Of a stretch of 64,000 nucleotides of DNA, positions 1-64,000 are shown in pieces. Made by a program: the position numbers and the translations under genes. The stretch's first letter is position 1. Each line of letters begins with the position of its first letter. The DNA comes from Patescibacteria group bacterium UBA4473 (GTDB lineage: Bacteria > Patescibacteriota > Gracilibacteria > UBA4473). The notes under the pieces were generated by a model. It worked only from the letters and a program-made list of their open reading frames with translations, had not been told where the DNA came from and ran no database searches. Location: assembly GCA_002389285.1 (NCBI GenBank), contig DGOF01000041.1, positions 22,194 to 86,193 of the forward strand. The letters are read 5' to 3'.

Positions 1-1242
1 AAGCTCATCTTTACCATTCTGATGATGGTAGTATTTCGTCTCGCCGCCCATATAACCATCCCAGGAGCGAATCTTGAAAAAATTAGATATATTTTTGAAA
101 ACGAAACACAGGGAACATCCCCCCTTGGTATATTCTCTCTCTTGACGGGAGGCGCCATGGAAAACTTCTCGATTGTTCTTATGGGACTTACTCCCTACAT
201 CAACGCCTCCATCATTATGCAGCTTTTAGGGGTTATCATTCCCTCTATCGAAAATCTTAAAAAAGAAGGCGAAGCCGGTCAGAAAAAAATCAGTCAGTAC
301 ACACGACTCCTTACGGTCCCACTGGCTTTCGTCCAGAGTTACGGAATGATGGTCTTGATTAATCGATTTTCTCCGGGCGGCGCTATCGTAGATACGGGCG
401 ATATAGCGGTCATGCTTCCAATGATGCTAACGGTTACCGCCGGAACCATCTTCCTCATGTGGATTGGAGAACTCATCACCGAGTACGGTATGGGAAATGG
501 AATCTCTCTTTTGATCTTTGCTGGAATCGTTTCAACCGTTCCAACGCAAGTCGCCGGAGCCTTCTCCAATGCATCACCTCCAGTGATTCTTGGCCTCACG
601 GCTGCAACACTCGCCCTAACAACCTTCATCGTCTACGTATCTGAAGGAGACCGGAAAGTTCCCGTTATCTACGCTTCTCGTCGATCTAAAGTCCAACAAA
701 AATCATTCCTCCCTCTCAAAGTAAATCAGGCAGGTATGATCCCCATCATCTTCGCCATCTCTGTGGTTTCCATGCCTTCTGTCGTGGCAACATTCTTCGC
801 TGAATCTCCAAAAGAAATGCTCCGACTCGGAGCGGAATGGGTCAGTGCAAACTTCAACCCAGGAACTCCGACCCTTTGGTACAATGTGGTCTACAGTCTT
901 CTTATCTTTGCCTTTACATACTTCTACATTTCCATCGTCTTTGAACCAAAGAAGATTGCTGAAAACATCCAAAACCGTGGCGGATTCATTCCTGGATACC
1001 GACCCGGCCAAGAAACGAAAAAATTTCTTGAAACCACGATTAGCCGCCTCACCTTCTGGGGAGGTCTCTTTCTCGCCTTTGTCGCAGTGGCACCTCTCTT
1101 TTTCGAACGTTGGATTAGCGACAGCAGATCCGTGACACTGTTCATCTCAGGCGCCAGTATGATCATCGTCGTCTCGGTAGTACTGGACATGATCCGTCGT
1201 ATTAATGCACAATTGGTGATGCATGATTATGACAAGCTCTAA
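1..1242 (+). CDS. secY: Preprotein translocase subunit SecY (N-terminus runs off the window)
   Basis: The frame is open back to nt 1. The product is polytopic, with SecY-like stretches GLTPYINASIIMQLL, GISLLIFAGI and NIQNRGGFIPGYRPG. Confidence 0.9.
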   Translation, partial: KLIFTILMMVVFRLAAHITIPGANLEKIRYIFENETQGTSPLGIFSLLTGGAMENFSIVLMGLTPYINASIIMQLLGVIIPSIENLKKEGEAGQKKISQYTRLLTVPLAFVQSYGMMVLINRFSPGGAIVDTGDIAVMLPMMLTVTAGTIFLMWIGELITEYGMGNGISLLIFAGIVSTVPTQVAGAFSNASPPVILGLTAATLALTTFIVYVSEGDRKVPVIYASRRSKVQQKSFLPLKVNQAGMIPIIFAISVVSMPSVVATFFAESPKEMLRLGAEWVSANFNPGTPTLWYNVVYSLLIFAFTYFYISIVFEPKKIAENIQNRGGFIPGYRPGQETKKFLETTISRLTFWGGLFLAFVAVAPLFFERWISDSRSVTLFISGASMIIVVSVVLDMIRRINAQLVMHDYDKL

Positions 1243-2296
1243 AGAATCACTCCAAGCCTGGCTCCAACACAATAATCACAAAGCCTTTTGGGTCACGAAG
1301 CCCGAGAATGTTTTCTGGCTCACTGGATTTTCCGGCAGCTTCGGAGCCGTTCTTGTGCCAAAAAAAGGCCCCCTCACGCTTATTTCCGACAGTCGCTACA
1401 AAGAAGTCGCTGAGAAATTATGCGTCCAGCAGAACCTAAATTTTCAGCTTTTTGATGAACATTTAAAAATTTCACAAAAAGATTTAGCCAGTGAATCTTC
1501 GCTCACAATATCTGAACTCAAATTTTGGCGTAAAAAACTAAAGGCCAAACTATCGCCTCAAAAAAATATTCTTGAGCAATTAAGACGCGTCAAAACATCT
1601 CAAGAAATAAAAATAATACAATCAGCCCAGGCGCATGTAGATCAAATACTGCCTGAATTTGTAAAAAAAGTTTTACAAAAAGGCGTCACAGAGGCAGAAG
1701 CGGCCTTTAAACTTGAAATAGACCTGCGAGATAACGGCCTATACGGCCTGAGTTTCGATCCGATCGTTGCTTTTGGTAAGAACTCAGCGCTCCCCCATCA
1801 TCATCCCAATAACACCAAATTAAAAGACAATACCAATATATTAATAGACTGCGGCATTAAGTCCCAAGGCTACTGCACAGACATGACACGCAACTTCGCC
1901 TATGGCAAATTATCAGCCGAATACCAAAACAAATATGATTTATTACTCAAAGCCCAAGAAGAAACCTTAAAACAAGTAAAATCTGGTGTCTCTCCTAAAA
2001 AATTAGATCTTTTTTGCCGTGATAAATTAGGCGATCAGGCTAAGTTTTTCACCCACTCTCTCGGCCACGGCGTTGGCTTAGAAATTCACGAAACACCCGG
2101 CCTAAGCAGCAAATACAAAGCCCAAAGCGGCTTCCCCTCAAAACTCCAAACAAACGAAATCATCACCATCGAACCAGGTCTCTACTTCCCCGGAAAATTC
2201 GGCATCCGGATTGAAGATTTAGTGGTGGTAAAAGAAGAGGGGGGTGAAGTGTTGTCAAAGATGAAGAAACCCCTGTCTCCTCTCATTTGCAAATAA
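1223..2296 (+). CDS. M24B-family Xaa-Pro aminopeptidase (creatinase-like N-domain plus pita-bread catalytic domain)
   Basis: Contains HSLGHGVGLEIHETPGL and EPGLYFPGKFGIRIEDLVVV metal-ligand motifs. At 357 aa with an N-terminal domain it is not a MetAP. Overlaps secY by 20 nt. Confidence 0.8.
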   Translation: MIMTSSKESLQAWLQHNNHKAFWVTKPENVFWLTGFSGSFGAVLVPKKGPLTLISDSRYKEVAEKLCVQQNLNFQLFDEHLKISQKDLASESSLTISELKFWRKKLKAKLSPQKNILEQLRRVKTSQEIKIIQSAQAHVDQILPEFVKKVLQKGVTEAEAAFKLEIDLRDNGLYGLSFDPIVAFGKNSALPHHHPNNTKLKDNTNILIDCGIKSQGYCTDMTRNFAYGKLSAEYQNKYDLLLKAQEETLKQVKSGVSPKKLDLFCRDKLGDQAKFFTHSLGHGVGLEIHETPGLSSKYKAQSGFPSKLQTNEIITIEPGLYFPGKFGIRIEDLVVVKEEGGEVLSKMKKPLSPLICK

Positions 2297-2310
2297 GCAG
2301 CTCCTTCAAC

Positions 2311-2329
2311 ATTAAATCTAGATTAAATC
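2311..2329 (+). promoter_or_regulatory. Phased direct-repeat box ATTAAATC-TAG-ATTAAATC, about 125 nt upstream of dprA
   Basis: Perfect 9-nt repeat ATTAAATCT at 2311-2319 and 2322-2330, an 11-bp phase. It has the same architecture as the boxes at 22976, 25621 and 26627. Confidence 0.3.
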
Positions 2330-2455
2330 TTTGAGGATTTTTAAAAGTACCGTTATTTTGTCTGAACCTAGATTCTTTGGATTGAAAAGATTTCTTGAAG
2401 ATTTCCATCAAGGTTCATCTTTTAATCAAGCAAATCCGGATTCAGACAAAAAATC

Positions 2456-3499
2456 ATGCATAAATACCTCCTCGCCACCCACCGTGCCATAAACCTCACC
2501 CCCAAGCGTTTTGAGATCCTCAAAAAAGGCTATCAAAATGATTGGAAAAAAGTCTGGCGACAGGTATATGCGAAGAAAAAAGAAAATATAAATCCGGATA
2601 AAATTTTGCAAGACTTAGAAGATCTAAATATTAAAACTTATATTCTCGGCGAACCAGACTATCCACTAAGCTTAGCCAATATAAAATCTCCGCCGGTCGT
2701 ATTATTTTGCCGAGGCGAAATACAAGCTTCTGATTTCCCGAGCATCTCGGTCGTCGGATCACGCAAAATATCAAACTATGGCAAACGTGCCTTAGAAGAT
2801 ATCGTCTCTGAAATAGCCCGGAGTAATATTACTATTATCTCTGGAATTGCCTTAGGCGCGGATACACTGGCGCACAAAATAGCCATAGAAAATAACACCA
2901 AAACGATGGCCGTCCTCGGCAACGGCATTGATCATATTTATCCTAAATTCAATGAAAAATGGGCCGAAAAAGCTTTCTCCGAAGGCCGACTCACACTGCT
3001 GTCAGAGCACTGGCCCGGAGTAAAAGCCCGGGCAGAATTTTTTCCTATGCGAAATAGAATTGTCACCGGCCTCTCGATCGCCACACTCATCATCGAAGCC
3101 GCGGAGAAATCAGGAAGCCTGATCTCAGCAGGGATGGCACTAGACCAAAACCGAGACCTATTTGCCGTCCCGGGCGAGATTTTTTCACCCCAATCAGCCG
3201 GAACCAATCGACTTCTAGCGGAAACCAAAGCCCAAGCCGCGATCTCTGGATCACAGATTTTAGAAATGCTGGGCCTTCAGAAAAACCACTCCCAACAAAA
3301 AGCGCTCAAACAAGAACTCCCAACCACCGGAGTTGAAGCCGAACTACTCCAATTGTTTAAAAACGAGAATAGCCTTCACGTCAACGAAATCATCCGTAGA
3401 GCGCCTTTTGAGTCTCATGTCACCTCTGCCACGCTCTCACTCATGGAAATCAAAGGCTGGGTCAAAAACATAGGCCATCAAGAATACGCTCAAAACTAG
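2456..3499 (+). CDS. dprA: DNA-processing protein DprA/Smf
   Basis: Rossmann-like core: ISVVGSRKIS, GIALGADTLAHKIAI, MAVLGNGIDHIYP, FFPMRNRIVTGLS, SGSLISAG. A C-terminal winged-helix-like tail follows. Confidence 0.85.
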   Translation: MHKYLLATHRAINLTPKRFEILKKGYQNDWKKVWRQVYAKKKENINPDKILQDLEDLNIKTYILGEPDYPLSLANIKSPPVVLFCRGEIQASDFPSISVVGSRKISNYGKRALEDIVSEIARSNITIISGIALGADTLAHKIAIENNTKTMAVLGNGIDHIYPKFNEKWAEKAFSEGRLTLLSEHWPGVKARAEFFPMRNRIVTGLSIATLIIEAAEKSGSLISAGMALDQNRDLFAVPGEIFSPQSAGTNRLLAETKAQAAISGSQILEMLGLQKNHSQQKALKQELPTTGVEAELLQLFKNENSLHVNEIIRRAPFESHVTSATLSLMEIKGWVKNIGHQEYAQN

Positions 3500-3534
3500 A
3501 CACAAAGCCCTTTTTCCCTACAATCTTCGCGACT

Positions 3535-5340
3535 ATGAGCAATATCCGAAACTTTTGTATTATCGCCCACATCGACCATGGGAAATCCACCCTGGCCGAT
3601 CGACTCCTAGAGATCACGGGCACGGTGCAAAAACGCGATATGAAAAAACAGCTCCTCGATACGATGGATCTGGAGCAAGAACGAGGGATTACGATTAAGC
3701 TTCAACCCGTGCGTATGAACTGGAATGGCGTCCAGCTCAATCTGATCGACACGCCTGGCCATGTAGATTTTTCCTACGAAGTCTCACGAAGTCTCGCTGC
3801 CTGTGAGGGAGCGATACTTGTGGTTGATGCCAGTCAGGGGATTCAGGCTCAAACACTCGCCAATGTCTATTTAGCATTAGAACACGGCCTGAAGATTATT
3901 CCGGTCTTAAACAAAATTGATTTGCCAGCAGCAGAGCCTTTGCGACGCGCCCAAGAAATTGAAAAATTACTGGGATTCTCTGTCGGAGATATTTTGCACG
4001 TCTCGGCGAAAGACGGGACCGGAGTCGAAGAACTTCTCGACGAACTCGTCAAAGAAGTCCCCACACCGGACCACAATGAAATCTTCACCATTCAACCCGA
4101 AGCTTTTGAGCATGCGGGAGAAACCAAGGCGCTTATTTTCGATTCAACCTTTGATCCCTACCGAGGCGTCGTCTCGAGTGTTCGAGTCTTTTCAGGAGAA
4201 ATAAAAAAAGGCGACAAACTTCAACTGCTACGCGCCGGACGCAAAATCGAAGCCCTAGAAGTAGGATCCCTCGATCCGCAATATAATGCGCTCCCCATCC
4301 TCAAAACCGGAGAAGTAGGATACATCGTCACCGGACTCAAGAATGTAATCGATGCCAAGGTTGGAGACACGCTCTGGCAGGGGAAAAGCGAAAAGCCCCT
4401 TTCTCTCACCGGATACAAAGAAGTTACCCCCTTTGTTTTTGCCGGGATCTATCCGATTCAAGCCGATGATTTTTCCAATCTTCGAACCGCCATCGAAAAA
4501 CTTTCCCTCAATGACGCTTCTCTTCGGTATGAACCCGAAAACTCCGTCGCGCTGGGTCATGGATTTCGCTGTGGATTTTTAGGGCTCTTGCATCTCGACA
4601 TCGTCCAAGAACGACTCGAGCGAGAATTTGATCTCGATGTTCTGATCACAACCCCTTCGGTCTCCTATGAAGTACTCCTTACAAAAGGCGAAATACTTCA
4701 CCTCTCCAATCCCGGAGAACTTCCCGAAGCCGGAACCTACGAAGAAATTCGTGAACCCTGGATGAAAATTGTCATTCTCGTACCTTCTGACTATATCGGA
4801 GGCGTTATGGAGCTCTGCACCTCTCGCCGAGGAATTTCTACCAATCTGCAGTACACAGATGAAAAACGCGTTGAGATTTTCTTCGAGATCCCCCTCGCCT
4901 CAATCATCACAGACTTCTATGACGACCTGAAGTCGATTACCGCTGGATATGCCTCCATGAGCTACGAACCCCTTGAACTTCGGCCGGGAGCCCTCTCGCG
5001 ACTGGATATACTGGTAACAGGAGACAAGGTAGATGCTCTTTCTCAGATAGTTCACAAAGATGACGCCTACCACGTAGGAATTTCTTGGTGCAAGAAACTC
5101 AAAGAAATCATCCCTAAGGCTCAATTTGCAATTGCCATTCAAGCCGCCATCGGATCAAGAATTTTGGCACGAGAAACTATTTCCGCCCTCCGCAAAGACG
5201 TAACCGCGAAGCTTTATGGCGGAGATGTCACGCGAAAAAACAAACTCCTGAAAAAACAGAAAAAAGGAAAAGCCCGACTAAAAAAATTCGGAAAAGTCTC
5301 TATTCCTCAAGATGCCTTCTTCGCTATGATGAAGAAGTAA
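3535..5340 (+). CDS. lepA: Translation elongation factor 4 (LepA)
   Basis: GTPase motifs AHIDHGKST, DTPGHVDF and NKID. The LepA-specific C-terminal region (YGGDVTRKNKLLKKQKKGK) is present. 601 aa. Confidence 0.95.
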   Translation: MSNIRNFCIIAHIDHGKSTLADRLLEITGTVQKRDMKKQLLDTMDLEQERGITIKLQPVRMNWNGVQLNLIDTPGHVDFSYEVSRSLAACEGAILVVDASQGIQAQTLANVYLALEHGLKIIPVLNKIDLPAAEPLRRAQEIEKLLGFSVGDILHVSAKDGTGVEELLDELVKEVPTPDHNEIFTIQPEAFEHAGETKALIFDSTFDPYRGVVSSVRVFSGEIKKGDKLQLLRAGRKIEALEVGSLDPQYNALPILKTGEVGYIVTGLKNVIDAKVGDTLWQGKSEKPLSLTGYKEVTPFVFAGIYPIQADDFSNLRTAIEKLSLNDASLRYEPENSVALGHGFRCGFLGLLHLDIVQERLEREFDLDVLITTPSVSYEVLLTKGEILHLSNPGELPEAGTYEEIREPWMKIVILVPSDYIGGVMELCTSRRGISTNLQYTDEKRVEIFFEIPLASIITDFYDDLKSITAGYASMSYEPLELRPGALSRLDILVTGDKVDALSQIVHKDDAYHVGISWCKKLKEIIPKAQFAIAIQAAIGSRILARETISALRKDVTAKLYGGDVTRKNKLLKKQKKGKARLKKFGKVSIPQDAFFAMMKK

Positions 5341-5350
5341 TCAGTCTTTT

Positions 5351-5746
5351 TTAGTTTCCTCTAAATCGCCACCACCATTTTTTCCATACCGGAACACCAA
5401 TCGCTTCTACCGGAGCCGGGCGAAGACGCTGATTTGTATTGGGAATAATATCTAGTTTCTCTTCAATGAAAACCATCACCCGTTCGCCTGGTTTTTTACG
5501 TCCCATCTGAATCTTCGCTTCTTTGTCTACGCGCTGAGGCGTCAGTAAATATTCTGCCTCACGCTTCTTAAGATTAATACGATCTTCAATGGCCTCATTC
5601 TGATCAACAATCGCATCTAACTCATTCTGAATCTGCTGATTTTCATAGAGCGCATTTACAAGCGAATACAAAAGCCAAAACAACACCACAAAAATAGTGA
5701 CCAACAAAACCACATTTTTGGAAGAGTGAGATGAATCGTTTCGCAT
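5351..5746 (-). CDS. FtsB/DivIC-like septum-formation initiator (single TM plus coiled coil)
   Basis: The internal ATG at 5746 avoids overlap with pth. Has one TM (VVLLVTIFVVLFWLLYSLV), a heptad-like QNELDAIVDQNEAIEDRINLKK stretch, and a YLLTPQRVDKEAKIQMG tail. Confidence 0.5.
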   Translation of the reverse strand: MRNDSSHSSKNVVLLVTIFVVLFWLLYSLVNALYENQQIQNELDAIVDQNEAIEDRINLKKREAEYLLTPQRVDKEAKIQMGRKKPGERVMVFIEEKLDIIPNTNQRLRPAPVEAIGVPVWKKWWWRFRGN

Positions 5747-5797
5747 AAAAAAGAAGAAAGCTTGGGAAAAATACCAAATCTCACTACAATTGGAAAG

Positions 5798-6337
5798 ATG
5801 AAACTTCTTGTAGGATTGGGCAATTATCCGGATGAATACACTGAGAATCGACATAATGTCGGATTTTTGTTTTTAGATTTTTTAGTAAAAAAATTCGATC
5901 TCGAACCTTTTAAGTCTGAAAAGAAATTTTTTGGACAGGTAAGCACGGGAATTATTCAAAACGAAAAAGTCATTCTTATCAAGCCAGAAACCTATATGAA
6001 CCTTTCTGGGAAAGCCGTTGCAGCCATCACTAATTTTTACAAACTCTCGCTCGAAGACATGGTCTTGTTTTATGATGATATTGATCTGGATTTTGGAATT
6101 ATACGATTACGAGAAAAAGGACGATCAGGCGGTCATAAAGGCGTTCAATCCTTAATTGAAAACCTCGGGAGTCAAGATATCATCCGCATAAAATTCGGTA
6201 TTGCAAACGAAGATCGAGAACGCATTCCTACCGAGAAATTTGTCCTTCAAAACTTTCGTACAACAGAAAAAGAAGCCCTCCCAAAACTCTTCGCAGACGC
6301 CTCTGAAAAACTACTGGCCCATCTCGGTGAATGCTAA
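5798..6337 (+). CDS. pth: Peptidyl-tRNA hydrolase
   Basis: MKLLVGLGNYPDEYTENRHNVGF N-terminus, LIKPETYMNLSG, and GGHKGVQS. Confidence 0.9.
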   Translation: MKLLVGLGNYPDEYTENRHNVGFLFLDFLVKKFDLEPFKSEKKFFGQVSTGIIQNEKVILIKPETYMNLSGKAVAAITNFYKLSLEDMVLFYDDIDLDFGIIRLREKGRSGGHKGVQSLIENLGSQDIIRIKFGIANEDRERIPTEKFVLQNFRTTEKEALPKLFADASEKLLAHLGEC

Positions 6338-6870
6338 CCAACTACCGCTCCGTCTACAAATCATGGGTCTTTTCCCAGCAGAACGAGAAACATCATCCTG
6401 TGGGTCGTATTGTAGATTTTGTAATCAATCCCGATAACGGACACTTTGAAGCGATTTGGATTGAAAGCCAACACGGCCTTCGCCTTCTCGCGCCCCAAGA
6501 CATTCTTCGGTGGGACGAAAGTGAGCTTATTATTCATGCCGAAAGAGACCTCGCCAACCCCAAAGGATTCCCCCGACTCAAACCGATTCTTGCCCGAGAA
6601 GTACCGCTCCTGGGTGCCAAAGTTTTTTCTGGAGAAAAGTTTATAGGCCGTGTCAAAGATTTTGCTTTTGATACGATTTCTCCCAAACTTTTAAGCCTTC
6701 TCGTGGGACCCCGATGGTGGTTTTTGGGAACCAAACAGGTCATCCCACGGAAACGTATCCAAAAAATAAAATCCCAAGGCATTTGGATTTCTGAAAACGT
6801 CATCCCCATTTCAAAGAAAAAAGAAACCCCTATCCCCCTCGAAAACCCTATCCCAAAGGTTGATAGTTAA
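6331..6870 (+). CDS. Tandem PRC-barrel-like domain protein
   Basis: Two segments resemble PRC-barrel strands: PVGRIVDFVINPDNGHFEAIWIE and LLGAKVFSGEKFIGRVKDFAFDT. Overlaps the pth stop by 7 nt. Confidence 0.4.
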   Translation: MLTNYRSVYKSWVFSQQNEKHHPVGRIVDFVINPDNGHFEAIWIESQHGLRLLAPQDILRWDESELIIHAERDLANPKGFPRLKPILAREVPLLGAKVFSGEKFIGRVKDFAFDTISPKLLSLLVGPRWWFLGTKQVIPRKRIQKIKSQGIWISENVIPISKKKETPIPLENPIPKVDS

Positions 6871-6895
6871 AATAAACAATTTATTATCCTTCTAC

Positions 6896-7813
6896 ATGAT
6901 TTCATTCAATCACTTCCTCCGAGAAAAAGGTGTCTCTAATGAGCTTCGATCCCTGCTCTATCATATTTCTCGATCGGTGAAATATATTAACTTTTCACTA
7001 CGAGCTGGAAATACGGGGAAAAATCAAAGTCAAAATGCCTCCGGAGAAGATCAGCTCAAGCTCGATGTCATGGCCGATAGTATTATCATGGATGAATTGA
7101 AAAAATCAGAACTCGCCGCACTGGTTATTAGTGAAGAACAAGACAAAGCACTCAACTTCCCCGCTCCACGCGGAACCTTCAGCGTGAGCTATGACCCACT
7201 TGATGGCAGCTCTCTCGTCGATGCCAATCTCGCTATCGGCTCTATTTTTGGAATCTGGGAAGGAGACCAATTAATGGGCACCACCGGCCGCAAAAAAATG
7301 ATCGCTTCTTGTTACGCCGTCTACGGACCGCGCGTTATTTTTGTTATTGCCGTAAAAGGAAAAGGAGCGCATCAATTTGAACTCAATGATGTTGGGGAAT
7401 TCATTCTGGTCGAAGAAACCCTTCACATCGAACCCGATAGCAAATATTTTTCTCCGGGAAATCTCCGTGCCACCGCCGGCAACGAAAAATATCTTGCCCT
7501 CGTCCAAAGCTGGATCGCAGAAAAACGAACCCTTCGATACTCAGGCGGAATGGTGCCGGACATTCATCATATTTTATCCAAATCAGAAGGTATTTTTAGT
7601 TATCCTCGAGACCAAAAACATGAACACGGAAAATTGCGATTACTCTTTGAATGCGCCCCTTTTTCTCTCGTCGCCGAAGAAGCGGGTGGCACCAGTCTCG
7701 ACCAAGAAGGAACCCCTGTTTTGGACATAGAAATAACCGATCCGCATCAACGAACACCCATCTTTATCGGCTCAAAAAACGATGTCGAAAAGTCCATTGC
7801 GACGCTGCAATAA
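6896..7813 (+). CDS. fbp: Fructose-1,6-bisphosphatase, class I
   Basis: GEDQLKLDVMAD, SEEQD, YDPLDGSS, YAVYGPR and LRYSGGMVPD motifs. Confidence 0.85.
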   Translation: MISFNHFLREKGVSNELRSLLYHISRSVKYINFSLRAGNTGKNQSQNASGEDQLKLDVMADSIIMDELKKSELAALVISEEQDKALNFPAPRGTFSVSYDPLDGSSLVDANLAIGSIFGIWEGDQLMGTTGRKKMIASCYAVYGPRVIFVIAVKGKGAHQFELNDVGEFILVEETLHIEPDSKYFSPGNLRATAGNEKYLALVQSWIAEKRTLRYSGGMVPDIHHILSKSEGIFSYPRDQKHEHGKLRLLFECAPFSLVAEEAGGTSLDQEGTPVLDIEITDPHQRTPIFIGSKNDVEKSIATLQ

Positions 7814-7814
7814 A

Positions 7815-8735
7815 ATGAATCTCTCCACCGCCATCGATCGGTACCTCAAAAACCTTCGTAACATCAAAAATGCGTCGCCCTACACCCTGCGCAATTATTC
7901 AAAAAGCCTTAATTTACTCGTAGAATCTCTGGGGGAAGAGGCGGACATCCAAGACATTACGATCGATACGATTGATCAGATCCGCGATCTTATTTTTGAA
8001 AAAAAGACCCGCGATGGATCTCCGATTGCTCGCAGTACACAAAATATCTACTTAATCCCAATTCGCGCTTTTTTGAAATTTTGCCTCCAGAGAGATTTAG
8101 CACAAAATATTCTGGCCCCCGAAAAGATAGAACTTCTCAAAACAGATCCCCGTGATGTTTCAGGGCTTCGCGACGAAGAACTCGAAAGACTCCGAAGCCT
8201 TGAAGGCAACAAAAATAGAACCATAGAAACCCGCGACCGAGCTATGATTGAAATGCTTTTTTCAACCGGAATCCGTATATCAGAGCTCTGTAATCTCAAC
8301 TGTGAACAGGTCAATCTCAAGACAAAAGAATTCACGGTCTTGGGAAAAGGAAAAAAAATTCGAACGGTTTTTATGACCGATCGTGCCGCGAATCTTCTGA
8401 AAGAATATTTGGCACAGCGAGATGATAATTTTCAGCCGCTTTTTATAAATGCCCGCACGAGAAAAGATGAGTTTGAAACCAAAGGCGAATCCCGCAGGCT
8501 CTCACGAACCAGTGTTGAAATTATGGTCCGAAACAGAGGCCGAAGAGCCGGCATCACAAAACCCGTAACACCACACGTCTTACGCCACACGTTTGCCACC
8601 ACCTTACTTCGAAATGGCGCTGACCTGCGATCAGTACAAGAGTTGCTCGGCCATGCTAGTATTTCTACAACTCAGATTTACACGCACGTTGCGAATGCGG
8701 ATCTAAAGCGGGTGCACCAACAGTATCTGGACTAA
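7815..8735 (+). CDS. xerC: Tyrosine site-specific recombinase, XerC/XerD family
   Basis: R..H.LRH..A...L..G.D motif: HVLRHTFATTLLRNGADLRSVQELLGHASISTTQIYTHV, including the catalytic Tyr. N-terminal SAM-like domain. Confidence 0.85.
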   Translation: MNLSTAIDRYLKNLRNIKNASPYTLRNYSKSLNLLVESLGEEADIQDITIDTIDQIRDLIFEKKTRDGSPIARSTQNIYLIPIRAFLKFCLQRDLAQNILAPEKIELLKTDPRDVSGLRDEELERLRSLEGNKNRTIETRDRAMIEMLFSTGIRISELCNLNCEQVNLKTKEFTVLGKGKKIRTVFMTDRAANLLKEYLAQRDDNFQPLFINARTRKDEFETKGESRRLSRTSVEIMVRNRGRRAGITKPVTPHVLRHTFATTLLRNGADLRSVQELLGHASISTTQIYTHVANADLKRVHQQYLD

Positions 8736-10035
8736 TTCCGCAGTGCTGACGCTCCGGCAGCACTTCTTCTACGCGTGTAATTTTGGCCCCCAATGCGGTA
8801 AGATTTTTTGCAAAATGCTCATACCCTCGATCGATATAATCAATATTCGTCACCTTGGTCTGACCTTCTGCAATAAGTCCGGCTAATACCATGGCGGCAC
8901 CGGCTCGCAAATCCCAACTCTGAACTTCCGTTCCGACAAAATTCGTTTTTCCAAAAACTTTTGCCTGATGGACATTCAGAAATTCAACTTTCGCCCCCAT
9001 CTTTTCCAGTTCACTCAGGTACGTAAATCGTCCTTCATAGAGCGTTTCAAAAATCATGGATTCGCCTTCACACTGAGTCAATAAAAGACCAAACAAACTC
9101 TGTAAATCACTCGAAAAACCCGGAAAAATTGCCGTCTGTATTTTTCGAATCGCTTTCAGGTTCGGACTTTTACGAACATGGAGCGTATTCGGTTTCATAT
9201 CAAATTGTGCGCCCGTTTGCTTCAACACTCCATAAAAAGACAACAATTCATTGTGATCTACATTGTGAATTTTTATGTCGCCTTCTGTCAGTAACGCCGC
9301 AATAGAATACGTTCCCACAAGAATCCCATCGGGAGGAATCGTAAACCCTCCTCCCTGCAATTTCTTACTGCCTGATATTTTCAAATGATGCGTTCCAATA
9401 CCCTGAATTTCAGCGCCCATCGTCTGTAGCATTTTAAGTGTGGCACAAACATGCGGCTCCGCCGCCGTAAAGAAAAGCTCTGCCGCATTACCACTCCCCG
9501 CAATAAAAAGACTTAAATTTTCGGTCCCCGTAACCGAAGCTTCCGTCAAAAGCAGTCGATCCGTTGCAAAATCTTTTTGATCATATTTCAAATGAATAGT
9601 CTCTCCCTCTGAAACTATTTCAGCTCCAAGTGTTTCCATTCCTTTGGTATGAATATCACAACTTCGAGCCCCAATAATATCTCCGCCCGGTGCAAACAGC
9701 TCACATTCTCCAAACCGAGCCAACAACGGCCCCAGCATGAGAATAGAAGCTCTAAATTTTTTCACATCTTCACAGCTTTTTAATTTTGAAGGATCAATGT
9801 TTTTGGCCTGAATTTTGACCATTTTTTGCTCTTTATCCCAACTTGTTTGAGCCCCTAAATAATCAAAAATTCCTAACAAAACACCAATGTCAGAAATTTC
9901 TGGAACATTGTGAAAGGTGCATGTTTCTTCCGTCAAAAGCGCCGCACACATCATCGGCAAAGCCGCATTTTTTGCGCCAGGAATCCTAATCTCCCCCGAG
10001 AGCCGAGCACCACCTTCAACCAAAAAGTAATCCAT
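8665..10035 (-). CDS. murA: UDP-N-acetylglucosamine 1-carboxyvinyltransferase
   Basis: MDYFLVEGGARLSGEIRIPGAKNAALPMM N-terminus and two-lobed EPSP-synthase-like repeats. Carries a roughly 35-aa C-terminal extension encoded antisense to the xerC 3' end. Confidence 0.9.
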   Translation of the reverse strand: MDYFLVEGGARLSGEIRIPGAKNAALPMMCAALLTEETCTFHNVPEISDIGVLLGIFDYLGAQTSWDKEQKMVKIQAKNIDPSKLKSCEDVKKFRASILMLGPLLARFGECELFAPGGDIIGARSCDIHTKGMETLGAEIVSEGETIHLKYDQKDFATDRLLLTEASVTGTENLSLFIAGSGNAAELFFTAAEPHVCATLKMLQTMGAEIQGIGTHHLKISGSKKLQGGGFTIPPDGILVGTYSIAALLTEGDIKIHNVDHNELLSFYGVLKQTGAQFDMKPNTLHVRKSPNLKAIRKIQTAIFPGFSSDLQSLFGLLLTQCEGESMIFETLYEGRFTYLSELEKMGAKVEFLNVHQAKVFGKTNFVGTEVQSWDLRAGAAMVLAGLIAEGQTKVTNIDYIDRGYEHFAKNLTALGAKITRVEEVLPERQHCGISPDTVGAPALDPHSQRACKSEL

Positions 10036-10151
10036 AGTAGCGCCATTATGCGGATTCCGCGATTTCAATCAAATCTTTTTAAGAAGTCCAAAATCGCACG
10101 AACTCCTAGTTGCATTTTTCACCAATTTTGGTAAAAAATAAAGTTACCCTC

Positions 10152-13100
10152 ATGCAAAAAGTCGAACGCCTTTTCGCCCAACTTTTAGAAAAAATAAAGG
10201 TCTATCAGCCTCATTTTAATCCAACGCGATTAGAAGAGGCTTTCGCCTTTGCCAAACAAGCCCATCAAGGCCAAACACGTGGATCAGGAGGTCCCTACAT
10301 AGGCCATCCGCTGGCAGTGGCCAGCATTCTTACGGAGTATCAAGCCGAAGAAGACACTCTCATTGCGGCTATCCTTCATGATACCGTCGAGGACATTGAA
10401 CATATTTCGTACCAAACAATTGAAACAAAGTTTGGCACGGTCATTGCCAAACTCGTAGAAGGCGTTACCAAAATCAGCGCCGGCCAAATCAAAGCCTCTC
10501 TTGTCAAAGAGTCCTCCCTCGACAAACCCCATGACGTCGAAACCATTCGGAAAATTTTTCTCGAATCCGACCGAGATATTCGCGTCATTTTGATCAAACT
10601 CGCCGATCGGCTGCACAATATGAAAACGCTCAGTGGGATTAACGACCTAGTCAAACAACGCGTAAAAGCCGAAGAAACCCTCAACATATTTGTCCCCGTC
10701 GCGATGCGGATCGGCATTTGGAAGATGAAAAATGACCTCGAAAAAGAAGTCCTTCATTACCTCTATCCAGAGCAAGAACAAGAAATCCAAACCTTTCTCC
10801 AAAATATAAAATCGAGTCAAAGCCAACTCATTCATCGCCTCATTCATAAAATAGAACACGCGGATGACAAGCAGAAAATTCAAAAAATTCATATCTACAA
10901 GCGCAGTCTTTTTACACTCAAGAAACTCCTTGATCAAGAAAAAAACCTCCATCCGGGGCGAACGTTTAATCTTTTTATCTGTCTCAAAAACGAAGAAACG
11001 TGTTACGCAACACTAAAACTCATCCATCGTCTTTTTCCAACCCGAACTCTGGAAGAAGACTTCATTTCTAATCCTCGCGAAAATCACTACAAAGCCTATC
11101 ACATCAATATCGTCACCCAAGACGGACATAAAGTACAACTCCGCCTGGGAACCCACGACATGTATCTTCGTAGTATGTACGGTATTACCCATGCCGTTTT
11201 TCAAAAAAAAGAAAGTCACTCCAAGGCCAAGTTCCTGATTCCACTCGAACTCCTCAGTAAAAAAACCAAGCATTCTCCCGAGGAATTTCTCGAGGCGGCC
11301 AAGAGTGATCTCCTTCAAGAAAAAATAGAAATTCACTGTGATAATAAACATTATTTTATTCCCGAAGGCGCCACCGCCCTCGATGCCATTTTTCATATCT
11401 ATGGCGCCAAGGCCCTGCATACCACGGAGATTTTTCTCAATAATAAATCCATTCCGTTTAATCAGGAAATCACACACATTGGTGTTTTAAGAGCCGAATT
11501 CAGTCCTCGTCTCACGGTAGAATTCGACTGGTTTTACAAAATAAACACCGCCAACGCCCGCATCGCCATCCAGGAAGCCCTCCAAAAATGGAACTACGAA
11601 AAGAAAGTTGAAGTGGGCCACCAGATTTTACAAAAAGAATTTGATGCACACGAAAAAGGAAAAATAGAACTTCATTTCAAGAAAAAGAATCTTGATGACT
11701 ATTTTGAAGTTAAAAATATCAATGATCTATCCGCCCTCGTAGGAGAAGGACGCCTTAAGCCGTATGATATTTTTCTCAAATGCTTCCCCGAAACGGAAAA
11801 AAATACACTGCAAAAAATAATCGACCACGTTGATAATTTTTTTGGGAAACTCCTCTTCCGGAGAAAAAAAGAACATATTCGATTTCAGCTCAAAAGTATT
11901 GCAGATAAAAAAATAAATATTTTAACGAGGATTCACAAACTTGCCGAAAAATTTGAAATTCTTATATCGAAAATCACATATCTCAAAAAAACGGAAACTC
12001 AGACCTGTTCGATTCAAATCCATTGCTCTTACGAACAAAAAAAAGACTTTCATAAGTTCCAATCGATGCTGGAACAACAAAGCGGAGTGATCAACGTAAA
12101 ACCATTGATGTCGATAAGAAAAAGAGCCTTCTTTCTTCTTTGGCTCATAACAACAATCACCCTTTGGCTGACCTTTCCTCTTTTATTTCACACGATAAAT
12201 CATCTATTTGAGCTCTCTCTTTATGGATCTTTTTTTGCCTGCCTGATGCCTATTCTCCTGGCAAATTATCTTTTATTCAAATTTACGAAAAATCATTTCC
12301 TACAAATAAGAAATACTACGTGGATATTCTTAGCCAATATCATTGTTAATTTCATAGGTATGGGGGCGCTGATGCTGTATTCCACCTACAAAAACATACC
12401 TTTAAATATCTCTTTTATATTTGTAATATTTGCCTGCTTAAATGCAATGTATCTCTACGAATTTTTAATACAAAAAACACACAATCAACCAAGGATCCCT
12501 CAGGTTAATTCTCCCAAAAAAATATCATTCGGAGCTTTTTCAGGAGCTGCTATTGCTATCATTGTTTTAGGAATCAATCCCATTATCATTCGACATTTAG
12601 TACATGATCTAAATATTCCCGTCTCAACAACTATTATATCTCGATTTTTTCTTGGAGGAGGGATTCTTTGGATTATTCACTTTTTCACTCAAAATAAAAA
12701 TCACCCCAAAACCAAATTCACCTATGACTATCTCTTTGGACTCATGGTCTTGGGAATTCTTGGAAATTTCATTCTCTATCACTGGGGCATGAAATATACC
12801 ACCGCCACCAATGCGAAGCTCATGGAAAATTTCACATCCATCATCGTGCTCCTTTCTGCAGGGCTCTTTATTCCTGATTACATTCGAAGAACCAGGGGAA
12901 GCAGTAAAACCGAATGGATCAAAACTTTTATCATTGTCCTTCTGGGATCAGCCGGGATTTCTTTCATTCTCAATTATTTTCCAAAAGGATCGGTTGAAAA
13001 TTATGAAATAAAATTATTCGGAGATTCAATAGAAATTATAGCCACCTTTTTCTTTGCTATGTTTTTCCTCGCACACAACCTTTATGTAAAACAAAATCGA

Positions 13101-13460
13101 CAAATTTCGAGCATAGAAATTATTGCTAAAATGTTTCTTTGTGCCGGTGCATTAGCCCTGCCCTTTATTCTTTGGGAAGGCGTCGGAACCGCATCTCAAT
13201 ATTCATGGAAAGCTCTTTCTTTACTTGGATTTATTGGTATTTTTTCCAGTGGCTTAACCTATGTTTTATGGAGTTTCGTAGCACGAACCCTCGATGTGGT
13301 AACCACTTCACTTCTCTTTAATTTTGCCGTTATCATAACGATCATTGGAGAACATTTATTTTTCGATCTTTCCCTGAATATTCTTCTTTTAATAGGTGCT
13401 ACTTTAATGATATACACAGCCGTAGCAGCAGATCTCATAAATAAAAAACGTCTCTCCTAA
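10152..13460 (+). CDS. RelA/SpoT homologue (HD hydrolase, degenerate synthetase, TGS, ACT) fused to a polytopic membrane region ending in an EamA/DMT transporter domain
   Basis: HD domain: GGPYIGHPLAVASIL...AAILHDTVED...KLADRLHNM. Synthetase-like region with substituted motifs: FNLFICL, KVQLRLGTHDM. TGS-like: FIPEGATALDAIFHIYG. ACT-like block, then about 14 predicted TM helices from about nt 12120, the last 10 with an EamA signature (GLTYVLWSFVARTLDVVTTSLLFNF). Confidence 0.8.
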   Translation: MQKVERLFAQLLEKIKVYQPHFNPTRLEEAFAFAKQAHQGQTRGSGGPYIGHPLAVASILTEYQAEEDTLIAAILHDTVEDIEHISYQTIETKFGTVIAKLVEGVTKISAGQIKASLVKESSLDKPHDVETIRKIFLESDRDIRVILIKLADRLHNMKTLSGINDLVKQRVKAEETLNIFVPVAMRIGIWKMKNDLEKEVLHYLYPEQEQEIQTFLQNIKSSQSQLIHRLIHKIEHADDKQKIQKIHIYKRSLFTLKKLLDQEKNLHPGRTFNLFICLKNEETCYATLKLIHRLFPTRTLEEDFISNPRENHYKAYHINIVTQDGHKVQLRLGTHDMYLRSMYGITHAVFQKKESHSKAKFLIPLELLSKKTKHSPEEFLEAAKSDLLQEKIEIHCDNKHYFIPEGATALDAIFHIYGAKALHTTEIFLNNKSIPFNQEITHIGVLRAEFSPRLTVEFDWFYKINTANARIAIQEALQKWNYEKKVEVGHQILQKEFDAHEKGKIELHFKKKNLDDYFEVKNINDLSALVGEGRLKPYDIFLKCFPETEKNTLQKIIDHVDNFFGKLLFRRKKEHIRFQLKSIADKKINILTRIHKLAEKFEILISKITYLKKTETQTCSIQIHCSYEQKKDFHKFQSMLEQQSGVINVKPLMSIRKRAFFLLWLITTITLWLTFPLLFHTINHLFELSLYGSFFACLMPILLANYLLFKFTKNHFLQIRNTTWIFLANIIVNFIGMGALMLYSTYKNIPLNISFIFVIFACLNAMYLYEFLIQKTHNQPRIPQVNSPKKISFGAFSGAAIAIIVLGINPIIIRHLVHDLNIPVSTTIISRFFLGGGILWIIHFFTQNKNHPKTKFTYDYLFGLMVLGILGNFILYHWGMKYTTATNAKLMENFTSIIVLLSAGLFIPDYIRRTRGSSKTEWIKTFIIVLLGSAGISFILNYFPKGSVENYEIKLFGDSIEIIATFFFAMFFLAHNLYVKQNRQISSIEIIAKMFLCAGALALPFILWEGVGTASQYSWKALSLLGFIGIFSSGLTYVLWSFVARTLDVVTTSLLFNFAVIITIIGEHLFFDLSLNILLLIGATLMIYTAVAADLINKKRLS

Positions 13461-13597
13461 GACATTTCTTGCTACAAATTATGGCTCTGATTACAATGAA
13501 CTCACATATTTTCTAACCTCAAAAACATGATCCTCTCTCTCGACGGATGTGGCTGCGGCAGCGATGATAGCTGCGACACAGAAGAATAATTAAAAAA

Positions 13598-13620
13598 GGC
13601 GATTCATTCGCCTTTTTTTT
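13598..13620. terminator. Bidirectional intrinsic terminator between the RSH fusion gene and alaS
   Basis: AAAAAA-GGCGA-ttcat-TCGCC-TTTTTTTT. The A-tract on one side and T-tract on the other serve both convergent genes. Confidence 0.6.
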
Positions 13621-15400
13621 AACCTACAATCGCTTTGATCCGGCGAACCCCTCTTCCACAACTCTCTTGTTTTTTAATCTTAAAACTTCCTAATTGTCCA
13701 AGATGCTCTACATGCGGTCCCCCGCATATTTCTTTTGAGTGCGTTCCCATCGTATAGACTTTGACGGTGTCACCATATTTATGCTCAAAAAATCCCAAAG
13801 CACCAGAATGCTTCGCTTCTTCCACACTCATCTCTTGTAAACTTACCTCTGCATTGGAAGCAATCGCTTCGTTTACATAATCCTCTACGAATTGTAATTG
13901 CTCTGGCGTGAGTTTTTCTTCATGCGAAAAATCAAACCGCAGACGATCGGCTGTAATATTCGAGCCCTTCTGCTGTACATGATCCCCCAAAATTTTACGC
14001 AATGCTGCATGCATCAGGTGAGTCGCCGTATGAAGCTTCACCGTTTCGTCTGATCGATCGGCAAGTCCTCCTGAGAACTTCTCTTCCGCTCCCGATCGGG
14101 AAAGCGCCTGATGGGCTTTATAGGCTTTGTGAAAACCATCTTCATCTACTTCCATATTTTTTTCAGCAGCGAGTTCCACCGTCATCTCAATCGGAAAACC
14201 ATAGGTTTCATAGAGATAAAAGGCTTTATCCCCCGGCATTTTTCCTTCTAATTTTTCAGAAAGTTTTTTAAATTCACGCTCTCCAGACTCAAGCGTCTTT
14301 CGAAACTGAGTTTCTTCGCGCGCCAATTCTTCCAAAATAAAATCCTGCTTTTCTTGGATATTTTTATAAGCCGAACTTAATTTATCAAAACAAGGCGCCG
14401 CTATCTGTATGCACAGATCCTGATCAATCCCTAATTTCCGTCCATGCCGAATCGCTCGACGAATAATACGCCGCAAAATATATCCCTGATCGACATTCGA
14501 CGGTGTCACACCGTCAGAAAGCAATACCACTGATGTTCGCACATGATCCGCGATAACCCGTGAAGAATGATGGACATCCGACTCGGCAATAGGATCCTCT
14601 GCTATTTCTGGATGACCGGACAAATCTGCAATCTTCTGCAAGATATCAGTAAATGCATCCGTCTGATAAACAGACTTTAAGCCATTGATGACCGCGACGG
14701 TCCGTTCGAGGCCCATGCCCGTGTCTATGTTTTTACTCGGTAAGGGCGTCAAAACGCCACTCGCATCTTTATTAAACTGCATAAACACATCATTCCAAAT
14801 CTCCACCCAACGCTCATCCTCCCAAGATTCCTGGAAGCTTTCGGGAGCCGGTTCTTCCCCCGTCCAGTAAAACATTTCTGTATCCGGACCACACGGACCG
14901 GTATCGCCTTTAGCCCACCAGTTTTCAGAGGCCGGAAGAAACGCTATCCGTGACTTGGGCATGCCCACTTCCTGCCAACGATCAGCAGAATACTCATCGC
15001 GAGGCGCATTTTCATCCCCTTCAAAAACAGAGACCGCAAGCTTTTCAAGCGGCAGTTCTAAAACCTTTACGAGAAACTCAAACGACCATTCGATCTGCTC
15101 TTGTTTAAAATAATCTCCCAACGACCAATTTCCCAACATCTCAAAAAACGTCAGATGCGTCGCATCCCCTACTTCATCAATATCAATCGTCCGAATACAT
15201 TTCTGCACGTCTGCCAGACGATTTCCCTGCGGATGAGGTTCTCCCATGAGATACGGCACCAGTGGGTGCATCCCTGAATTATGGAAAAGCGCCGTCGGAT
15301 CATTATCCGGCAAAACCCCCGCACTGGGGATAATCACATGATTTTTAGATTCCCAAAAATCAAACCACTTTTTTCGAAGATCGTCTGTTGTATATTGCAT
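13619..15400 (-). CDS. alaS: Alanine--tRNA ligase, short form (catalytic plus editing domains, no C-Ala domain)
   Basis: Class II AlaRS N-terminus: FHNSGMHPLVPYL, KCIRT, FFEMLGNWS. Editing-domain motifs HTATHLMHAAL and CGGPHV. Ends at GVRRIKAIVG after 593 aa. Confidence 0.9.
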   Translation of the reverse strand: MQYTTDDLRKKWFDFWESKNHVIIPSAGVLPDNDPTALFHNSGMHPLVPYLMGEPHPQGNRLADVQKCIRTIDIDEVGDATHLTFFEMLGNWSLGDYFKQEQIEWSFEFLVKVLELPLEKLAVSVFEGDENAPRDEYSADRWQEVGMPKSRIAFLPASENWWAKGDTGPCGPDTEMFYWTGEEPAPESFQESWEDERWVEIWNDVFMQFNKDASGVLTPLPSKNIDTGMGLERTVAVINGLKSVYQTDAFTDILQKIADLSGHPEIAEDPIAESDVHHSSRVIADHVRTSVVLLSDGVTPSNVDQGYILRRIIRRAIRHGRKLGIDQDLCIQIAAPCFDKLSSAYKNIQEKQDFILEELAREETQFRKTLESGEREFKKLSEKLEGKMPGDKAFYLYETYGFPIEMTVELAAEKNMEVDEDGFHKAYKAHQALSRSGAEEKFSGGLADRSDETVKLHTATHLMHAALRKILGDHVQQKGSNITADRLRFDFSHEEKLTPEQLQFVEDYVNEAIASNAEVSLQEMSVEEAKHSGALGFFEHKYGDTVKVYTMGTHSKEICGGPHVEHLGQLGSFKIKKQESCGRGVRRIKAIVG

Positions 15401-15424
15401 TATCTTATGAGATCAGGCTTTCTA

Positions 15425-15874
15425 CTATTTATAAAAAACACGAACCGATCGCTGCGCACCCTCTCCCACCGAATCCGTAGACAAATCGTTAAAGTTATTG
15501 GCCACCCAAACGTGAACCAATCGACGAGTATAGGGGCTCATCGGGTGAAGCTTGATTTCTGATAAATTCTGTTCCCGCATCAGATCAATGATTTTTTGAG
15601 CTTTTTCATAAACACGATCTTCCTGTTGCCCACGATAATTATCCACATCCACCGTAACAAATATTTTTTCCTCCTGTTGTTGCCACAAAATAACCTTCAA
15701 AATCGTCTGAATCGCACTGAGAAGCGATCCATTTTTTCCGATCAAATGAGAGGGTTCCGGCGTTTCCACACTGGCTCGGTAATGACCATTCTCTTCGGCA
15801 ATCATGACGCAGTCATATTCTGCGCCGAATTTATCAAGCAAAAGCTTGAGGGCTTTTTGTATAATCGTTTCCAT
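15425..15874 (-). CDS. jag: Jag/KhpB-like RNA-binding protein (KH plus R3H domains)
   Basis: KH-like LIGKNGSLLSAIQ and R3H-like LHPMSPYTRRLVHVWV...SVGEGAQRSV. Confidence 0.7.
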   Translation of the reverse strand: METIIQKALKLLLDKFGAEYDCVMIAEENGHYRASVETPEPSHLIGKNGSLLSAIQTILKVILWQQQEEKIFVTVDVDNYRGQQEDRVYEKAQKIIDLMREQNLSEIKLHPMSPYTRRLVHVWVANNFNDLSTDSVGEGAQRSVRVFYK

Positions 15875-15967
15875 GGCAAAAAGGGGAAAGAAGTTCTCTC
15901 ACAGATTAATCATTTGCAAAAAAAGGTCAACGCCATTACACTTAAAAATGTTCTTAATCTTTTCCTC

Positions 15968-16726
15968 ATGATGGAACTTATCACCGCCTTCCCCATTCTT
16001 GTCTTCCTTATCATTGTGCTCGTAGTTATTATTCGGCAGGTCAATGAATACCAGCGAGGCGTGACCTTCACGTTTGGAAAATATACCTCCACCAAAATGC
16101 CCGGATGGCGCATTGTCCTTCCGATCTTTCAGTCAATGACAAAAATCGACATGCGTACCAAAGCCGTCGATGTCCCCGACCAGGAAGCCATAACCAAGGA
16201 CAATATTCCGGTCAAAATTAATGCAGTCATTTATTACCGTGTTACCAACGCCGAAAATGCAATCCTTAAAGTAGAAAGCTTCTTTTGGGCCATGAGCCAA
16301 ATGGCACAGACCACGATGAGAAACGCCGTGGGAGAAGTGACGCTCGATGAACTTTTGCAAAACCGCGATGATATTTCAAACCGTATTCAGATTGTCATCG
16401 ACAAAGCGTCTGATCCTTGGGGAATCACTGTCGAATCAGTGGAACTCAAAGACGTCATTATCCCAGAAAATCTCAAACGAACCATCTCCAAAGAAGCCGA
16501 AGCCGAACGAGAAAAACGAGCCGTCATCATCAAAGCCGAAGGAGATCGAATCTCTGCCGATAATCTCGCTGCAGCCGCCAAGATACTCGACCAAACCCCC
16601 GGCGCCATGCACCTACGAACGCTTCAAACCGTCAACGACCTCAGTTCCGATCAGTCCAACACGACGGTCTGGATGCTCCCGATGGAAATGCTCGCGGCGC
16701 TCAAAGGGTTTGAAAAGAAAAACTAG
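15968..16726 (+). CDS. SPFH/band-7 (stomatin/prohibitin-like) membrane protein
   Basis: The ATG at 15968 gives an N-terminal TM and then VNEYQRGVTFTFGKY. The SPFH core and EAEREKRAVIIKAEG coiled coil follow. The longer ORF-track start would overlap jag. Confidence 0.85.
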   Translation: MMELITAFPILVFLIIVLVVIIRQVNEYQRGVTFTFGKYTSTKMPGWRIVLPIFQSMTKIDMRTKAVDVPDQEAITKDNIPVKINAVIYYRVTNAENAILKVESFFWAMSQMAQTTMRNAVGEVTLDELLQNRDDISNRIQIVIDKASDPWGITVESVELKDVIIPENLKRTISKEAEAEREKRAVIIKAEGDRISADNLAAAAKILDQTPGAMHLRTLQTVNDLSSDQSNTTVWMLPMEMLAALKGFEKKN

Positions 16727-17187
16727 AGACTCCAAATCGACTGAATCTTTCTCTTTTTTTCATACGGACGTTGGACCCGTGTCAGATTAAGCTCAATTTC
16801 GGAAGATCCTTCAGTATTGAATTCTAAAGTTCCCGTGAAGAAAATAAAACGCTCTAAAATCCCTTGCCCAGAGCGAATATCGACAATTTCTTCACGCTCA
16901 ACCTCAATCACTTTTCGAAAAAGAAACCCGGTCTTCCGATAGATTCTATTTTCGGTAATAAAATAATGCGTAAAAAGAAAATTCAGCGTAAAGCGTAGCA
17001 CCGTCAGACTTCCAGCAATCGCAATCGGAACCCAAAAGAAAGCATTATCTTTAAAAAACCAACCCAACCACCCAAAAAGCGCCCCACAAACCACCACCTG
17101 CCACACATAAAACACCGGCCCAATCCCAAACCTGAAGAGTATTTTTTCCCCGGGGTGAATGAATTTGGTGAGGTTTTCGAGAGTCAT
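16723..17187 (-). CDS. Membrane protein with bacterial PH (YdbS/YdbT-like) domain
   Basis: Two N-terminal TM helices, then ITENRIYRKTGFLFRKVIEVEREEIVDI...GTLEF, typical of bPH_2 proteins. Confidence 0.5.
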   Translation of the reverse strand: MTLENLTKFIHPGEKILFRFGIGPVFYVWQVVVCGALFGWLGWFFKDNAFFWVPIAIAGSLTVLRFTLNFLFTHYFITENRIYRKTGFLFRKVIEVEREEIVDIRSGQGILERFIFFTGTLEFNTEGSSEIELNLTRVQRPYEKKRKIQSIWSL

Positions 17188-17202
17188 AGCGCTATTATAA
17201 CA

Positions 17203-18960
17203 CTACTCCTCAATAACTCGAATATTCTGCTCTGCCACTTCCTTTTCTGGCATAGCCGAAGGGGATCCGAGCATTAAGTCCTGAGCAGACTGATTTTTCG
17301 GAAAAGCAATGACTTCACGGATATTCGGCTCATCGGCGAAGAGCATGACCACACGGTCCAGTCCCATCGCACAGCCCCCATGCGGCGGACATCCGTAGGA
17401 AAAAGCCTTGAGCATGTGTCCAAATTTTTTCTGAATCTCTTCTTCGTTTAATCCCAATCCTTGAAAGATCTTATGCTGCAGTTTTTGATCGTGGATTCGG
17501 ATCGATCCGCCGCCTAATTCCACCCCGTTCATGACCACATCATAGGCATAGGCTCGTACGGCCATAGGATCGGTATCCAAGAGAGGAATGTCTTCTACTT
17601 TCGGATGGGTAAATGGATGATGCGCCGCCTGCACAGAGCCATCTTCTTTAGCCTCATACATCGGGAAATCATACACCCACAGATAACAAAATTCTTTCTG
17701 GTTTTTTAATTCAAATTTATCTCCCAAGGCACTTCGTACCGCGCCCAAAGGTTCTACTGCCGTCAGAAAATCTCCGGCGCCAAAGAAAATCAAATCGCCG
17801 TCTTCAGAACTTGTTTTAGTTTTCAAAGCTTCAAGAAATTCAGGTGTTGAGTTTTTGGCTACCGGACCGGATTCATCCCCCACACGGTACCAAGCAAGAC
17901 CGCCCGCTCCGTTCTCACGTGCCAAATCCGTTAACGCATCAATATCTTTTCGAGAAAGTTCGCCGTGAGCTTTCGGAGCCGGCAAAGCAAAGACACGATC
18001 TGATTTTTCAAAAATACCAAATCCAGAAGTTTTCGCTTCTTCTGATACATCTACAAATTCAAGATCAAATCGAAGATCTGGTTTATCCGAACCATATTTT
18101 TCCATGGCTTCCTGCCAAGTGATACGTTTAAATTTTTCGTCGACCAAGAATTTTTTCCACTCGCGGTCTTGTCCCAATTTTTCCATTAATTCATGAAAAC
18201 ACATCTCAACGTTATCCATCACATCGTCTTGTTCGACAAAACTCATCTCCACTTCAAACTGCGTAAACTCAGGCTGACGATCCCCCCGCAAATCTTCATC
18301 ACGGAAGCATCGCGGCACCTGAAAGTATTTATCAATGCCTCCGACCATAAGCAACTGTTTAAGCTGTTGTGGCGACTGCGGCAACACGTAAAAACTTCCC
18401 GCATGCAGTCGACTGGGCACCAGATATTCACGGGATCCTTCCGGCGTACCTTTCACTAAGATGGGTGTTTCAATATCCCAAAAGTCTCGTCCATCAAAGT
18501 AATCACGAACAATTTTAACAATATTATGTCGCAGCTGGAGATTTTTCTGCATGCGTTCGCGTCGCAGATCAAGATACCGATACTCTAATCGCAAGTCTTC
18601 ACGCACATCATCTTTATCCAGTTCAAACGGCGGCGTCTGCGCTTCGCTCAAAACTTTAATCTCATCGACAAAAAGTTCGATTTCGCCGGTATCCATTTTA
18701 TCATTCGTCATACCTTCTCGTCGCGCTTGAACTTTTCCCGTGACAGAAATTACCCATTCTGGACGAATCTTTTCACCGCCTCCATGAGCAGACTCTGAAA
18801 CTTCTGGATCAAACACAATCTGTGTCAGCCCGTACCGATCTCGCAGATCCACAAAAATAATCCCTCCATGATCGCGTCGGGTATCCACCCAACCAGAAAG
18901 AGTTACCGTTTGATCAATATCTTTTGCTGTAAGTTGGCCACAAGTGTGAGTTCGAAACAT
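17203..18960 (-). CDS. aspS: Aspartate--tRNA ligase
   Basis: OB-fold N-terminus (GWVDTRRDHGGIIFVDLRD); class II motifs FRDEDLRGDRQPEFTQFEVEMSF and GGGSIRIH; PPHGGCAMGLDR. Confidence 0.95.
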   Translation of the reverse strand: MFRTHTCGQLTAKDIDQTVTLSGWVDTRRDHGGIIFVDLRDRYGLTQIVFDPEVSESAHGGGEKIRPEWVISVTGKVQARREGMTNDKMDTGEIELFVDEIKVLSEAQTPPFELDKDDVREDLRLEYRYLDLRRERMQKNLQLRHNIVKIVRDYFDGRDFWDIETPILVKGTPEGSREYLVPSRLHAGSFYVLPQSPQQLKQLLMVGGIDKYFQVPRCFRDEDLRGDRQPEFTQFEVEMSFVEQDDVMDNVEMCFHELMEKLGQDREWKKFLVDEKFKRITWQEAMEKYGSDKPDLRFDLEFVDVSEEAKTSGFGIFEKSDRVFALPAPKAHGELSRKDIDALTDLARENGAGGLAWYRVGDESGPVAKNSTPEFLEALKTKTSSEDGDLIFFGAGDFLTAVEPLGAVRSALGDKFELKNQKEFCYLWVYDFPMYEAKEDGSVQAAHHPFTHPKVEDIPLLDTDPMAVRAYAYDVVMNGVELGGGSIRIHDQKLQHKIFQGLGLNEEEIQKKFGHMLKAFSYGCPPHGGCAMGLDRVVMLFADEPNIREVIAFPKNQSAQDLMLGSPSAMPEKEVAEQNIRVIEE

Positions 18961-19015
18961 AAGAAAAAGGCTGAATAAGCCTAGGCATTATTCTTATTTA
19001 AGCCGAAAAATCAAA

Positions 19016-19747
19016 CTACCGCGCAGCTTTTTCTATTTCATGATCAATTTTTCGATCATTTTCAGAGAATCCCAAAAGCAAAAACGCCAGAACAGAACCA
19101 AAGATCAAACTCAAAAGATTAAATCCAAAAAGAATACTGTAGGTTCCCAAAAGATCATAATGACCTGCTCCCAAGAGCAATCCCAAGAAGCTCAAGAACG
19201 GAATCAAACTCACGGCAATCGCAATTCCTACCAAGTTCAAACTACTTAAAGGCCGAAGCCAAGAATAAATCGCCGCAAATCCACTAATAAAAGCCGCTAC
19301 CAAAAAGAAGAAAAACGCATCAGGCGAAGCGAATTTTTCCGGGAAAAAAGTCAGATCGACGGTCTTGTCCCAGAGTAAAAGCATTTTGGAAAAAAAGGCC
19401 GTCGTAACCACAACTCCCAAAATGCCTCCTGCTAAACTTTTAATCGCATAGGTGATAAGCTTAGAGTGCATCAACAATAATCCGGCCGAAAGGGCCAAAA
19501 CAGGATTGAGCAAAGGCGCCAAAACCATCGCCCCGATCAAGACCGCAATATCTTGAATCAACAGACCGACCGCCGCCATGAGTCCGGAAAGAAGCGACAT
19601 AACAAAGAATCGAACTTCGAGCCGAGAGCCCTGAATAAGCTGTTCCACCGCTTGGCTCGCTTCATCCGTTTTCCGCAGTGTTCCCAGATAATCTTTCATC
19701 CAGGATTCTGCTCGATGCACAGGCGCTAAAACAATATTCACATTCAT
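19016..19747 (-). CDS. Polytopic membrane protein, DUF389-like
   Basis: Six or more hydrophobic helices. IGAMVLAPLLNPVLA resembles the DUF389 signature. Start chosen at the ATG at 19747. Confidence 0.45.
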   Translation of the reverse strand: MNVNIVLAPVHRAESWMKDYLGTLRKTDEASQAVEQLIQGSRLEVRFFVMSLLSGLMAAVGLLIQDIAVLIGAMVLAPLLNPVLALSAGLLLMHSKLITYAIKSLAGGILGVVVTTAFFSKMLLLWDKTVDLTFFPEKFASPDAFFFFLVAAFISGFAAIYSWLRPLSSLNLVGIAIAVSLIPFLSFLGLLLGAGHYDLLGTYSILFGFNLLSLIFGSVLAFLLLGFSENDRKIDHEIEKAAR

Positions 19748-19844
19748 CTCCTCATTATAGCATAAATAAGCGACAAATGACAAGAATGAAATTGACTTAT
19801 TCCCTTGGTTTTTTATCGTAAAGGATAGTAATTATAAATTATAT

Positions 19845-20945
19845 ATGGCCTTCCAAAATATTTGCATCCTCGGTCACACAGGAAATGTGGGAAAAGAGCT
19901 GGTAAAACAAGTTGTCGCGCTTGATGGCGAAGATCAAGGTCATGACAACCCCACCCGCATCGTAGGACTGGTCAACACCAAAGGATTTCTTATCAATCCC
20001 ACCGGCATCCCCAATCCAGAAGCACTCACGGATCGCACGACATTTCAAACAACGGCCACACCACACACAACAGAAGATCCTCTCCAAAATGTCTATAACA
20101 ACATTTGCTCACTGGGACTCAAGGACGATATTGTTTTTGTAGACGCGACGGCCGACGCCTCCGATACAATGCTTGGACTTCACAGACTTGTTGTAAGTAA
20201 CCAACAAAAATTAGTAACCGCGAATAAAAATCCGATTTCTCTTTTTACCTACGAAGATTTTCAAGCACTCACTGAAAATCGGAGCCTCTACCGGTTCAAT
20301 GCTTCGGTTATGGCAGGTGGCGACGCCATTCCTTTTGTGCAAGACGCACTCGATACCCAAAACAAACTACACACCCTTCAGGGATGTTTTTCGGGAACAC
20401 TTGGATACATCACCAGTGAGCTCCAAAAAAATAGAAAATTCTCAGAAATTGTCCGGGAAGCCAAAGAAAAAAAATTCACCGAACCCCATCCCTGGGATGA
20501 TCTCAATGGCCTCGATGTCGCACGAAAACTTTTGATCCTGGTCCGGACCTCAGGCCTACCTGTAACCAAGGAACAACTCTCTATCACCCCGATGATTCCC
20601 GCTTCCTATGGAGACATAACCGACAGTGATGAATTTTTAGAGTCTCTCAAAAAAGAAGATGAAAACATCTCTCAACAAGTTAAAAAGGCCGAGGACGAAG
20701 GGAACGTTTTACGCTATGTGGCCGAATATGATTTTAATCATCCAGAAGCCGGCCTCAAGGTCCAATTCAAACCCGTCAAAAAAACATCGCCCTTAGGTCA
20801 ACTACAGGGCACGAAGAACATGATCCAAATTCAATCCTCCATACGAAACATCGATATCACCACTGAAGGCGCCGGAGTAGAAATTACCGCCAACGCCCTC
20901 CGACGAGACCTCTTGTACTTCCTTCCCAACCGAAAACACCAGTAG
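19845..20945 (+). CDS. hom: Homoserine dehydrogenase (resembles the dehydrogenase domain of ThrA)
   Basis: N-terminal dinucleotide loop ILGHTGNVG. GCFSGTLGYI...FTEPHPWDDLNGLDVARKLLILVR matches the ThrA-type HSDH catalytic region. Confidence 0.75.
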   Translation: MAFQNICILGHTGNVGKELVKQVVALDGEDQGHDNPTRIVGLVNTKGFLINPTGIPNPEALTDRTTFQTTATPHTTEDPLQNVYNNICSLGLKDDIVFVDATADASDTMLGLHRLVVSNQQKLVTANKNPISLFTYEDFQALTENRSLYRFNASVMAGGDAIPFVQDALDTQNKLHTLQGCFSGTLGYITSELQKNRKFSEIVREAKEKKFTEPHPWDDLNGLDVARKLLILVRTSGLPVTKEQLSITPMIPASYGDITDSDEFLESLKKEDENISQQVKKAEDEGNVLRYVAEYDFNHPEAGLKVQFKPVKKTSPLGQLQGTKNMIQIQSSIRNIDITTEGAGVEITANALRRDLLYFLPNRKHQ

Positions 20946-20970
20946 GGGGATCACGAATCCTGCTTCCAAA

Positions 20971-20998
20971 ACACCCCATCCCCGAAGGGATGAGGTGT
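20971..20998. terminator. Hairpin between convergent hom and the fibre gene (possible terminator)
   Basis: ACACCCCATCCC-cgaa-GGGATGAGGTGT: a 12-bp stem with one mismatch. The flanking U-tract is only weak. Confidence 0.35.
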
Positions 20999-21024
20999 TG
21001 GAAAAAACAAATTCAAAACTAAAC

Positions 21025-22881
21025 TTACGGAAGGATGAAAACATCAAATCCCGCAGAGAAAAGATTCTGCATGTTGTTAATCGAAGTGACATTCGCGGCA
21101 ATAGCCGTGTCTGCATCAGCTTCGTTTTGATCAACATCAGCCTGTAAAGCTGCAACAGCTGCATCTCGGGCTGCTGTTTCCACAGCAATAGCCGCATTTC
21201 GAGCCACTACTTCTGCCGCAAGAGCTGCATCCGCATCCGCTTCGTTTTGATCAACATCAGCCTGCAACGTTGAAACTAACCCCGCATTCGTAGCGATGTT
21301 TGAAGTATTCGTTGAAACCTGTGCCAACCGACTGTCATTAGACTGAACCGCTTTCCCGGCAGCAATTTCACCATCCGCTGCCAATCGAACAATACCCGCG
21401 GTGGTCGTACTTGCGTCCTGGAAGAAGTCCGCACCGGTTTTAACCCATCCGTCACCAGAATTAGCATACGTATAGATTTCTCCCGTTCCGGTCACGTACA
21501 CCGTATCTCCAGAGATAGGAGAAGCATACGTTGTGCTAAGCGCTGAAACCGTAGCAACTGGAGATTTCCAACTCAAGCCCTGAATAGCACTGGAAACCAA
21601 AGTATCAACTTCTGTCTGGGAGTAAGTATCCGCATCCAAAGCTGCAATAGCGGCCGCACGTGCTTCCGCTTCCGCGGTAATAGCCGTACTTCGAGCCGCT
21701 GTTTCTGCTGCAATTGCTGCATCAGCATCAGATTCATTCTGATCAATATCAGCCTGCAAAACCGCATCAGCAGCACTTCGAGCCGCTGTTTCAGCTCCGA
21801 TCGCTGCCAAGTTGGCTGCGATATCCGTATCATTGGCTGCAATAGCCGCTACGTTCGCCGCAATTTCTGCGTCGTTCGCTTGAATCGCTGCTAAATTAGA
21901 AGCAATAGCTGCTATATTCGTAGCGATATCACCATCATTAGCCTGGATCGCTGCCAAGTTAGAAGCAATATTTGAAACATTCGTAGCAATATCTGTGTCA
22001 TTAGACCCAATAGCCGCCAAATTCGAAGAGATATTTGAAATATTCGTAGCGATATCTCCGTCATTGGCCGCAATAGCCGCCAAGTTAGAAGCAATATCAA
22101 CAATCGCCTGTGCGATGTCACTTTCGGCTGTCGTCAATCGCGTATCAAGAGCCGCTACAGAAGAATCAAGATCACCCCCTGTTTTGGCCCAAGCGGAACC
22201 TGAATAGGTGTAGATACGTCCTTCTGAAAACACAAACGTAACATCTCCAGCGGCTGGAGAAGCAATCGCATTCATAGCCGTAAGGTCTGCTACTGGGTCA
22301 AGCCAGCTGTCGTCCGTGATAAGGGAACGATCAAATTTTCCGTCCTCATCAAGATAAGGAATTTCTCCGGCATCAAAACCAAGAGACTTTCCTTCCAAAC
22401 GAGAAGCATTCAATGCATACGGAGTAGCCGAAAGAGATTTTCGGTCAACAGAAGCATTCGTCGGCAAAGTATCTAAGACAAAATAAGCCGTATCAGCCGC
22501 CGAAGTAGCTTTTACTTCTGCCTGAAGGAAACGATGCGTACTGAAATCAAAGTTTGGAAGCGTTGTAACACTTCCGACTTCAGCCGTAAAAAATCCTTGT
22601 GCATCTGTTGTGATCGAAGTCACTTCCTGCCACGCCGAGCCCACGAGCGCGCCACTTCCATCAACATCCGAACCCGCAGAAAAATCTGCATCAGCCCAAA
22701 TAGAGAAACGAATAGAAAAACTTTGATTAGCTGCCGCCGTGGTTGCACTCGTCAACAATCGCCCTCGAAAGGGAACTGTTGTTGCTACCGCTGCTTCAGC
22801 CTGGAGAGGTGTGGCAATGAAGCTCGTAATGAGCATCGCTGCCAAGACCCCCCCGTGAAACCGGGTTGAAAACATTTTCAT
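21025..22881 (-). CDS. Secreted fibre-like repeat protein (tail-fibre-like N-module, W..PV modules, Ala/Asn/Asp coiled-coil repeats)
   Basis: The ATG at 22881 gives the signal peptide MKMFSTRFHGGVLAAMLITSFIATPLQAEA. There are 4 x 21-aa repeats IASNLAAIxANDxDIATNxxx, three LQAD[IV]DQNE[SA]DAD repeats, and the segment ASTTTAGIVRLAADGEIAAGKAVQSNDSRL. Confidence 0.75.
   Translation of the reverse strand: MKMFSTRFHGGVLAAMLITSFIATPLQAEAAVATTVPFRGRLLTSATTAAANQSFSIRFSIWADADFSAGSDVDGSGALVGSAWQEVTSITTDAQGFFTAEVGSVTTLPNFDFSTHRFLQAEVKATSAADTAYFVLDTLPTNASVDRKSLSATPYALNASRLEGKSLGFDAGEIPYLDEDGKFDRSLITDDSWLDPVADLTAMNAIASPAAGDVTFVFSEGRIYTYSGSAWAKTGGDLDSSVAALDTRLTTAESDIAQAIVDIASNLAAIAANDGDIATNISNISSNLAAIGSNDTDIATNVSNIASNLAAIQANDGDIATNIAAIASNLAAIQANDAEIAANVAAIAANDTDIAANLAAIGAETAARSAADAVLQADIDQNESDADAAIAAETAARSTAITAEAEARAAAIAALDADTYSQTEVDTLVSSAIQGLSWKSPVATVSALSTTYASPISGDTVYVTGTGEIYTYANSGDGWVKTGADFFQDASTTTAGIVRLAADGEIAAGKAVQSNDSRLAQVSTNTSNIATNAGLVSTLQADVDQNEADADAALAAEVVARNAAIAVETAARDAAVAALQADVDQNEADADTAIAANVTSINNMQNLFSAGFDVFILP
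21847..22098 (-). repeat. Four tandem 63-bp (21-aa) coding repeats inside the fibre gene
   Basis: IASNLAAIAANDGDIATNISN / ISSNLAAIGSNDTDIATNVSN / IASNLAAIQANDGDIATNIAA / IASNLAAIQANDAEIAANVAA, read directly from the translation. Confidence 0.8.
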
Positions 22882-22975
22882 GTTTGTTTGGGTGTGTAAA
22901 AAAATAAAATTATGAACGCTTAGGCAGATATAACCGATTAAAGGATGGCCCAATTTAAGTCAATAAATACATGAT

Positions 22976-22994
22976 AAATTAATGAAAAATTAAT
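22976..22994 (-). promoter_or_regulatory. Phased direct-repeat box ATTAATTT-TTC-ATTAATTT, about 95 nt upstream of the fibre gene
   Basis: On the minus strand the half-sites are at 22987-22994 and 22976-22983, an 11-bp phase and the same orientation as the gene. Confidence 0.3.
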
Positions 22995-23091
22995 GTAGAG
23001 TAATTAAAGACCCATAAATCCTATTTATAGAGCCGGTTAACTCTATTTTTATCTCGTCATGGTGGCAGTGGATAAGGGATAAAATGAAGCA

Positions 23092-24624
23092 TTAGTAAGT
23101 TCTAAAGCCTGATAAAAAATAATCAGACGAGCCCTGCAGTGCCCAAAAAGGTTTGAGCCCATCAGTGCCAAGAGAATAATCAGAGGTAAAGTCCACAAGC
23201 GTCCGGATAGACTGGTCCCAATCATCCGCATCAACTTCATCAATAAGCCATTGCTGACTAGATCGATCCTTCGTTGGACGAATTTTGACGCGGTAAAAAG
23301 TTTCTGCACGCCACGGTTCGGTTCGCTGATAAAGGTCATACCATTCCGAACCATCCTCAGAATGACCAAAAAGTTTATTATCAATATTTTCTCCTTTCAA
23401 AAATAATCCTGTACGAACGCCCTGAAAGGTCTGTGTTTTTTGATTCTGAAGTTCGAAACTCTCATCCGCGAGTCCGAACATCATGTGACCCTTCATATTG
23501 CCGGTATAAACCACAAATTCAAAAGTACTATGTTCACGAGGATTGAATAACCCCCGAGGAAAAGACAAACCATAGTCCCAACGTTTTTTCCCCGATGTTT
23601 TTATGCGAAGACCGTGAAGAGAATCCTGATGAAAAGTTACCCCAGAAGTCCGTTCGATCTTGAGATCTTTCAAACGCGCATATCGAAGATCAACCCAAGA
23701 ATTATCCTGAAATCTTCCGGGCAACTCATGATCCCCAAAGAGAGATCGAAGAGATCCATCCTTCATCCCCACGTAATATTCTTTGTTGGTCGAATCCCAA
23801 TAAAAAAGACCGGGTGTCCCCGTTCCCTGTTTGTGAACCAAAAGCAACGAACGATAGCTGTAAGATCCTTGAGTCGGCACAGGAGCCGGGGCTGTCGCGC
23901 TAGATGCCGATTGAACAGAATTCCAAGAATCTCCATTAAAAACCCGCAAATCCTGATCGGATACCACATAACGAACCTCTCCCACCTGCGCATTTTCTAG
24001 ATCAAGATCTTCTGACGTTGCCACCGGATGTTTCCAAGAAGAATCTTCGATTTTCGCCTCAACCGTTTCCATTCGCTCTTCCAAAGAAGAAAGTAATGTC
24101 TTCACACTTCCCGGAAGAACAGATTCTGAAATCTCTCCATCTTCATTCAAAGTCGGAACATTGGCGGATCCAGAGTTATCGCCTCGAAAAGGAAGCGTCA
24201 CCAAATGAATCCGATCGACAATAGGATTCTCTGGTTGAGGGTCTAATATTGTATAATCTAACTCCAATGCCGGGCGCGCATCTAACTGAAGATACTGATA
24301 CGTATCAAAATTAAAGGGAACCGGAAGCGCGTTTTGCGTCCCAACACGAATTTCAAAATTTCCACCGGACCCTGTGTCCACCGAATGAACTTCGGTCCAG
24401 AAAGCTTTCGAAACATCTTGCGGATCAAAAGCATTCGCATCCGCATCCGTCCATAAGCTTACTCGCATATCAAAAAATCCATGGCGAGGACGCAGATCCT
24501 TATCAATTACACGCCCCCTCATGACAAAGTATTGTGGATTTGTCAAGGCTTGTGCGGGTTGAGGCGTCTGGATAATTGCGAACATAAAAAGAAAAATGAA
24601 AATGAAAAAACTTTTTTTCATCAA
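23092..24624 (-). CDS. Secreted protein: fibre-like N-module paralogous to 21025-22881, plus an unknown ~270-aa C-terminal domain
   Basis: Signal peptide MMKKSFFIFIFLFMFAIIQTPQPAQA. Shares the RGR[LV]...R[FV]S[IL]W[AT]DAD...W.EV.S...G.F...VG...LP..F[DN]F...[YF]LQ module and a WKHPVA...GEVRYV...FNGDSW module with the downstream gene. Confidence 0.75.
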   Translation of the reverse strand: MMKKSFFIFIFLFMFAIIQTPQPAQALTNPQYFVMRGRVIDKDLRPRHGFFDMRVSLWTDADANAFDPQDVSKAFWTEVHSVDTGSGGNFEIRVGTQNALPVPFNFDTYQYLQLDARPALELDYTILDPQPENPIVDRIHLVTLPFRGDNSGSANVPTLNEDGEISESVLPGSVKTLLSSLEERMETVEAKIEDSSWKHPVATSEDLDLENAQVGEVRYVVSDQDLRVFNGDSWNSVQSASSATAPAPVPTQGSYSYRSLLLVHKQGTGTPGLFYWDSTNKEYYVGMKDGSLRSLFGDHELPGRFQDNSWVDLRYARLKDLKIERTSGVTFHQDSLHGLRIKTSGKKRWDYGLSFPRGLFNPREHSTFEFVVYTGNMKGHMMFGLADESFELQNQKTQTFQGVRTGLFLKGENIDNKLFGHSEDGSEWYDLYQRTEPWRAETFYRVKIRPTKDRSSQQWLIDEVDADDWDQSIRTLVDFTSDYSLGTDGLKPFWALQGSSDYFLSGFRTY

Positions 24625-25610
24625 GAAGAAAAAAACAAAGGACGAACTCGGCGATCATAAAAATCGACGAAGAATTCCTCTTCGGAAAGAGTGAAATAAA
24701 AACCAACCATAAAAAACACAACCATCAGAAAGCCAAACAAGGCACTCAACACCTGAACTTGTTTTTGTTTTTTTTGATAATGAGCAATTTCCAAATCAAG
24801 ATTTTCCCAACTCGTAAGGTAGGTTTCAAGCGATCGTGAATCATGAGGCGCTGAAGACGCTAATGATAAAGTCTTTAATTTCAAGAGCCCTTCTTTGCGA
24901 TCTCGCTGATCCGCTTCCACACGATCTTCAAGCTGATTCAACATGTTACGAATCGAAAGAATCGTTTCCTGAACATCCGAAGAAGATGAGGACTTCTTCG
25001 ACAATCGCGGAACGGATCGAACCACCGGTTTAGATTTCTGTTTTTGAATCTTTTGAATCTTTGGAGCCGAAGCAACTTCTCGTGGGATTATTTTTGGCAA
25101 AGGATTTATCACCGGAGGCGTTACGACCAAAACAGGTTCCGAAAGAATCGGCGCCGAAGGCTTCGGCTCCATAACAACTTTTTCAGAAGATACTGATGGC
25201 CGCCGCGATCCACGATAAACTAACAAGTCTCCCGGGACCTTGTCAGAAGATCCTCCCGAAGTTCCCAATATTGTCTGTGAAGGAGGCACCACTACCGGCT
25301 CCTCTACAACAACTTCTTCTGTCGAAGTCACCGGATCTAAAAAAGAAGGAAGTACCCAAGAAGTATTATCTTCATAATCTGAAAGCGCCTCCCAAGAACC
25401 TAAAAGCGCAGATTGATCTCCCACAACCCAACTCGTATGTTCTTCATAATCACTCACATCATAAGACAAAGACGCGGGAAGAACATATTCTGAAAGTTCT
25501 AATTCCGTTCCTACTTCCTGTGCATGAACAGAAACCATCGAAAATAATAATCCGACACAAAGAGATCCCCAGCCTTTTGAAAACATAATTTTCAGGAGGT
25601 GATAAATCAT
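24621..25610 (-). CDS. Type-I membrane protein (signal peptide, acidic repeats, Pro-rich spacer, coiled coil, C-terminal TM anchor)
   Basis: The ATG at 25610 gives the signal peptide ...LLFSMVSVHAQE. SDYE[ED].TSWV occurs twice. A PVVVPP/PP-rich linker is followed by the C-terminal helix VLSALFGFLMVVFFMVGFYFTL. ATGA overlap with the next gene. Confidence 0.7.
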   Translation of the reverse strand: MIYHLLKIMFSKGWGSLCVGLLFSMVSVHAQEVGTELELSEYVLPASLSYDVSDYEEHTSWVVGDQSALLGSWEALSDYEDNTSWVLPSFLDPVTSTEEVVVEEPVVVPPSQTILGTSGGSSDKVPGDLLVYRGSRRPSVSSEKVVMEPKPSAPILSEPVLVVTPPVINPLPKIIPREVASAPKIQKIQKQKSKPVVRSVPRLSKKSSSSSDVQETILSIRNMLNQLEDRVEADQRDRKEGLLKLKTLSLASSAPHDSRSLETYLTSWENLDLEIAHYQKKQKQVQVLSALFGFLMVVFFMVGFYFTLSEEEFFVDFYDRRVRPLFFSS

Positions 25611-25620
25611 TGTGTTAAAT

Positions 25621-25639
25621 ATTAAATTTTCATTAAATC
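25621..25639 (+). promoter_or_regulatory. Phased direct-repeat box ATTAAATT-TTC-ATTAAATC in the divergent promoter region (about 100 nt upstream of the SLH-like gene, 11 nt from the ATG of the minus-strand operon)
   Basis: Half-sites at 25621-25628 and 25632-25639. The second half-site matches the box at 2311. Confidence 0.3.
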
Positions 25640-25739
25640 TAAACATTTTACCAAATCCAGAAGAATCACGCAAGTCCTTTTGTTTGCCAAAAGAAATCTC
25701 ATGCCCTAGAAAGCAACGTGAATCTTATCTTTTTTCTCC

Positions 25740-26591
25740 ATGCAAACATTTCACCAACGCTTCCGAGTCTTGATCATAGGCACACTTCTTCTGCCTTCAT
25801 TAACCCTCGCAGGGGTTCCTTTTAAAGACGTCGTAGAGAACCACCCGGCCTATAAAGCCCTTACCAAATATCATGCCCAAGGCATCTTCAATGGCATGGA
25901 AGGACAAGCCCGTCTTGATGACGGAATTTTAAAACAACATGCCATCTTGTTTTTGCTCAAAGCACTGGGTGCCCCTCCCACAAATAACGAGGCCATCGCT
26001 CGAGGAATCATAAAAGCGGCTCCCGAATCCAACCAATATCTCACCCATGCCGAATATATAAAGATGCTCAGTCTGGCATTTAAAGTTCCAACCGAAAGCC
26101 CCCAGAAACCCGGTGATGCAACACAGCCATGGTTTGTTAAACCCTATGTCGTAGCCCAGAGCATTACCGCGGTCAAAGAAGAAAAGCCTTTTGATTTTGC
26201 CACGCGAGGATTTGTCCTGAGAACCACCGAAATTTATGAACGAATCTTTGCGGCCACAGACGCAGCGGCACTTATGGACGAACAAGAACTCCGACTTATG
26301 ACCACCCGAGACCTTCTGGTCGATACAAAAGCCGCTCATGAAGATATCCAAAAAATCATATGGATAAATATTATTGAAACCGAGAACATCCCTGATAGTG
26401 CACGACTCAGAGCCATTAAATATTTCAATATGGCAACACTCGTCCTCTTTGAACTCCGTCGAGAACCCTCCATTGATCTTCGTCCAACATGGGAAGGCCG
26501 CTTGCAAGTGTTTCTTGATAAAGCCGTAAAAAATCTCCCCGAAAGCAAACCTTTTTCCGACGACCTTGCAAGAATAGGGAAAAGTCAATAG
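25740..26591 (+). CDS. Secreted protein with an N-terminal SLH-like (S-layer homology) domain
   Basis: Signal peptide ...LLLPSLTLAG, then FKDVVENHPAYKALTKYHAQGIFNGMEGQARLDDGILKQHAILFLLKAL, which follows the SLH pattern (F.DV...HWAY..I..L...GI..G). Confidence 0.55.
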   Translation: MQTFHQRFRVLIIGTLLLPSLTLAGVPFKDVVENHPAYKALTKYHAQGIFNGMEGQARLDDGILKQHAILFLLKALGAPPTNNEAIARGIIKAAPESNQYLTHAEYIKMLSLAFKVPTESPQKPGDATQPWFVKPYVVAQSITAVKEEKPFDFATRGFVLRTTEIYERIFAATDAAALMDEQELRLMTTRDLLVDTKAAHEDIQKIIWINIIETENIPDSARLRAIKYFNMATLVLFELRREPSIDLRPTWEGRLQVFLDKAVKNLPESKPFSDDLARIGKSQ

Positions 26592-26617
26592 CATACAAGG
26601 CCTAAATTAAGCCACTT

Positions 26618-26653
26618 ATCGCAAATATTAAATTTATATTAAATATTTGCGAT
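26618..26653 (+). promoter_or_regulatory. Perfect 12-bp inverted repeat (ATCGCAAATATT-N12-AATATTTGCGAT) ending 1 nt before the histidine-kinase ATG; candidate operator
   Basis: Arms at 26618-26629 and 26642-26653. The centre contains the phased box ATTAAATT-TAT-ATTAAATA (26627-26645). Confidence 0.4.
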
Positions 26654-26654
26654 T

Positions 26655-27395
26655 ATGAAATTTAAGGATATATTTGAAAAAAGTACTGTTAAAAGACTCT
26701 CCGTGCTTCCTTCTTCCTCCGATCCTTCTCTTAAAAACAATGGCCCTGACGTCTTTTGGCGCTCAGCGGGTCATCAAATGAAAACCTCATTGAACCTCAT
26801 TGCCTACCGAATGCAGGAACTTTTGGAAGATCCCGATCCGCAGAAAAAAGAAGAAATACAAGAAGAGATGCAACATCTATCATCACTCCTCTCTGGAGCG
26901 CTGTCTTTTTCCCGTTCGGGACAAATGAGTCAAGACATCGCACCACCCCAATCTATTGATTTTGGAAAAGCACTTCAACGCATCATCCAGAAAGCCCTTC
27001 CCGCAAAAGATCAGTCCCGCGTCCAGATTCATATTCCGAAAGAAATTATCATCGCAGAAATCAATGAAGCTTCTTTCTCAGAAGCTTTCCGTGCCGTCCT
27101 CGAAAATGCCCTCTCCTACAGCCAAGGACATTCCGTTGAAATCAACCTCACCATTGAAAAAAAGAAAATACTCCTTTCTATAAAAAACGAAGGCTCTTTT
27201 CTCGCCCCTTCTCAAAGCAAAGACATATTCAAACCCTTCTTTCGCGGAGACTCGGATCTTCCCGGAACGGGACTTGGGCTCTCCATAGCTCAACGTATTA
27301 TTGAGCAACACAACGGCCAAATTGAAGCTAAAAGCGACGGAGCTCATTGGACGGAATTCGTTTTCACACTTCCGTTGATTTCTCTCGTAAAATAA
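26655..27395 (+). CDS. Soluble histidine kinase (HisKA plus HATPase_c only; no TM or sensor domain)
   Basis: Atypical H-box FWRSAGHQMKTSLNLI, N-box AVLENALSY, and G-boxes GTGLGLSIAQRIIEQHNG. Only about 35 aa precede the H-box. Confidence 0.8.
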   Translation: MKFKDIFEKSTVKRLSVLPSSSDPSLKNNGPDVFWRSAGHQMKTSLNLIAYRMQELLEDPDPQKKEEIQEEMQHLSSLLSGALSFSRSGQMSQDIAPPQSIDFGKALQRIIQKALPAKDQSRVQIHIPKEIIIAEINEASFSEAFRAVLENALSYSQGHSVEINLTIEKKKILLSIKNEGSFLAPSQSKDIFKPFFRGDSDLPGTGLGLSIAQRIIEQHNGQIEAKSDGAHWTEFVFTLPLISLVK

Positions 27396-27409
27396 ATTAA
27401 TTTTGTCCC

Positions 27410-28093
27410 ATGCATATTCTGGTCGTCGAAGATGAGCCGCGCGTGCGAATGGTTCTTTCTAAATATCTTTCTCGCCAAAACTTCACAGTCAGTGAGGCCA
27501 TTGATGGCACTGAAGCGATAAAAAAAGCAAAAAACAATGACTATGACATCATATTGCTCGATCTGATGCTGCCCAAAAAATCAGGATTTCAAGTAATAGA
27601 AACCCTTCGAAAAAAAAACGTAACAACTCCTATCTTAGTCGTCTCTTGTCTCGAAAGCCTTGAAGACAAAGTCAGCGCCCTCAATCTTGGCGCCGATGAT
27701 TATGTCGTAAAGGAATTTGATCTTGATGAAATATTAGCGCGTATAAAAGCACTCCTCCGACGACCTTCTACGCAGCGCAGTAATATTTTTACGTATGGAA
27801 CGCTCAGTCTCGACCTCTCTCTGATGCAAGTTCGTATGGGATCAACAGAGGTTGCCCTCTCCAAAAAAGAGTTAGGAATTTTAGTCGAACTGATAAAATC
27901 CCCCGAAACCGTTATCTCTCGAAAAAAAATCATCAGCACTGTTTGGAACGATCAACAAAACACACAATATTCTAACACGGTTGATGTTCATATGGGGTCC
28001 CTTCGCACAAAATTAAGACAGGCTTCATCCGGCAAAGAACTCATTCACACCGTTCATGGACAGGGCTACATTTTAAGTGAAAAAAACAGTTGA
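27410..28093 (+). CDS. OmpR/PhoB-family response regulator (receiver plus winged-helix)
   Basis: ILVVEDE, DIILLDLMLPKKSG (phospho-Asp), and the C-terminal LSKKELGILVELI...VDVHMGSLRTKL...IHTVHGQGY. Confidence 0.9.
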   Translation: MHILVVEDEPRVRMVLSKYLSRQNFTVSEAIDGTEAIKKAKNNDYDIILLDLMLPKKSGFQVIETLRKKNVTTPILVVSCLESLEDKVSALNLGADDYVVKEFDLDEILARIKALLRRPSTQRSNIFTYGTLSLDLSLMQVRMGSTEVALSKKELGILVELIKSPETVISRKKIISTVWNDQQNTQYSNTVDVHMGSLRTKLRQASSGKELIHTVHGQGYILSEKNS

Positions 28094-28172
28094 TCTTTTC
28101 CCTGGACATCGTTTAAACTAACGCCGATCAATACTTTGACGTCTTTTTTTTTAACGCCAAGCCTTTTTCTCT

Positions 28173-28850
28173 ATGCTCTCAACAACGGGTTCTCAAACAA
28201 AAAAAAAATCCCACTTTTGGCAATCTTTGCGGCATGAACTCAAGACACCTTTGGTAAACATAAAAGCCCTCCCACAACTCATCGAATGGGAAAAAATAGA
28301 CGGCGATAACAAGCTCTTTTTAGAAGAATCTCTCTCTGCTGCCCAAGAACTCGGGACAAAAATGGATCGTATTTTTGAGGCCTGGCAACTCGAAACCGAG
28401 CCCCTCACGATTCAAACAGAAATTATCACCCTCGAAGCATTTATAAAAAACATTCATCCGCCTAAAAATCTTTGCATTCACTATCCAAAAAATCTAACTC
28501 AAAAAATAAAAGTCGATGTTCCACTCATGCGAAAAGCCTGGAAAGAAATTATAAATAATGCTGCTTTTTTCAATACAGAAGAATCAAGACTTCATATTAC
28601 GGTGACCAAAGAAAAACAAAAAATAATCATGAAATTTCAAGATAATGGAATCGGGATTGCTCCAGAACACCAAAAATCTATTTTTGACATGCTTTTTGTC
28701 GTTTCAAAAAGTCGAAACCAAGTCGAATCTGGAACCGGTGTAGGCCTTGCTATCACACAGCATATTATTCAGGCTCACGGAGGAACTATTGAAGTCACTC
28801 AAAGCGAAAAAAACAAAGGAACAACTCTTCAAATAGAAATACCCACCTAA
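28173..28850 (+). CDS. Second soluble histidine kinase (HisKA plus HATPase_c only)
   Basis: Canonical H-box FWQSLRHELKTPL, N-box IINNAAFF, DNGIGI, and GTGVGLAITQHIIQAHGG. No TM segment. Confidence 0.85.
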   Translation: MLSTTGSQTKKKSHFWQSLRHELKTPLVNIKALPQLIEWEKIDGDNKLFLEESLSAAQELGTKMDRIFEAWQLETEPLTIQTEIITLEAFIKNIHPPKNLCIHYPKNLTQKIKVDVPLMRKAWKEIINNAAFFNTEESRLHITVTKEKQKIIMKFQDNGIGIAPEHQKSIFDMLFVVSKSRNQVESGTGVGLAITQHIIQAHGGTIEVTQSEKNKGTTLQIEIPT

Positions 28851-28890
28851 TTAGCTCCAGAAGAAAAACTGTGGTATAAACAATCTGACA

Positions 28891-29955
28891 ATGATTGACC
28901 CACAGCACTTCACTCAGTGCTTACTCGCGTGGTATACCACCAATGGTCGAGACCTTCCCTGGCGCAAAACAGAAGATCCGTATGTGATTTGGATCTCAGA
29001 AATTATGCTCCAACAAACCCAGGTCCCACGCGTCGCTGAGCACTTTTATCCTCGTTTTTTGGAAGCGTTCCCAACGCTCGAAGCTTTATCAGAAGCTTCT
29101 TGGGAAGACGTCTATCCCGTATGGGACGGACTGGGCTATTATCGACGCGGAAAAAATGTATTAAAAGCCGCCAAAGTCCTCATGCAAAAACATGCCGGTA
29201 TTTTGCCCCAAACCCAAGAAGCCCTTGAGGCATTACCCGGAATCGGCGCTTATACCGCCACCGCTATTCGCGCCTTTGCCTTAGATCACAAAGTTCCCGC
29301 CATCGATACCAATATTTCAAAAATAGTTGAAACGCTGTGGCCCAACAAAGACACGAAAGAAATAGCCCACGAGCTCGTAGAAGCCGCCTCCTCTGGCCGC
29401 GATTGGAATAATGCTATGATGGATCTCGCAACCGCTTTGCGCTCAGGAGAAACCATTCCTGGTGATCTCGGCATTTTTTTCACAAAAGAACTTTCTGAAA
29501 AATTTTTGCCCAAACGAAAAAGCAAACCGAAATCAAAAAGTACAAAAAATAAAAAACGCCGAAAACATGTGATTGAAGTCGGCATCGCCTGTATTTGGAA
29601 AGATGGAAAATACTTGATTCAGACCCGACCCGAAGGCAAAAGCTTTACCGGCAACTGGGAATTCCCCGGCGGTAAACGAGAAAAAGGCGAAGACATCCGC
29701 GCCTGTGTAAAAAGAGAAATTAAAGAAGAAATCGGCATTGATGTCTCCGTCCGACCGGCCTTTTTCGAAAAGCTCTGGGACTTCGACAAGATCCAACTCC
29801 TGCTCAAATTTCACCGCTGCCAGATCCAACGCGGAGAACCCGAAGCCCTCGAAAAACAAGAACTCCGCTGGGCCGCCCCTGCCGAATTCGACTCCATCGA
29901 ATTCCTCAAAACCAACCACGAAGCCTTAGCGATTCTGAAGAATATGAAGATGTGA
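28891..29955 (+). CDS. MutY/EndoIII-family HhH-GPD glycosylase (no Fe-S cysteines) fused through a Lys-rich linker to a canonical Nudix (MutT-like) hydrolase domain
   Basis: WYTTNGRDLPWR, SEIMLQQTQV, LPGIGAYTATAI, and AIDTNI (catalytic Asp). The linker is KRKSKPKSKSTKNKKRRK. The Nudix box GKREKGEDIRACVKREIKEEIGI fits GX5EX7REUXEEXGU exactly. Confidence 0.8.
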   Translation: MIDPQHFTQCLLAWYTTNGRDLPWRKTEDPYVIWISEIMLQQTQVPRVAEHFYPRFLEAFPTLEALSEASWEDVYPVWDGLGYYRRGKNVLKAAKVLMQKHAGILPQTQEALEALPGIGAYTATAIRAFALDHKVPAIDTNISKIVETLWPNKDTKEIAHELVEAASSGRDWNNAMMDLATALRSGETIPGDLGIFFTKELSEKFLPKRKSKPKSKSTKNKKRRKHVIEVGIACIWKDGKYLIQTRPEGKSFTGNWEFPGGKREKGEDIRACVKREIKEEIGIDVSVRPAFFEKLWDFDKIQLLLKFHRCQIQRGEPEALEKQELRWAAPAEFDSIEFLKTNHEALAILKNMKM

Positions 29956-30068
29956 TTAAATCATTGACTTCCTATTAAAAAAATCATAGCATCCCTTTGT
30001 TCCAACTGGGAACCCTTAGATCCTCATTGCTCACTGTAGATGCAAGACTCTACACAGATGGGGATTCT

Positions 30069-30437
30069 TTATAGATCATAAAAACTAAGAAGTTGATATT
30101 TACTCCCCCGATTATCTTTCTTTTCAAGAATAACCATTCGATAAAACTCACTTTCCAATAAAAGCGCATTTTTATGTTTCCCTGGAGTGAGATCTAATTG
30201 CATAAAGAAACCAAAAAATTCTACCAATTTGATCCTTCTCATAACATCATTTTTTTTATATCGAGTCCCCATTCCATCGATTCCATATTTTTTAATAAAT
30301 TTATCCAAAAAAACTTTTCGCCCATTCCTCAATGTAATGTAATAAGCCCCATTTTTAGATTGGGGATACTGTCTTTTGATAAAAGACATTGCTCTAGAGA
30401 TCGTATCTTGAAATTTCATTTCACCATCACTCAACAT
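30069..30437 (-). CDS. Hypothetical protein (122 aa, basic, no recognised domain)
   Basis: Clean ORF with no competing frame, isolated between convergent and divergent neighbours. I recognise no motif. Confidence 0.45.
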   Translation of the reverse strand: MLSDGEMKFQDTISRAMSFIKRQYPQSKNGAYYITLRNGRKVFLDKFIKKYGIDGMGTRYKKNDVMRRIKLVEFFGFFMQLDLTPGKHKNALLLESEFYRMVILEKKDNRGSKYQLLSFYDL

Positions 30438-30499
30438 AAAAGAATGTAGGTATTTTCAAAATTTTTAATCTAAATTTAAGATACGAGTATACTATCCCT

Positions 30500-30990
30500 A
30501 TGAAAGTTTTCCTCATCCACGGAGCCTACGGTCATCCAGAAGAAAACTGGTTTCCCTGGTTAAAACAACAGCTCGAAGCATCAGGCTGGACTGTTTTTAC
30601 GCCCACATTTCCCACGCCTGAAAATCAAAGCCTGGAAAGCTGGAAAAAAGCCTTCGCGCCTTATCTTTCAAAAATAGACGAGCAAAGTATCTTGGTCGGA
30701 CACAGCCTCGGTCCGGCTTTTATTTTATCAATTTTAGAAGATCTAAATTTTCAAATCCCTGCGTGTTTTTTTGTCGCGGGATTCACTGGGAAAACATTCG
30801 CGCACACTGTAGAAAATTCTCACTCTATCAGTCAGATAACGATCCTTACATATCACTCACCAAAGCCGAAGAATTGTCACAGAACCTACAAAGCCCTCTC
30901 AACATCATCCCCAACGCCAGCCACTTCAGCCAATCGAACGCCTACACAAAGTTTCAGAAATTGTTTCAAGACATGGTTGACATGATCTAA
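30500..30990 (+). pseudogene. YdeN/RBBP9-type alpha/beta serine hydrolase interrupted by a frameshift (or homopolymer sequencing error) near nt 30791-30794
   Basis: The first frame gives MKVFLIHGAYGHPEENWFPWL...LVGHSLG...FFVAGFTG. The family's C-terminal part (KFSLYQSDNDPYIS...IIPNASHF) continues in another frame (ORF 30763-30990). The switch maps to GGGAAAAC. Confidence 0.6.
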
Positions 30991-31037
30991 AAAAAAGTAT
31001 TATAAAAATAAATATTACTTATTAATAACTTATATTT

Positions 31038-31583
31038 ATGGAAACTCTCAAGAAATTTCCGACAAATCCCCTGAGCGTCAACGATGCCTTAGTAGAAATC
31101 AGTGATGCCACCGGACTCACCGATCAAACATTGCTTCAAAAAATGCCGCTTCTAAACGGTCACGAAGGAACCGTAACCTTCACCGCAGATCCACAAGCGC
31201 TCCGTGGTGGATTCGTTGTAACCCTTGAAGGAAAGACCGGTTCAGAATATATCGTCTCCTTTCGGTCAAACGGAGAACCTCTTTTATTCCAAAGAGCCGT
31301 TCATTCAAAAACAGAAACGCGAAGCCCACTCCCAACGGCGCCCCAGAACGTCAACACAGCCTTGGCAATACTCAAGCATACAACCAGACTAGACGATCAA
31401 ACCCTGATCGAACAAATGCCGCTTCTAGACGGTCACGAAGGAACCGTAACCTTCACCGCAGATCCACAAGCGCTCCGTGGTGGATTCTTTGTAACGATTG
31501 ATGAACAAACAAGTCCAGAATACGTCGTCTCCTTTACTTCAAACGGAGAACCTCGCACCTGTTCGGCAGCAGATTGGTCCTAG
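31038..31583 (+). CDS. Hypothetical protein made of two 91-aa tandem repeats
   Basis: Repeat 1 spans aa 11-82 and repeat 2 spans aa 102-173. Both contain DQTL...MPLL.GHEGTVTFTADPQALRGGF.VT...EY.VSF.SNGEP. Confidence 0.65.
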   Translation: METLKKFPTNPLSVNDALVEISDATGLTDQTLLQKMPLLNGHEGTVTFTADPQALRGGFVVTLEGKTGSEYIVSFRSNGEPLLFQRAVHSKTETRSPLPTAPQNVNTALAILKHTTRLDDQTLIEQMPLLDGHEGTVTFTADPQALRGGFFVTIDEQTSPEYVVSFTSNGEPRTCSAADWS

Positions 31584-31623
31584 ATCTGTTTCGAGGAACA
31601 AATTAATTCAAATACAAAAAAAT

Positions 31624-31651
31624 ACCTCGCCACCGCGAGGTCTTTTTTTTT
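31624..31651. terminator. Bidirectional intrinsic terminator downstream of the V-ATPase A gene and of the repeat-protein gene
   Basis: AAAAAAAT-ACCTCGC-cacc-GCGAGGT-C-TTTTTTTTT. Confidence 0.7.
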
Positions 31652-31696
31652 ACATCAAGCTAATCTTCTTCATCTAGTAAATCCTGGTTCTGACAA

Positions 31697-33460
31697 CTAC
31701 AGCCCCGCAACCTCCGTCGCCACTTCTCTCTGCAAGGCTTCGAATTTATCAATTTCTTCGTTTTTGAATTCTTTCATACGAGCGATTTTTTGAATCACAG
31801 AAAGTTCTTCAAGCTTACTGAAATCAAATTCTTCTCGATCAGCCAAAGCATCTAAAGCCGTGTTATACAAAGTTCCGATAGTCTTAAGCATATGATACTG
31901 CTTATCAAGACTGGTGTACGCATCATCAGGATTAAACGAATCCTGGTAGAGGAAGTCCTCTCGAATCGCTTTTGAAGTCAAAAGCACCAATCGTTCTCGG
32001 AAGCTCAAGGCATCCGGTCCCACCAATCGCACGATCTCTTCTAATTTAGATTCTTCCTGCAAAAGCGTCATGGCCAAAGCCCGCACTTCCCAGTAATCAG
32101 CCGCAACATTTTCTTTCATGTAACGCTCAATATTTGGCGTATAGAGAGAGTAACTTTTCAACCAGTTAATGGCCGGAAAGTGACGCTGGTAAGCAAGCTT
32201 CGCATCCAGTCCCCAGTAGGTCTTCGTCACACGCAGCGTGTTCTGACTCACCGGTTCGGAAAGGTCTCCTCCTGGAGGAGAAACCGCTCCGATCACCGTA
32301 AGCGAACCTTGTCGGTCATCCGATCCAAGACAATCCACCGCGCCAGCACGTTCGTAGAACTCCGCTGTTTTTGATCCTAAATAGGCTGGATATCCTTCTT
32401 CCCCCGGCATTTCCTCAAGACGTCCTGAGATCTCACGCATGGCTTCAGCCCATCGTGACGTAGAATCTGCCATAAGCGCCACGTTGTATCCCATGTCTCG
32501 ATAAAACTCAGCAATGGTGATTCCTGTATAAACCGAAGCTTCACGAGCCGCTACGGGCATATTAGATGTGTTAGCGATCATGATCGTTCGACGCATAAGG
32601 GGGTCGCCTGAGTTTGGATCGATCAAGTGAGGAAATTCATTCAACACTTCCGTCATTTCATTTCCACGCTCACCACATCCGATATACACAATCACCTGCG
32701 CATCACAATATTTTGCCAAAGTCTGCTGCGTCACTGTTTTTCCAGAACCAAACGGTCCAGGAATACAAGCCGCACCTCCTTTTACAAGAGGAAAGAATGA
32801 ATCAATAGAACGACATCCTGTTTTAAGAGGCAGATCTGGAACTCTTTTTTGTGCCATTTTTCGAGCAATACGAATGGGCCAGAACTGTCGCATAGAAACA
32901 TCATGCACTTTTCCTGCCTCATCTTTCAGTCTCGCAATCATTTCCGTCACATTAAAATGTCCGGATTCAATTTTTTCTACGTTCGCATTCACAATACCCA
33001 CGGGCACCATGACTTTATGCAAAATCAACGTCGTTTCCTGAACCGTTCCCAAGACATCTCCTTCACTCACCCTATCACCAACACTGACCGATGAAACAAA
33101 ATCCCATTTTTTATTTTGGTCCAATCCATCAGCTTCGACTCCTCGTGCCAAATAGTGTCCAGATTTTTCTTCCAACGTCGCCAAAGGGCGCTGAATCCCA
33201 TCGTAAATAGACTCAAGAAGTCCGGGTCCAAGTTCAACCGACAAGGTCTGTCCGGTAAGAACCACTTTTTCTCCCGGCCCAATACCCGCCGTTTCTTCGT
33301 AGACCTGAATGGAAGCATGTCCATCCTCAAGACGAATCACTTCGCCCACAAGGCCTTCTTCTCCCACACGGACAACTTCGTACATTTTGGCCTCTTTCAT
33401 ATTATTGGCCACGACCAGGGGACCAGAAACTTTAACGATAACGGGGGTTTGTTCGGACAT
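31697..33460 (-). CDS. ntpA: V/A-type ATPase catalytic subunit A
   Basis: P-loop GPFGSGKTV, and GCGERGNEMTEVLNEFP, ANTSNMPVAAREAS, SRWAEAMREIS. 587 aa with no intein-sized insert. Confidence 0.95.
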   Translation of the reverse strand: MSEQTPVIVKVSGPLVVANNMKEAKMYEVVRVGEEGLVGEVIRLEDGHASIQVYEETAGIGPGEKVVLTGQTLSVELGPGLLESIYDGIQRPLATLEEKSGHYLARGVEADGLDQNKKWDFVSSVSVGDRVSEGDVLGTVQETTLILHKVMVPVGIVNANVEKIESGHFNVTEMIARLKDEAGKVHDVSMRQFWPIRIARKMAQKRVPDLPLKTGCRSIDSFFPLVKGGAACIPGPFGSGKTVTQQTLAKYCDAQVIVYIGCGERGNEMTEVLNEFPHLIDPNSGDPLMRRTIMIANTSNMPVAAREASVYTGITIAEFYRDMGYNVALMADSTSRWAEAMREISGRLEEMPGEEGYPAYLGSKTAEFYERAGAVDCLGSDDRQGSLTVIGAVSPPGGDLSEPVSQNTLRVTKTYWGLDAKLAYQRHFPAINWLKSYSLYTPNIERYMKENVAADYWEVRALAMTLLQEESKLEEIVRLVGPDALSFRERLVLLTSKAIREDFLYQDSFNPDDAYTSLDKQYHMLKTIGTLYNTALDALADREEFDFSKLEELSVIQKIARMKEFKNEEIDKFEALQREVATEVAGL

Positions 33461-33475
33461 AAAAAAAATAAATTA

Positions 33476-33838
33476 TTAACTTAAGATATCACTTCCAATC
33501 GCTCTCTCAACAATTTTAGAAAGTCGTTTGACGGAGAAACTATCCTTTCCTCCCTTTGAATCAGGAGATGGAACCGGGATCACTGCCGGTAAAGATTTTT
33601 TGGCCAAGCGCTCCAGAAGATCTTCCGGGAGCGTCTTGTAATAGGTTTCTTCAACAAAAATAACGGCATACTCAGCGGTTTGTGCCTCATCTCCTCGATG
33701 ACGCCCCATAAGATCCACAACAACATTGCGGGCTTCTTCATCTGAAAAAACAGAAAACACTTCTGTTCCCAATGCTCGAAAGATGAGCACCGAACTTTCA
33801 TTTCCAATCACCGCCAACTTAAAAGATTGATCACTCAT
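33476..33838 (-). CDS. V/A-type ATPase subunit F
   Basis: 120 aa. KLAVIGNESSVLIFRALGTEVF...YAVIFVEE is typical of subunit F. Its position between C and A matches Enterococcus-type operons. Confidence 0.7.
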   Translation of the reverse strand: MSDQSFKLAVIGNESSVLIFRALGTEVFSVFSDEEARNVVVDLMGRHRGDEAQTAEYAVIFVEETYYKTLPEDLLERLAKKSLPAVIPVPSPDSKGGKDSFSVKRLSKIVERAIGSDILS

Positions 33839-33841
33839 GGT

Positions 33842-34849
33842 TTAAAATTGCTCAAGAGTTTTATAAATAACTTTCGGATCCAATCCGTGAAACTTCGCAA
33901 ACATCACAAATTTTAAAAGACGAGCATTCTGCAAACGTCGTTCAATGTAATGAATAGCGACCGCTAAAGAATCCGTCTCTCCCTCCTGAGCCTGACGAAT
34001 AAATTGATGATACTGATGATCCAATGCTTTTTCTAAAGCATGGATATTCTCTTCGGGTGATTTATCAGCCTCAATTTGACCCGAAAGTGCCCAAAAAGAA
34101 GTTCGTTTTACCAAGCCTACGAAATCAGCAAAAGTTTCAATCTGATGAACCTCCGACCAATCCAAGCGTCCATACGACAAGAAAGCCGCCTCTTCGAGAG
34201 GTTCTTCTATCACCAATAAGCTTCTCGCCATCATACGAAGATTCGTCATATCCGCTTTCAGGGCCAAAAGATCATCCAAGAAAGGATCTTTGATACCGGA
34301 GAAAATACGAGACAAAAGATCAAAATAAGCTTGATCACACGCAAATTCTACAAAACGAAAATGCTTCTTCGTCGCTAAAAGCGATTCTGTGTTTTTAATA
34401 ATTTCAATAAATTCTTCGGGGAAATCATCAGCGAACCGCTGATGAAACACCGCCGAATCAAGATCTTCAGCCGTAATATTTCCAAGAGAAGAAAATCCTT
34501 CTTTCTCAGAAAATTTCCCCAATGATTCTGCCGCTTCCAAATGCTTTAATTTCAAAGCCCTCTTAATATTATTGAGATCGAATTCATACCACAACATGCC
34601 CAAACCTGGATGATTTCCGGTCCCCTCTATTAAAAGCTTCTTCGTCTCTTCCAATCCCTGCGTAATAATTTTTGCAAAATCCTGTGCCTGCACAGAGTCA
34701 TCAAAATACTCCGCATACTGAAGCTCCACCAAGACACGAAAAGCGTCTTCCGGTGAGGAAGCTCCGATCATACGATCCAGACGATTCACGTCGAGCAATT
34801 TATGCTCCAACGCACGCACCTGACCGTTTACAAAGAGAAGAGAAGTCAT
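33842..34849 (-). CDS. ntpC: V/A-type ATPase subunit C (eukaryotic d-like)
   Basis: 335-aa all-helical protein in the expected operon slot, with a NGQVRALEHKLL N-terminus. Confidence 0.7.
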   Translation of the reverse strand: MTSLLFVNGQVRALEHKLLDVNRLDRMIGASSPEDAFRVLVELQYAEYFDDSVQAQDFAKIITQGLEETKKLLIEGTGNHPGLGMLWYEFDLNNIKRALKLKHLEAAESLGKFSEKEGFSSLGNITAEDLDSAVFHQRFADDFPEEFIEIIKNTESLLATKKHFRFVEFACDQAYFDLLSRIFSGIKDPFLDDLLALKADMTNLRMMARSLLVIEEPLEEAAFLSYGRLDWSEVHQIETFADFVGLVKRTSFWALSGQIEADKSPEENIHALEKALDHQYHQFIRQAQEGETDSLAVAIHYIERRLQNARLLKFVMFAKFHGLDPKVIYKTLEQF

Positions 34850-34852
34850 AGT

Positions 34853-35410
34853 CTAGACAAGGTTGAGTGAGTCTGCCAGATAAGTAACCAACGATAATTT
34901 ATGCTCAGAAAAAAGAAGGTTTTGAAGACTGTTGTCAATTCCAGCACCTCCGATCTTGGCACGAAATCCTCCAGAAATCGTATCATCCTCAATCACATCG
35001 CACCCCTTGGGTGCATGCTTTTGAGTCACCGCCAAACGATCCTTCGACACAAAAATCTTTCCAGAATCCTGGGCAAAAGGAGCGAACAGTTTGTCTAACA
35101 AAGCCCCATAGGCCGTATCATCCAAAGCTTTCAAAGACTGCTCCAAACCAGACAAAGCCTGATCAAGAACCTCTTGCTTCACCGTAAGAAGTTTTCGAGA
35201 TTGTTCTCGACGAGCCATCGTCCTGGTTTTCGTTTCCAAAGTTTCAACCGCTCGATCCATCTTTGCGGTCCATTGCTCTTGTTCAAGTTTCTCTTGAGCT
35301 TGGGAGGCAACACAAAGCGCCTTTTTTTTGTTTTCCGTTTCAGATTCAATCTCTGAAACAACACCCGCTGCTTCATCGAGAATTTTTTGCAGAATTTCTT
35401 GCAAAGCCAT
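34853..35410 (-). CDS. ntpE: V/A-type ATPase subunit E (peripheral stalk)
   Basis: 185 aa. Long N-terminal charged helix plus a C-terminal globular part (GGFRAKIGGAGIDNSL). In the expected operon position. Confidence 0.7.
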   Translation of the reverse strand: MALQEILQKILDEAAGVVSEIESETENKKKALCVASQAQEKLEQEQWTAKMDRAVETLETKTRTMARREQSRKLLTVKQEVLDQALSGLEQSLKALDDTAYGALLDKLFAPFAQDSGKIFVSKDRLAVTQKHAPKGCDVIEDDTISGGFRAKIGGAGIDNSLQNLLFSEHKLSLVTYLADSLNLV

Positions 35411-35436
35411 AATAAAAAAATTTAAGAAAGAAGAAC

Positions 35437-35934
35437 TTACGCGCCGAACACTGGAGCTCCGACCTCAACAGACAACCAAATAAAGAAGGCTGCCAAAAGA
35501 CCGAAAATAGCATAGGTTTCGATAATAACGGCCAAAACAAGACCTTTACCAGAAACACTCTCATCACGACCAATCGCACCAACAGCACCTGCGGCTACTT
35601 TTCCCTGGAACCAACCAGAAAAGAGACCTGACAATCCCATGATAACACCGGCAAAGAGAAGCAATGCTCCAGCCTCAAAAGATACATCCGCTGCAGGTCC
35701 GCCCAAAAGGTTCGCCTTCATAAGGATCAAAATAGCGACCAAAAGGCCGTAAACTCCCTGTGAACCGGGAAGGGCTGTAATAAGCAATAGTTTTCCGAAC
35801 ACCTCTGGGCGCTCTGCTAAAACACCTGCTGCTTTAGTTCCTGCGGTACCAACACCAATACAAGAACCGAGTCCTCCGAAGACCGCTGCAAAAGCAGCAC
35901 CAACGACGGTGAGAACGAGACCTGACTCAAACAT
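35437..35934 (-). CDS. ntpK: V/A-type ATPase proteolipid subunit K (4-TM duplicated c subunit)
   Basis: ALPGSQGVYGLLVAILIL, GLFSGWFQGKVAAGAVGAI and AVIIETYAIFGLLAAFFI align closely with my recollection of Enterococcus hirae NtpK. Confidence 0.9.
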   Translation of the reverse strand: MFESGLVLTVVGAAFAAVFGGLGSCIGVGTAGTKAAGVLAERPEVFGKLLLITALPGSQGVYGLLVAILILMKANLLGGPAADVSFEAGALLLFAGVIMGLSGLFSGWFQGKVAAGAVGAIGRDESVSGKGLVLAVIIETYAIFGLLAAFFIWLSVEVGAPVFGA

Positions 35935-35958
35935 AATAAAAAGAATAAAAAAATAAAA

Positions 35959-37986
35959 TTACGAAGATGAATTGAAGAAGAGATACTTCTTCGCCCGCAT
36001 AAACGGAGAAAATTTCTTACCACTCCCTTCATAAAATTTACCGAAGAACTCGATAAACTGAAGGCGTCCAGAATGAACGAACGCTCCCAAAAGAGAGAGG
36101 AAGAAATTCAATGAATGTCCAAAGAGCAGAATCAATACCGCTACAATGAAGCCCAAAACAGGATGAGGCATAAGCCCTCCCAACACACTGGCCGTAAGAT
36201 TCATGGCCATGCCAATCACTCCCGTTGCAAGCCCCAAGGCCATAATACGAGAGTAACTCAAAATATCAGAAAGATACGCGGTAATATTGTACAAGCCCAA
36301 AACGCCCATGACCGGCTTCAAAAACCAGTTTTTCTGGCTTCGTCCCTGAGTCAGAACCAAAATCACAGCCCCCGCAATGGCCAATTTTCCCATGAGAGCC
36401 GCGGACAAGCCCAAAGGCGCAGCCAGTGCAAATCCCACCAAAGCTATCAAAAAGAAAAGCCAAGCGCCTGGATCACAAAGAGCGTCCAGCTTCTGACCAT
36501 TTTTCCAGAGTCTCACAATTTCCAAGAAAACTCCGAAGAGCAATTGAATCATTCCCAGCCCCAAAGCTAAGGCAAGAAAGGTCATGGGACCATCGCCTTC
36601 CATGGGATTCAAAACCTGTCCCTTAAAGAGTACCGTACTTACGCCTGCTGTCTCAGTAACGGTTGTCATGAATCCAGGCGCCTTCGACGCCTCCATTCCA
36701 AAGTAGCCGCCCAAAAGGACGCCTCCAATGATCGTTGCAATACCACAGTACAACATCGCCCGAAAAGAATTTCTTAAATTCGATGGGAATTTTCCAAAAA
36801 TCAAAGCAATACCCATAATCAACGTCAACAATCCTCCATATCCTACATCAGACAAACAAAGTCCAAAAAATATGAAAAAGAAAGGAGAAAGAGCCGGCGT
36901 CGGATCAATATCTTTTGCACCAGGAATTCCGTACATTTCCGTAATCATTTCAAACGGCTTACTAAAAGCGCCATTTTGTAGCAGTGTGGGTGCCTCTTCT
37001 CCCTCTTTCGCTTCAATGCGATCCAAGACAACCTCTCCCACAAAAATATTTTCGGTCCATTCTACCAAACTTGAAACAGCCTTTTCTGGCATCCAAGCCT
37101 CGAAAGCGAAAAGATATTCTGACTGAAAAATTTTATACTGAAGATCGTTTTTACGTTTTCTCCAAGAATTGTAATCGTAAAGAATTTTGAAATTCTCAAC
37201 CTCGGAAGCCATTCCACGAAGCTGCACCGAAGCCTCCTCGTGACGCTTCTTGCAGGCCATCTCTTGCTGATTCAAATCCTTTAAAAGAGCCGAGACAGAC
37301 CGTCCTTCTTCGTCGGATTCTTCACAAGACCATTCTACCTCAGAAAAACTATACTCAGAAAAGAGTCGGCTAATTTCTTCTTCCAACGACTTAAGTGCTG
37401 TCACACGAACAAACATGCGATCAGAAGCCTGTGACAAAATTTTGATATCCACTAAATGCGAGATCAAAGCGAGCTTTTCAATACATTCTCCGACATTGCT
37501 TCCCGCAAGCGATCCAATCCATGTAATCGTCTGATCCGTCTCCAAAGCACTTCCCCATCCAACCAAAAGGCTTTTATAAGGGACGAGCAAGGCTCTACGA
37601 CGTTCTATTTTTTGTTGTTCATTCTCTGTTTTCACCAGAATTTCTTCTGATTTTTCACAAGAATCCAAAAGCGCTTCCGCTCGAGGAGAGAATTCTTTTA
37701 ATCTATTTTTGGCTTCTGATTCTTCACAGACAAGTTTTCCCCCAGACAAAAGACTTTCCAGTTTTTTCCCAGGAAGTGCATACGGTGAAAGCAAACGAAT
37801 CGCAAAATCAATACGCGCCAAATCAAAGACACCAAAGTGGTCTTCGTGTCGCTGCAAGGAATGCTCAATAAGTTCTGGTGTCTCAACAATCTCCATAACA
37901 CCTTTACGATGCAACTCTTGCATCAGAAGCTTATAATGCTTCCGCAAGCCAGTCAGTCGAATCTTTTGGAGCAAAACTTTAGCCAT
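35959..37986 (-). CDS. ntpI: V/A-type ATPase subunit I (a-subunit, stator/ion channel)
   Basis: 675 aa. Soluble coiled-coil N-half plus a polytopic C-half with LSYSRIMALGLA (essential Arg region) and HSLNFFLSLLGAFVHSGRLQFIEFF. Confidence 0.9.
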   Translation of the reverse strand: MAKVLLQKIRLTGLRKHYKLLMQELHRKGVMEIVETPELIEHSLQRHEDHFGVFDLARIDFAIRLLSPYALPGKKLESLLSGGKLVCEESEAKNRLKEFSPRAEALLDSCEKSEEILVKTENEQQKIERRRALLVPYKSLLVGWGSALETDQTITWIGSLAGSNVGECIEKLALISHLVDIKILSQASDRMFVRVTALKSLEEEISRLFSEYSFSEVEWSCEESDEEGRSVSALLKDLNQQEMACKKRHEEASVQLRGMASEVENFKILYDYNSWRKRKNDLQYKIFQSEYLFAFEAWMPEKAVSSLVEWTENIFVGEVVLDRIEAKEGEEAPTLLQNGAFSKPFEMITEMYGIPGAKDIDPTPALSPFFFIFFGLCLSDVGYGGLLTLIMGIALIFGKFPSNLRNSFRAMLYCGIATIIGGVLLGGYFGMEASKAPGFMTTVTETAGVSTVLFKGQVLNPMEGDGPMTFLALALGLGMIQLLFGVFLEIVRLWKNGQKLDALCDPGAWLFFLIALVGFALAAPLGLSAALMGKLAIAGAVILVLTQGRSQKNWFLKPVMGVLGLYNITAYLSDILSYSRIMALGLATGVIGMAMNLTASVLGGLMPHPVLGFIVAVLILLFGHSLNFFLSLLGAFVHSGRLQFIEFFGKFYEGSGKKFSPFMRAKKYLFFNSSS

Positions 37987-37990
37987 GCGT

Positions 37991-38320
37991 TTAAAGGAGT
38001 TCGTTCAAAAAATATCCCGAAGCCGCCGCAATGGCGCCATCTATTTTCGGTTCAAGCTTCGCGCGAAACTGTTGGACCTCTTGGTCACCTTCTCGCTGCA
38101 AGGTCTCATAAAGAGATTTGTTTTCTTTCTTTTTAATATCCAGGGACTTTTTGCCTTCTTCTTTCATCTTTCCAAAAGAGGCTTCACGAGTTTTAACAAG
38201 TGATTGGTTCTCTTTTTCAAGATCTTTACGTTGTTTTTCCTGGGCTTTCTGAATCAAACTTGCCGCTTTCGCCTCTGTCTCCTGTACCTGCGATAAGAAA
38301 TCATCTTGGACAGTACTCAT
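37991..38320 (-). CDS. V/A-type ATPase small coiled-coil stalk subunit (G/H-like; NtpF position)
   Basis: 109-aa highly charged helical protein, the first gene of the cluster and 4 nt from the subunit I gene. Confidence 0.5.
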   Translation of the reverse strand: MSTVQDDFLSQVQETEAKAASLIQKAQEKQRKDLEKENQSLVKTREASFGKMKEEGKKSLDIKKKENKSLYETLQREGDQEVQQFRAKLEPKIDGAIAAASGYFLNELL

Positions 38321-38393
38321 GAAAAGGGGGGATAAATCAAATCCGCCACATTCTTACGAAAGAGCAATAAAAGTCAACTATTTTAAAGGAAAA

Positions 38394-39626
38394 TTACAAA
38401 GCCAACAACGTCATCACCTTATGCCCCACGAAAAACATATTCGCCACAAACCCAACCATCGGAACCCACGACCAAATCACAAAGGTTCCTTTTGGAGCCG
38501 GACCACTACGCTTTACCTTCCACAAAGCAAGATTCACTAAAGCAAAAAGCGTGAGCGTTATGAAGCTCGTGATGGTCGCCAATCCCTGCATATCAATCGC
38601 CAGTGCAAAGAACAAAATAATCCCCACAACGACCCAAATAGAAAACACCGGCGTTTGGCGATGCGAACAAATCATAGAAAAACATTTTGGAACCCACTGA
38701 AAACAACTCATGCCATACAGCACACGAGAAGCCATAATAATCTGTGCCATAACTCCATTTATGACCGCAAAAAGACCGATCAAAGTAATCAACACGGGAT
38801 CTTTTCCCGTTGCTGCCACAAAAACATCCGCCAAAGGAGCTCCTGAGGCCAATAAATCTGCTGGTGCCAGCGTCAAAACCGCCACGACCGCAATCCCCAT
38901 ATACAAGATCGTGGACCCAATAAGCGCAAATATAATCGCTCTGGGCATAACCTTCGTTGGATTCTTGGTCTCCTCCGCCACATTCACCATATCCTCAAAT
39001 CCAATAAAGGCATAAAACGCTAAAAAGGTTCCCGCAAGAAATCCCGCCATCGTTCCCATAGATCCGACTGATTCTGGAATAAAGAAAGACGGCAAGGCCT
39101 CAGGTAAGGCAGAAAAACTACCACGCGCCACCCACAAAATCAAAACCAACCCCCCCACCTCAATCAGCGTAATAATCGTAATCAACCAGGCTGATTCTTG
39201 AATTCCCCACCAGGCCAAAGCTCCCATGAAGATCAAGAGCGCTACCATAACCATCCAACCCTCTACCCCCGGAAAAAACTGTTGAAAGTACCCCACAAAC
39301 GCATGCATCAAGGTTCCCGCCGAGACAATTCCCGAAAGAGCAATTCCCAAACCAAAAAACAAAGAAAGATTTTTAATTCCAAATCCCTGCTGAATATAAT
39401 TCGCGGCCCCCGCACTCTGTGGAAAACGAGAAGAAAGCTCCGCATAAGAAAAAGCAGAAAACGCCGCCAAGACCCCCGCCAACAAAAATGCCGTCGGTGC
39501 CATCATCCCCGCCTGCCCGGCAATCTTCCCCACCAACGCATAAATCCCGGCCCCAAGAATAGTTCCCAGTCCATAGAAAGCGACCTGATAAAACGAAAGC
39601 GAGCGTTTGAGTTGTGTTTGTGTCAT
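38394..39626 (-). CDS. APC-superfamily amino-acid permease
   Basis: LSFYQVAFYGLGTILGAGIYALVGK...AFSYAELSSRFPQSAGAANY, and about 12 TM helices. Confidence 0.85.
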   Translation of the reverse strand: MTQTQLKRSLSFYQVAFYGLGTILGAGIYALVGKIAGQAGMMAPTAFLLAGVLAAFSAFSYAELSSRFPQSAGAANYIQQGFGIKNLSLFFGLGIALSGIVSAGTLMHAFVGYFQQFFPGVEGWMVMVALLIFMGALAWWGIQESAWLITIITLIEVGGLVLILWVARGSFSALPEALPSFFIPESVGSMGTMAGFLAGTFLAFYAFIGFEDMVNVAEETKNPTKVMPRAIIFALIGSTILYMGIAVVAVLTLAPADLLASGAPLADVFVAATGKDPVLITLIGLFAVINGVMAQIIMASRVLYGMSCFQWVPKCFSMICSHRQTPVFSIWVVVGIILFFALAIDMQGLATITSFITLTLFALVNLALWKVKRSGPAPKGTFVIWSWVPMVGFVANMFFVGHKVMTLLAL

Positions 39627-39698
39627 AAGAAAAAATTACAATCAAAATCAGTATAACACGAAAAAGCTTATTTTATAAAATCCCAAAAGTTCAGACAA

Positions 39699-42014
39699 TT
39701 ATTCCTTCGGCCCAAAGATCTCCCTTTGCTTGGCCCCTTTCGGTGGCCCCACAATACCTTTGGCTTCCATTTGGTCTAAAAGACGTGCCGCGCGAGCATA
39801 CCCCACCTCAAGTCGTCGCTGTAAGAAACTCGCCGATGCTTTTCGTGTTTCCATCACCGTATCAACTGCTTTTTGAAAATAAGGATCCAAATCATCATCG
39901 GAAATATCTCCGGACGTCCCGGCGGTCAGGACACCGCCCTTCGCCATCCCTTCGATCGAGTGCGTCGTAATTTCGTCATTGGCGACCATTTCTGGAAACT
40001 GAAGCTTGATGTGATTCGTCACACGTTCCACTTCTTCATTGGAAATATAAATTCCCTGAATACGAGACAAGCTTCCCGAGTTTCCATCCAAGTACAACAT
40101 GTCTCCAAATCCGAGCAAATCCTGAGATCCATTTTGGTCAATCACCGTCCGAGAATCAATCCCCGAAGAAACTTTGAACGAAATACGTGCTGGCAAGTTC
40201 GCTTTAATCAACCCCGTTACCACATCCACCGACGGCCGCTGCGTGGCAATTATCAAGTGCATTCCCACGGCTCGTGCCATCTGGGCAATCCGACAAATCG
40301 CCGCTTCCACGTCTTTCCCGGCCACCATCATCAGATCCGCCAACTCATCAATCACAATCACGATATACGGCTCTTTTTTGTCCGGAAATTTTTCATTGTA
40401 TTCATTAATATTTCGACATCGAACCTCGGAAAAAGACCGATACCGACGGTTCATCTCAGCCACGGCCCAAGCAAGTGCCGACACACATTTTTCCGGTTCC
40501 ATAATCACCGGCGTCAATAAATGCGGTAAATTATTATAAAGAGAAAGCTCCACGCGTTTAGGGTCCACCAAAATCAATCGCAACGTTTCTGGAGAATTCT
40601 GCCAGAGCAGCGACGTCAAAAACACATTCATCGCCACAGATTTCCCCGATCCCGTTTTACCCGCAAGCAACAAATGCGGCATCTTCGCCAGATCCACTAC
40701 ATTCGGTTTTCCGGCCACATCGCGCCCCACCGCCAACTTCAGCTGCGCCGTTTCATTTTTCCAAGCTTCAGATTCCAAAATCTCTCGCATCCCCACAATC
40801 GCCCGATCTGCATTAGGAATCTCAATTCCCACCAATGATTTCCCCCTGATTGGCGCCTCGATACGAAGACTTTCTGCGGCCAACGTCAGCGCGAGATCAT
40901 TTTTCAAAGCCGTAATCTTAGTCAGCTTCACCCCCGCCGAAGGCTCCAGCGTGAACTGCGTCACCGTCGGCCCCACATGCACCGATTTCATCGTCACATC
41001 AATCCCAAACTGATGAAGTTTTTGACGAATTTTATCCGCCTGATCCCGCAACAAGTCCTCATCCACCGTAATCGTCGCATGATTTTCTTTAAGTAACTCT
41101 AGCTCTGGCGGCTCCCACTGCCCACTGATACTTTTGTTTTTGGCTCTTGTCAGTTCATCCTCCTCTTCTTCTAGCTCAATCTTTTTCCCCGAAGACTTCG
41201 TATTTTTTGTTTTAGCATTTGTAGAATCAACAATCTCAAGATCATTTGAAAACTGATATTCTGGCTCTGGCTCTTTCTTATCAGAAACAGTTTTGAAAGC
41301 TTTTTTCTTAAGACCTTTTTCAGACACGACTTCTTTTTTAGCCTGAAACACAGAGAGTATAGACGATAACCGAACCCCAAACCCCAAGACAGAAGACACC
41401 CAAAGAATCATGGCCAAAAGAACCCCCGCTACAAGATCTCCCAAATACATCCGAGGAAAATAGGTCACCGTGAATCCCAGCGCCCCTCCATACAGTTCTT
41501 TTTGGGTAAAAGAATCAGAAACCGGAACAAACAAATGTCCCAATCCCAAAACCGACACCACAAAGAAACCCAATGCCACCACCCGCTTAGGCGGAAACCG
41601 AAGATCCGCCTGAAAAAAGACAAACCCACTGAGCGTCGCAAAAAAAGCCGGTAAAATCCAAATACCTCGACCAAAAACAGACCGCAACCATCCTTCTAAA
41701 TTCTGAGAAAAAATCGCTTCACTAAACATAATCGCGACGAGAAATACCGCCAACCCCAACCAAAGCGCCCCCCATAACTCTTGGTGCAAATGTTCATGAA
41801 AAAAAGATTCCCAGTGCTCCTGTTTATTCTTTTGTCGAGTAATCTTACTCCGCGCACGATCCTTGGCTTTTTCCCGTGCCAAAGCCGTCGCTTCTTTTTT
41901 ACGCTCCGCTTGAAGCATTTTCTTCGCCTGTTTCTGGGCCTCTTTTTTAAGCACCGAAGCAGGAATTTTTACCGAAGGCCGTTTACGAGGACGTCCAAAC
42001 ATCAAAGAAATCAT
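39699..42014 (-). CDS. ftsK: DNA translocase FtsK/SpoIIIE
   Basis: Lys-rich N-tail, 4 TM helices and a linker. Motor domain with Walker A LLAGKTGSGKSV and Walker B IVIVIDELADLM. C-terminal gamma winged-helix (ASASFLQRRLEVGYARAARLLDQME). Confidence 0.95.
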   Translation of the reverse strand: MISLMFGRPRKRPSVKIPASVLKKEAQKQAKKMLQAERKKEATALAREKAKDRARSKITRQKNKQEHWESFFHEHLHQELWGALWLGLAVFLVAIMFSEAIFSQNLEGWLRSVFGRGIWILPAFFATLSGFVFFQADLRFPPKRVVALGFFVVSVLGLGHLFVPVSDSFTQKELYGGALGFTVTYFPRMYLGDLVAGVLLAMILWVSSVLGFGVRLSSILSVFQAKKEVVSEKGLKKKAFKTVSDKKEPEPEYQFSNDLEIVDSTNAKTKNTKSSGKKIELEEEEDELTRAKNKSISGQWEPPELELLKENHATITVDEDLLRDQADKIRQKLHQFGIDVTMKSVHVGPTVTQFTLEPSAGVKLTKITALKNDLALTLAAESLRIEAPIRGKSLVGIEIPNADRAIVGMREILESEAWKNETAQLKLAVGRDVAGKPNVVDLAKMPHLLLAGKTGSGKSVAMNVFLTSLLWQNSPETLRLILVDPKRVELSLYNNLPHLLTPVIMEPEKCVSALAWAVAEMNRRYRSFSEVRCRNINEYNEKFPDKKEPYIVIVIDELADLMMVAGKDVEAAICRIAQMARAVGMHLIIATQRPSVDVVTGLIKANLPARISFKVSSGIDSRTVIDQNGSQDLLGFGDMLYLDGNSGSLSRIQGIYISNEEVERVTNHIKLQFPEMVANDEITTHSIEGMAKGGVLTAGTSGDISDDDLDPYFQKAVDTVMETRKASASFLQRRLEVGYARAARLLDQMEAKGIVGPPKGAKQREIFGPKE

Positions 42015-42354
42015 AAGGGATACGTGACAAATGATAAATAGAAAATTAACAAACTTGACTTTTGTCTATTTATGGTTACTAGTCTAGATGTTCTTTGACA
42101 TTCTATTTTCGTAATGAAGAGCTCTCTGCTTTTTGGTATAGGAAAGTGCGAGCGACGATCTTTTGTCACTCCGCCCTTTTCAAAAAGAAAGCAGGTATAC
42201 TCTTCGTTACGGTTTCATTTTCAAGCGAGTTGGTAGCTTCCTGTCTATCCTCATACATACGTAGGCAGAAAGCCATCAACTCCCCCCTATCAAGTGCCTT
42301 CTGGTGATGGCCCAGGAACACACAATCATCTTTTTCTGAGAAAGGAGATAAAAG

Positions 42355-42741
42355 ATGCAACAAGCAAACCTCACCATGACCGTGTACGTACACGGTCGTC
42401 CCATTACGGAGTATCGCCATAAGGGCGACACCTTCGTCATGGGACGAAACGGAAGCGAGTACGAACTCGACTTCCGAAACAACCATCCGTCTCGGCGGAT
42501 GATCATCTCGGCCAGCATCGACGGATTGTCGATCTTGACCGGGGAACCGGCAAAAACCCATGCTCAAGGCTATGTCCTCGAGCCAATGAGCTCCACCCGA
42601 ATCAAGGGCTGGCGCACCTCGCAAGAGGCCTGTGCTCAGTTCGAATTCGGGTCAATACCGAAGGCCTATGCTACCCAGCAAGGAGCCCCCGAATGCACAT
42701 CGTGCAGTCGGGGGCCTTCTTCTATGGTTTCAAAAATATAA
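42355..42741 (+). CDS. Hypothetical protein encoded in a G+C-rich islet
   Basis: Strong Shine-Dalgarno AAAGGAGA 6-8 nt before the ATG. The opposite-strand ORF (42166-42624) reads like antisense noise. No motif recognised. Confidence 0.55.
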   Translation: MQQANLTMTVYVHGRPITEYRHKGDTFVMGRNGSEYELDFRNNHPSRRMIISASIDGLSILTGEPAKTHAQGYVLEPMSSTRIKGWRTSQEACAQFEFGSIPKAYATQQGAPECTSCSRGPSSMVSKI

Positions 42742-42749
42742 TCACAACC

Positions 42750-43196
42750 TTACGCCGCTGGCGTTTCTTCTGAAGAATTACCTTTAGCCTTAAGATGTTT
42801 TGCAAAAAAATCTTTCATACGCACGCCTACTGATTTTAAATACTCAGAGACTTGATCTACTTGGTCGGCTCTTTTTTCTTGCGGACTCTTCGGCAAATAC
42901 TTTTCCCCTGTAACAGATCTCATAAGTTTCATAAGCTTATCAAGCTCTTCACGCTTAACATAAACATCCGACAATACCTCCACAAGATGCGTAGCCGCCG
43001 TACTAAATTCTCCCTCGAATTCACCATGGGTAACAAAGAACTCACATAATTCTTGTGCATTCTCCACCATACCATCATACGAGGAATCCCAAACACCTTC
43101 ATTGTAATCCCGTGCGACCCCAGCAGAAAGCTCACGAACCGCCTTAAGATCAAGGCCTTCCAAAGAAAATCGTCTGTCATCAATATTGACTTCCAT
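42750..43196 (-). CDS. Hypothetical acidic helical protein (148 aa)
   Basis: Clean ORF whose stop lies 8 nt from the convergent 42355 gene. No recognised motif. Confidence 0.5.
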   Translation of the reverse strand: MEVNIDDRRFSLEGLDLKAVRELSAGVARDYNEGVWDSSYDGMVENAQELCEFFVTHGEFEGEFSTAATHLVEVLSDVYVKREELDKLMKLMRSVTGEKYLPKSPQEKRADQVDQVSEYLKSVGVRMKDFFAKHLKAKGNSSEETPAA

Positions 43197-43301
43197 TTTT
43201 TAAAAAATTAAAAAGTAAAAAAATGAATCACACAAAATATATACTAAAAAACCAACCTTGTCAAGTGGTCCTGAGAAATACCTCTTCTGAGAAAAACAAA
43301 T

Positions 43302-43330
43302 TTGACTTTAGTTCAATCTATATTTATATT
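43302..43330 (+). promoter_or_regulatory. Sigma-70-like promoter (TTGACT-N17-TATATT) upstream of the HisE-like gene
   Basis: -35 at 43302-43307 and -10 at 43325-43330. The ATG is at 43365. Confidence 0.45.
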
Positions 43331-43364
43331 AGAAGATCCTCCCACACCCCTTTTCCTCTCCACC

Positions 43365-43751
43365 ATGAAAAACCTACCCCACAAGGCTATTCCATCATGG
43401 GAAACCATCCCTGGATGTTTCAAGATTCGTTCTATCACTACGCGCCTCCGCGAACCAGAAAGCGAAGATTTTTTGAGACAACTCCAAGCCGTCATTCATC
43501 AACGTCGAACCACGCATCCGATCAAATCACACGTCCGCCGTATGTTTGATCGAGGATTTGATGAGATTGTCCGCAAAGTCGGTGAAGAAGCGATCGAACT
43601 CATGCTGGCGGCCAAAAACGATGACCGAAAAGCTTTTCTTCACGAATCCGCCGATCTCATGTTTCACTTCCTCCTTCTCTGCGAGGCCAAAGACGTCGCC
43701 TTCGACGAAGTCATTGATATCCTCAAGAAGAGGAAACAAAATCGGAAGTAA
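43365..43751 (+). CDS. HisE/MazG-like all-alpha NTP pyrophosphohydrolase (phosphoribosyl-ATP pyrophosphatase family)
   Basis: KVGEEAIELMLAAKNDDRKAFLHESADLMFHFLLLCEAKDVAFDEVIDIL matches the HisE E..E...E..D helix pair. Preceded by an N-terminal extension of about 45 aa. Confidence 0.65.
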   Translation: MKNLPHKAIPSWETIPGCFKIRSITTRLREPESEDFLRQLQAVIHQRRTTHPIKSHVRRMFDRGFDEIVRKVGEEAIELMLAAKNDDRKAFLHESADLMFHFLLLCEAKDVAFDEVIDILKKRKQNRK

Positions 43752-43779
43752 TAAAACATTATGATAAGATGAGAATAAG

Positions 43780-45768
43780 ATGAAATATTCTCAAAAAACT
43801 TCAGGCTTTGGATTAGCGCAACTCTTCTTTTGGGGAACACTTTTACTCGGTGGAGTCACACAGCAAACTTTTCTCCAAAAAGCATATTCCCCCCAACTCA
43901 AGACTCCTTCCATCGAATATGAACTGGACGCAAAAATCACAAAACGTTTGATTCAATCATCCAATCCATGCCAAAAAGAATCTGGAATTTCTAAGGTAAT
44001 TTTGAGTAATATCAATGAAGCTATTAACGCTTCCCGTGTTCGAAAAATAACACCCAAAACTGAAGGATGTATTTTTGAAGACACCCTTTATCACACTGCG
44101 GACATAAACGGTGAAGTAAAAACTTCATACCAATGTCTTTTCCCGAAAGACCAAGATCTTCAAGCCTACCTTTTAAAGTTCCAAGAAGATATCGGTCACG
44201 GTCTAGACAAAATCGATTGGCCAAAGGGAGCCAGTAATTGTTGGGGAGAAGGGCCCTCCTTCGAACAAATGAAACGCCCAGTTTCAGATAAAATTCTTCA
44301 AAATATTTCCTACCTAATTAATGCTGCCAAAAAAAATCAAGAAGCCTCGATGTCCACCCCAAAGACTCTCCTTGAACCTTCTAAAAACACCGTCGAAGTC
44401 ATGCACATACAATCTCTGAAACAAAGTAATGAAAATTACTATTTCGAGGACACTTTCGCCAATATGGAAATAGGAAAAGAGATGCGAATCACAAAATGCC
44501 TTTTTGAAAATTCTACCAATCTCGTGACTTATTTAGAGGAAAATAAAGAGAAACTTTCCGAATTCCCTGAATCACTATTCACAGAAGAAGTAGAACCTTA
44601 CGACCAATATCCGCCGCAAGCCATTCAATGCTGGGGAAATGGCTACGAAGCACTGAACGCAACCCAACATCGAGAAACGCTGGCTCAAAAATTAAAACTT
44701 ATTCCTGAACTTGGTGATTCTATTCCCTTTCGACATGACATCACTGGAATGTTTGTAGAATACGCTCCACTTGCTATATACATTGATGTTAAACATCGTT
44801 TAGATCTTCCGAAAAAACCTGGCCCACTGGGACGTCTGGAAACACAGCAAGATTTTCTTACCAGAAAATCTTTTCTTCATAGGTTTCCCCCAGGAAACTC
44901 TTGCCCGGTAGATTTTCGGGAAGACTCCCCCAAGGGCTTCTGTGAAGTCCGAGAGTATCAAGACAAAAAAGGACTTTTTGAAATGTTTATAGAACCTTCC
45001 GATCACGATATCCTAAACCTTCGATTTACTTTTTTTGTCGGAGACTTTCAATTCCGCCTCGAGGCTTTTCATCCAGATGAAAAAGCGAAAGCTCTAGGAA
45101 AGGCGCGAAGAGGTTTGATGGGCAATCTCAACAAGGAGGAGCTCTCCTTCGAAAATCTCAAGAAACTCTATGAAGCGGTAGAAAATGATTCTGAAGTAGA
45201 GACGTCTGACGATCAGGATGACTTTTATGAAGTGTTTCGTGCTTTTCAAAACACCCTTCAGTCCTCCAAAACACAAACGTATGAAAGCCTCCATGGAACC
45301 GTTTCTTTTGAAAAAATGGACTTTTGGAAATTCTATACCGAAATCAAATCCAGTCGACCACTGCAATCAGGATTCTTTCTTTTAAAAGACCCTCAAAAAA
45401 ATGCTTGTGCTGCCAAACTTTGGAGACAACACGGGATTATTGGAATGATGGGAGATGAGGACATTGACGATGATTGGGGATATGAAACGCATGAGGAACT
45501 ATTCAAAGCCCTTGAAAAAGATCCGTCTTGGTTGAAAGAAATACCCGATTTCTCACATATGACCTACGAGGGATCCGAAGTACACGGGAAAAATACTTAC
45601 CATGCTTTCTCTTTCCCCCATGGAAAAATGTATCTCAGTAAAGATTACGCCCTTGGAAATAAAACGATTCTCATTAAGGAGTTCGGCGAGCTCCCAGAGT
45701 GCCAAGAAGAACGAAAACACGTCAAGACACTCCTGCGAACACTTCACTTTGAACGAAAAGAACCTTAA
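43780..45768 (+). CDS. Large secreted or membrane-anchored hypothetical protein with a duplicated Cys-containing module
   Basis: N-terminal hydrophobic segment FGLAQLFFWGTLLLGGV. The module KxIL.NI...INA...FEDT...C.F......YL.....CWG.G appears twice (about 43987-44259 and 44281-44649). Confidence 0.6.
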   Translation: MKYSQKTSGFGLAQLFFWGTLLLGGVTQQTFLQKAYSPQLKTPSIEYELDAKITKRLIQSSNPCQKESGISKVILSNINEAINASRVRKITPKTEGCIFEDTLYHTADINGEVKTSYQCLFPKDQDLQAYLLKFQEDIGHGLDKIDWPKGASNCWGEGPSFEQMKRPVSDKILQNISYLINAAKKNQEASMSTPKTLLEPSKNTVEVMHIQSLKQSNENYYFEDTFANMEIGKEMRITKCLFENSTNLVTYLEENKEKLSEFPESLFTEEVEPYDQYPPQAIQCWGNGYEALNATQHRETLAQKLKLIPELGDSIPFRHDITGMFVEYAPLAIYIDVKHRLDLPKKPGPLGRLETQQDFLTRKSFLHRFPPGNSCPVDFREDSPKGFCEVREYQDKKGLFEMFIEPSDHDILNLRFTFFVGDFQFRLEAFHPDEKAKALGKARRGLMGNLNKEELSFENLKKLYEAVENDSEVETSDDQDDFYEVFRAFQNTLQSSKTQTYESLHGTVSFEKMDFWKFYTEIKSSRPLQSGFFLLKDPQKNACAAKLWRQHGIIGMMGDEDIDDDWGYETHEELFKALEKDPSWLKEIPDFSHMTYEGSEVHGKNTYHAFSFPHGKMYLSKDYALGNKTILIKEFGELPECQEERKHVKTLLRTLHFERKEP

Positions 45769-45797
45769 AGACTTCCTCCAAACCGACTTTTTTTGTT

Positions 45798-46670
45798 TCA
45801 AACCCCAATCTTCCACACCCCTTTTTCCCAAAAAGCTTCAATCGTCTGACGCTTGGCTTTGTTTAATAGATTCGGATACGACAGCTTCTCTCTTTTTGCA
45901 TAGTCCGAAAGCTTTATAATTTCTTTGCCTTCCAGATAGGCCAATCTTTTGTGATAACTATTACAAAGCGCACGCCCCACAATTTCCTCCATGATTTTTA
46001 CATCTCCTTTTTCATTAAAATTACGAAAGGCCTCATAGTATGTAGCCCGATCAATAAACTTAATATTCATTGGCACATGACCTTCTTTGATCAATAAATA
46101 ATTATTTAAAACACGCCCGATCCGACCATTTCCATCCATAAAAGGATGAATCTGCTCAAACCCCAGATGAAACAGCGCAATACGAGAGATCACACTCTCG
46201 GTCCCCGATGTCTTATAAACAATAAGCACTTCTTCAAGCTGAGAAACAATCTGCTGTGGATCCACCGCAATATGACTCCCAACCCGCACCCATTCGCCCT
46301 CCTTCCGGAACCGACCGGCAATTTCATCCTGAATATTTTGGATCAACATCTTATGAAGCAGGCAGATAGTCTCTAAAGAAAATTCAAGAACGCCTGATTT
46401 TGTATTAATATAATCCACCACCCGCGCTAGATTTTTTGCTTCAAAAAGCTCTCGCTCATTCACAAAACGGTTCAGATCAACTTTCTGCAAAATTTTATCC
46501 GTTTCTTCCAGACTCAACGTACTATTCTCAATCGCATTCGAATTATACACCTGCTCAGAAACCTCCGCTTCATTGATCATTTCTAACAAAGCGCCTTTTC
46601 CTAAGGCCGCCCGATGAAATCGAGACTGTAAATCTTGAATGTGCTGAAAAACATGAAAAACCTTACTCAT
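45798..46670 (-). CDS. Fic-domain protein (probable AMPylase) with an intramolecular inhibitory helix
   Basis: Canonical Fic motif HPFMDGNGRIGR. Upstream SNAIEN fits the inhibitory (S/T)xxxE(G/N) motif. The ATG at 46670 is preferred over the GTG at 46676. Confidence 0.85.
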   Translation of the reverse strand: MSKVFHVFQHIQDLQSRFHRAALGKGALLEMINEAEVSEQVYNSNAIENSTLSLEETDKILQKVDLNRFVNERELFEAKNLARVVDYINTKSGVLEFSLETICLLHKMLIQNIQDEIAGRFRKEGEWVRVGSHIAVDPQQIVSQLEEVLIVYKTSGTESVISRIALFHLGFEQIHPFMDGNGRIGRVLNNYLLIKEGHVPMNIKFIDRATYYEAFRNFNEKGDVKIMEEIVGRALCNSYHKRLAYLEGKEIIKLSDYAKREKLSYPNLLNKAKRQTIEAFWEKGVWKIGV

Positions 46671-46772
46671 GACCACATCTTATCAATTTTTTAACACTTA
46701 TGCAAGCAAAAGCGTTAAAAAAAACAAATAAACATATATTTTAACGATTTTGGGTGCAAAAACATTATTCAT

Positions 46773-46780
46773 TGTATAAT
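46773..46780 (+). promoter_or_regulatory. Extended -10 element TGTATAAT upstream of hisS
   Basis: TG-n-TATAAT at 46773-46780, about 28 nt before the ATG at 46808. No good -35 was seen. Confidence 0.35.
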
Positions 46781-46807
46781 ATGCAGGGTCTATTAAAATA
46801 TATCCTG

Positions 46808-48145
46808 ATGAGTAAATCTAAATACAATACATCCTGTCCGTCTGGATTCCCAGAGTTTGGTCCCGCTGAAGAACGCATCCAGACCCAATGGTTAAGCATC
46901 ATTCAAGAAACCTTTAGCACAAATGGCTTCTTACCGGTCAATACGCCCCTGGTCGAACGCGAAGAAAATCTCCTCGGTAAAGGCGGAAACCCCAAAGAAA
47001 TGTATGTCTTAAAAAGACTGCTCGACCAAGACGATAATCAATCACATACCGGAAACGCCCTGCGATTTGACCTCACGGTGCCACTCGCTCTTTATGTAGC
47101 GAGACATTTTTCGGAGCTCACATTTCCTTTCAAACGCTATGCCATCGGCCCTGTGTTCCGTGGAGAACGCCCCCAAAAAGGACGATTTCGACAATTTACC
47201 CAGTGCGATATAGACATCATTGGATCGGAAAAACTGTCTTTTCTTAATGACGCCCAAGTCGTCAGCGTGATCATTCAACTCTTTGAAAAATTAAATATTG
47301 GAAAATTCGTCGTACGCCTTAATAACCGAAAAATACTCACGGGTCTTTTCGCGGATTTAAAAATTCCAGAAGATCTCATAAAACCAACCTTATCGGCGGT
47401 CGATGACTTGGAAAAAATCGGCGAAGAAGGTGTTGAGGACGCCATGAAGCTCCTCGGCCTAGATAAAGCCCAAATCCACAGCATCCTCAGCTTTACGCGC
47501 CTGAAGGGCGACAGCGAAACAATGCTTCAAAAACTTGAGAAATTCCACAGCCATGAAACCTTTACCCAAGGCGTAGAAGAAATGCGTACCGTACTGCAGG
47601 GACTTTCTGACATGGAGGTCAATCCGACACGCTACCAGCTCGACTTCTCTATTGCCCGAGGATTGGATTACTACACGGGGACTGTTTACGAAACCAAACT
47701 TGTCGGCCACTCCAAACTCGGATCTATTTGCTCCGGCGGACGCTATGACGACCTGGCGGAAGTCTTTACCGGACGTAAACTTCCGGGCGTAGGCATCTCG
47801 ATCGGATTAACCCGCCTGCTCTCTCAGCTTTTTGCTGAAGGTATCATCAAACCCGATCGAGCCTCTCCCTCAGAAATCCTCATCATTGCTACCAGCAAAA
47901 ATGAAATGTCCACCAGTCTCAAGCTCGGCCAAGAGTTACGCAACCAAGGCGTTCACGCTGAAAATTATCTCGAAGATAAAAAACTCTCCAAACAATTTGA
48001 TTACGCGGACAAACTCGGCATCCCGATCTGTCTGATCCTGGGAGAAAACGAAGTTAAAAACAAAACCCTGACGATCAAAAATATGAAATCAGGGGAACAA
48101 AAAGAAATCCCTCAAAGTGAAATATTCAAAGCGCTCAACGCTTGA
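46808..48145 (+). CDS. hisS: Histidine--tRNA ligase
   Basis: Class II motifs: FRGERPQKGRFRQFTQCDIDIIG, LARGLDYYTGTVYE, GGRYDDL. C-terminal anticodon-binding domain. Confidence 0.9.
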   Translation: MSKSKYNTSCPSGFPEFGPAEERIQTQWLSIIQETFSTNGFLPVNTPLVEREENLLGKGGNPKEMYVLKRLLDQDDNQSHTGNALRFDLTVPLALYVARHFSELTFPFKRYAIGPVFRGERPQKGRFRQFTQCDIDIIGSEKLSFLNDAQVVSVIIQLFEKLNIGKFVVRLNNRKILTGLFADLKIPEDLIKPTLSAVDDLEKIGEEGVEDAMKLLGLDKAQIHSILSFTRLKGDSETMLQKLEKFHSHETFTQGVEEMRTVLQGLSDMEVNPTRYQLDFSIARGLDYYTGTVYETKLVGHSKLGSICSGGRYDDLAEVFTGRKLPGVGISIGLTRLLSQLFAEGIIKPDRASPSEILIIATSKNEMSTSLKLGQELRNQGVHAENYLEDKKLSKQFDYADKLGIPICLILGENEVKNKTLTIKNMKSGEQKEIPQSEIFKALNA

Positions 48146-48165
48146 TAAAAAAACTGAGAAATAAT

Positions 48166-48384
48166 ATGTTAAAAACGATGATAGAACCCTACACCGTAAT
48201 CATGGAACAAGGAGAAGATGGCTATATCATTGGCAGTGTCGTTGAATTTACTGGGTGTCGAACACAAGCCAAGACAAAAAAAGAACTCATGAAGAGAATG
48301 GCCGAGGCCGTGACTCTTTTTCAAGAAGAAGAGGCCCCTATGACCAAATTTCTTGGCATTCATCAACTTGAAATTCCCGCATGA
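48166..48384 (+). CDS. hicB: HicB-family antitoxin (short form, no obvious DNA-binding domain)
   Basis: YTVIMEQGEDGYIIGSVVEFTGCRTQAKTKKELMKRMAEAV is the HicB/UPF0150 fold pattern. ATGA overlap with hicA. Confidence 0.7.
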   Translation: MLKTMIEPYTVIMEQGEDGYIIGSVVEFTGCRTQAKTKKELMKRMAEAVTLFQEEEAPMTKFLGIHQLEIPA

Positions 48385-48608
48385 GTAAGTTGCCGCTGCT
48401 TTCAGCGAAACAACTCATTAAAATACTGAAAAAAATGAGCTTTACGCTCAAACGACAAAAAGGAAGTCATGCTTTTTTTGAACATCCAGATGGAAGAACC
48501 ACTCTCGTCGCCTGTCACCAAGGAGAAGTCATCGACCGAGGGCTTCTGAATAAAATTATCAAACACGATCTCAAGATAACCCGTGAAGATTTTATCAACT
48601 ACACATGA
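48381..48608 (+). CDS. hicA: HicA-family mRNA interferase toxin
   Basis: SAKQLIKILKKMSFTLKRQKGSHAFFEHPDGRTTLVACH has the HicA/YcfA dsRBD-like pattern with the conserved GSH. Confidence 0.8.
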   Translation: MSKLPLLSAKQLIKILKKMSFTLKRQKGSHAFFEHPDGRTTLVACHQGEVIDRGLLNKIIKHDLKITREDFINYT

Positions 48609-49135
48609 AACCCTTCAAAATCCTCTCTCGTGAGAAAATTTTAGACAATCCCTATTGTCCCATCGAGAAACAAATCGTAGAGCTCACCACCGGCGACAAA
48701 GCCGAGTGGTTCGTAAACAAGGCTTCGGATGCGGTCATCATCATTCCGGTTTTAAAAACCGGCGAAGTTTTACTGCAAAAAAATTACAAACATGGCTCCG
48801 GAAAAATTGTCACCGAATTTTGCGCCGGCATGATCGACCCAGGCGAAACGCCCGAACAAGCCGCCCCGCGAGAACTTTTAGAAGAGACAGGCCACACCGC
48901 CGAAAGCTTCACCAAACTCGGCGAAGTTTTTGCCAATCCCACCGGATCCAGCATGAAATATCACTTTTTTCGAGCTGAAAATTGCGAAAAATCAGGCAAC
49001 CAAAGCTTAGATGAAGCCGAACAAATTGAAGTTTTTAGTGTTAAAAATATCGCCGAAGCGAGAAAATTGCTGACTGATTCTGAAACACATACATCCGCTG
49101 GAACACTGGCCGTTATGGGCTTCATGCCCTCTTAG
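48605..49135 (+). CDS. Nudix hydrolase (ADP-ribose pyrophosphatase-like)
   Basis: Nudix box GMIDPGETPEQAAPRELLEETGH. 176 aa. ATGA overlap with hicA. Confidence 0.85.
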   Translation: MKPFKILSREKILDNPYCPIEKQIVELTTGDKAEWFVNKASDAVIIIPVLKTGEVLLQKNYKHGSGKIVTEFCAGMIDPGETPEQAAPRELLEETGHTAESFTKLGEVFANPTGSSMKYHFFRAENCEKSGNQSLDEAEQIEVFSVKNIAEARKLLTDSETHTSAGTLAVMGFMPS

Positions 49136-49176
49136 TCACATTTGACAAAATCTGCGATAAGAATAAAAAGGGACAA

Positions 49177-50274
49177 ATGAAGAAATTACAATTGAGTGAC
49201 TTCAGAACAGAAACACTCACCCAAGAAGAGACCGTCGAAACACACGATAAAACCTCCTGTGTTTTTCGTGTGCCTTCTCACCTCGAAGGGAAATTGTGTG
49301 CCTTTACACAGAAATATTATCACCAAAAACCTCGATCTCGCAAAGAACGTCTCGGGTCGCAACTTCCTCGTGTAAATGTTTCTGCTGGCCTAGATTCTCC
49401 GGGAGGATTGGGTGGAATGAGTAACGAACTTCCTATCCCCTGCAGGAGAGAGATCCCAAAAAGAAAATCCAGAACCATGACAATGAGGATGCCCGAAATC
49501 CAAGAAGGAGAAACGCTCTCACTGACCTGCAAGTTTAATGCAGCGAGAGATCACACAGGAGAATTTAATCATCAGTATTCAATACAAGAAGTTGCCCCGG
49601 AAGACTCTGAAGTACAAACCTTTCAAGGATCCAGAAATGGAGATCCTATCTCGGTGCAGGGCACTCCAGAAGAAGCCTCCCTCTTTCTACTCACCCGAGA
49701 AGGACGCGGGGCAAATCTGCCACAGGTGCCTAAGATAGCCGCCGATGCCAACGGTCTTTTTCTCTTCACTCCGGAAGATACAGACACTCCATTGCAACTG
49801 GAAAAACCTCTCTACACATTTGATGCCACCCATCACTCCTGGGACACGGTAAATCAAGAAGCGGCCCTGACCACGGAAGAAGTCATACAAAAAACACAAG
49901 CCAGAATCAATCACATTCTTGAACACGCGCCAGAAATACAACCCCGAACCTTTGAATATGCTTATTATTTCCCGGATACTGACCGAGAGGATCCCTCTTA
50001 CGAAGACAGTAGGCAGGACAAAGGTCTCTCTTGGAAGCTTCAATCGATCGGTCTCCACGGACAAGATGGAAAATTAACCGTTTCTATTCCCGAACGTTTT
50101 GCCGGATCAAAAGCAGAAATTCTTCTCGACGGAAAAATAATTGAGAGATTTGATGTACCGCTGCAGTTAGGAATGACCAATGTAGAAAAAACAGTACGTC
50201 CCAAATCAATGAAAGAAGGAACACTAAGCATTCGTTTCACTCAAAACGAAGCGTCTGAAACGAAAGAGTTGTAG
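49177..50274 (+). CDS. Hypothetical cytoplasmic protein, paralogue A (365 aa)
   Basis: No signal peptide. Shares I[LN]..ILE[HK]AP[EV]IQ.R.F and LTV[SN][IV]PERF[AS]GS blocks with the next gene. Confidence 0.6.
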   Translation: MKKLQLSDFRTETLTQEETVETHDKTSCVFRVPSHLEGKLCAFTQKYYHQKPRSRKERLGSQLPRVNVSAGLDSPGGLGGMSNELPIPCRREIPKRKSRTMTMRMPEIQEGETLSLTCKFNAARDHTGEFNHQYSIQEVAPEDSEVQTFQGSRNGDPISVQGTPEEASLFLLTREGRGANLPQVPKIAADANGLFLFTPEDTDTPLQLEKPLYTFDATHHSWDTVNQEAALTTEEVIQKTQARINHILEHAPEIQPRTFEYAYYFPDTDREDPSYEDSRQDKGLSWKLQSIGLHGQDGKLTVSIPERFAGSKAEILLDGKIIERFDVPLQLGMTNVEKTVRPKSMKEGTLSIRFTQNEASETKEL

Positions 50275-50361
50275 ACATTTAAGACTCTTCGAATCAACAA
50301 AAAGTTATTGATTGATGAGAAGGTATGTTGAGAAAGTAAGAAAAAAAGGTAAAAAGGTGTA

Positions 50362-51825
50362 ATGAAAAATACGATGACCCAGGTCTCCGAACAATTCCCC
50401 TCCAAAATAATCTTTGCGGGAGATGCTTGCTATTCACAGTATGAAGGCTATGCCGATCAAACAATCCAGGAAGCACTGAGCTTCGAACAATCCCCTGAAA
50501 ACAAAGGATTTTCCTTTGACGTGCCCCCGGAATATCGAGGGCATATTTGCACGGTAACGATAAGTTATTCCATTCGAACGGGCACCAACAGATATTACAG
50601 CGGAACCTCTCCCACAAACGCCAGTAAGTATGACGAAAAATTTGAACCTATCTACACACGGCACCAATATAAAATTAAACTGCCTATTCCAAAGATTCCC
50701 GCAGAAGAATCACTTCGCGCTCAAGTACAATATGAAGATCCGGAACAAGCGACCGGAATGCCAACACACCAAGTAAAAGATTACAATTTCTGCATAGGGT
50801 TCACGCCCGTATCAGAAGTACCTGTGGAATATTATAAGGGAGAATTATCTGGAGAAGAAGCCTTTATCAAAGCACCTCAGGGCACCTTAGGCCTACTGAA
50901 TTCAAATTATATATTTTTTACTTCTGAAAAAGGACAAACCTATAGGCACACAAGCCCCGATATCAAGCTTGAATCAGATGAGAATTGCCAAACTTTAATT
51001 CTGACCGATCCAAAAACTCCTTTTCAACAAGACGACATCTCTGAAAAAACGATCGAAGAAAATCCAGAGATACCCCTCCTGGATCTCACCAACCCCGAAA
51101 ACATGGAGCAAGCGTGGAAAAAAAAAGATCGGGATGCCTTCCCAATGGATCTTTTTATACAGAACGCCGAGAGGATTCGAGCCATTCTTGAGAAAGCCCC
51201 TGTGATTCAAAAACGAATCTTCCTTGTTCCAGCTCACCCAACAACCTCACTCCAAAATGGCTTTAACACAGATATTGTCACCTATAAGAATCGATCCCAA
51301 GAACTTGTAACATCCCTTACCGTCAATGTTCCTGAACGATTCAGTGGTTCGGCCTGCCTGATCAAAGAAACTCGAACCGGTCGAATACGAAAACAATTAC
51401 GCATCCCATTCAATCCCTGTGGGTATCACAAAGAAAAGTATGAATTTAAAAAGGTATATCCGGACAGCGACCTATCCATTGAGTTTCCGATCAATCCTCC
51501 TACAAAATTTTTCCAAACAACCGACCCAAACACCTGGATCGAAATTTTTCCTCCCGACAAACTAATTCTTACGCACCTCTATCCCGAAGGCCCCCGATTA
51601 GAAAAAGGCGCTCGCGGTAAAGATCAGGCTCCTGAAGGAGCAAATATCTTACACGCAACTGATTTCAAGGCTATCACCGCCGCTTGGCATGCCGAAAAAA
51701 ATCCAAATACTATTGCCCAGTACCAAGAGGTTTTATCAAATCCAGAAGCAACCTCTCCTCTCGAAAAAGAAACCGCTCTTCGTGTATTAAGCCTCTTAGA
51801 ACAAGTTCCATGCCACGCAACCTAG
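50362..51825 (+). CDS. Hypothetical cytoplasmic protein, paralogue B (487 aa)
   Basis: Shares the blocks listed for 49177-50274. Its 3' end overlaps the kinase start by 16 nt. Confidence 0.6.
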   Translation: MKNTMTQVSEQFPSKIIFAGDACYSQYEGYADQTIQEALSFEQSPENKGFSFDVPPEYRGHICTVTISYSIRTGTNRYYSGTSPTNASKYDEKFEPIYTRHQYKIKLPIPKIPAEESLRAQVQYEDPEQATGMPTHQVKDYNFCIGFTPVSEVPVEYYKGELSGEEAFIKAPQGTLGLLNSNYIFFTSEKGQTYRHTSPDIKLESDENCQTLILTDPKTPFQQDDISEKTIEENPEIPLLDLTNPENMEQAWKKKDRDAFPMDLFIQNAERIRAILEKAPVIQKRIFLVPAHPTTSLQNGFNTDIVTYKNRSQELVTSLTVNVPERFSGSACLIKETRTGRIRKQLRIPFNPCGYHKEKYEFKKVYPDSDLSIEFPINPPTKFFQTTDPNTWIEIFPPDKLILTHLYPEGPRLEKGARGKDQAPEGANILHATDFKAITAAWHAEKNPNTIAQYQEVLSNPEATSPLEKETALRVLSLLEQVPCHAT

Positions 51826-52823
51826 AAAACGACGATCAACTCCTACGAGTAAATCCACTCCGAATCCATCGAACACAGAAGGCCTCTGATCCCATTACCT
51901 ATGTGGATCTTATGAGTGACCCAAAAGGCGAAAAGTTTGTTATTCGCAAAGGCATGACCATGGGAGAACGGCCTCTTGAGAAGGAACGTCTGGATCAATT
52001 CGAACAAGAATTCAATACCACACAAGAAATGGGGGGGCTGACATCACACGTTCCCTATGCCTGGGACTTAAGAATAAACCAAAATCAATCAGAGATTTCT
52101 TTCCTCTGTGATCATATCAAAGGACATTCTCTCGAACAGATTATAGAAAACGGACCATTACCAATCGCATACATCCGACAGGTAAGTTTACGCGTTGCTG
52201 AAGCACTGAGGATTACGCACCAACACGATATTATCCATCGAGACATCAAGCCCGGAAATATTATGATTACCCATGAAGGTGAAAGTCCTCATGTACACCT
52301 GCTCGACTGGGGCGCTGCCTGCGAGTACCCAACAACAGATCCTATAAAACCCTATGGAACCCCCGCCTACTTAGCCCCCGAAGCCATCCAACAAGATGAT
52401 GAAAGAAAACTCAACTCAGATGTGATTACCCCTGCCGTTGATGTGTATGCCCTGGGCATTTTAATCTACAAAATGCTCACCCAAGATCTTCCTTTTGGCG
52501 CCCAGGACTTTTTGAAGTCAGCTAAAACCAAAAAGAATCCCTGGCCTTTTTCTTATTTTGGATTTGAATACCCCGCAGAACTTCAACGCGTGATCTTTAA
52601 AGCCATTCATAAACATCAAGATACCCGATACAAGACCGTTCAAGGATTTAAGAAAGCGCTTGGTAATGCATTTGCACCTATCGCAAAGAATCCCTCCAAA
52701 ACGATTAACGATTTCAGAAGAATTGAAGATGAAGGACCCTCTCTCTCAGATCTCGAAGACATAGAATTCCTTGACGAGGATGAATACAAAGCCACTTTAG
52801 CCGCAGCCGCTCGAGGCGAATAA
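51810..52823 (+). CDS. Hanks-type Ser/Thr protein kinase-like protein, atypical (no Gly-rich loop, DWG instead of DFG)
   Basis: IIHRDIKPGNIM, LLDWGAA, GTPAYLAPEA and VDVYALGILIYKMLT are present. No GxGxxG lies upstream of FVIRK. No TM or sensor domain. Confidence 0.8.
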   Translation: MPRNLENDDQLLRVNPLRIHRTQKASDPITYVDLMSDPKGEKFVIRKGMTMGERPLEKERLDQFEQEFNTTQEMGGLTSHVPYAWDLRINQNQSEISFLCDHIKGHSLEQIIENGPLPIAYIRQVSLRVAEALRITHQHDIIHRDIKPGNIMITHEGESPHVHLLDWGAACEYPTTDPIKPYGTPAYLAPEAIQQDDERKLNSDVITPAVDVYALGILIYKMLTQDLPFGAQDFLKSAKTKKNPWPFSYFGFEYPAELQRVIFKAIHKHQDTRYKTVQGFKKALGNAFAPIAKNPSKTINDFRRIEDEGPSLSDLEDIEFLDEDEYKATLAAAARGE

Positions 52824-54053
52824 TCACTCATATGTTCTTCGCGCAGACTGAGCAATAATTTCTTTTCCCTGTCTGATCTTTGCCGGCCAAGCACGGTAAG
52901 CAGAAGAAAAAATTTCTTCCTCAGCCGCCCCTCCGTTTTCGACCCGTCGAATCCACTCAGCACGAAAGCCATCATGTGCCGCCGACAAAACTTCCATTTC
53001 TCCGTCTGGTAAATCTTCCGTCTCATAGACAATCGGATCGGGCGCTTTTTCATAATCAGAAATAAACGGCCCCTCAAAAACGACATCCCGACCATCATCT
53101 GTCCCATAAAAGACAAAATATAAATCATCGTCTTCCACAAAAGCTTGGATCAAAATATCCCCTGGGGTGTCATTATAAAATTTAAAGTCTTGTCCCCCCA
53201 GATAAATCGTCGCATCCAGACCAAAAGGCTGATAGTAAGGCACGGCATACGAATGATTCCGTCGATTTACAATCGGTAACCCCCCAGAAAAAGCCGCCCG
53301 AAACACCGTTGTAGAAACCTGACAGACACCACCACCTAATTCTTTTTCCGTCTTATCGCCCTTGATCACCAGTTCTTTTACAAAACCATCTTCTTCTTTT
53401 ACCGATTCCAAGATCGTATTAAAAGAAAACCGACGTTCATGAGAAATGATCAACCCATTATATTTCCGCGTTGCCGCCAAAATATTCTGACGACGCGCGT
53501 CAGAAGAACCAGTAAAATTTGATTTCCCAACCGCAATAATCTCTTGAATACCTTGTTTTTCTAACAACGGATGAACCACAACTTCTGAAAAAATCTTCTC
53601 GGCCGGCACCCGTACATGCGTATCGCCCCTTTCGATGGCCTGATTAATAAGCGCCACCAATCGATCATATTCAATATCAAATCCATCATGCGGCGATCCT
53701 TCAAAAACGACATTTTTATCTTCATCAAAAGAAATTTTAACCGCTTGATGCTCTTGTTGCCGCAACAAAGAACTCGCCCGAAAAAAAGACTCGAGTTCTC
53801 CCGAAGCCACTTGAGTATGAAAATCAGTCTCCACCAAATCCATATTCACCGGTAAATCTCCACCAAAATCAACCGGGAGCTTAAATTTCCCAATCTGAAA
53901 AAAATGCTCAGGCGCCTGCTTCAAAAGTTTGTCTTGCGCCTGGAAATTAAGCGTCAATGACCGATCCGGAAACTTAAGGTGCATTTCCCCAACACCACGA
54001 GCAAATCCAATCCCCGGTAATAACAAAATCAAAACTCCAAAAAATTGCTTCAT
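52824..54053 (-). CDS. Secreted VanW-domain protein
   Basis: Signal peptide MKQFFGVLILLLPGIGFA. VanW signature GGGVCQVSTTVFRAAF...NRRNHSY. Its stop abuts the kinase stop with 0-nt spacing. Confidence 0.8.
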   Translation of the reverse strand: MKQFFGVLILLLPGIGFARGVGEMHLKFPDRSLTLNFQAQDKLLKQAPEHFFQIGKFKLPVDFGGDLPVNMDLVETDFHTQVASGELESFFRASSLLRQQEHQAVKISFDEDKNVVFEGSPHDGFDIEYDRLVALINQAIERGDTHVRVPAEKIFSEVVVHPLLEKQGIQEIIAVGKSNFTGSSDARRQNILAATRKYNGLIISHERRFSFNTILESVKEEDGFVKELVIKGDKTEKELGGGVCQVSTTVFRAAFSGGLPIVNRRNHSYAVPYYQPFGLDATIYLGGQDFKFYNDTPGDILIQAFVEDDDLYFVFYGTDDGRDVVFEGPFISDYEKAPDPIVYETEDLPDGEMEVLSAAHDGFRAEWIRRVENGGAAEEEIFSSAYRAWPAKIRQGKEIIAQSARRTYE

Positions 54054-54128
54054 AATCGACTTAAAAATACGCTAAAAGAGAGCCGAAGACAACTTGACTA
54101 TTTAGAAAAGATCATTAGAAATGTTACA

Positions 54129-55061
54129 ATGCCAAGATTTCCGCGAAATCCAGAAAAAAAACTCACGCCCATGGGAGAAATTGCCCAGGGAGGGCAGGGC
54201 GAAGTCAGCCTTCATTTTGATGATAAATCGGGGATCTATTACGTTAAAAAGCAAGTGAAACCAGGATCCGAATCCGCCGAAGAGAACCGTATAAACCGCC
54301 TTCAGCGAGAATTTGCCTGCTTACAAATTCTGTCCCATCCCAAAGTCCCACAACCCGTCGGCCGCGCGCCCGAATATGACCCCAAAGCCCATTTTTGGAT
54401 GAACCACATAATCGGGATGGACGGACAAGAATTGATCGATTTGAATCCCGAGGGAGTTCCTCACGTCCTGGCCCTCAATATAACACTCAAAGTCGCTGAA
54501 ATAGTCGAAAGCTGCCTCAGTCAAAGAATTCTTCACCGCGACATAAAACCCGCCAACATCATATGCACGCCACTCCTCAAGGACTATTATGATGTCCATT
54601 TGTGTGACTTTGGATCGGCCAAGCTGCGATATGAAAAATGGACCGAGCCCTTGTGGCGGCCCTTTGTTTTTGGAAATGAAGGGATCGCGCAGGCCGATTT
54701 TACACAATATGATCAACTCATCGGAACCGCCTACTACATGGACCCCCAACGCATAACCAATGCCCTCGATGAGTCCTCTCAGGGCGACAAAAGCGACATA
54801 TACAGTTTGGGGATAACCCTGTACCACTTCCTAACAGGAAAGGTGCCTTTTCATAATGACAATCAAAAGCAAGAAGAGATAAACGTTTCTACCATCCTCA
54901 GAAAACAACTGCACGAAGAATTAGATCTCACAGGACTCCCCGATCCCATTCAAAAACTCCTCCAGGCCATGTGCGCCAAAACCATCGAAGAACGACTCAG
55001 CTCCATACGAAACACGATTCTTATGATATCCAGAACAATACGACAAATAACCGCCGAATAA
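54129..55061 (+). CDS. Hanks-type Ser/Thr protein kinase (soluble, catalytic domain only)
   Basis: G-loop-like IAQGGQGEV, YYVKK, ILHRDIKPANII, LCDFGSA, GTAYYMDPQ, SDIYSLGITLYHFLTG. Confidence 0.85.
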   Translation: MPRFPRNPEKKLTPMGEIAQGGQGEVSLHFDDKSGIYYVKKQVKPGSESAEENRINRLQREFACLQILSHPKVPQPVGRAPEYDPKAHFWMNHIIGMDGQELIDLNPEGVPHVLALNITLKVAEIVESCLSQRILHRDIKPANIICTPLLKDYYDVHLCDFGSAKLRYEKWTEPLWRPFVFGNEGIAQADFTQYDQLIGTAYYMDPQRITNALDESSQGDKSDIYSLGITLYHFLTGKVPFHNDNQKQEEINVSTILRKQLHEELDLTGLPDPIQKLLQAMCAKTIEERLSSIRNTILMISRTIRQITAE

Positions 55062-55110
55062 GAAGACTCTCACTAAGAAATGCTATTGATAAACTTATAG
55101 CAAAACAATC

Positions 55111-55139
55111 TTGACAAAAGACCTCCTCATCCGTAAAGT
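55111..55139 (+). promoter_or_regulatory. Sigma-70-like promoter TTGACA-N17-TAAAGT upstream of rpmH
   Basis: -35 at 55111-55116 and -10 at 55134-55139. AGGA lies 9 nt before the rpmH ATG. Confidence 0.5.
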
Positions 55140-55166
55140 CCGCCCTGTCCTTTAGGAAAAACAATC

Positions 55167-55319
55167 ATGTTAGCAAAAAGACGATGGCGTAAACGAATGC
55201 GAACCCACGGTTTCCGTGAACGCATGTCTACTAAAAACGGACGACGAGTGCTCGCCGCTCGACGATCTAAAGGACGAAAACTCCTTGCTGTGACGCCAAA
55301 AGAAAAACCTTGGACCTAA
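55167..55319 (+). CDS. rpmH: 50S ribosomal protein L34
   Basis: My own translation (below the ORF-track length cut-off): [50 protein letters not shown]. The THGFR.RM.TKNGR.VL..RR.KGRK core is present. Confidence 0.9.
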
Positions 55320-55654
55320 TGCTCCCACGAGCCTTCCGATTTACTACGAAACTCTTTGATCGTCTTTTTAGGCGTTCGAAGCGTTTTCGCGCGGGACCCT
55401 GCACATTCCTACTTTCTCCTGCCAAAGGCGCGCCTCGCTGCGCCATCGTTGTGGGAAAAAAAGTAAGTAAAAAAGCTGTTATTCGGAACCGCATGCGACG
55501 ACAAGCCTATGAAATTTTACGAACCCAATGGATACCAAAGCACCCCACACAAAACGTGATCTGCCTTTACAGCCCTCGTGAAATACCAGAAAATGCCAAA
55601 GACTTCGAACAAGCGCTTCATCAACTGATGACTTCCCTTGCCCCCTCTTCATGA
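55319..55654 (+). CDS. rnpA: RNase P protein component
   Basis: TAATG overlap with rpmH. Contains VGKKVSKKAVIRNRMRRQAYEIL (RNR motif). Confidence 0.85.
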   Translation: MLPRAFRFTTKLFDRLFRRSKRFRAGPCTFLLSPAKGAPRCAIVVGKKVSKKAVIRNRMRRQAYEILRTQWIPKHPTQNVICLYSPREIPENAKDFEQALHQLMTSLAPSS

Positions 55655-56907
55655 CACAACCCAAAAAACCCGGTTTTCTCAAAAGTTTCCTTGGATGGTT
55701 TATTGTTTTCTACTTGATCCTTTCGATCGTCCAATACTTCACATATACAACCGAAAACAAAGAAGTAACGATCGAAAAAGAAGTTCAAATAAAACTCGTT
55801 GATAAAAGTATGAATCTGGGAAATCTTGCCCAGTTTAAAATTGAAAACTTGGCATCCGCGCCCCTAAGTTTTGCTTCCCCTTGTGAAGAAGCGGGAAGTC
55901 TCAAAGTCTTCCGACTCCTCAATGGCCAAGAAGTAGAAGTTTCAAAATTTGAAAACTGCGAAAGTGCAGATCTACCAGGATTCACCCTGGAACCAGGAGA
56001 GGATCAAGTCTTAAGCTTTGCCGAATATAATCATGTTTTCTTTTCAGAGTCCGGACGATATCAACTTGAAGCCACCATGCAGACCGGTGATACGAGCAAA
56101 GTCATGCGATCTGAGATATTCGAATACGATAATCCCGGCATCTTTCGACAACTTTTCAGAGGCCTCATTTCGAAACCTTTGTTTAATACGCTCGTTTTCT
56201 TTGTCGACAAACTTCCCACCCATAGCTTCGGATGGGCCGTCATCCTGTTAACGATCTTGGTGAGACTCTTGCTTTTTGCTCCCAATCAACGAGCTATTCG
56301 ATCACAACATGAACTCCAAAAATTCCAGCCAAAAATCGAAGAGATCAAAAAGAAATACGCCAACAACCAACAAATGCTCGCCATGAAGACCATGGAGCTC
56401 TACAAAACCCACAAGATCAATCCTATGAGCTCCTGCCTCCCCATGCTCTTGCAGATGCCATTCCTCCTCGGATTATACTTTATTGTCAGAGATGGCCTTT
56501 CACCGCATCTAAACTTCTTGCTCTACAGTTTTCAGGCTGGCATTGACCTGAGTCTCGTACAAACAGAATTTTTTGGTCTCGATCTCGGCGTCCCCAATAT
56601 TTTAGTCCTTCCAGCCCTCGTTGGTATCGCCCAATGGGTCGCCATGAAACTCACGTTCTCTATTCAGAAAAAACGAAAAATAGGCAAAGAAAACAAACCT
56701 GAAAAAGCCCCCGCAATAGCCGGACAAATGCAACAGATGAACAAGATGATGATCTGGGTCATGCCCCTCATGATCGCCTTCTTCACGGCCAGCTTCCCAG
56801 CGGCTGTGGGAATCTACTGGTTGACCTCAACCCTCTTCGGTATTGCCCAGCAAAAAATCGTCTACTATCAGATGGACAAGCCTCAAGTACGACGGGTAGA
56901 GAAGTAG
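55651..56907 (+). CDS. yidC: Membrane protein insertase YidC
   Basis: N-terminal TM plus a small periplasmic domain. Conserved core GWAVILLTILVRLLLFAP...KINPMSSCLPMLLQMPFLLGLYF...FPAAVGIYWLTSTLFGIAQQ. Confidence 0.9.
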   Translation: MTQPKKPGFLKSFLGWFIVFYLILSIVQYFTYTTENKEVTIEKEVQIKLVDKSMNLGNLAQFKIENLASAPLSFASPCEEAGSLKVFRLLNGQEVEVSKFENCESADLPGFTLEPGEDQVLSFAEYNHVFFSESGRYQLEATMQTGDTSKVMRSEIFEYDNPGIFRQLFRGLISKPLFNTLVFFVDKLPTHSFGWAVILLTILVRLLLFAPNQRAIRSQHELQKFQPKIEEIKKKYANNQQMLAMKTMELYKTHKINPMSSCLPMLLQMPFLLGLYFIVRDGLSPHLNFLLYSFQAGIDLSLVQTEFFGLDLGVPNILVLPALVGIAQWVAMKLTFSIQKKRKIGKENKPEKAPAIAGQMQQMNKMMIWVMPLMIAFFTASFPAAVGIYWLTSTLFGIAQQKIVYYQMDKPQVRRVEK

Positions 56908-56917
56908 TTATAAAGCT

Positions 56918-58159
56918 TTACGCCACCGTCCGAAACATATCCTCGATCGTCTCGGCGTGACGGATCTTTTGGATATCGCCCGAAGAAGTTTGTAAGTATT
57001 CAGCCGAACGCGGCTGGCCATTATAGTTATGTCCCATGGAAAACGCATGCGCGCCACAGTTATGAATCGCCACAAAGTCACCCACTTCAATCAAAGGCAG
57101 TTCACGATCATGCGCAAACTGATCATTATTTTCACAGATTCTTCCGACAAGATTTACTTTCTCAAGAGATGAATCTTCTGCATCTTTGCCCAGCACACTG
57201 GCATGATGATACGCTCCATAAATAGATGGTCGTGGCATGTGATTACAGTTCGCATCCAGACCAATAAATTTCTTGTAGCCATCTTTGATCACATTGACCC
57301 GTCCGACCAAAAATCCACTATCACACGTCACCCAGCGTCCGGGTTCGATCATGAGTTTCGGCTCAGCAAGCCCTGTTTTGGCGGACTGTTCATCAAACGT
57401 TTTTCTGATCGCCTGCGCGACTTTGGTCAAATCAAGAGAGGGCTCTTCTGGCTTATACGCCACACCAAATCCGCCACCGATATTCATGTATTCAAGTTCA
57501 ATACCGAGTTCTTTCTGCAAAATTGCATAGATCTCCCACAGTCGCGTCGCCACTTCTGAGAAATAATTTTCATCTAAAACATTACTCCCCGTCATCGTAT
57601 GAATACCGAAACGTTTTACACCGAGCGCCTGCGCCTTTCTATACGCTTCTACGGCCTGTTCATGCGGCACACCATACTTCGCATCATCTCCGCCAAAAAG
57701 AAGGCTCTTCATCCCGCCTTTCGTGATTCCGGGATTAATGCGAAAAGATAAAAAATCCGGCACGCCCAAATCTTCCAGACGATCTAATAACGAAATATCA
57801 TCAAGATTTAAGAGCACTTTATCATTCTCCAACACTACTTTGAGCTCTTCATCCGTCGTATAGTTACTCGTATGCATTCCCCAGTTATCAAGCTGTTCCG
57901 TCATCCAGGCCTCCGACTGACTACTGCAGTCAAATCCAAATCCTTCTTCCTGAATAATTTTTAAAATATGTGTATTCGGCGTGGCCTTCATCGCAAAAAG
58001 CGGGGAAAACCCCGGGAAAAGCGGCTTAAAAAGAGCCTGAATCTGCTGACAATGATCACGAATTTGATCTTCTTCGTAGAGAAAAAAAGGCGTTGGAAAT
58101 TGCTCGGTCGCCGCTAATAAAACTTCGTGCGGACACCGCGTAACATCAGGATTAGTCAT
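56918..58159 (-). CDS. lysA: Diaminopimelate decarboxylase
   Basis: Fold-III PLP decarboxylase: FAMKATPN (PLP Lys), GGGFGVAY, EPGRWV, CENNDQFA, GAHAFSMGHNYNG. Last gene of the dap operon. Confidence 0.8.
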   Translation of the reverse strand: MTNPDVTRCPHEVLLAATEQFPTPFFLYEEDQIRDHCQQIQALFKPLFPGFSPLFAMKATPNTHILKIIQEEGFGFDCSSQSEAWMTEQLDNWGMHTSNYTTDEELKVVLENDKVLLNLDDISLLDRLEDLGVPDFLSFRINPGITKGGMKSLLFGGDDAKYGVPHEQAVEAYRKAQALGVKRFGIHTMTGSNVLDENYFSEVATRLWEIYAILQKELGIELEYMNIGGGFGVAYKPEEPSLDLTKVAQAIRKTFDEQSAKTGLAEPKLMIEPGRWVTCDSGFLVGRVNVIKDGYKKFIGLDANCNHMPRPSIYGAYHHASVLGKDAEDSSLEKVNLVGRICENNDQFAHDRELPLIEVGDFVAIHNCGAHAFSMGHNYNGQPRSAEYLQTSSGDIQKIRHAETIEDMFRTVA

Positions 58160-58173
58160 AGATGTATAAAGAT

Positions 58174-59025
58174 TTATGAATGTTTAAAATTTTTGAAAGT
58201 CTCTAAAAGCTGCGCTTTATTTTCAGGCATCATGGTCGTCATCGGCAAACGAAAGACTTCCTCACACCCCCCTTCTTCCGCCAACAAAGTCTTGATAGGC
58301 TGTGGATTCGTCTCAATAAAAATATCTTCAAATAATTTTTCTAAAAAAGAGTTTGGCTGCAGATCCTCCAAATATGTTTTCACCGCCTCTGGAACAATGT
58401 TTGAAGCCACAGAAACAACCCCATGCCCACCAGATTTGCACAACTCCAAGGTCATGCTGTCATCCCCACTCAGAACCGAAAAATCATCCGGAACCGAAGC
58501 GATAACTTCTTTGATTTGATCCAGATCACCACTCGCTTCTTTCACGCCCACGATGTTATCAATTTTTGATAACGCCAAAAGCGTTTCCGTTTCAAGATTA
58601 ATACTCGTTCGGCAGGCAACATTATACAAAATAACCGGAATGGTTATAGACTTGGCAATAACAGAAAAATGCTCATAAAGACCTTTCTGCGTCGGTTTAT
58701 TGTAATAAGAATTCACGAGCATCACTCCATCGGCGCCAAGCTCTTGAGCTTTTTGAGAGGCCTTGATACTTTTGGCCGTACAGTTACTGCCGGTTCCAAT
58801 AATAATTTGCGTTCGCCCATCGGCTTTTTTAATCGCCGTCGCAATTAATATTTCTGATTCTTCTTCGGAAATCGTCGGCGATTCTCCCGTCGTGCCCAAA
58901 ACAACTAAGCCATCAACACCAGCCTGAATTTGTGATTCAATCAGCGATTCAAATACTTCTAAATCTAACGATTCATCCGTCTTAAAAGGCGTCACTAAGG
59001 CCGTATACAATCCTTTAAAAATCAT
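58174..59025 (-). CDS. dapA: 4-hydroxy-tetrahydrodipicolinate synthase
   Basis: ALVTPF, LGTTGESPT, YNKPTQ, and VGVKEASGD (Schiff-base Lys). Confidence 0.9.
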   Translation of the reverse strand: MIFKGLYTALVTPFKTDESLDLEVFESLIESQIQAGVDGLVVLGTTGESPTISEEESEILIATAIKKADGRTQIIIGTGSNCTAKSIKASQKAQELGADGVMLVNSYYNKPTQKGLYEHFSVIAKSITIPVILYNVACRTSINLETETLLALSKIDNIVGVKEASGDLDQIKEVIASVPDDFSVLSGDDSMTLELCKSGGHGVVSVASNIVPEAVKTYLEDLQPNSFLEKLFEDIFIETNPQPIKTLLAEEGGCEEVFRLPMTTMMPENKAQLLETFKNFKHS

Positions 59026-59741
59026 GAGAGAAAATCAGTCATAGTATAAAATCCTGGTTTTTGATCCACGAGCCACGCCGCCGATCGAGCAGCTCCCGAC
59101 GCATAACCATCACGGTTTCGCGCTGAATGCTTAAGCTCAATAACATCCGAAGCACTATCAAATCCAATCGTATGAGAAAAATTCGTCACCCCGCCTCGTG
59201 TAGAAGAAAAGTGTAATTCATGCGGTTGGATTTGACGCTGTAAAGATTCTTCGACCACCTCTGTTTTACGATCCAAATTTTTTAATAAAATATCTTCAAG
59301 TGTTTTCGCCGTCCCCGAAGGCGAATCCGCTTTAAATTTATGATGCAGTTCCGTCGCCCACACATCATAGTCTTCAAAACCATTCATCAATTGCGCGGCT
59401 TTCTCGACCATCTGAAAATACAAGTTCACACCGATCGAAAAATTCGAAGCATACATCGCTTTCCCCCCATATTTTTCAATCAGATTTTTTACGTCCTCTA
59501 AATGCTCATACCAGCCCGTCGTAATAATCAAAACCGGCTTCCCCTCAGTAATAATGTTTTCCACATTTTTTACACAGGCCTCCGGAACCGTCGCCTCTAT
59601 GACGATGTCCGCATTAGACAAACTTTCGGTGCAAATCTTTTGATCGGGGCCTATTTCACCCACACATTCATGGCCCAAAGCGACCAGCTGCGCTTGCGTT
59701 GCCTTTCCCATTCCGCCGCAGCCCACTGATACAAATTTCAT
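59022..59741 (-). CDS. dapB: 4-hydroxy-tetrahydrodipicolinate reductase
   Basis: ELHHKFKADSPSGTAKTL signature. 239 aa. ATGA overlap with dapA. Confidence 0.85.
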   Translation of the reverse strand: MKFVSVGCGGMGKATQAQLVALGHECVGEIGPDQKICTESLSNADIVIEATVPEACVKNVENIITEGKPVLIITTGWYEHLEDVKNLIEKYGGKAMYASNFSIGVNLYFQMVEKAAQLMNGFEDYDVWATELHHKFKADSPSGTAKTLEDILLKNLDRKTEVVEESLQRQIQPHELHFSSTRGGVTNFSHTIGFDSASDVIELKHSARNRDGYASGAARSAAWLVDQKPGFYTMTDFLS

Positions 59742-59742
59742 A

Positions 59743-60747
59743 TTATAAACATTTATGAGCTATCAAAACTCCATTCAAAGCCGCCCCTCTCAAAAGCTGA
59801 TCCCCACAAACAAAGAAGTCCAATCCTCTGTCTCCAAAAACATCATTCGCCCGAATCCGCCCCACCTCCACATCAAACTGCTCGGTCGACGTCAAAGGCA
59901 TCGGATAGAGCAGCTTTTCTTGATCATCACAAAGCTTTACGCCCTGCGCAGAAGCTAAAATTTCACGCACTTTTTCAAGATCCACTTCTTTTTCTGTTTC
60001 AAGCGTGACCGATTCTGCATGCGCCCGAAACGTCGGGATCCGGACCGCCGTACAAGAGATCGGCAGATCCGGAAGCCCGAATATTTTCCGTGTTTCCCAC
60101 GTCACTTTCATTTCTTCTTTGGTGTATCCATTGTCCTGAAAAACATCAATCTGAGGGATCAGATTAAACGGAATAGGATGCGCAAAATGCTCATGCGTCA
60201 CCGGTTTATCTTCTAAATAATTTTGCGTCTGTTCCCGTAATTCATCCATACACGCCTTGCCGCCTCCCGATGTCGCCTGATAAGTCGAGACAATCACACG
60301 CTTCAGTCCAAAGGTTTGATAGATCGGCCATAAAGCCATCGCTAAGATCGCGGTAGTACAGTTCGGATTGGAAATAAGTTTCGCGTCACCAATCGCGTCT
60401 GCATTGATCTCAGGGACGATCAAGGGTACATCCTCTTCGTACCGAAAGGCCGAAGAATTATCGATGACGATGGCCCCTTGTGCACTCAGCGCACGCGCAT
60501 GTTCTTTGGCAAACCCGCCGCCCACAGCCAAAAACACAACATCCGCTTTCCCGGCTGCTTCAACCGAAAAGAGTTCTATTTTTTTATCCCCAAAAGGCGT
60601 GGCTATAACTTTTCCCGCCGAACGCGCGGAGGCGTATAAATGCAGATGGTCTCCATCGGTTGGAAAATTTGTGGCGTTCAGACAGTGTAATAATTCCTGT
60701 CCGACCACGCCGGTGGCACCGATAATCGCTACTGTTCGCATGGGCAA
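59743..60747 (-). CDS. asd: Aspartate-semialdehyde dehydrogenase
   Basis: VAIIGATGVVGQE and SNPNCTTAI (active-site Cys), with RIPTFRAHAES further on. Confidence 0.9.
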   Translation of the reverse strand: MPMRTVAIIGATGVVGQELLHCLNATNFPTDGDHLHLYASARSAGKVIATPFGDKKIELFSVEAAGKADVVFLAVGGGFAKEHARALSAQGAIVIDNSSAFRYEEDVPLIVPEINADAIGDAKLISNPNCTTAILAMALWPIYQTFGLKRVIVSTYQATSGGGKACMDELREQTQNYLEDKPVTHEHFAHPIPFNLIPQIDVFQDNGYTKEEMKVTWETRKIFGLPDLPISCTAVRIPTFRAHAESVTLETEKEVDLEKVREILASAQGVKLCDDQEKLLYPMPLTSTEQFDVEVGRIRANDVFGDRGLDFFVCGDQLLRGAALNGVLIAHKCL

Positions 60748-62111
60748 TGTTGGGTGAGAGAAGTATGAAGACTCCGAATGGCATCCTGCACTTTCGGCGT
60801 ATCAAGGACCAAAAGCTGGGCAATCTCCGAAGCATTCTGAGAAAAAGCACTGATACTCACATTTTCTTTCGCGACCGCCTGGAAAATCTGAGCCGAAACC
60901 CCGGCCTGACCGTGCACCGACCGCGGAGAAACAATACAAATAATACTTTTGTCTTCCTCTATTTGCAGGGGCGCAATGTTTTCCAACGCTTCTAAAAATC
61001 CATTTTTACCCATGTCTTCCGCTGACATACAAAACGTAAAAATAGACTCACTCGAAGCAATGAGATCCATACGCGCTTCACATCCACTCGCCAGATCAAA
61101 GAGTTCTTTATAGACAATCCGCTGTGATTTGAGCGATCCAAAAAGATCGAGCGAAATCATGACCACCGGCTTGGACGCGACCGAAAGCATTAACGTCTGA
61201 CATTTTTCTTCGTGGACTTTGGTAATCCGCGTTCCCTGTTTTTCGGGCGCAAAGGTGTTTTTGATCCAGACTTCTCCGCCCCCTTCGATCACCGGCCGAA
61301 TGGTCCGTGGATGCAAAACTTTCGCGCCAAAAAAACAAAGCTCGGTCGCTTCTTCATAACTAATATGGGAAATCACATGCGCCTCCGGCACAATCCGAGG
61401 ATCAGCAGATAAAAAGCCATCCACATCCGTCCAAATCTCCAAAGTTGGACAGTCCAGACTCACCGCCACAATCGCCGCCGAATAATCCGACCCACCACGC
61501 CATCCCAAGAGCGAAATAATGCTCTGCGGATTCGTCCCAAAAAATCCCGTCAAAACCGGAATCTGTTTTTGTTCCAAGAGCGGATTAAGCGCCTGTAAAA
61601 GATCAAGTTTGGTTTGATCCCAGTCCACTTCTCCGCATTTATAACTGCCCCCCGTCGTCCGAATAAACTTTGTATCTTGCTGAATCCCCGGAAGACCTTC
61701 TTGTTTCAAAATTTCAGCCAAAAGACGCGTTGAAAGACGCTCCCCAAGACTGGCTAAATACGCCAACGATCGGTCCGAAAGCTCTCGGATCCGAGCAATC
61801 CCCTGCACAAATCCGTGCAAATCTTCCAATAAAGGACGAATCGCGGCTTCCACTTCTTCTGTAATCTCAAATACAGCGGCCATCTCAAGATGCTTCGTTT
61901 CGATTTGCTTTAACAGGGAATCAATGGCGGGCATACTGCCTTTTTCGGCTAAATCTCCCATCTCTAAAAGCAAATTGGTCACCCCACTCATCGCCGAGCA
62001 GACGATCACCGGCACCTGTTCGTCTTCATAGTTTTGACGAATAATAGACGCTACCTGTCGCAATGAATCTTCCGACCCCATCGACGTACCACCGAATTTT
62101 AAAACCTTCAT
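60729..62111 (-). CDS. lysC: Aspartate kinase
   Basis: MKVLKFGGTSMGS and GRGGSDYSAA-like WRGGSDYSAA. C-terminal ACT repeats. Confidence 0.9.
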   Translation of the reverse strand: MKVLKFGGTSMGSEDSLRQVASIIRQNYEDEQVPVIVCSAMSGVTNLLLEMGDLAEKGSMPAIDSLLKQIETKHLEMAAVFEITEEVEAAIRPLLEDLHGFVQGIARIRELSDRSLAYLASLGERLSTRLLAEILKQEGLPGIQQDTKFIRTTGGSYKCGEVDWDQTKLDLLQALNPLLEQKQIPVLTGFFGTNPQSIISLLGWRGGSDYSAAIVAVSLDCPTLEIWTDVDGFLSADPRIVPEAHVISHISYEEATELCFFGAKVLHPRTIRPVIEGGGEVWIKNTFAPEKQGTRITKVHEEKCQTLMLSVASKPVVMISLDLFGSLKSQRIVYKELFDLASGCEARMDLIASSESIFTFCMSAEDMGKNGFLEALENIAPLQIEEDKSIICIVSPRSVHGQAGVSAQIFQAVAKENVSISAFSQNASEIAQLLVLDTPKVQDAIRSLHTSLTQHCPCEQ

Positions 62112-62121
62112 GGTTCAAATA

Positions 62122-63300
62122 TTAAAAATGCTCACGCAGTAATGCCGCGGCTTGTTCCACCTGCTCCAACGTTGGCATGAGGGCAAAACGCACAAAGTTT
62201 TCCCCTGGATTTTCACCTTCAAAATCAAGTTCCGAAATCCACGCTCCTGGCGTACACACAATCGCAATCTCAGGAGACAATAATTTTTTCGCAAAGTCGA
62301 CCCCTGTCATCCCTTCGGGCGCTTTTTGCCAGACATAAAAGGTCGAATCAGGAAGACATTCGGGCAGACCAATGTCACGAAATGCCGACAATAAAATATC
62401 CTGCTTGGTTTTATATTCTTCTCGCATAGAAGCCACGTGATCTTCATCTTCCAGCGCGACAATCGCCGCATCCTGAGAAGCGTTGATCACGCCTGAGTCC
62501 ACATTCAATTTCATTTTCTTAAAAATACCAACCAGATCCGCATCTCCCCCAACCCAACCAATACGGTAATTGGTCATATTATTTCTTTTTGAGAGCGAAT
62601 AAAACGTAATCACTCCTTCTTTCGCCACTTCCAAAATCGAATGAGGCTTGTCCCCAAAATAAATATCAATATAACACCCCTCATCCGCCGCAATAATCAG
62701 ATCATGGCTTCGTGCCCATGCATAAAATTTTCGATACCAATCAAGACTTGGAGAAGCTCCTGTCGGAGAATTTGGATACTGAGTCCAAATCATGACCGCC
62801 TTGTCGGCCACCTCGTCCGGAATAGATTCAAAATCAATTAAGAAATTATTTTCTTCTCGCAGTGGCACATAAAAAGGCGTCCCCCCCGCAAATCGAACAC
62901 CATTTTTCATAGATGGATACCCCGGCGTCGGAACAATAACCGTATCTCCCGGGTTTACATGACAAAATCCATAGTGAAACACCGCTTCTTTGGAGCCATT
63001 GGTGACCGCAATTTCCCGGTCCATATCTAACGCTACCCCAAAAGAACGCTTCATATAAGCACTTGCCGCCTCACGAAAATTTGGATTTCCAAAATTACTC
63101 GGATATCCAAATTGAGTATTTTCTGCTAATGATTTCTGAGCCGCCTGCACAATAAAGTCCGGCGTTGGCGACGTTGGATCACCCACCCCAAAATCAATCG
63201 GCGTAATATTCTGAGCTTTCAAATTCGCCACGAGCTTATCAACTTCCGCAAAAGGATAAGGGGGCGTATCAGAAAGAGGGCGCGAAATGGGAAAATTCAT
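62122..63300 (-). CDS. dapL: Class I/II aminotransferase, probable LL-diaminopimelate aminotransferase
   Basis: PIDFGVGDP and YSLSKRNNMTNYRIGW (PLP Lys). The first gene of the lysC-asd-dapB-dapA-lysA string. No dapD/dapC/dapE is seen in the window. Confidence 0.6.
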   Translation of the reverse strand: MNFPISRPLSDTPPYPFAEVDKLVANLKAQNITPIDFGVGDPTSPTPDFIVQAAQKSLAENTQFGYPSNFGNPNFREAASAYMKRSFGVALDMDREIAVTNGSKEAVFHYGFCHVNPGDTVIVPTPGYPSMKNGVRFAGGTPFYVPLREENNFLIDFESIPDEVADKAVMIWTQYPNSPTGASPSLDWYRKFYAWARSHDLIIAADEGCYIDIYFGDKPHSILEVAKEGVITFYSLSKRNNMTNYRIGWVGGDADLVGIFKKMKLNVDSGVINASQDAAIVALEDEDHVASMREEYKTKQDILLSAFRDIGLPECLPDSTFYVWQKAPEGMTGVDFAKKLLSPEIAIVCTPGAWISELDFEGENPGENFVRFALMPTLEQVEQAAALLREHF

Positions 63301-63407
63301 ATAAAAAATCTTAGACAACGAGGAAATTTGTATCACTTTGGCCTTTGTTTGTACATGTTTTTTACAATTTATTTGTTTTTTAACATATTCTGTTATATTT
63401 ATAACAA

Positions 63408-64000
63408 ATGATAAAAGTTTCTGATGCCATCAAAGACATTGTTAACGAAAATCATTTTTTAGAATTCGGACTCGCCCATCGCATTTGTAATCTCTCGCAA
63501 TTAGCCAAATTTATCAAACCGCTCGTTGAAATAAGAACCCAAAAAGAAGTCTCAAGTGCGGCTCTTACGATGGCCCTTTCCCGAATCCAACAAACCCAAC
63601 ACGCAAAGCAGGTGCAAATGACCGCTTTTTCAATCCAAGAAATGCGAATCTACCGAAACCTCGCCACTCAAAGTTTCCCCAAAACCAAAGCCAACACCAA
63701 CGCCATACACAAAATTCAAGACTGGTGCCATGATCTGGGAATTTATTTCGTCCTCTCGGAAGGCGCACGAGAAATGACGTTTATCTTCGATAAAGAAGCC
63801 CGATCCACCGTGAACCGATTCATGAAAGAACTCTCTCTTTATCGCAATGACTATATATCCTGTATCAGTGTTCGGTTCGACGAAAAATTCATCTGGGTCC
63901 CCGGACATCTGTACTCTATTTTGCAAAAACTCAATTTTCAAAACATTAACCTGATCGAAGTATCTTCCACCTATACGGAATTCAACCTCTACCTCGAAGA
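63408..64000 (+). CDS. Hypothetical protein, 3' end off-window (possible HTH-like N-terminus plus ACT-like domain)
   Basis: My own translation from the ATG at 63408: MIKVSDAIKDIVNENHFLEFGLAHRICNLSQLAKFIKP...ISVRFDEKFIWVPGHLYSILQKLNFQNINLIEVSS... It is open to the window end and absent from the ORF track because it has no stop. Confidence 0.5.
   Translation, partial: MIKVSDAIKDIVNENHFLEFGLAHRICNLSQLAKFIKPLVEIRTQKEVSSAALTMALSRIQQTQHAKQVQMTAFSIQEMRIYRNLATQSFPKTKANTNAIHKIQDWCHDLGIYFVLSEGAREMTFIFDKEARSTVNRFMKELSLYRNDYISCISVRFDEKFIWVPGHLYSILQKLNFQNINLIEVSSTYTEFNLYLE

Follow-up and report, generated by a model that had tools for sequence, protein, structure and literature searches.

The window (the whole 64-kb stretch of DNA that was analysed) derives from a marine candidate-phyla-radiation (CPR) bacterium; the proteins nearest to the LepA encoded in it are labelled Candidatus Gracilibacteria and Peribacteria. 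On the forward strand it carries a gene at 10152..13460 that encodes a long RelA/SpoT homologue (RSH) fused to a membrane region ending in an EamA/DMT-type permease domain. The gene consists of 1102 codons without an internal stop, from ATG 10152 to TAA 13458-13460, in agreement with the single uninterrupted 1102-aa ORF of the original prediction. A TTG at 10110 would give the longest open frame, but the N-termini of homologues align to ATG 10152, which supports the latter as the start. The 3' half of the gene has a G+C content of 0.375, compared with about 0.41-0.45. The features assigned to the locus were as follows, with residue numbers referring to the fusion protein.

10152..13460, + strand: RSH-4TM-EamA fusion, complete gene including the stop codon (ORF; 15 contigs with an identical protein; full-length homologues at 36-42% identity)
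10239..10721, + strand: predicted HD (p)ppGpp-hydrolase domain, aa 30-190 (Pfam HD_4, E=1.5e-40; full catalytic set)
10869..11216, + strand: putative pseudo-synthetase domain, aa ~240-355 (weak Pfam RelA_SpoT match, alignment to B. subtilis Rel, motif census, model)
11313..11507, + strand: diverged TGS-like beta-grasp domain, aa ~388-452 (TIGR00691 alignment; beta-grasp-like strands 391-450 in the AlphaFold model)
11523..11855, + strand: helical (AH/RIS) and zinc-finger-domain-equivalent region, aa ~458-568 (Pfam RelA_AH_RIS; model helices 458-568)
11871..12107, + strand: ACT/RRM-like domain, aa 574-652 (beta-alpha-beta-beta-alpha-beta unit in the AlphaFold model; sub-threshold ACT_4)
12114..12485, + strand: four-helix TM module, aa 655-778 (hydropathy and model helices; no Pfam family)
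12486..12518, + strand: short Lys/Arg-rich connector, predicted cytoplasmic, aa 779-789 (hydropathy loop; non-helical in the model)
12519..13454, + strand: complete 10-helix EamA/DMT permease domain, two 5-helix repeats, aa 790-1101 (Pfam EamA, weak TIGR00950, Foldseek)
13592..13618, no strand assigned: palindromic, terminator-like hairpin with A-run and T-run flanks (terminator scan; 11-pair stem)

Fifteen contigs, assembled independently from four or more ENA, Logan and JGI samples, encode the identical 1102-aa protein. The fusion is kept by a syntenic orthologue (P0002, 42% identity), which lies at the same position beside the divergent murA-like gene, and by more than 30 genomes at species level; across dozens of genomes it persists at identities of 22-42%. 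The stop or frameshift near nt 12100 that had been raised as a possible artefact was not found in any of these, and HMMs and fold comparison agreed with the identification of RSH and EamA parts in the protein. In a profile search against 1.84 billion representatives, the best 150 matches were all family members. These proteins fell into three architectures: Rel+4TM (~790 aa; class A), Rel+4TM+EamA (~1100 aa; class B, to which the protein in the window belongs) and Rel+EamA (~920 aa; class C). Our family census comprised 159 sequences, 22 from class A, 40 from class B and 97 from class C. Two paralogous classes retain the fusion to EamA, which spans over 130 clusters at the 50% identity level. 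Family members in named genomes were nearly all from Candidatus Peribacteria/Peregrinibacteria; judging from sequence, these CPR lineages are the main source of three related membrane-embedded RSH architectures, and the fusion is one of them. A rough neighbour-joining tree, which did not include proteobacterial SpoT, placed the synthetase-intact Rel+4TM proteins beside ordinary Rel. The original prediction did not recognise the architecture as a described type. Our literature search found no paper describing or characterising an RSH-EamA fusion, but the fusion is common in metagenomes and hence not singular.

The catalytic set of the HD domain was complete (R43, H52, H76, D77, E80, D81, D152, R153, H155 and N156, together with T159), and the H...HD...ED...D...N motif of the long RSH superfamily was present. 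Retention of each catalytic residue across the 159 family sequences was 94% or higher, and for most of them it reached 98-100%. Superposition of the N-terminal domain model on S. aureus Rel gave a TM score of 0.86 (Foldseek). The Pfam match and the residue inventory agree with the intact-looking hydrolase proposed earlier: the catalytic residues of a Mn2+-dependent (p)ppGpp 3'-pyrophosphohydrolase are all in place, and the domain is predicted to be such an enzyme. Assignment to the small alarmone hydrolases (SAH/Mesh1; a single HD domain of about 180-200 aa) was ruled out by the length of 1102 aa and the multidomain organisation; the structural match to Mesh1 was limited to the HD part and ranked 39 (Foldseek).

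As in other long RSH enzymes, a synthetase fold follows the HD domain. Pfam RelA_SpoT matched aa 276-353 with 30.7 bits (cut-off 27), the N-terminal half reached a TM score of 0.86 to Rel, and the region was modelled by AlphaFold as a beta-sheet with helices. The catalytic residues expected of a bifunctional Rel were missing. In alignments with B. subtilis Rel (6yxa) and with intact Rel sequences, numbered as in RelSeq, R241 is replaced by Y249, K243 by R251, D264 by R270/T271, R269 by F275 and E323 by Q329 (K327 in the register of the original prediction), and the RxKD motif reads L300-E-E302-D303. These alignments bear out the two motif substitutions noticed previously, FNLFICL in place of D..A.R.I and KVQLRLGTHDM in place of EVQIRT..MH. 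The domain keeps its fold and the G-loop residues D303, N311, Y313, H317 and T334. Across the family, R241, D264 and E323 were kept in 12, 18 and 14 of the 22 Rel+4TM sequences, in 3, 21 and 4 of the 40 Rel+4TM+EamA sequences, and in none of the 97 Rel+EamA sequences. None of the 27 class B sequences checked individually had the full catalytic set; three class B relatives (P0006, P0007 and P0121) retain D264 and E323. With D264 still present in roughly every second class B sequence, synthetase residues have been lost by degrees in this class and not uniformly. Sequence and model together indicate that the synthetase domain of the fusion protein is a presumptive scaffold only.

The regulatory region of a long RSH could be followed in part across the middle of the protein. 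TIGR00691 aligned aa 30-590 to profile positions 1-557 (whole-protein score 322, cut-off 499) and Pfam RelA_AH_RIS matched aa 466-581 (E=4.5e-07). Pfam TGS gave no match in the fusion protein, and Pfam ACT_4 aligned over profile positions 6-79 of 80 without reaching its threshold (13.3 bits, E=0.14). At sequence level the TGS- and ACT-like blocks of the original prediction were supported only in part, by the TIGR00691 and RelA_AH_RIS alignments; at fold level they gain support from the model and the alignment to SpoT (7qpr). The TGS histidine that reads the tRNA CCA end (B. subtilis H420), a hallmark of bifunctional Rel, is Y417 in the fusion protein. In a census of this column, 13 of the 22 class A sequences had the histidine, as did none of the 40 in class B and none of the 97 in class C. 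The TGS, helical and ACT/RRM domains thus appear to survive in diverged form, without the tRNA-sensing histidine. The last ACT/RRM strand continues straight into TM1 in the model, and in each of the three classes 19-22 aa separate the ACT helix from TM1 (interquartile spread about 2 aa).

Hydropathy analysis identified 14 segments within aa 660-1087, and the AlphaFold model (whole-protein pLDDT 90.3, pTM 0.79) contained four long helices (655-686, 690-715, 723-747 and 753-778) followed by ten more between residues 790 and 1101. Together with the Pfam and Foldseek results, this reproduces the predicted order of about four TM helices and then a 10-TM EamA-type domain. The four-helix module (aa 655-778) had no match in Pfam. 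It is common to the fusion protein and the ~790-aa Rel+4TM proteins and has conserved residues at N705, R720 (in the TM2-TM3 loop) and N733. The hydropathy loop at 774-794 carries four K/R residues but lacks D/E, which fits the positive-inside rule; by that rule both ends of the EamA domain would be cytoplasmic, as in DMT transporters. Pfam EamA matched the isolated domain in two stretches (73.7 bits), in keeping with the two-repeat, ten-TM organisation of DMT proteins, and TIGR00950 matched weakly (32.7 bits, cut-off 230). The fold was that of YddG (5i20), LicB (7paf), the triose-phosphate/phosphate translocator (TPT, 5y78) and SLC35 transporters; Foldseek gave a probability of 1.00 and TM scores of 0.70-0.79 to 5y78, 5i20 and 7paf. 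The same ten helices in two 5-helix repeats are found in these proteins, including the SLC35 nucleotide-sugar and ATP/ADP carriers, with target-normalised TM scores of 0.63-0.79 and identities of 13-19%; unlike the fusion protein, the transporters compared have no N-terminal enzyme of about 650 aa. The EamA domain had no sequence-level match in the PDB and, given the low identity to its structural matches, its substrate is not transferable by homology.

Conserved polar residues lie within the membrane part of the EamA domain (T883, N887, N893, N1057 and the invariant E1067), and E1067 and N733 were invariant in 40/40 class B sequences. EamA identity within class B was 31-33%, equal to the conservation of the pseudo-synthetase and TGS domains. 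We argue from this conservation, the invariant residues and the complete DMT fold that the permease is probably more than an anchor.

Rel is ribosome-associated, senses deacylated tRNA through its TGS histidine and synthesises (p)ppGpp. The bifunctional Rel proteins (B. subtilis 6yxa, S. aureus 7oiw, T. thermophilus 6s2t and RelSeq 1vj7) have the domain order from HD to ACT that the fusion protein also appears to have, and gave the best PDB sequence match (2.4e-55), with TM scores of 0.8-0.86 over the catalytic N-terminal half. The fusion protein differs from them in having its synthetase residues and TGS histidine replaced and in being predicted to be membrane-embedded. The closest relatives without EamA are the Rel+4TM proteins of Patescibacteria/Peregrinibacteria (such as P0010, P0012 and P0019; ~790 aa), on which our literature search found no paper. 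They share the C-terminal four-helix module and a [YF]-F-P-x-[IL]-R loop motif, but most of them have full synthetase motifs, the TGS histidine and TGS and ACT_4 domains that Pfam detects, and their genes lie in a different conserved neighbourhood (sortase-...-rel-ychF-aroD).

The top structural match over the full length was SpoT[Hs] (7qpr; about 720-740 columns, about 20% identity, Foldseek). This long RSH of Acinetobacter baumannii and other Moraxellaceae only hydrolyses: its synthetase domain is dead, its C-terminal domains exert control, and it arose by subfunctionalisation after paralogue formation (PMC9974481). The fusion protein resembles it in combining a putatively active HD domain, an incompetent synthetase as scaffold and apparent TGS, helical, ZFD and ACT/RRM regulatory domains; SpoT[Hs] is soluble, whereas the fusion protein continues from ACT/RRM into 14 TM helices. 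With an intact HD domain, an inactive synthetase site and retained C-terminal domains, the protein can be placed, by sequence and model, among the hydrolase-only long RSH enzymes, a functional class rather than a clade. Taxonomy and low identity suggest that synthetase loss in the CPR lineage was separate from the Moraxellaceae event.

Membrane-anchored messenger hydrolases (GdpP for c-di-AMP, 7TM-HD-GYP for c-di-GMP) and transporter-based sensing (LysP-CadC, DctA-DcuS) provide analogies: a membrane input controls messenger degradation, or a permease doubles as sensor. The families are unrelated, sensor and transporter are usually separate polypeptides, and to our knowledge none of these systems involves (p)ppGpp or an RSH enzyme.

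Collectively, HMMs, alignments and the structural model agree with the proposal that the gene encodes a membrane-integral long RSH with an apparently intact hydrolase site, a degenerate synthetase and an EamA end. We hypothesize, with somewhat better than even confidence, that it is an integral-membrane, hydrolase-only long RSH whose state is set by the fused permease acting as a sensor. The ACT/RRM domain is joined to the 4 + 10 TM helices without a flexible linker, from which we argue for a rigid connection; allosteric coupling between permease and hydrolase is something we infer only from topology, linker length and co-conservation. The enzyme would degrade (p)ppGpp at the membrane. Its hydrolase would be switched on or off by the state of the permease (substrate occupancy or transport cycle) rather than by ribosomes and deacylated tRNA. 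The ACT/RRM, helical and TGS domains would pass this state on to the N-terminal half with the catalytic site, much as the C-terminal domains do in SpoT and Rel. The host lineage is generally regarded as depending on imported metabolites; in such an organism, a transceptor of this kind would make the easing of the stringent response depend on nutrient arrival.

The strongest competitor, which we consider unlikely though deserving of attention, is that the EamA domain transports independently of the RSH half and that fusion serves only as a tether or ensures equal expression (a 'Rosetta-stone' link), with no allostery. DMT proteins function on their own. Stand-alone EamA relatives at 35-41% identity occur in Thiothrix and in an unclassified gammaproteobacterial MAG (L042, L045 and L048), with no RSH match upstream of them, and the Rel+4TM proteins show that a bare membrane anchor is viable. 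Retention of the fusion in both paralogous classes and the short, length-conserved spacing from ACT to TM1 speak against this view. Moreover, the presence of EamA coincides with loss of the synthetase residues and of the tRNA-sensing histidine, a pattern that looks like replacement of an input rather than simple tethering.

Reversed wiring appears less probable again: the RSH half would be an alarmone-binding module that gates the permease, and hydrolysis would reset the switch. Nucleotide second messengers such as c-di-AMP commonly gate transporters through cytoplasmic domains, and the strongly conserved G-loop residues (D303, N311, Y313 and H317) could preserve a nucleotide-binding site. Against this, the near-invariant HD catalytic set argues for selection on turnover and not on binding alone, and we know of no long RSH that serves as an effector domain.

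We give little credence to a scavenging role, the most extreme of the readings considered, in which the permease would import alarmones or phosphorylated nucleotides from a host or neighbours and the HD domain would hydrolyse them for guanine-nucleotide salvage. Members of the CPR typically live as episymbionts and have limited biosynthesis, a (p)ppGpp synthetase could not be found within the 64-kb window, and the structural matches include nucleotide and nucleotide-sugar carriers (SLC35B1 and the CMP-sialic-acid transporter). However, TPT, YddG and LicB outrank these carriers, with identity to all of them at 13-19%, no transporter known to us imports (p)ppGpp, and a simple salvage enzyme would not need regulatory domains.

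Slighter still is the chance that the protein remains a bifunctional Rel with a non-canonical synthetase catalytic set. The retained fold, several nucleotide-contacting residues and the D264/E323 pair in the three class B relatives would fit such an enzyme, but the Asp that binds Mg2+, the catalytic Glu and the two basic residues that bind the ATP phosphates are missing together, and substitution of either the Asp or the Glu abolishes synthesis by Rel. The SpoT[Hs] precedent likewise argues against synthetase activity (PMC9974481). An assembly mis-join or sequencing frameshift fusing two genes, for which only the lower G+C of the 3' half could be cited, is refuted by the 15 identical contigs and the family-wide conservation of the fusion, the low G+C and T-richness being those of membrane-protein codons.

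Long RSH enzymes are central switches of bacterial starvation physiology, and all characterised members known to us are soluble proteins that respond to ribosomes, tRNA or soluble partners. A hydrolase-only RSH built into the membrane and welded to a permease would, if confirmed, represent a new class of stringent-response input (transport or membrane state) and a first handle on growth regulation in ultra-small, host-dependent CPR bacteria. As a 'Rosetta stone', the fusion may also connect alarmone metabolism with an otherwise orphan DMT transporter. Being one member of a large family for which no published description was found, it suggests a new wiring of starvation signalling to the membrane. 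More tentatively, and with less than even confidence, we propose that the long RSH enzymes of Peregrinibacteria/Peribacteria left the ribosome for the membrane: an ancestral Rel with both activities would have gained a four-helix anchor, and paralogues would then have fused to DMT permeases, lost synthesis and tRNA sensing, and become nutrient transceptors in which the transport cycle switches (p)ppGpp degradation.

Downstream of the gene, the hairpin at 13592..13618 sits between the convergent fusion gene and alaS; by its match to the consensus only, it looks like a terminator shared by the two.

The fusion gene (window 10152..13460, + strand) was read through as one open frame of 1102 codons with a TAA stop, as the original prediction had stated. 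An in-frame TTG at 10110 is the alternative start, and the N-termini of homologues match the ATG at 10152 instead. The identical 1102-aa product was called on 15 independently assembled contigs of up to 117 kb, from ENA, Logan and two JGI samples, the JGI samples probably being North Sea seawater. A mis-join or a split near the fusion point had been raised as a concern; none was found, since these contigs and the relatives keep the fusion. The nearest relative, P0002, is 42% identical over the full length, and its gene, just like the one in the window, has a murA-like (EPSP-synthase-family) gene as its divergently transcribed neighbour; other full-length relatives showed 22-41% identity. The same product on 15 independent contigs and the synteny kept in P0002 make an assembly or sequencing artefact exceedingly improbable. 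Synteny with the window was present in P0002 and was not found at distant family loci. The 3' half of the gene has a lower G+C content and is T-rich, as expected of codons for a membrane protein. No candidate passed a scan for sigma-70-like promoters upstream of the gene, and no promoter is claimed.

Pfam domains in the 1102-aa fusion protein
aa 30-190: HD_4 (E=1.5e-40)
aa 276-353: RelA_SpoT, marginal, 30.7 bits (cut-off 27)
aa 466-581: RelA_AH_RIS
two stretches: EamA

The NCBIfam RelA/SpoT model TIGR00691 aligned aa 30-590 with profile positions 1-557 and scored 322 bits against a cut-off of 499, as expected for a divergent member. By hydropathy, the stretch from aa 660 to 1087 holds 14 hydrophobic segments. 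The C-terminal 313 residues submitted alone matched EamA with 73.7 bits in two repeats, and the four-helix region alone matched no Pfam family. Lys and Arg are frequent in the loop at 774-794, and KKR closes the tail; a predicted topology in which the N-terminus, the C-terminus and this loop are cytoplasmic agrees with both features.

An AlphaFold2 model was built on a 61-sequence family alignment (mean pLDDT 90.3, pTM 0.79, no residue below 50). It comprises an HD helical bundle followed by a synthetase-type beta-sheet (243-334), a beta-grasp-like unit (391-450), a helical region (458-568) and a beta-alpha-beta-beta-alpha-beta unit (574-652). Four long helices (655-778) begin straight after this last unit, and an 11-residue connector leads to ten further helices (790-1101). 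The arrangement of about four transmembrane (TM) helices ahead of a 10-TM EamA domain was recovered by hydropathy and the model, with Pfam supporting the EamA part. The proposed TGS- and ACT-like blocks appear as fold units in the model; they were not borne out by Pfam, where the TGS-like stretch alone had no match and the ACT-like stretch alone reached ACT_4 at E=0.14 only. Foldseek searches against the PDB placed full-length A. baumannii SpoT (7qpr) first, ahead of B. subtilis Rel and ribosome-bound RelA, and the catalytic half matched S. aureus Rel with a TM score of 0.86.

Catalytic residues were assigned by alignment with B. subtilis Rel (PDB 6yxa) and by a MAFFT census of 159 family members and 7 ordinary Rel proteins; both agreed. 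The full HD set (R43, H52, H76, D77, E80, D81, D152, R153, H155, N156 and T159) is present, in line with the intact-looking hydrolase first described, and these residues are retained in at least 94% of the 159 family members, most of them in 98-100%. The synthetase site is changed as follows.

Synthetase residues (RelSeq numbering) and their counterparts in the fusion protein
R241, ATP-phosphate binding: Y249
K243, ATP-phosphate binding: R251
D264, Mg2+ binding: R270/T271
R269: F275
RxKD: L300-E-E302-D303
E323, catalytic: Q329 (K327 in the register of the original prediction)

These substitutions show that FNLFICL and KVQLRLGTHDM had been called correctly as altered synthetase motifs. Fold-defining and G-loop residues (C284-Y285, D303, N311, Y313, H317 and T334) are retained, and on its sequence 'pseudo-synthetase' is the most fitting term for the domain. 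The TGS histidine that reads the tRNA 3'-end (H420 in B. subtilis) is replaced by Y417.

Ten fused proteins supplied the profile for a search of 1.84 billion representatives of clusters at 50% identity. The best 150 matches, down to E=7e-160, were family members without exception, so the family holds at least 150 clusters. Sorting by length and helix counts gave three architectures; the census counts also take in relatives from a separate search.

Architectures of the family and residues retained in the census
Class A, Rel + 4 TM, about 790 aa, 22 sequences: R241 12/22, D264 18/22, E323 14/22, TGS histidine 13/22
Class B (that of the window), Rel + 4 TM + EamA, about 1100 aa, 40 sequences: R241 3/40, D264 21/40, E323 4/40, TGS histidine 0/40
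Class C, Rel + EamA without the 4-TM module, about 920 aa, 97 sequences: R241 0/97, D264 0/97, E323 0/97, TGS histidine 0/97

None of 27 class B sequences checked individually had a complete synthetase catalytic set. In a rough neighbour-joining tree, 13 synthetase-intact class A proteins adjoined ordinary Rel, class C was essentially monophyletic and the window protein fell within the main class B clade. Seven proteins of 765-812 aa (P0141, P0142, P0154, P0202 and others) end after the 4-TM module and nest within the class B clade, not with synthetase-intact class A. Either truncated gene calls or a secondary loss of EamA could account for them.

Scanning one genome per GTDB species with a C-terminal (4TM+EamA) alignment of 5 sequences identified 40 loci; the genome scan with the window protein alone gave no match. 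Most loci (32/40) were titled Candidatus Peribacteria, Peribacteraceae, Peribacterales, Peribacter or Peregrinibacteria, three were titled Gracilibacteria and one only 'bacterium'. One lay on a 'Lloydbacteria' contig whose match statistics equal those of a Peribacteria contig (L035 and L036). The remaining three were gammaproteobacterial (two Thiothrix and one unclassified MAG); there the match was limited to the EamA part, no RelA/SpoT homologue (RSH) match was found upstream, and in one Thiothrix locus (L048) the ORF listing spread the EamA homologue over two overlapping reading frames. The RSH N-terminal half lay directly upstream of the C-terminal match in 31 loci, including a 'Gracilibacteria' MAG in which the frame runs for 1120 codons from stop to stop without interruption. 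The NCBI annotation of one class B protein reads simply 'HD domain-containing protein [Candidatus Peribacteraceae bacterium]'. LepA from the window shares 72-78% identity with proteins named Candidatus Gracilibacteria or Peribacteria, and the genome is accordingly assigned to the Gracilibacteria/Peregrinibacteria branch of the Candidate Phyla Radiation (CPR). A chlamydial or other PVC origin had been considered in view of the V-type ATPase, the lysC-asd-dapB-dapA cluster and the Ser/Thr kinases in the window, and of a report that PVC bacteria lack RSHs (Atkinson 2011); it was rejected on the LepA identities and because Peribacteria/Peregrinibacteria genomes carry the fusion family.

In two Peregrinibacteria/Peribacteria MAGs, class B and class C genes lie 1.7-3 kb apart:
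L039, 4015..7335: class B (about 1100 aa)
L039, about 8990..11755: class C (about 920 aa)
L016, 4102..7380: class B (about 1100 aa)
L016, 10394..13210: class C (about 920 aa)

The two classes are thus coexisting paralogues, and class C was assigned to Peregrinibacteria because it adjoins class B genes in these loci. A possible small alarmone hydrolase occurs in another Peregrinibacteria MAG (L014): an HD-only RSH-like match (9966..10493, - strand) to residues 14-180 of a Rel query, with the class B gene about 2.6 kb upstream of it.

Three class A loci with intact synthetase motifs were fetched:
L050, 10001..12376
L052, 9207..11588
L053, 10001..12325

All three came from assemblies other than those with class B, and among them no class A protein was found in the same genome as a class B protein. 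Their neighbourhood is conserved (sortase, (mnmA), rel, ychF, aroD), and two of the three also have a c-di-AMP cyclase pair, cdaA-ybbR, within a few kb of the class A gene. No (p)ppGpp synthetase was found within the 64-kb window.

In RSH enzymes the C-terminal domains control which catalytic state the N-terminal half adopts, and branched-chain amino acids reportedly bind the Rel ACT domain. In the hydrolase-only A. baumannii SpoT, a compact arrangement of the C-terminal domains primes hydrolysis (PMC9974481). The usual input, ribosome and deacylated tRNA via the TGS histidine, appears to be lost in the fusion protein, and the last regulatory domain is pinned to the permease in its place. Since input and anchorage seem to have changed in this way, we propose permease-controlled hydrolysis: (p)ppGpp would be degraded at the membrane, with the ligand or the transport state of the permease as the controlling signal. 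We hold this complete proposal at slightly better than even confidence. That the protein is hydrolase-only and membrane-integral is, taken alone, highly probable; allosteric coupling between permease and hydrolase is the weaker half.

The leading alternative, that the EamA fusion provides a mere tether or co-expression, is considered unlikely. Mean identity within class B was 31-33% for the EamA halves, on par with the pseudo-synthetase core (30%) and the TGS-like domain (28%), and the 4-TM module (20%) and the ACT-like domain (17%) were both below the EamA halves. Intramembrane polar residues are conserved in class B, namely E1067 (40/40), N733 (40/40), R720 (39/40), N893, N1057, T883 and N887. 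The ACT helix residue F636 lies 19-22 residues from the start of TM1 in all three classes (interquartile spread about 2), so the regulatory C-terminus enters the membrane without a flexible linker. The reverse wiring, in which the alarmone gates the permease, appears more doubtful still. In Foldseek the C-terminal domain matched the triose-phosphate/phosphate translocator (5y78), YddG (5i20), the choline importer LicB (7paf, TM 0.79) and SLC35 nucleotide or nucleotide-sugar carriers, at 13-19% identity to all of these DMT structures, and a PDB sequence search for its substrate gave no match. Import-coupled scavenging of exogenous alarmones or nucleotides is very improbable. Residual synthetase activity is rated marginally lower again. 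A membrane (p)ppGpp hydrolase answering to its permease is the reading that we retain.

Each part of the protein has known counterparts, namely long RSHs, the dead synthetase domain of A. baumannii SpoT[Hs] and DMT permeases. Their combination and the apparent change of input are not described so far. Transmembrane or transporter-fused long RSHs are absent from the RSH classification papers PMC3153485 and PMC7229694. No description of a membrane- or EamA-linked RSH was found in the literature, including that on Peregrinibacteria, Patescibacteria and the CPR, which agrees with the original view that this is not a described type. The fusion did prove to be common, as had been considered, and no paper characterising it was found. 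Robustly real and widespread in one major uncultured lineage, it is surprising for stringent-response specialists and amenable to direct testing.

Elsewhere in the window, neither tRNA genes nor Rfam families were found across the 64 kb, and six large ORFs (350-662 aa; 21025..25673, 43780..45768 and 49177..51825) had no Pfam match at E<=1e-5. GC skew was negative in every 2-kb bin of 1..64000 (-0.08 to -0.28), without a turning point, and AT skew was positive in all but two bins. The alanyl-tRNA synthetase (13619..15400, - strand) has only 593 aa, the same length on all contigs, and consists of the catalytic core and the tRNA_SAD editing-associated domain without the C-terminal domain. Two HATPase_c-only proteins (246 and 225 aa; 26655..28850) flank an OmpR-type response regulator (27410..28093). 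A Fic-domain protein and two eukaryote-type Ser/Thr protein kinases were located at 45798..46676, 51684..52823 and 54045..55061. A V/A-type ATPase cluster occupies 31697..37986 (- strand):
31697..33460, -, A subunit
33842..34849, -, C/AC39 subunit
34853..35410, -, E subunit
35437..35934, -, proteolipid c
35959..37986, -, I subunit

A contiguous lysine/diaminopimelate cluster (56918..63336, - strand; lysC-asd-dapB-dapA included) encodes an aminotransferase class I/II, aspartokinase, aspartate-semialdehyde dehydrogenase, DapB, DapA and an Orn/DAP decarboxylase, and homoserine dehydrogenase lies apart from it at 19845..20945.

Follow-up and report, generated by a model that had tools for sequence, protein, structure and literature searches.

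The described fibres that most resemble those analysed here are the mosaic adhesive trimer (MAT) fibres of Bdellovibrio bacteriovorus. In these fibres a signal peptide comes first; the N-domain that follows is conserved, rich in beta structure and about 130 aa long, has no PDB homologue and is proposed to bind the cell surface, and the tips are variable and lectin-like (PMC10769870). A second point of comparison is the trimeric autotransporter adhesins (YadA, SadA, UspA1, EibD), with long coiled-coil stalks that have Asn at core position d, are built from repetitive units and vary in length. Here we describe a locus from a small, uncultured, groundwater-type Candidatus Peribacteria bacterium, lying in a 64-kb stretch of DNA (the window), that encodes two fibre-like proteins, g2 and g3, a membrane protein, g1, and a divergent SLH-domain protein, g0.

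Like the MAT fibres (PMC10769870), g2 and g3 are encoded by the host and not by a phage. The likeness is one of architecture: in both systems a signal peptide leads directly into a conserved N-domain, beta-rich, about 130 aa long and without a PDB homologue, the fibre body contains phage-like parts, and the C-terminal tips vary and include lectin folds. Both systems also comprise a large set of paralogues, in hosts that need contact with other cells. The bodies differ, however, being intertwined beta-prisms or beta-helices in MAT fibres and an alpha-helical Ile/Asn coiled coil with W modules here. Many MAT fibres also carry an S74 chaperone-protease, whereas g2 and g3 have none, and only the Peribacteria fibres have dedicated neighbours, a membrane tether (g1) and an SLH protein (g0). 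Unlike the MAT host, moreover, this host is presumed to be single-membrane, because SLH proteins are common in related loci. With the autotransporter adhesins g3 shares the stalk features given above, but no beta-barrel anchor of the YadA type closes its C-terminus, and head and neck domains like those of YadA are likewise absent; its export relies on a plain Sec signal peptide. On balance we think that the products of this locus are probably Sec-exported envelope proteins, most likely cell-bound trimeric fibre adhesins with a MAT-like architecture, which would make them a functional parallel to the Bdellovibrio fibres; a putative role in attachment to a partner cell is plausible.

Organisation and conservation of the cassette

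An earlier note on this DNA had recognised three co-directional minus-strand genes with signal-peptide-like N-termini, an arrangement borne out by the open reading frames, inspection and hydropathy. The synteny that it proposed to check was indeed found in related genomes, where the trio is kept together with g0, a conserved fourth member that it had missed and whose product also begins with a signal-peptide-like sequence.

25740..26591, plus strand: g0, secreted protein of 283 aa (open reading frame)
25611..25739, no strand: divergent g0/g1 intergenic region (sequence)
24621..25610, minus strand: g1, type-I membrane protein of 329 aa (open reading frame)
23092..24624, minus strand: g2, short fibre (open reading frame)
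22882..23091, minus strand: AT-rich g2/g3 intergenic region of 210 bp (sequence)
21025..22881, minus strand: g3, long fibre of 618 aa (open reading frame)

The reading frames of g1 and g3 span 24621-25673 and 21025-22953, and the starts at 25610 and 22881 were preferred; g2 measures 510 aa from a TTG start or 509 from the ATG at 24621. Signal peptides of g1, g2 and g3 were judged by inspection and hydropathy, each comprising a basic n-region, a hydrophobic h-region and an AxA-type site, with putative cleavage between SVHA and QE in g1, PAQA and LT in g2, and PLQA and EA in g3. The first two genes had been described as joined by an ATGA overlap. The junction actually reads TTGATGA, so that the overlap with the TGA stop amounts to 4 nt if g2 starts at TTG and to 1 nt if it starts at ATG, and a 4-nt overlap recurs in the called coordinates of L001, L002, L004, L005 and L006; to judge by this junction, g1 and g2 are translationally coupled. 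The g0/g1 intergenic region presumably holds promoters. None was assigned there, because a sigma-70 scan yielded sites no more numerous than in shuffled sequence. The 210-bp gap may provide g3 with its own promoter, and a single three-gene transcript is an assumption.

The locus is a four-gene chromosomal cassette, divergent g0 plus g1-g2-g3, specific to Candidatus Peribacteria, the title of all five genome loci recovered. All four genes occur together in L001/L002/L011, L003, L005 (on a 962-kb contig), L006, L009 and L016, and partial cassettes were found in L004/L010 and L008, L004 lacking g3 and L008 having no g0 close by. At each of the complete loci and at L004/L010, g0 adjoins the cassette on the opposite strand. 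Flanking genes vary by locus and include rpoB, SecA with ribosomal proteins, a type I restriction-modification system and AlaRS. Identity to the closest relative is 76% for g3, 66% for g0, 56% for g2 and 30% for g1, as compared to 50% for the neighbouring kinase.

Architecture of g2 and g3

The two fibre proteins are composed of the following parts, numbered by residue within each protein.

24205..24546, minus strand: g2 N-module, beta-sandwich common to g3, about residues 27-140 (BLASTP, HMM)
23923..24039, minus strand: g2 W module SWKHPVATSEDLDLENAQVGEVRYVVSDQDLRVFNGDSW, residues 196-234 (alignment)
23734..23817, minus strand: g2 mini-module TPGLFYWD..NKEYYVG..DGSLRSLFG, residues 270-297 (alignment, model)
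23095..23700, minus strand: g2 ConA-like domain (L-type lectin fold), about residues 309-510 (AF2, Foldseek)
22438..22797, minus strand: g3 N-module, residues 29-148 (AF2, profile)
22189..22308, minus strand: g3 W module 1, residues 192-231 (alignment, model)
21613..22188, minus strand: g3 coiled coil 1, about residues 232-423 (heptads, profile)
21893..22097, no strand: 63-bp tandem repeat, 3.3 copies (Tandem Repeats Finder)
21445..21573, minus strand: g3 W module 2, residues 437-479 (family profile against PDB)
21325..21414, minus strand: g3 motif ASTTTAGIVRLAADGEIAAGKAVQSNDSRL, residues 490-519 (family alignment)
21028..21060, minus strand: g3 C-terminal tail FSAGFDVFILP, residues 608-618 (family alignment)

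In g2 the signal peptide is followed by the N-module, a linker, a short helix, the W module, a small three-strand module and the ConA-like domain. In g3 the signal peptide, N-module and linker lead into W module 1, coiled coil 1, W module 2, the fibre motif, coiled coil 2 and an 11-residue C-terminal tail. BLASTP aligned the two proteins (E 5e-19) over about 230 N-terminal residues covering the N-module, the linker and the first W module; a shared N-terminal module had been proposed before, and its estimated length of about 110 aa was too short. The N-module HMM scored 175 bits on g2. An AF2 model of g3 residues 29-262 (mean pLDDT 82) placed five main strands in the N-module and gave W module 1 three short strands and then a helix. 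The W..PVA module is present in three copies, one in g2 and two in g3, just as first described.

The N-module also occurs beyond the cassette. A profile search recovered at least 664 clusters, every named member that was checked belonged to Peribacteria, and the module mostly came right behind the signal peptide and ahead of highly variable C-terminal parts, among them lectin-type, TIG and Tectonin domains. Full-length g3 homologues number about 15, and the g2 family comprises only 7 clusters among 5.8 billion proteins.

At its C-terminus g2 is unlike g3, and the possible beta-sandwich or lectin noted there earlier found support in structure comparison. The AF2 model, a beta-sandwich whose 10-residue blocks mostly reach a pLDDT of about 75-90, matched legume lectins, ERGIC-53 and Emp46p in Foldseek searches of the PDB (E 3e-5 to 1e-4), with TM-scores to target of 0.45-0.56 and identities of 8-13%; a Pfam sequence search of this domain gave no match. 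The similarity to L-type lectins is thus at the fold level only, and at that level the g2 C-terminus is predicted to be a ConA-like lectin fold. ConA-like folds are also found in non-lectin proteins. Streptococcus sanguinis PilC (7oa8) likewise has a ConA-like jelly-roll domain at the end of a filament-forming protein, but the carrier there is a pilin and in g2 a fibre. The mini-module preceding this domain is rich in invariant columns (G272, F274-D277, Y283, V285, G286, L292, L295 and F296) and was modelled as three short strands (274-277, 282-286 and 292-294). Two g2 orthologues, P0005 and P0007, have no lectin domain, a point against the adhesin reading.

The long coiled coil ascribed to g3 was evident from its heptads, of which 15 consecutive perfect copies with Ile at a and Asn at d span residues 256-360. 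When compared with PDB sequences, the stalk profile matched the tail needle protein gp26 (4lin, E 3e-6) and fragments of trimeric autotransporter adhesins (2wpr, E 1e-5; 2wpq, E 1e-4), as well as UspA1, EibD and fibritin. The 63-bp tandem repeat (77% matches, score 249) encodes a 21-residue unit of three heptads, and stalk length differs among g3 homologues. Most full-length homologues end in S.GFDVF[IV] and then LP, VDF or INF; the end of g3 consists only of this conserved hydrophobic tail of 11 residues and has no globular tip.

A division into a receptor-binding subunit (g2) and a stalk (g3), as originally envisaged, finds no support in these data. Since g2 and g3 have the N-terminal domain, the linker and the W module in common, their sequences suggest two parallel fibres with one type of base domain and not a stalk that carries the other protein as its tip. 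We infer their trimeric state, their retention at the surface and their orientation. Both proteins would be homotrimers, since the coiled coil matches trimeric coiled-coil proteins only and the W module matches the three-chain structure 7chu. The shared N-terminal domain would form a cell-proximal base fixing g2 and g3 to an envelope component, with the variable C-terminal parts facing outward, the g2 lectin domain binding a glycan on a partner cell or particle, and g3 forming the longer fibre. The absence of a globular tip from g3 would be odd for a distal adhesive end, and so the opposite orientation, with the C-terminus docked and the N-module distal, may also apply.

Relation to phage fibres

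The motifs of g2 and g3 had been likened to those of phage fibres, which is true of the W module and the coiled coil and does not extend to the shared N-module. A g3 family profile aligned W module 2 with residues 4-53 of 7chu_A, gp18 of Geobacillus virus E2 (E 7.4e-8; E 0.01 by single-sequence search), and in both proteins the module is followed by a helical segment. In the GVE2 genome ORF18 follows ORF17, a short distance downstream of the tape-measure gene. By tblastn, W module 2 gave weak matches in phages of Geobacillus, Exiguobacterium and Alicyclobacillus. The motif ASTTTAGIVRLAADGEIAAGKAVQSNDSRL, a putative phage tail-fibre motif, is conserved throughout the g3 family, and homologues of the cassette fibres show weak matches to DUF2793 and PTL_trimer. 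By contrast, the best PDB matches of the N-module were Ig-like repeat domains of Gram-positive adhesins (E about 0.01), no structural match at E <=1e-3 was found in PDB or BFVD, IMG/VR gave no match, and those phage-type fibres with the same coiled coil have no N-module. The N-terminal beta-sandwich is therefore not phage-like and is a Peribacteria-expanded domain.

These similarities raise the question of whether the cassette is left over from the tail-fibre module of a prophage, tailocin or gene transfer agent, or is a satellite of one, with fibres that attach to a particle encoded elsewhere in the genome. Its W module matches a siphophage tailspike protein, its coiled coil resembles gp26, and DUF2793, weakly matched by g3 homologues, appears in papers on gene transfer agents. 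We nevertheless regard such an origin as highly improbable. All three proteins have Sec-type signal peptides, whereas virion fibres assemble in the cytoplasm. No capsid, terminase, tape-measure or baseplate genes were present among the larger ORFs that were examined over the 64 kb, which extends the earlier observation on 20 kb, and no structural phage genes were seen in any related locus. A PHROGs search gave no significant match, and tblastn of g3 against 50,697 phage records found nothing. Compared with phage fibres and tailspikes, g2 and g3 have signal peptides and lack a virion-attachment N-terminus and a beta-helix depolymerase body, and their match to phage genomes is limited to a 40-residue module. 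Finally, the cassette recurs in Candidatus Peribacteria genomes between different housekeeping flanks and thus is not a prophage. The data support a chromosomal location and the host origin that the earlier note had proposed.

Envelope attachment and possible roles

Neither g2 nor g3 contains an LPXTG motif, a lipobox or a membrane helix, so retention at the cell would need binding to a protein or to the wall. The features of the two neighbouring products that bear on such binding are these.

25419..25454, minus strand: g1 acidic Trp motif 1, SDYEEHTSWVVG, residues 53-64 (sequence)
25347..25382, minus strand: g1 acidic Trp motif 2, SDYEDNTSWVLP, residues 77-88 (sequence)
24687..24752, minus strand: g1 C-terminal transmembrane helix, residues 287-308 (Kyte-Doolittle)
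25818..25970, plus strand: g0 SLH-like domain, residues 27-77 (Pfam SLH, profile against PDB)

In g1 the signal peptide is followed by the two acidic Trp motifs, a low-complexity spacer rich in Pro, Val, Ser and Lys, a juxtamembrane motif, TYLTSWENLDLEIAHY, the transmembrane helix and a short C-terminal tail. The helix (19-residue Kyte-Doolittle windows up to 2.36) is the sole such segment beyond the signal peptide, and the topology is N-out, C-in, with the long spacer outside the cell. This architecture is kept in the gene preceding g2 in L001, L003, L004, L005, L006, L008 and L016 at only about 30% identity. The pattern [DE]-rich x(0-2)[TS]W[VI][ILV][GP] occurs in 1-4 copies near the mature N-terminus in L001, L003, L004, L006 and L016 and is degenerate in L005 and L008; motif number does not track fibre number. 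The type-I topology first assigned to g1 therefore stands, and its role as anchor of the fibres is putative. Some N-module paralogues (L021, L022 and L001 1800-3365) have no g1- or g0-like neighbours, so g1 cannot be a general partner of the N-module.

As a candidate wall anchor g0 is equal to or better than g1. It combines a signal peptide with one SLH-like domain and a further conserved domain some 200 aa long, for which no relatives were detectable beyond the g0 family of only 7 clusters among 5.8 billion proteins. It is among the better conserved members, with 35-53% identity in more distant loci. Pfam SLH was matched by five of the seven family members (best E 1.7e-4); g0 of the window scored 18.5 bits, under the cut-off of 20.8, another point against the adhesin reading. 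The family profile matched SLH domain-containing PDB chains (8bys, 8bz2 and 8bym; E 2e-4 to 0.02). Like these single-SLH wall proteins g0 has one SLH domain, in its case directly after the signal peptide, but it has neither a beta-barrel nor three SLH repeats. Candidate docking sites for the fibre base would be the g1 acidic Trp motifs, the conserved domain at the C-terminus of g0, or some general component of the wall or S-layer.

The same parts could instead make a structural scaffold. In it g0, bound to the wall by its SLH domain, g1, tethered in the membrane with its spacer spanning the wall, and the rigid coiled coil of g3 would be the struts or spacers that organise an S-layer or outer envelope layer or keep it at a fixed distance, and the g2 lectin would bind glycans of the cell's own wall. 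Peribacteria invest heavily in envelope polymers and S-layer genes (PMC4736985). The SLH domain of g0, the frequency of SLH proteins in related loci and the tipless end of g3 fit such a role, as does the conservation of g0 and g3, which exceeds that of the neighbouring kinase and of a typical fast-evolving receptor binder. We consider it unlikely, however. A core scaffold would not be expected to be as rare as this cassette, judging by the 7 clusters each of g0 and g2, or to be incomplete in genomes such as L004 and L008; moreover, the highly variable C-terminal parts of the N-module family are typical of interaction repertoires, and the 63-bp repeat varies stalk length.

Less probable still is a role of g2 and g3 as glycan-binding proteins that leave the cell or adhere to it only loosely and serve substrate capture, aggregation or biofilm formation, with no partner-cell device and with g1 not serving as their anchor. 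Their lack of a covalent or membrane anchor signal, the ConA-like domain of g2 and the existence of N-module proteins without g1 or g0 neighbours agree with release. Against it stand the conserved g1/g2 stop-start overlap and the co-conservation of the four genes, and the conserved N-domain, found immediately behind the signal peptide in hundreds of paralogues, is consistent with a retention module common to them.

Gene layout, export signals and the g0 and g1 proteins

An ORF search of the window placed three co-directional minus-strand ORFs (g1, g2 and g3) at 21025-25673, adjoined by a divergent plus-strand gene (g0). Gene starts were chosen as those yielding plausible signal peptides, which gave the following layout for the four-gene cassette.

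Genes of the cassette, in window coordinates
25740-26591, plus strand: g0, divergent from g1-g3, ~280 aa
24621-25610, minus strand: g1, 329 aa
23092-24624, minus strand: g2, 510 aa (TTG start) or 509 aa (ATG start at 24621)
21025-22881, minus strand: g3, 618 aa

An earlier note on this DNA had described a three-gene operon whose first two members were coupled by an ATGA overlap. The coupling of g1 and g2 is real, although the junction is not literally ATGA but TTGATGA, in which the TGA stop of g1 overlaps the TTG start of g2 by 4 bases or the ATG by 1; a 4-base overlap of called gene coordinates is also present in related loci L001, L002, L004, L005 and L006. Between g2 and g3, however, lies a gap of 210 AT-rich bases, and scanning for promoters and terminators gave no more sites than shuffled sequence. 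Therefore, an operon is shown for g1-g2 alone.

Indeed, as the same note had read them, the N-termini of g1, g2 and g3 resemble signal peptides, each with a basic stretch, then a hydrophobic stretch and then an AxA-type site. The sole further hydrophobic helix among the three proteins spans residues 287-308 of g1. Because this helix is followed by a short tail, g1 is predicted to lie N-out and C-in, in agreement with the membrane anchor-type topology proposed for it previously. A regular-expression search of g1, g2 and g3 found neither an LPXTG sorting signal nor an N-terminal lipobox cysteine, so that the anchor signals of sortase-anchored proteins and of lipoproteins are absent here; g0, g2 and g3 have no cysteine at all. 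Identity to the closest relative is 76% for g3, 66% for g0, 56% for g2 and 30% for g1, and the value for g1 stays near 30% even between the closest genomes. Its plan is nonetheless kept in all homologues: the signal peptide is followed, near the start of the mature protein, by between one and four acidic motifs of the form [DE]x[TS]W[VI][ILV][GP], then by a long spacer rich in Pro, Thr, Ser and Lys, a juxtamembrane L.SWE..EDI..Y-type motif, a single membrane helix and a short basic tail.

The divergent gene g0, which the earlier note had omitted, is among the better conserved members of the cassette, retaining 35-53% identity in more distant loci. It begins with a single putative SLH-type stretch at residues 27-77. 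Pfam SLH matched five of the seven g0-family members (best E 1.7e-4), with the window's own g0 at 18.5 bits, below the 20.8-bit cut-off, and a g0-family profile matched chains of SLH domain-containing proteins in the PDB (E 2e-4). The three tandem SLH repeats of SLH wall proteins are absent from g0, and the matched PDB proteins also align over a single SLH stretch. The remaining ~200 residues of g0 have no detectable relatives. NCBIfam gave nothing significant for g0, and no curated family includes any of the four proteins.

Chromosomal setting and distribution

Among the larger ORFs checked in the 64-kb window, Pfam identified housekeeping genes alone around the cassette, for SecY, DprA, LepA, Pth, a XerC/D-type recombinase, RelA/SpoT, AlaRS, AspRS, homoserine dehydrogenase, a two-component system, MutY, a V/A-type ATPase, FtsK, HisRS and YidC. 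No phage structural gene (tape measure, baseplate or capsid) was found among these ORFs, and phage structural modules are likewise missing from the related loci, which bears out the earlier remark that the genes have no phage context. A prophage or tailocin origin, to which the modules that g3 has in common with phage fibres might seem to point, was rejected on these grounds, and derivation from a prophage is very unlikely.

The cassette is rare. Relatives of g2 form seven clusters among 5.8 billion proteins, and those of g3 comprise ~15 full-length sequences. Synteny of the genes in related genomes, which the earlier note had raised, recurs across loci and includes g0: a divergent g0 (~280 aa) is followed on the opposite strand by a g1-like gene, g2 and g3. 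This full order is present in L001/L002/L011, L003, L005 (a 962-kb contig), L006, L009 and L016, while g3 is missing from L004/L010 and g0 is not nearby in L008. The flanks vary from locus to locus and include rpoB, SecA with ribosomal proteins, and a type I restriction system, and when one genome per species was scanned, each of the five loci recovered bore the title Candidatus Peribacteria. Therefore, the cassette belongs to the chromosome and is specific to this lineage, and it is not a piece of a prophage. The Peribacteria MAG binchicken_co65_50 has two g0 copies on separate contigs (L012 and L013), each at or near a contig end.

Several other features of the neighbourhood were noted. Beside g0, at 26655-28850 on the plus strand, an OmpR-type response regulator sits between two short histidine kinases (246 and 225 aa); both kinases have Pfam hits to HisKA and HATPase, with no sensor or membrane domain among the hits. 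Of the related loci, L016 likewise has a kinase next to g0, and in L006 a response regulator is encoded downstream of g3; the other loci have neither. Because kinase adjacency is limited to the window and L016, the two-component genes were rejected as cassette members. A short alanyl-tRNA synthetase (593-598 aa) is encoded within a few kb of g3, on its downstream side, in the window (13619-15400, minus strand) and in L005 (13092-14888), which hints at some wider conserved neighbourhood. The tyrosine recombinase, of XerC/D type with Phage_integrase and a SAM-like N-domain (7782-8735, plus strand), lies 12 kb from the cassette amid housekeeping genes and with no other mobile-element gene nearby. 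A 1116-aa ORF at 10110-13460 (plus strand) is an unusual fusion, in which RelA/SpoT-type HD and synthetase regions are joined to a C-terminal EamA transporter-family membrane domain (Pfam HD_4, RelA_SpoT, RelA_AH_RIS and EamA). The V/A-type ATPase genes of this bacterial genome (31697-37986, minus strand) encode subunits A, C/AC39, E, c proteolipid and I. Plus-strand ORFs of 662, 365 and 487 aa at 43780-45768, 49177-50274 and 50362-51825 have no Pfam family at E<=1e-5.

Domain architecture of g2 and g3

g2 and g3 align over ~230 residues (BLASTP E 5e-19). Their common region consists of an N-terminal beta-sandwich of ~120 residues directly behind the signal peptide (the N-module), a linker with the pattern VDR...A.NA..L.G....G.IP.LD..G, and a 40-residue unit, SW..PVA...G[DE]V.[FY]V.....[IL]..[YF].G..W (the W module). 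A second W module is present in g3, so the count of three across both proteins was right. An AlphaFold2 model of g3 29-262, built on a 20-sequence alignment, has a mean pLDDT of 82 and presents a beta-sandwich of five main strands, which an extended linker joins to the three strands of the W module; a long helix begins after these.

Family databases and single sequences revealed little of this architecture. Pfam, PHROGs and NCBIfam gave nothing significant for g1-g3 (no Pfam hit in g2 or g3 at E<=1), a tblastn search of whole g3 against 50,697 phage records returned no match, and single-sequence PDB searches yielded marginal matches alone, so that profiles were needed. A g3-family profile matched the W module to residues 4-53 of PDB 7chu (E 7.4e-8), which is gp18 of Geobacillus virus E2 (PMC11058221). 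In that virus the gene, ORF18, follows ORF17 a short way downstream of the tape-measure gene. With the g3 29-262 model, the best BFVD matches were unnamed fibre-like viral proteins, together with very short, very close matches fitting the W module. DUF2793 (PF10983) had no hit in g2 or g3 of the window, and in g3 homologues it covered the C-terminal half of the model only, at 21.8-33.4 bits against a cut-off of 27 bits. Precomputed tables list PF26696 'PTL_trimer' for g3 homologues, mostly as faint hits, and we would guess that this family covers the W module. A second fibre cluster occurs in L022 (8001-12631), from the same sample as L006; there the N-module of a 966-aa protein is followed by roughly eight W modules in tandem and by a C-terminal domain rich in Cys, and the neighbouring gene encodes a 574-aa repeat protein, also Cys-rich, for which a PF26696 hit is precomputed.

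A profile of the N-module and linker, run against 1.84 billion representative proteins, revealed a family of 664 clusters at E<=1e-3, of which 328 remained at E<=1e-10. Most clusters place the N-module directly behind a signal peptide; elsewhere it lies within the protein or is repeated in tandem, and as many as eight stretches were matched. All members with a named source come from Candidatus Peribacteria or Peribacteraceae. The majority carry no Pfam domain, and a few have DUF2793, Laminin_G_3, TIG, Tectonin or collagen-trimerisation domains; Peptidase_S74 is absent from g2, g3 and 75 N-module proteins. The earlier note had grouped this module with tail-fibre motifs, a view that the searches contradict: the model gave no PDB or BFVD match at <=1e-3, and an IMG/VR pattern scan found no viral copy. 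In addition, the N-module is missing from phage-type fibres that have the coiled coil of g3; one of these, P0056, was examined and has a different, non-signal-peptide N-terminus. No fold family was assigned, the best PDB matches being generic Ig-like repeat domains of Gram-positive adhesins (E ~0.01). Other N-module genes lie in ordinary chromosomal contexts with no g1- or g0-like neighbours, and g1 cannot be a universal N-module partner. In L001, just upstream of the cassette, nucleotides 3-1769 encode a collagen-like GXY-repeat protein with 'ATWYNGSG...DNDFYLD..TGDYYKK..GTW' units, and nucleotides 1800-3365 a further N-module paralogue, which weakly matches the g3 N-terminal region (BLASTP E 4e-6) before different repeats. 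Defining the N-module and the W module would improve the annotation of many 'hypothetical' Peribacteria proteins.

Beyond the common region the two proteins diverge. Residues 256-360 of g3 form 15 uninterrupted heptads with Ile at a and Asn at d (IxxNxxx), which we take to be the ion-sequestering 'N at d' pattern of trimeric autotransporter adhesin (TAA) stalks. With the g3-family profile, the stalk matched the tail needle gp26 (E 3e-6), TAA fragments, UspA1, EibD and fibritin in the PDB, all of them trimeric coiled coils. Part of the stalk is encoded by a 63-bp, 3.3-copy tandem repeat, and stalk length differs among g3 homologues. At the standard rise of 0.15 nm per residue, the first coiled coil of g3 (~190 residues) is predicted to measure roughly 30 nm and the complete g3 fibre more, whereas g2 would form shorter, knobbed fibres. 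The protein ends in a conserved 11-residue tail, FSAGFDVFILP. For g2, the whole-protein model is poor (pLDDT 59, seven sequences), and residues 310-510 are mostly well modelled, with 10-residue block means mostly of 75-90. Foldseek matched this C-terminal region to legume lectins, ERGIC-53, Emp46p and other ConA-like domains (E 3e-5 to 1e-4, TM-score to target 0.45-0.56, 8-13% identity), and no Pfam family, Lectin_legB, Lectin_leg-like and Laminin_G_3 included, matched g2 at E<=1. The predicted structure is thus that of a ConA-like jelly-roll, a lectin assignment at the level of fold only; at that level the 'possible beta-sandwich or lectin' of the earlier note was correct. The lectin-fold domain is absent from g2 orthologues P0005 and P0007.

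Comparison with known fibre systems and proposed function

With phage tail fibres and tailspikes, g3 has in common the W module (7chu) and the coiled coil (gp26). The cassette differs from them in lying outside any phage, tailocin or GTA structural module, as judged by Pfam neighbours and PHROGs, and whereas phage fibres are assembled in the cytoplasm and have a virion-attachment N-terminus, g2 and g3 have signal-peptide-like N-termini. Stalks with Asn at d layers are also found in TAAs, although the trimeric state of g3 is itself inferred; g3 lacks the YadA-like beta-barrel anchor (PF03895), ending instead in its short tail, and was not accepted as a TAA.

The closest known system in design appears to be the mosaic adhesive trimer (MAT) family of Bdellovibrio. 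These are host-encoded trimeric fibres with a signal peptide and a conserved beta-rich N-terminal domain of ~130 aa without PDB homologue, which has been proposed to bind the cell surface, and their tips are variable and lectin-like (PMC10769870). The order of signal peptide and conserved beta-rich N-domain also holds here, as a likeness of layout. Variable lectin or adhesive tips likewise have counterparts in the ConA-like end of g2 and in the Laminin_G_3, TIG and Tectonin domains of N-module paralogues. In contrast, MAT bodies are intertwined beta-prisms or beta-helices, often with an S74 chaperone-protease, whereas the body of g3 is a coiled coil with W modules, and Bdellovibrio MAT entries are not among the 19 PDB matches of the g3 profile at E<=1.

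In our best-supported reading, the cassette products form a set of cell-bound fibre adhesins. g2 and g3 would be trimers, the N-module would be the base next to the cell, docking to g1, to g0 or to some general component of the wall, and the targets may be glycans on other cells. The earlier note had proposed an anchor, a receptor-binding subunit and a stalk. An arrangement with g2 as a tip on a g3 stalk was rejected, since the N-terminal base is common to both proteins; two parallel fibres, g2 short and lectin-tipped, g3 long and rigid, fit this better. The main rival to fibre adhesins is a structural scaffold, in which the SLH stretch of g0, the spacer of g1 and g3 as a strut would serve to build the envelope.

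That bacterial surface fibres can be built of phage-fibre-like modules is known; what is new is the candidate-phyla-radiation lineage, the two dedicated candidate envelope partners and the lineage-wide base domain. In the cassette, two modules of phage fibres, the W module and the coiled coil with its Asn core, stand behind Sec signal peptides in a reduced-genome host presumed to have a single membrane, a re-use that extends a pattern first shown for Bdellovibrio. To our knowledge, no Peribacteria are in culture, and our literature search, which was not aimed specifically at culturing, found no description of their attachment to other cells. For the cultivated relatives Saccharibacteria, the portions of attachment work that we retrieved concern type IV pili. 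Passages of a published Peribacteria genome analysis describe large extracellular proteins, often cysteine-rich, as well as S-layer genes, sortase and pili, and do not mention this cassette (PMC4736985). The cassette therefore offers defined, conserved candidate attachment proteins, with the N-module family as a much larger set, and, its function being inferred, a testable lead on the means by which an uncultured bacterium of reduced genome might make contact with other cells. More speculatively, and with the balance of our judgement against it, the N-module family (at least 664 clusters) might be the host- or partner-recognition repertoire of Peribacteria, a counterpart of the MATs, independently evolved or anciently shared, in a candidate-phyla-radiation lineage. 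If so, the cassette would reveal envelope docking partners that MAT studies have yet to find, namely g1 as a membrane tether with acidic Trp motifs and g0 as a trimeric single-SLH wall protein.

Since the C-terminus of g3 lacks a globular tip, the orientation proposed here for the fibres is tentative, and the g3 tail bears on which end attaches to the cell. Across the g3 family this tail (21028-21060, minus strand, in the window) fits no known sorting signal and reads as a hydrophobic S.GFDVF[IV] followed by LP, VDF or INF; it could be a docking strand.
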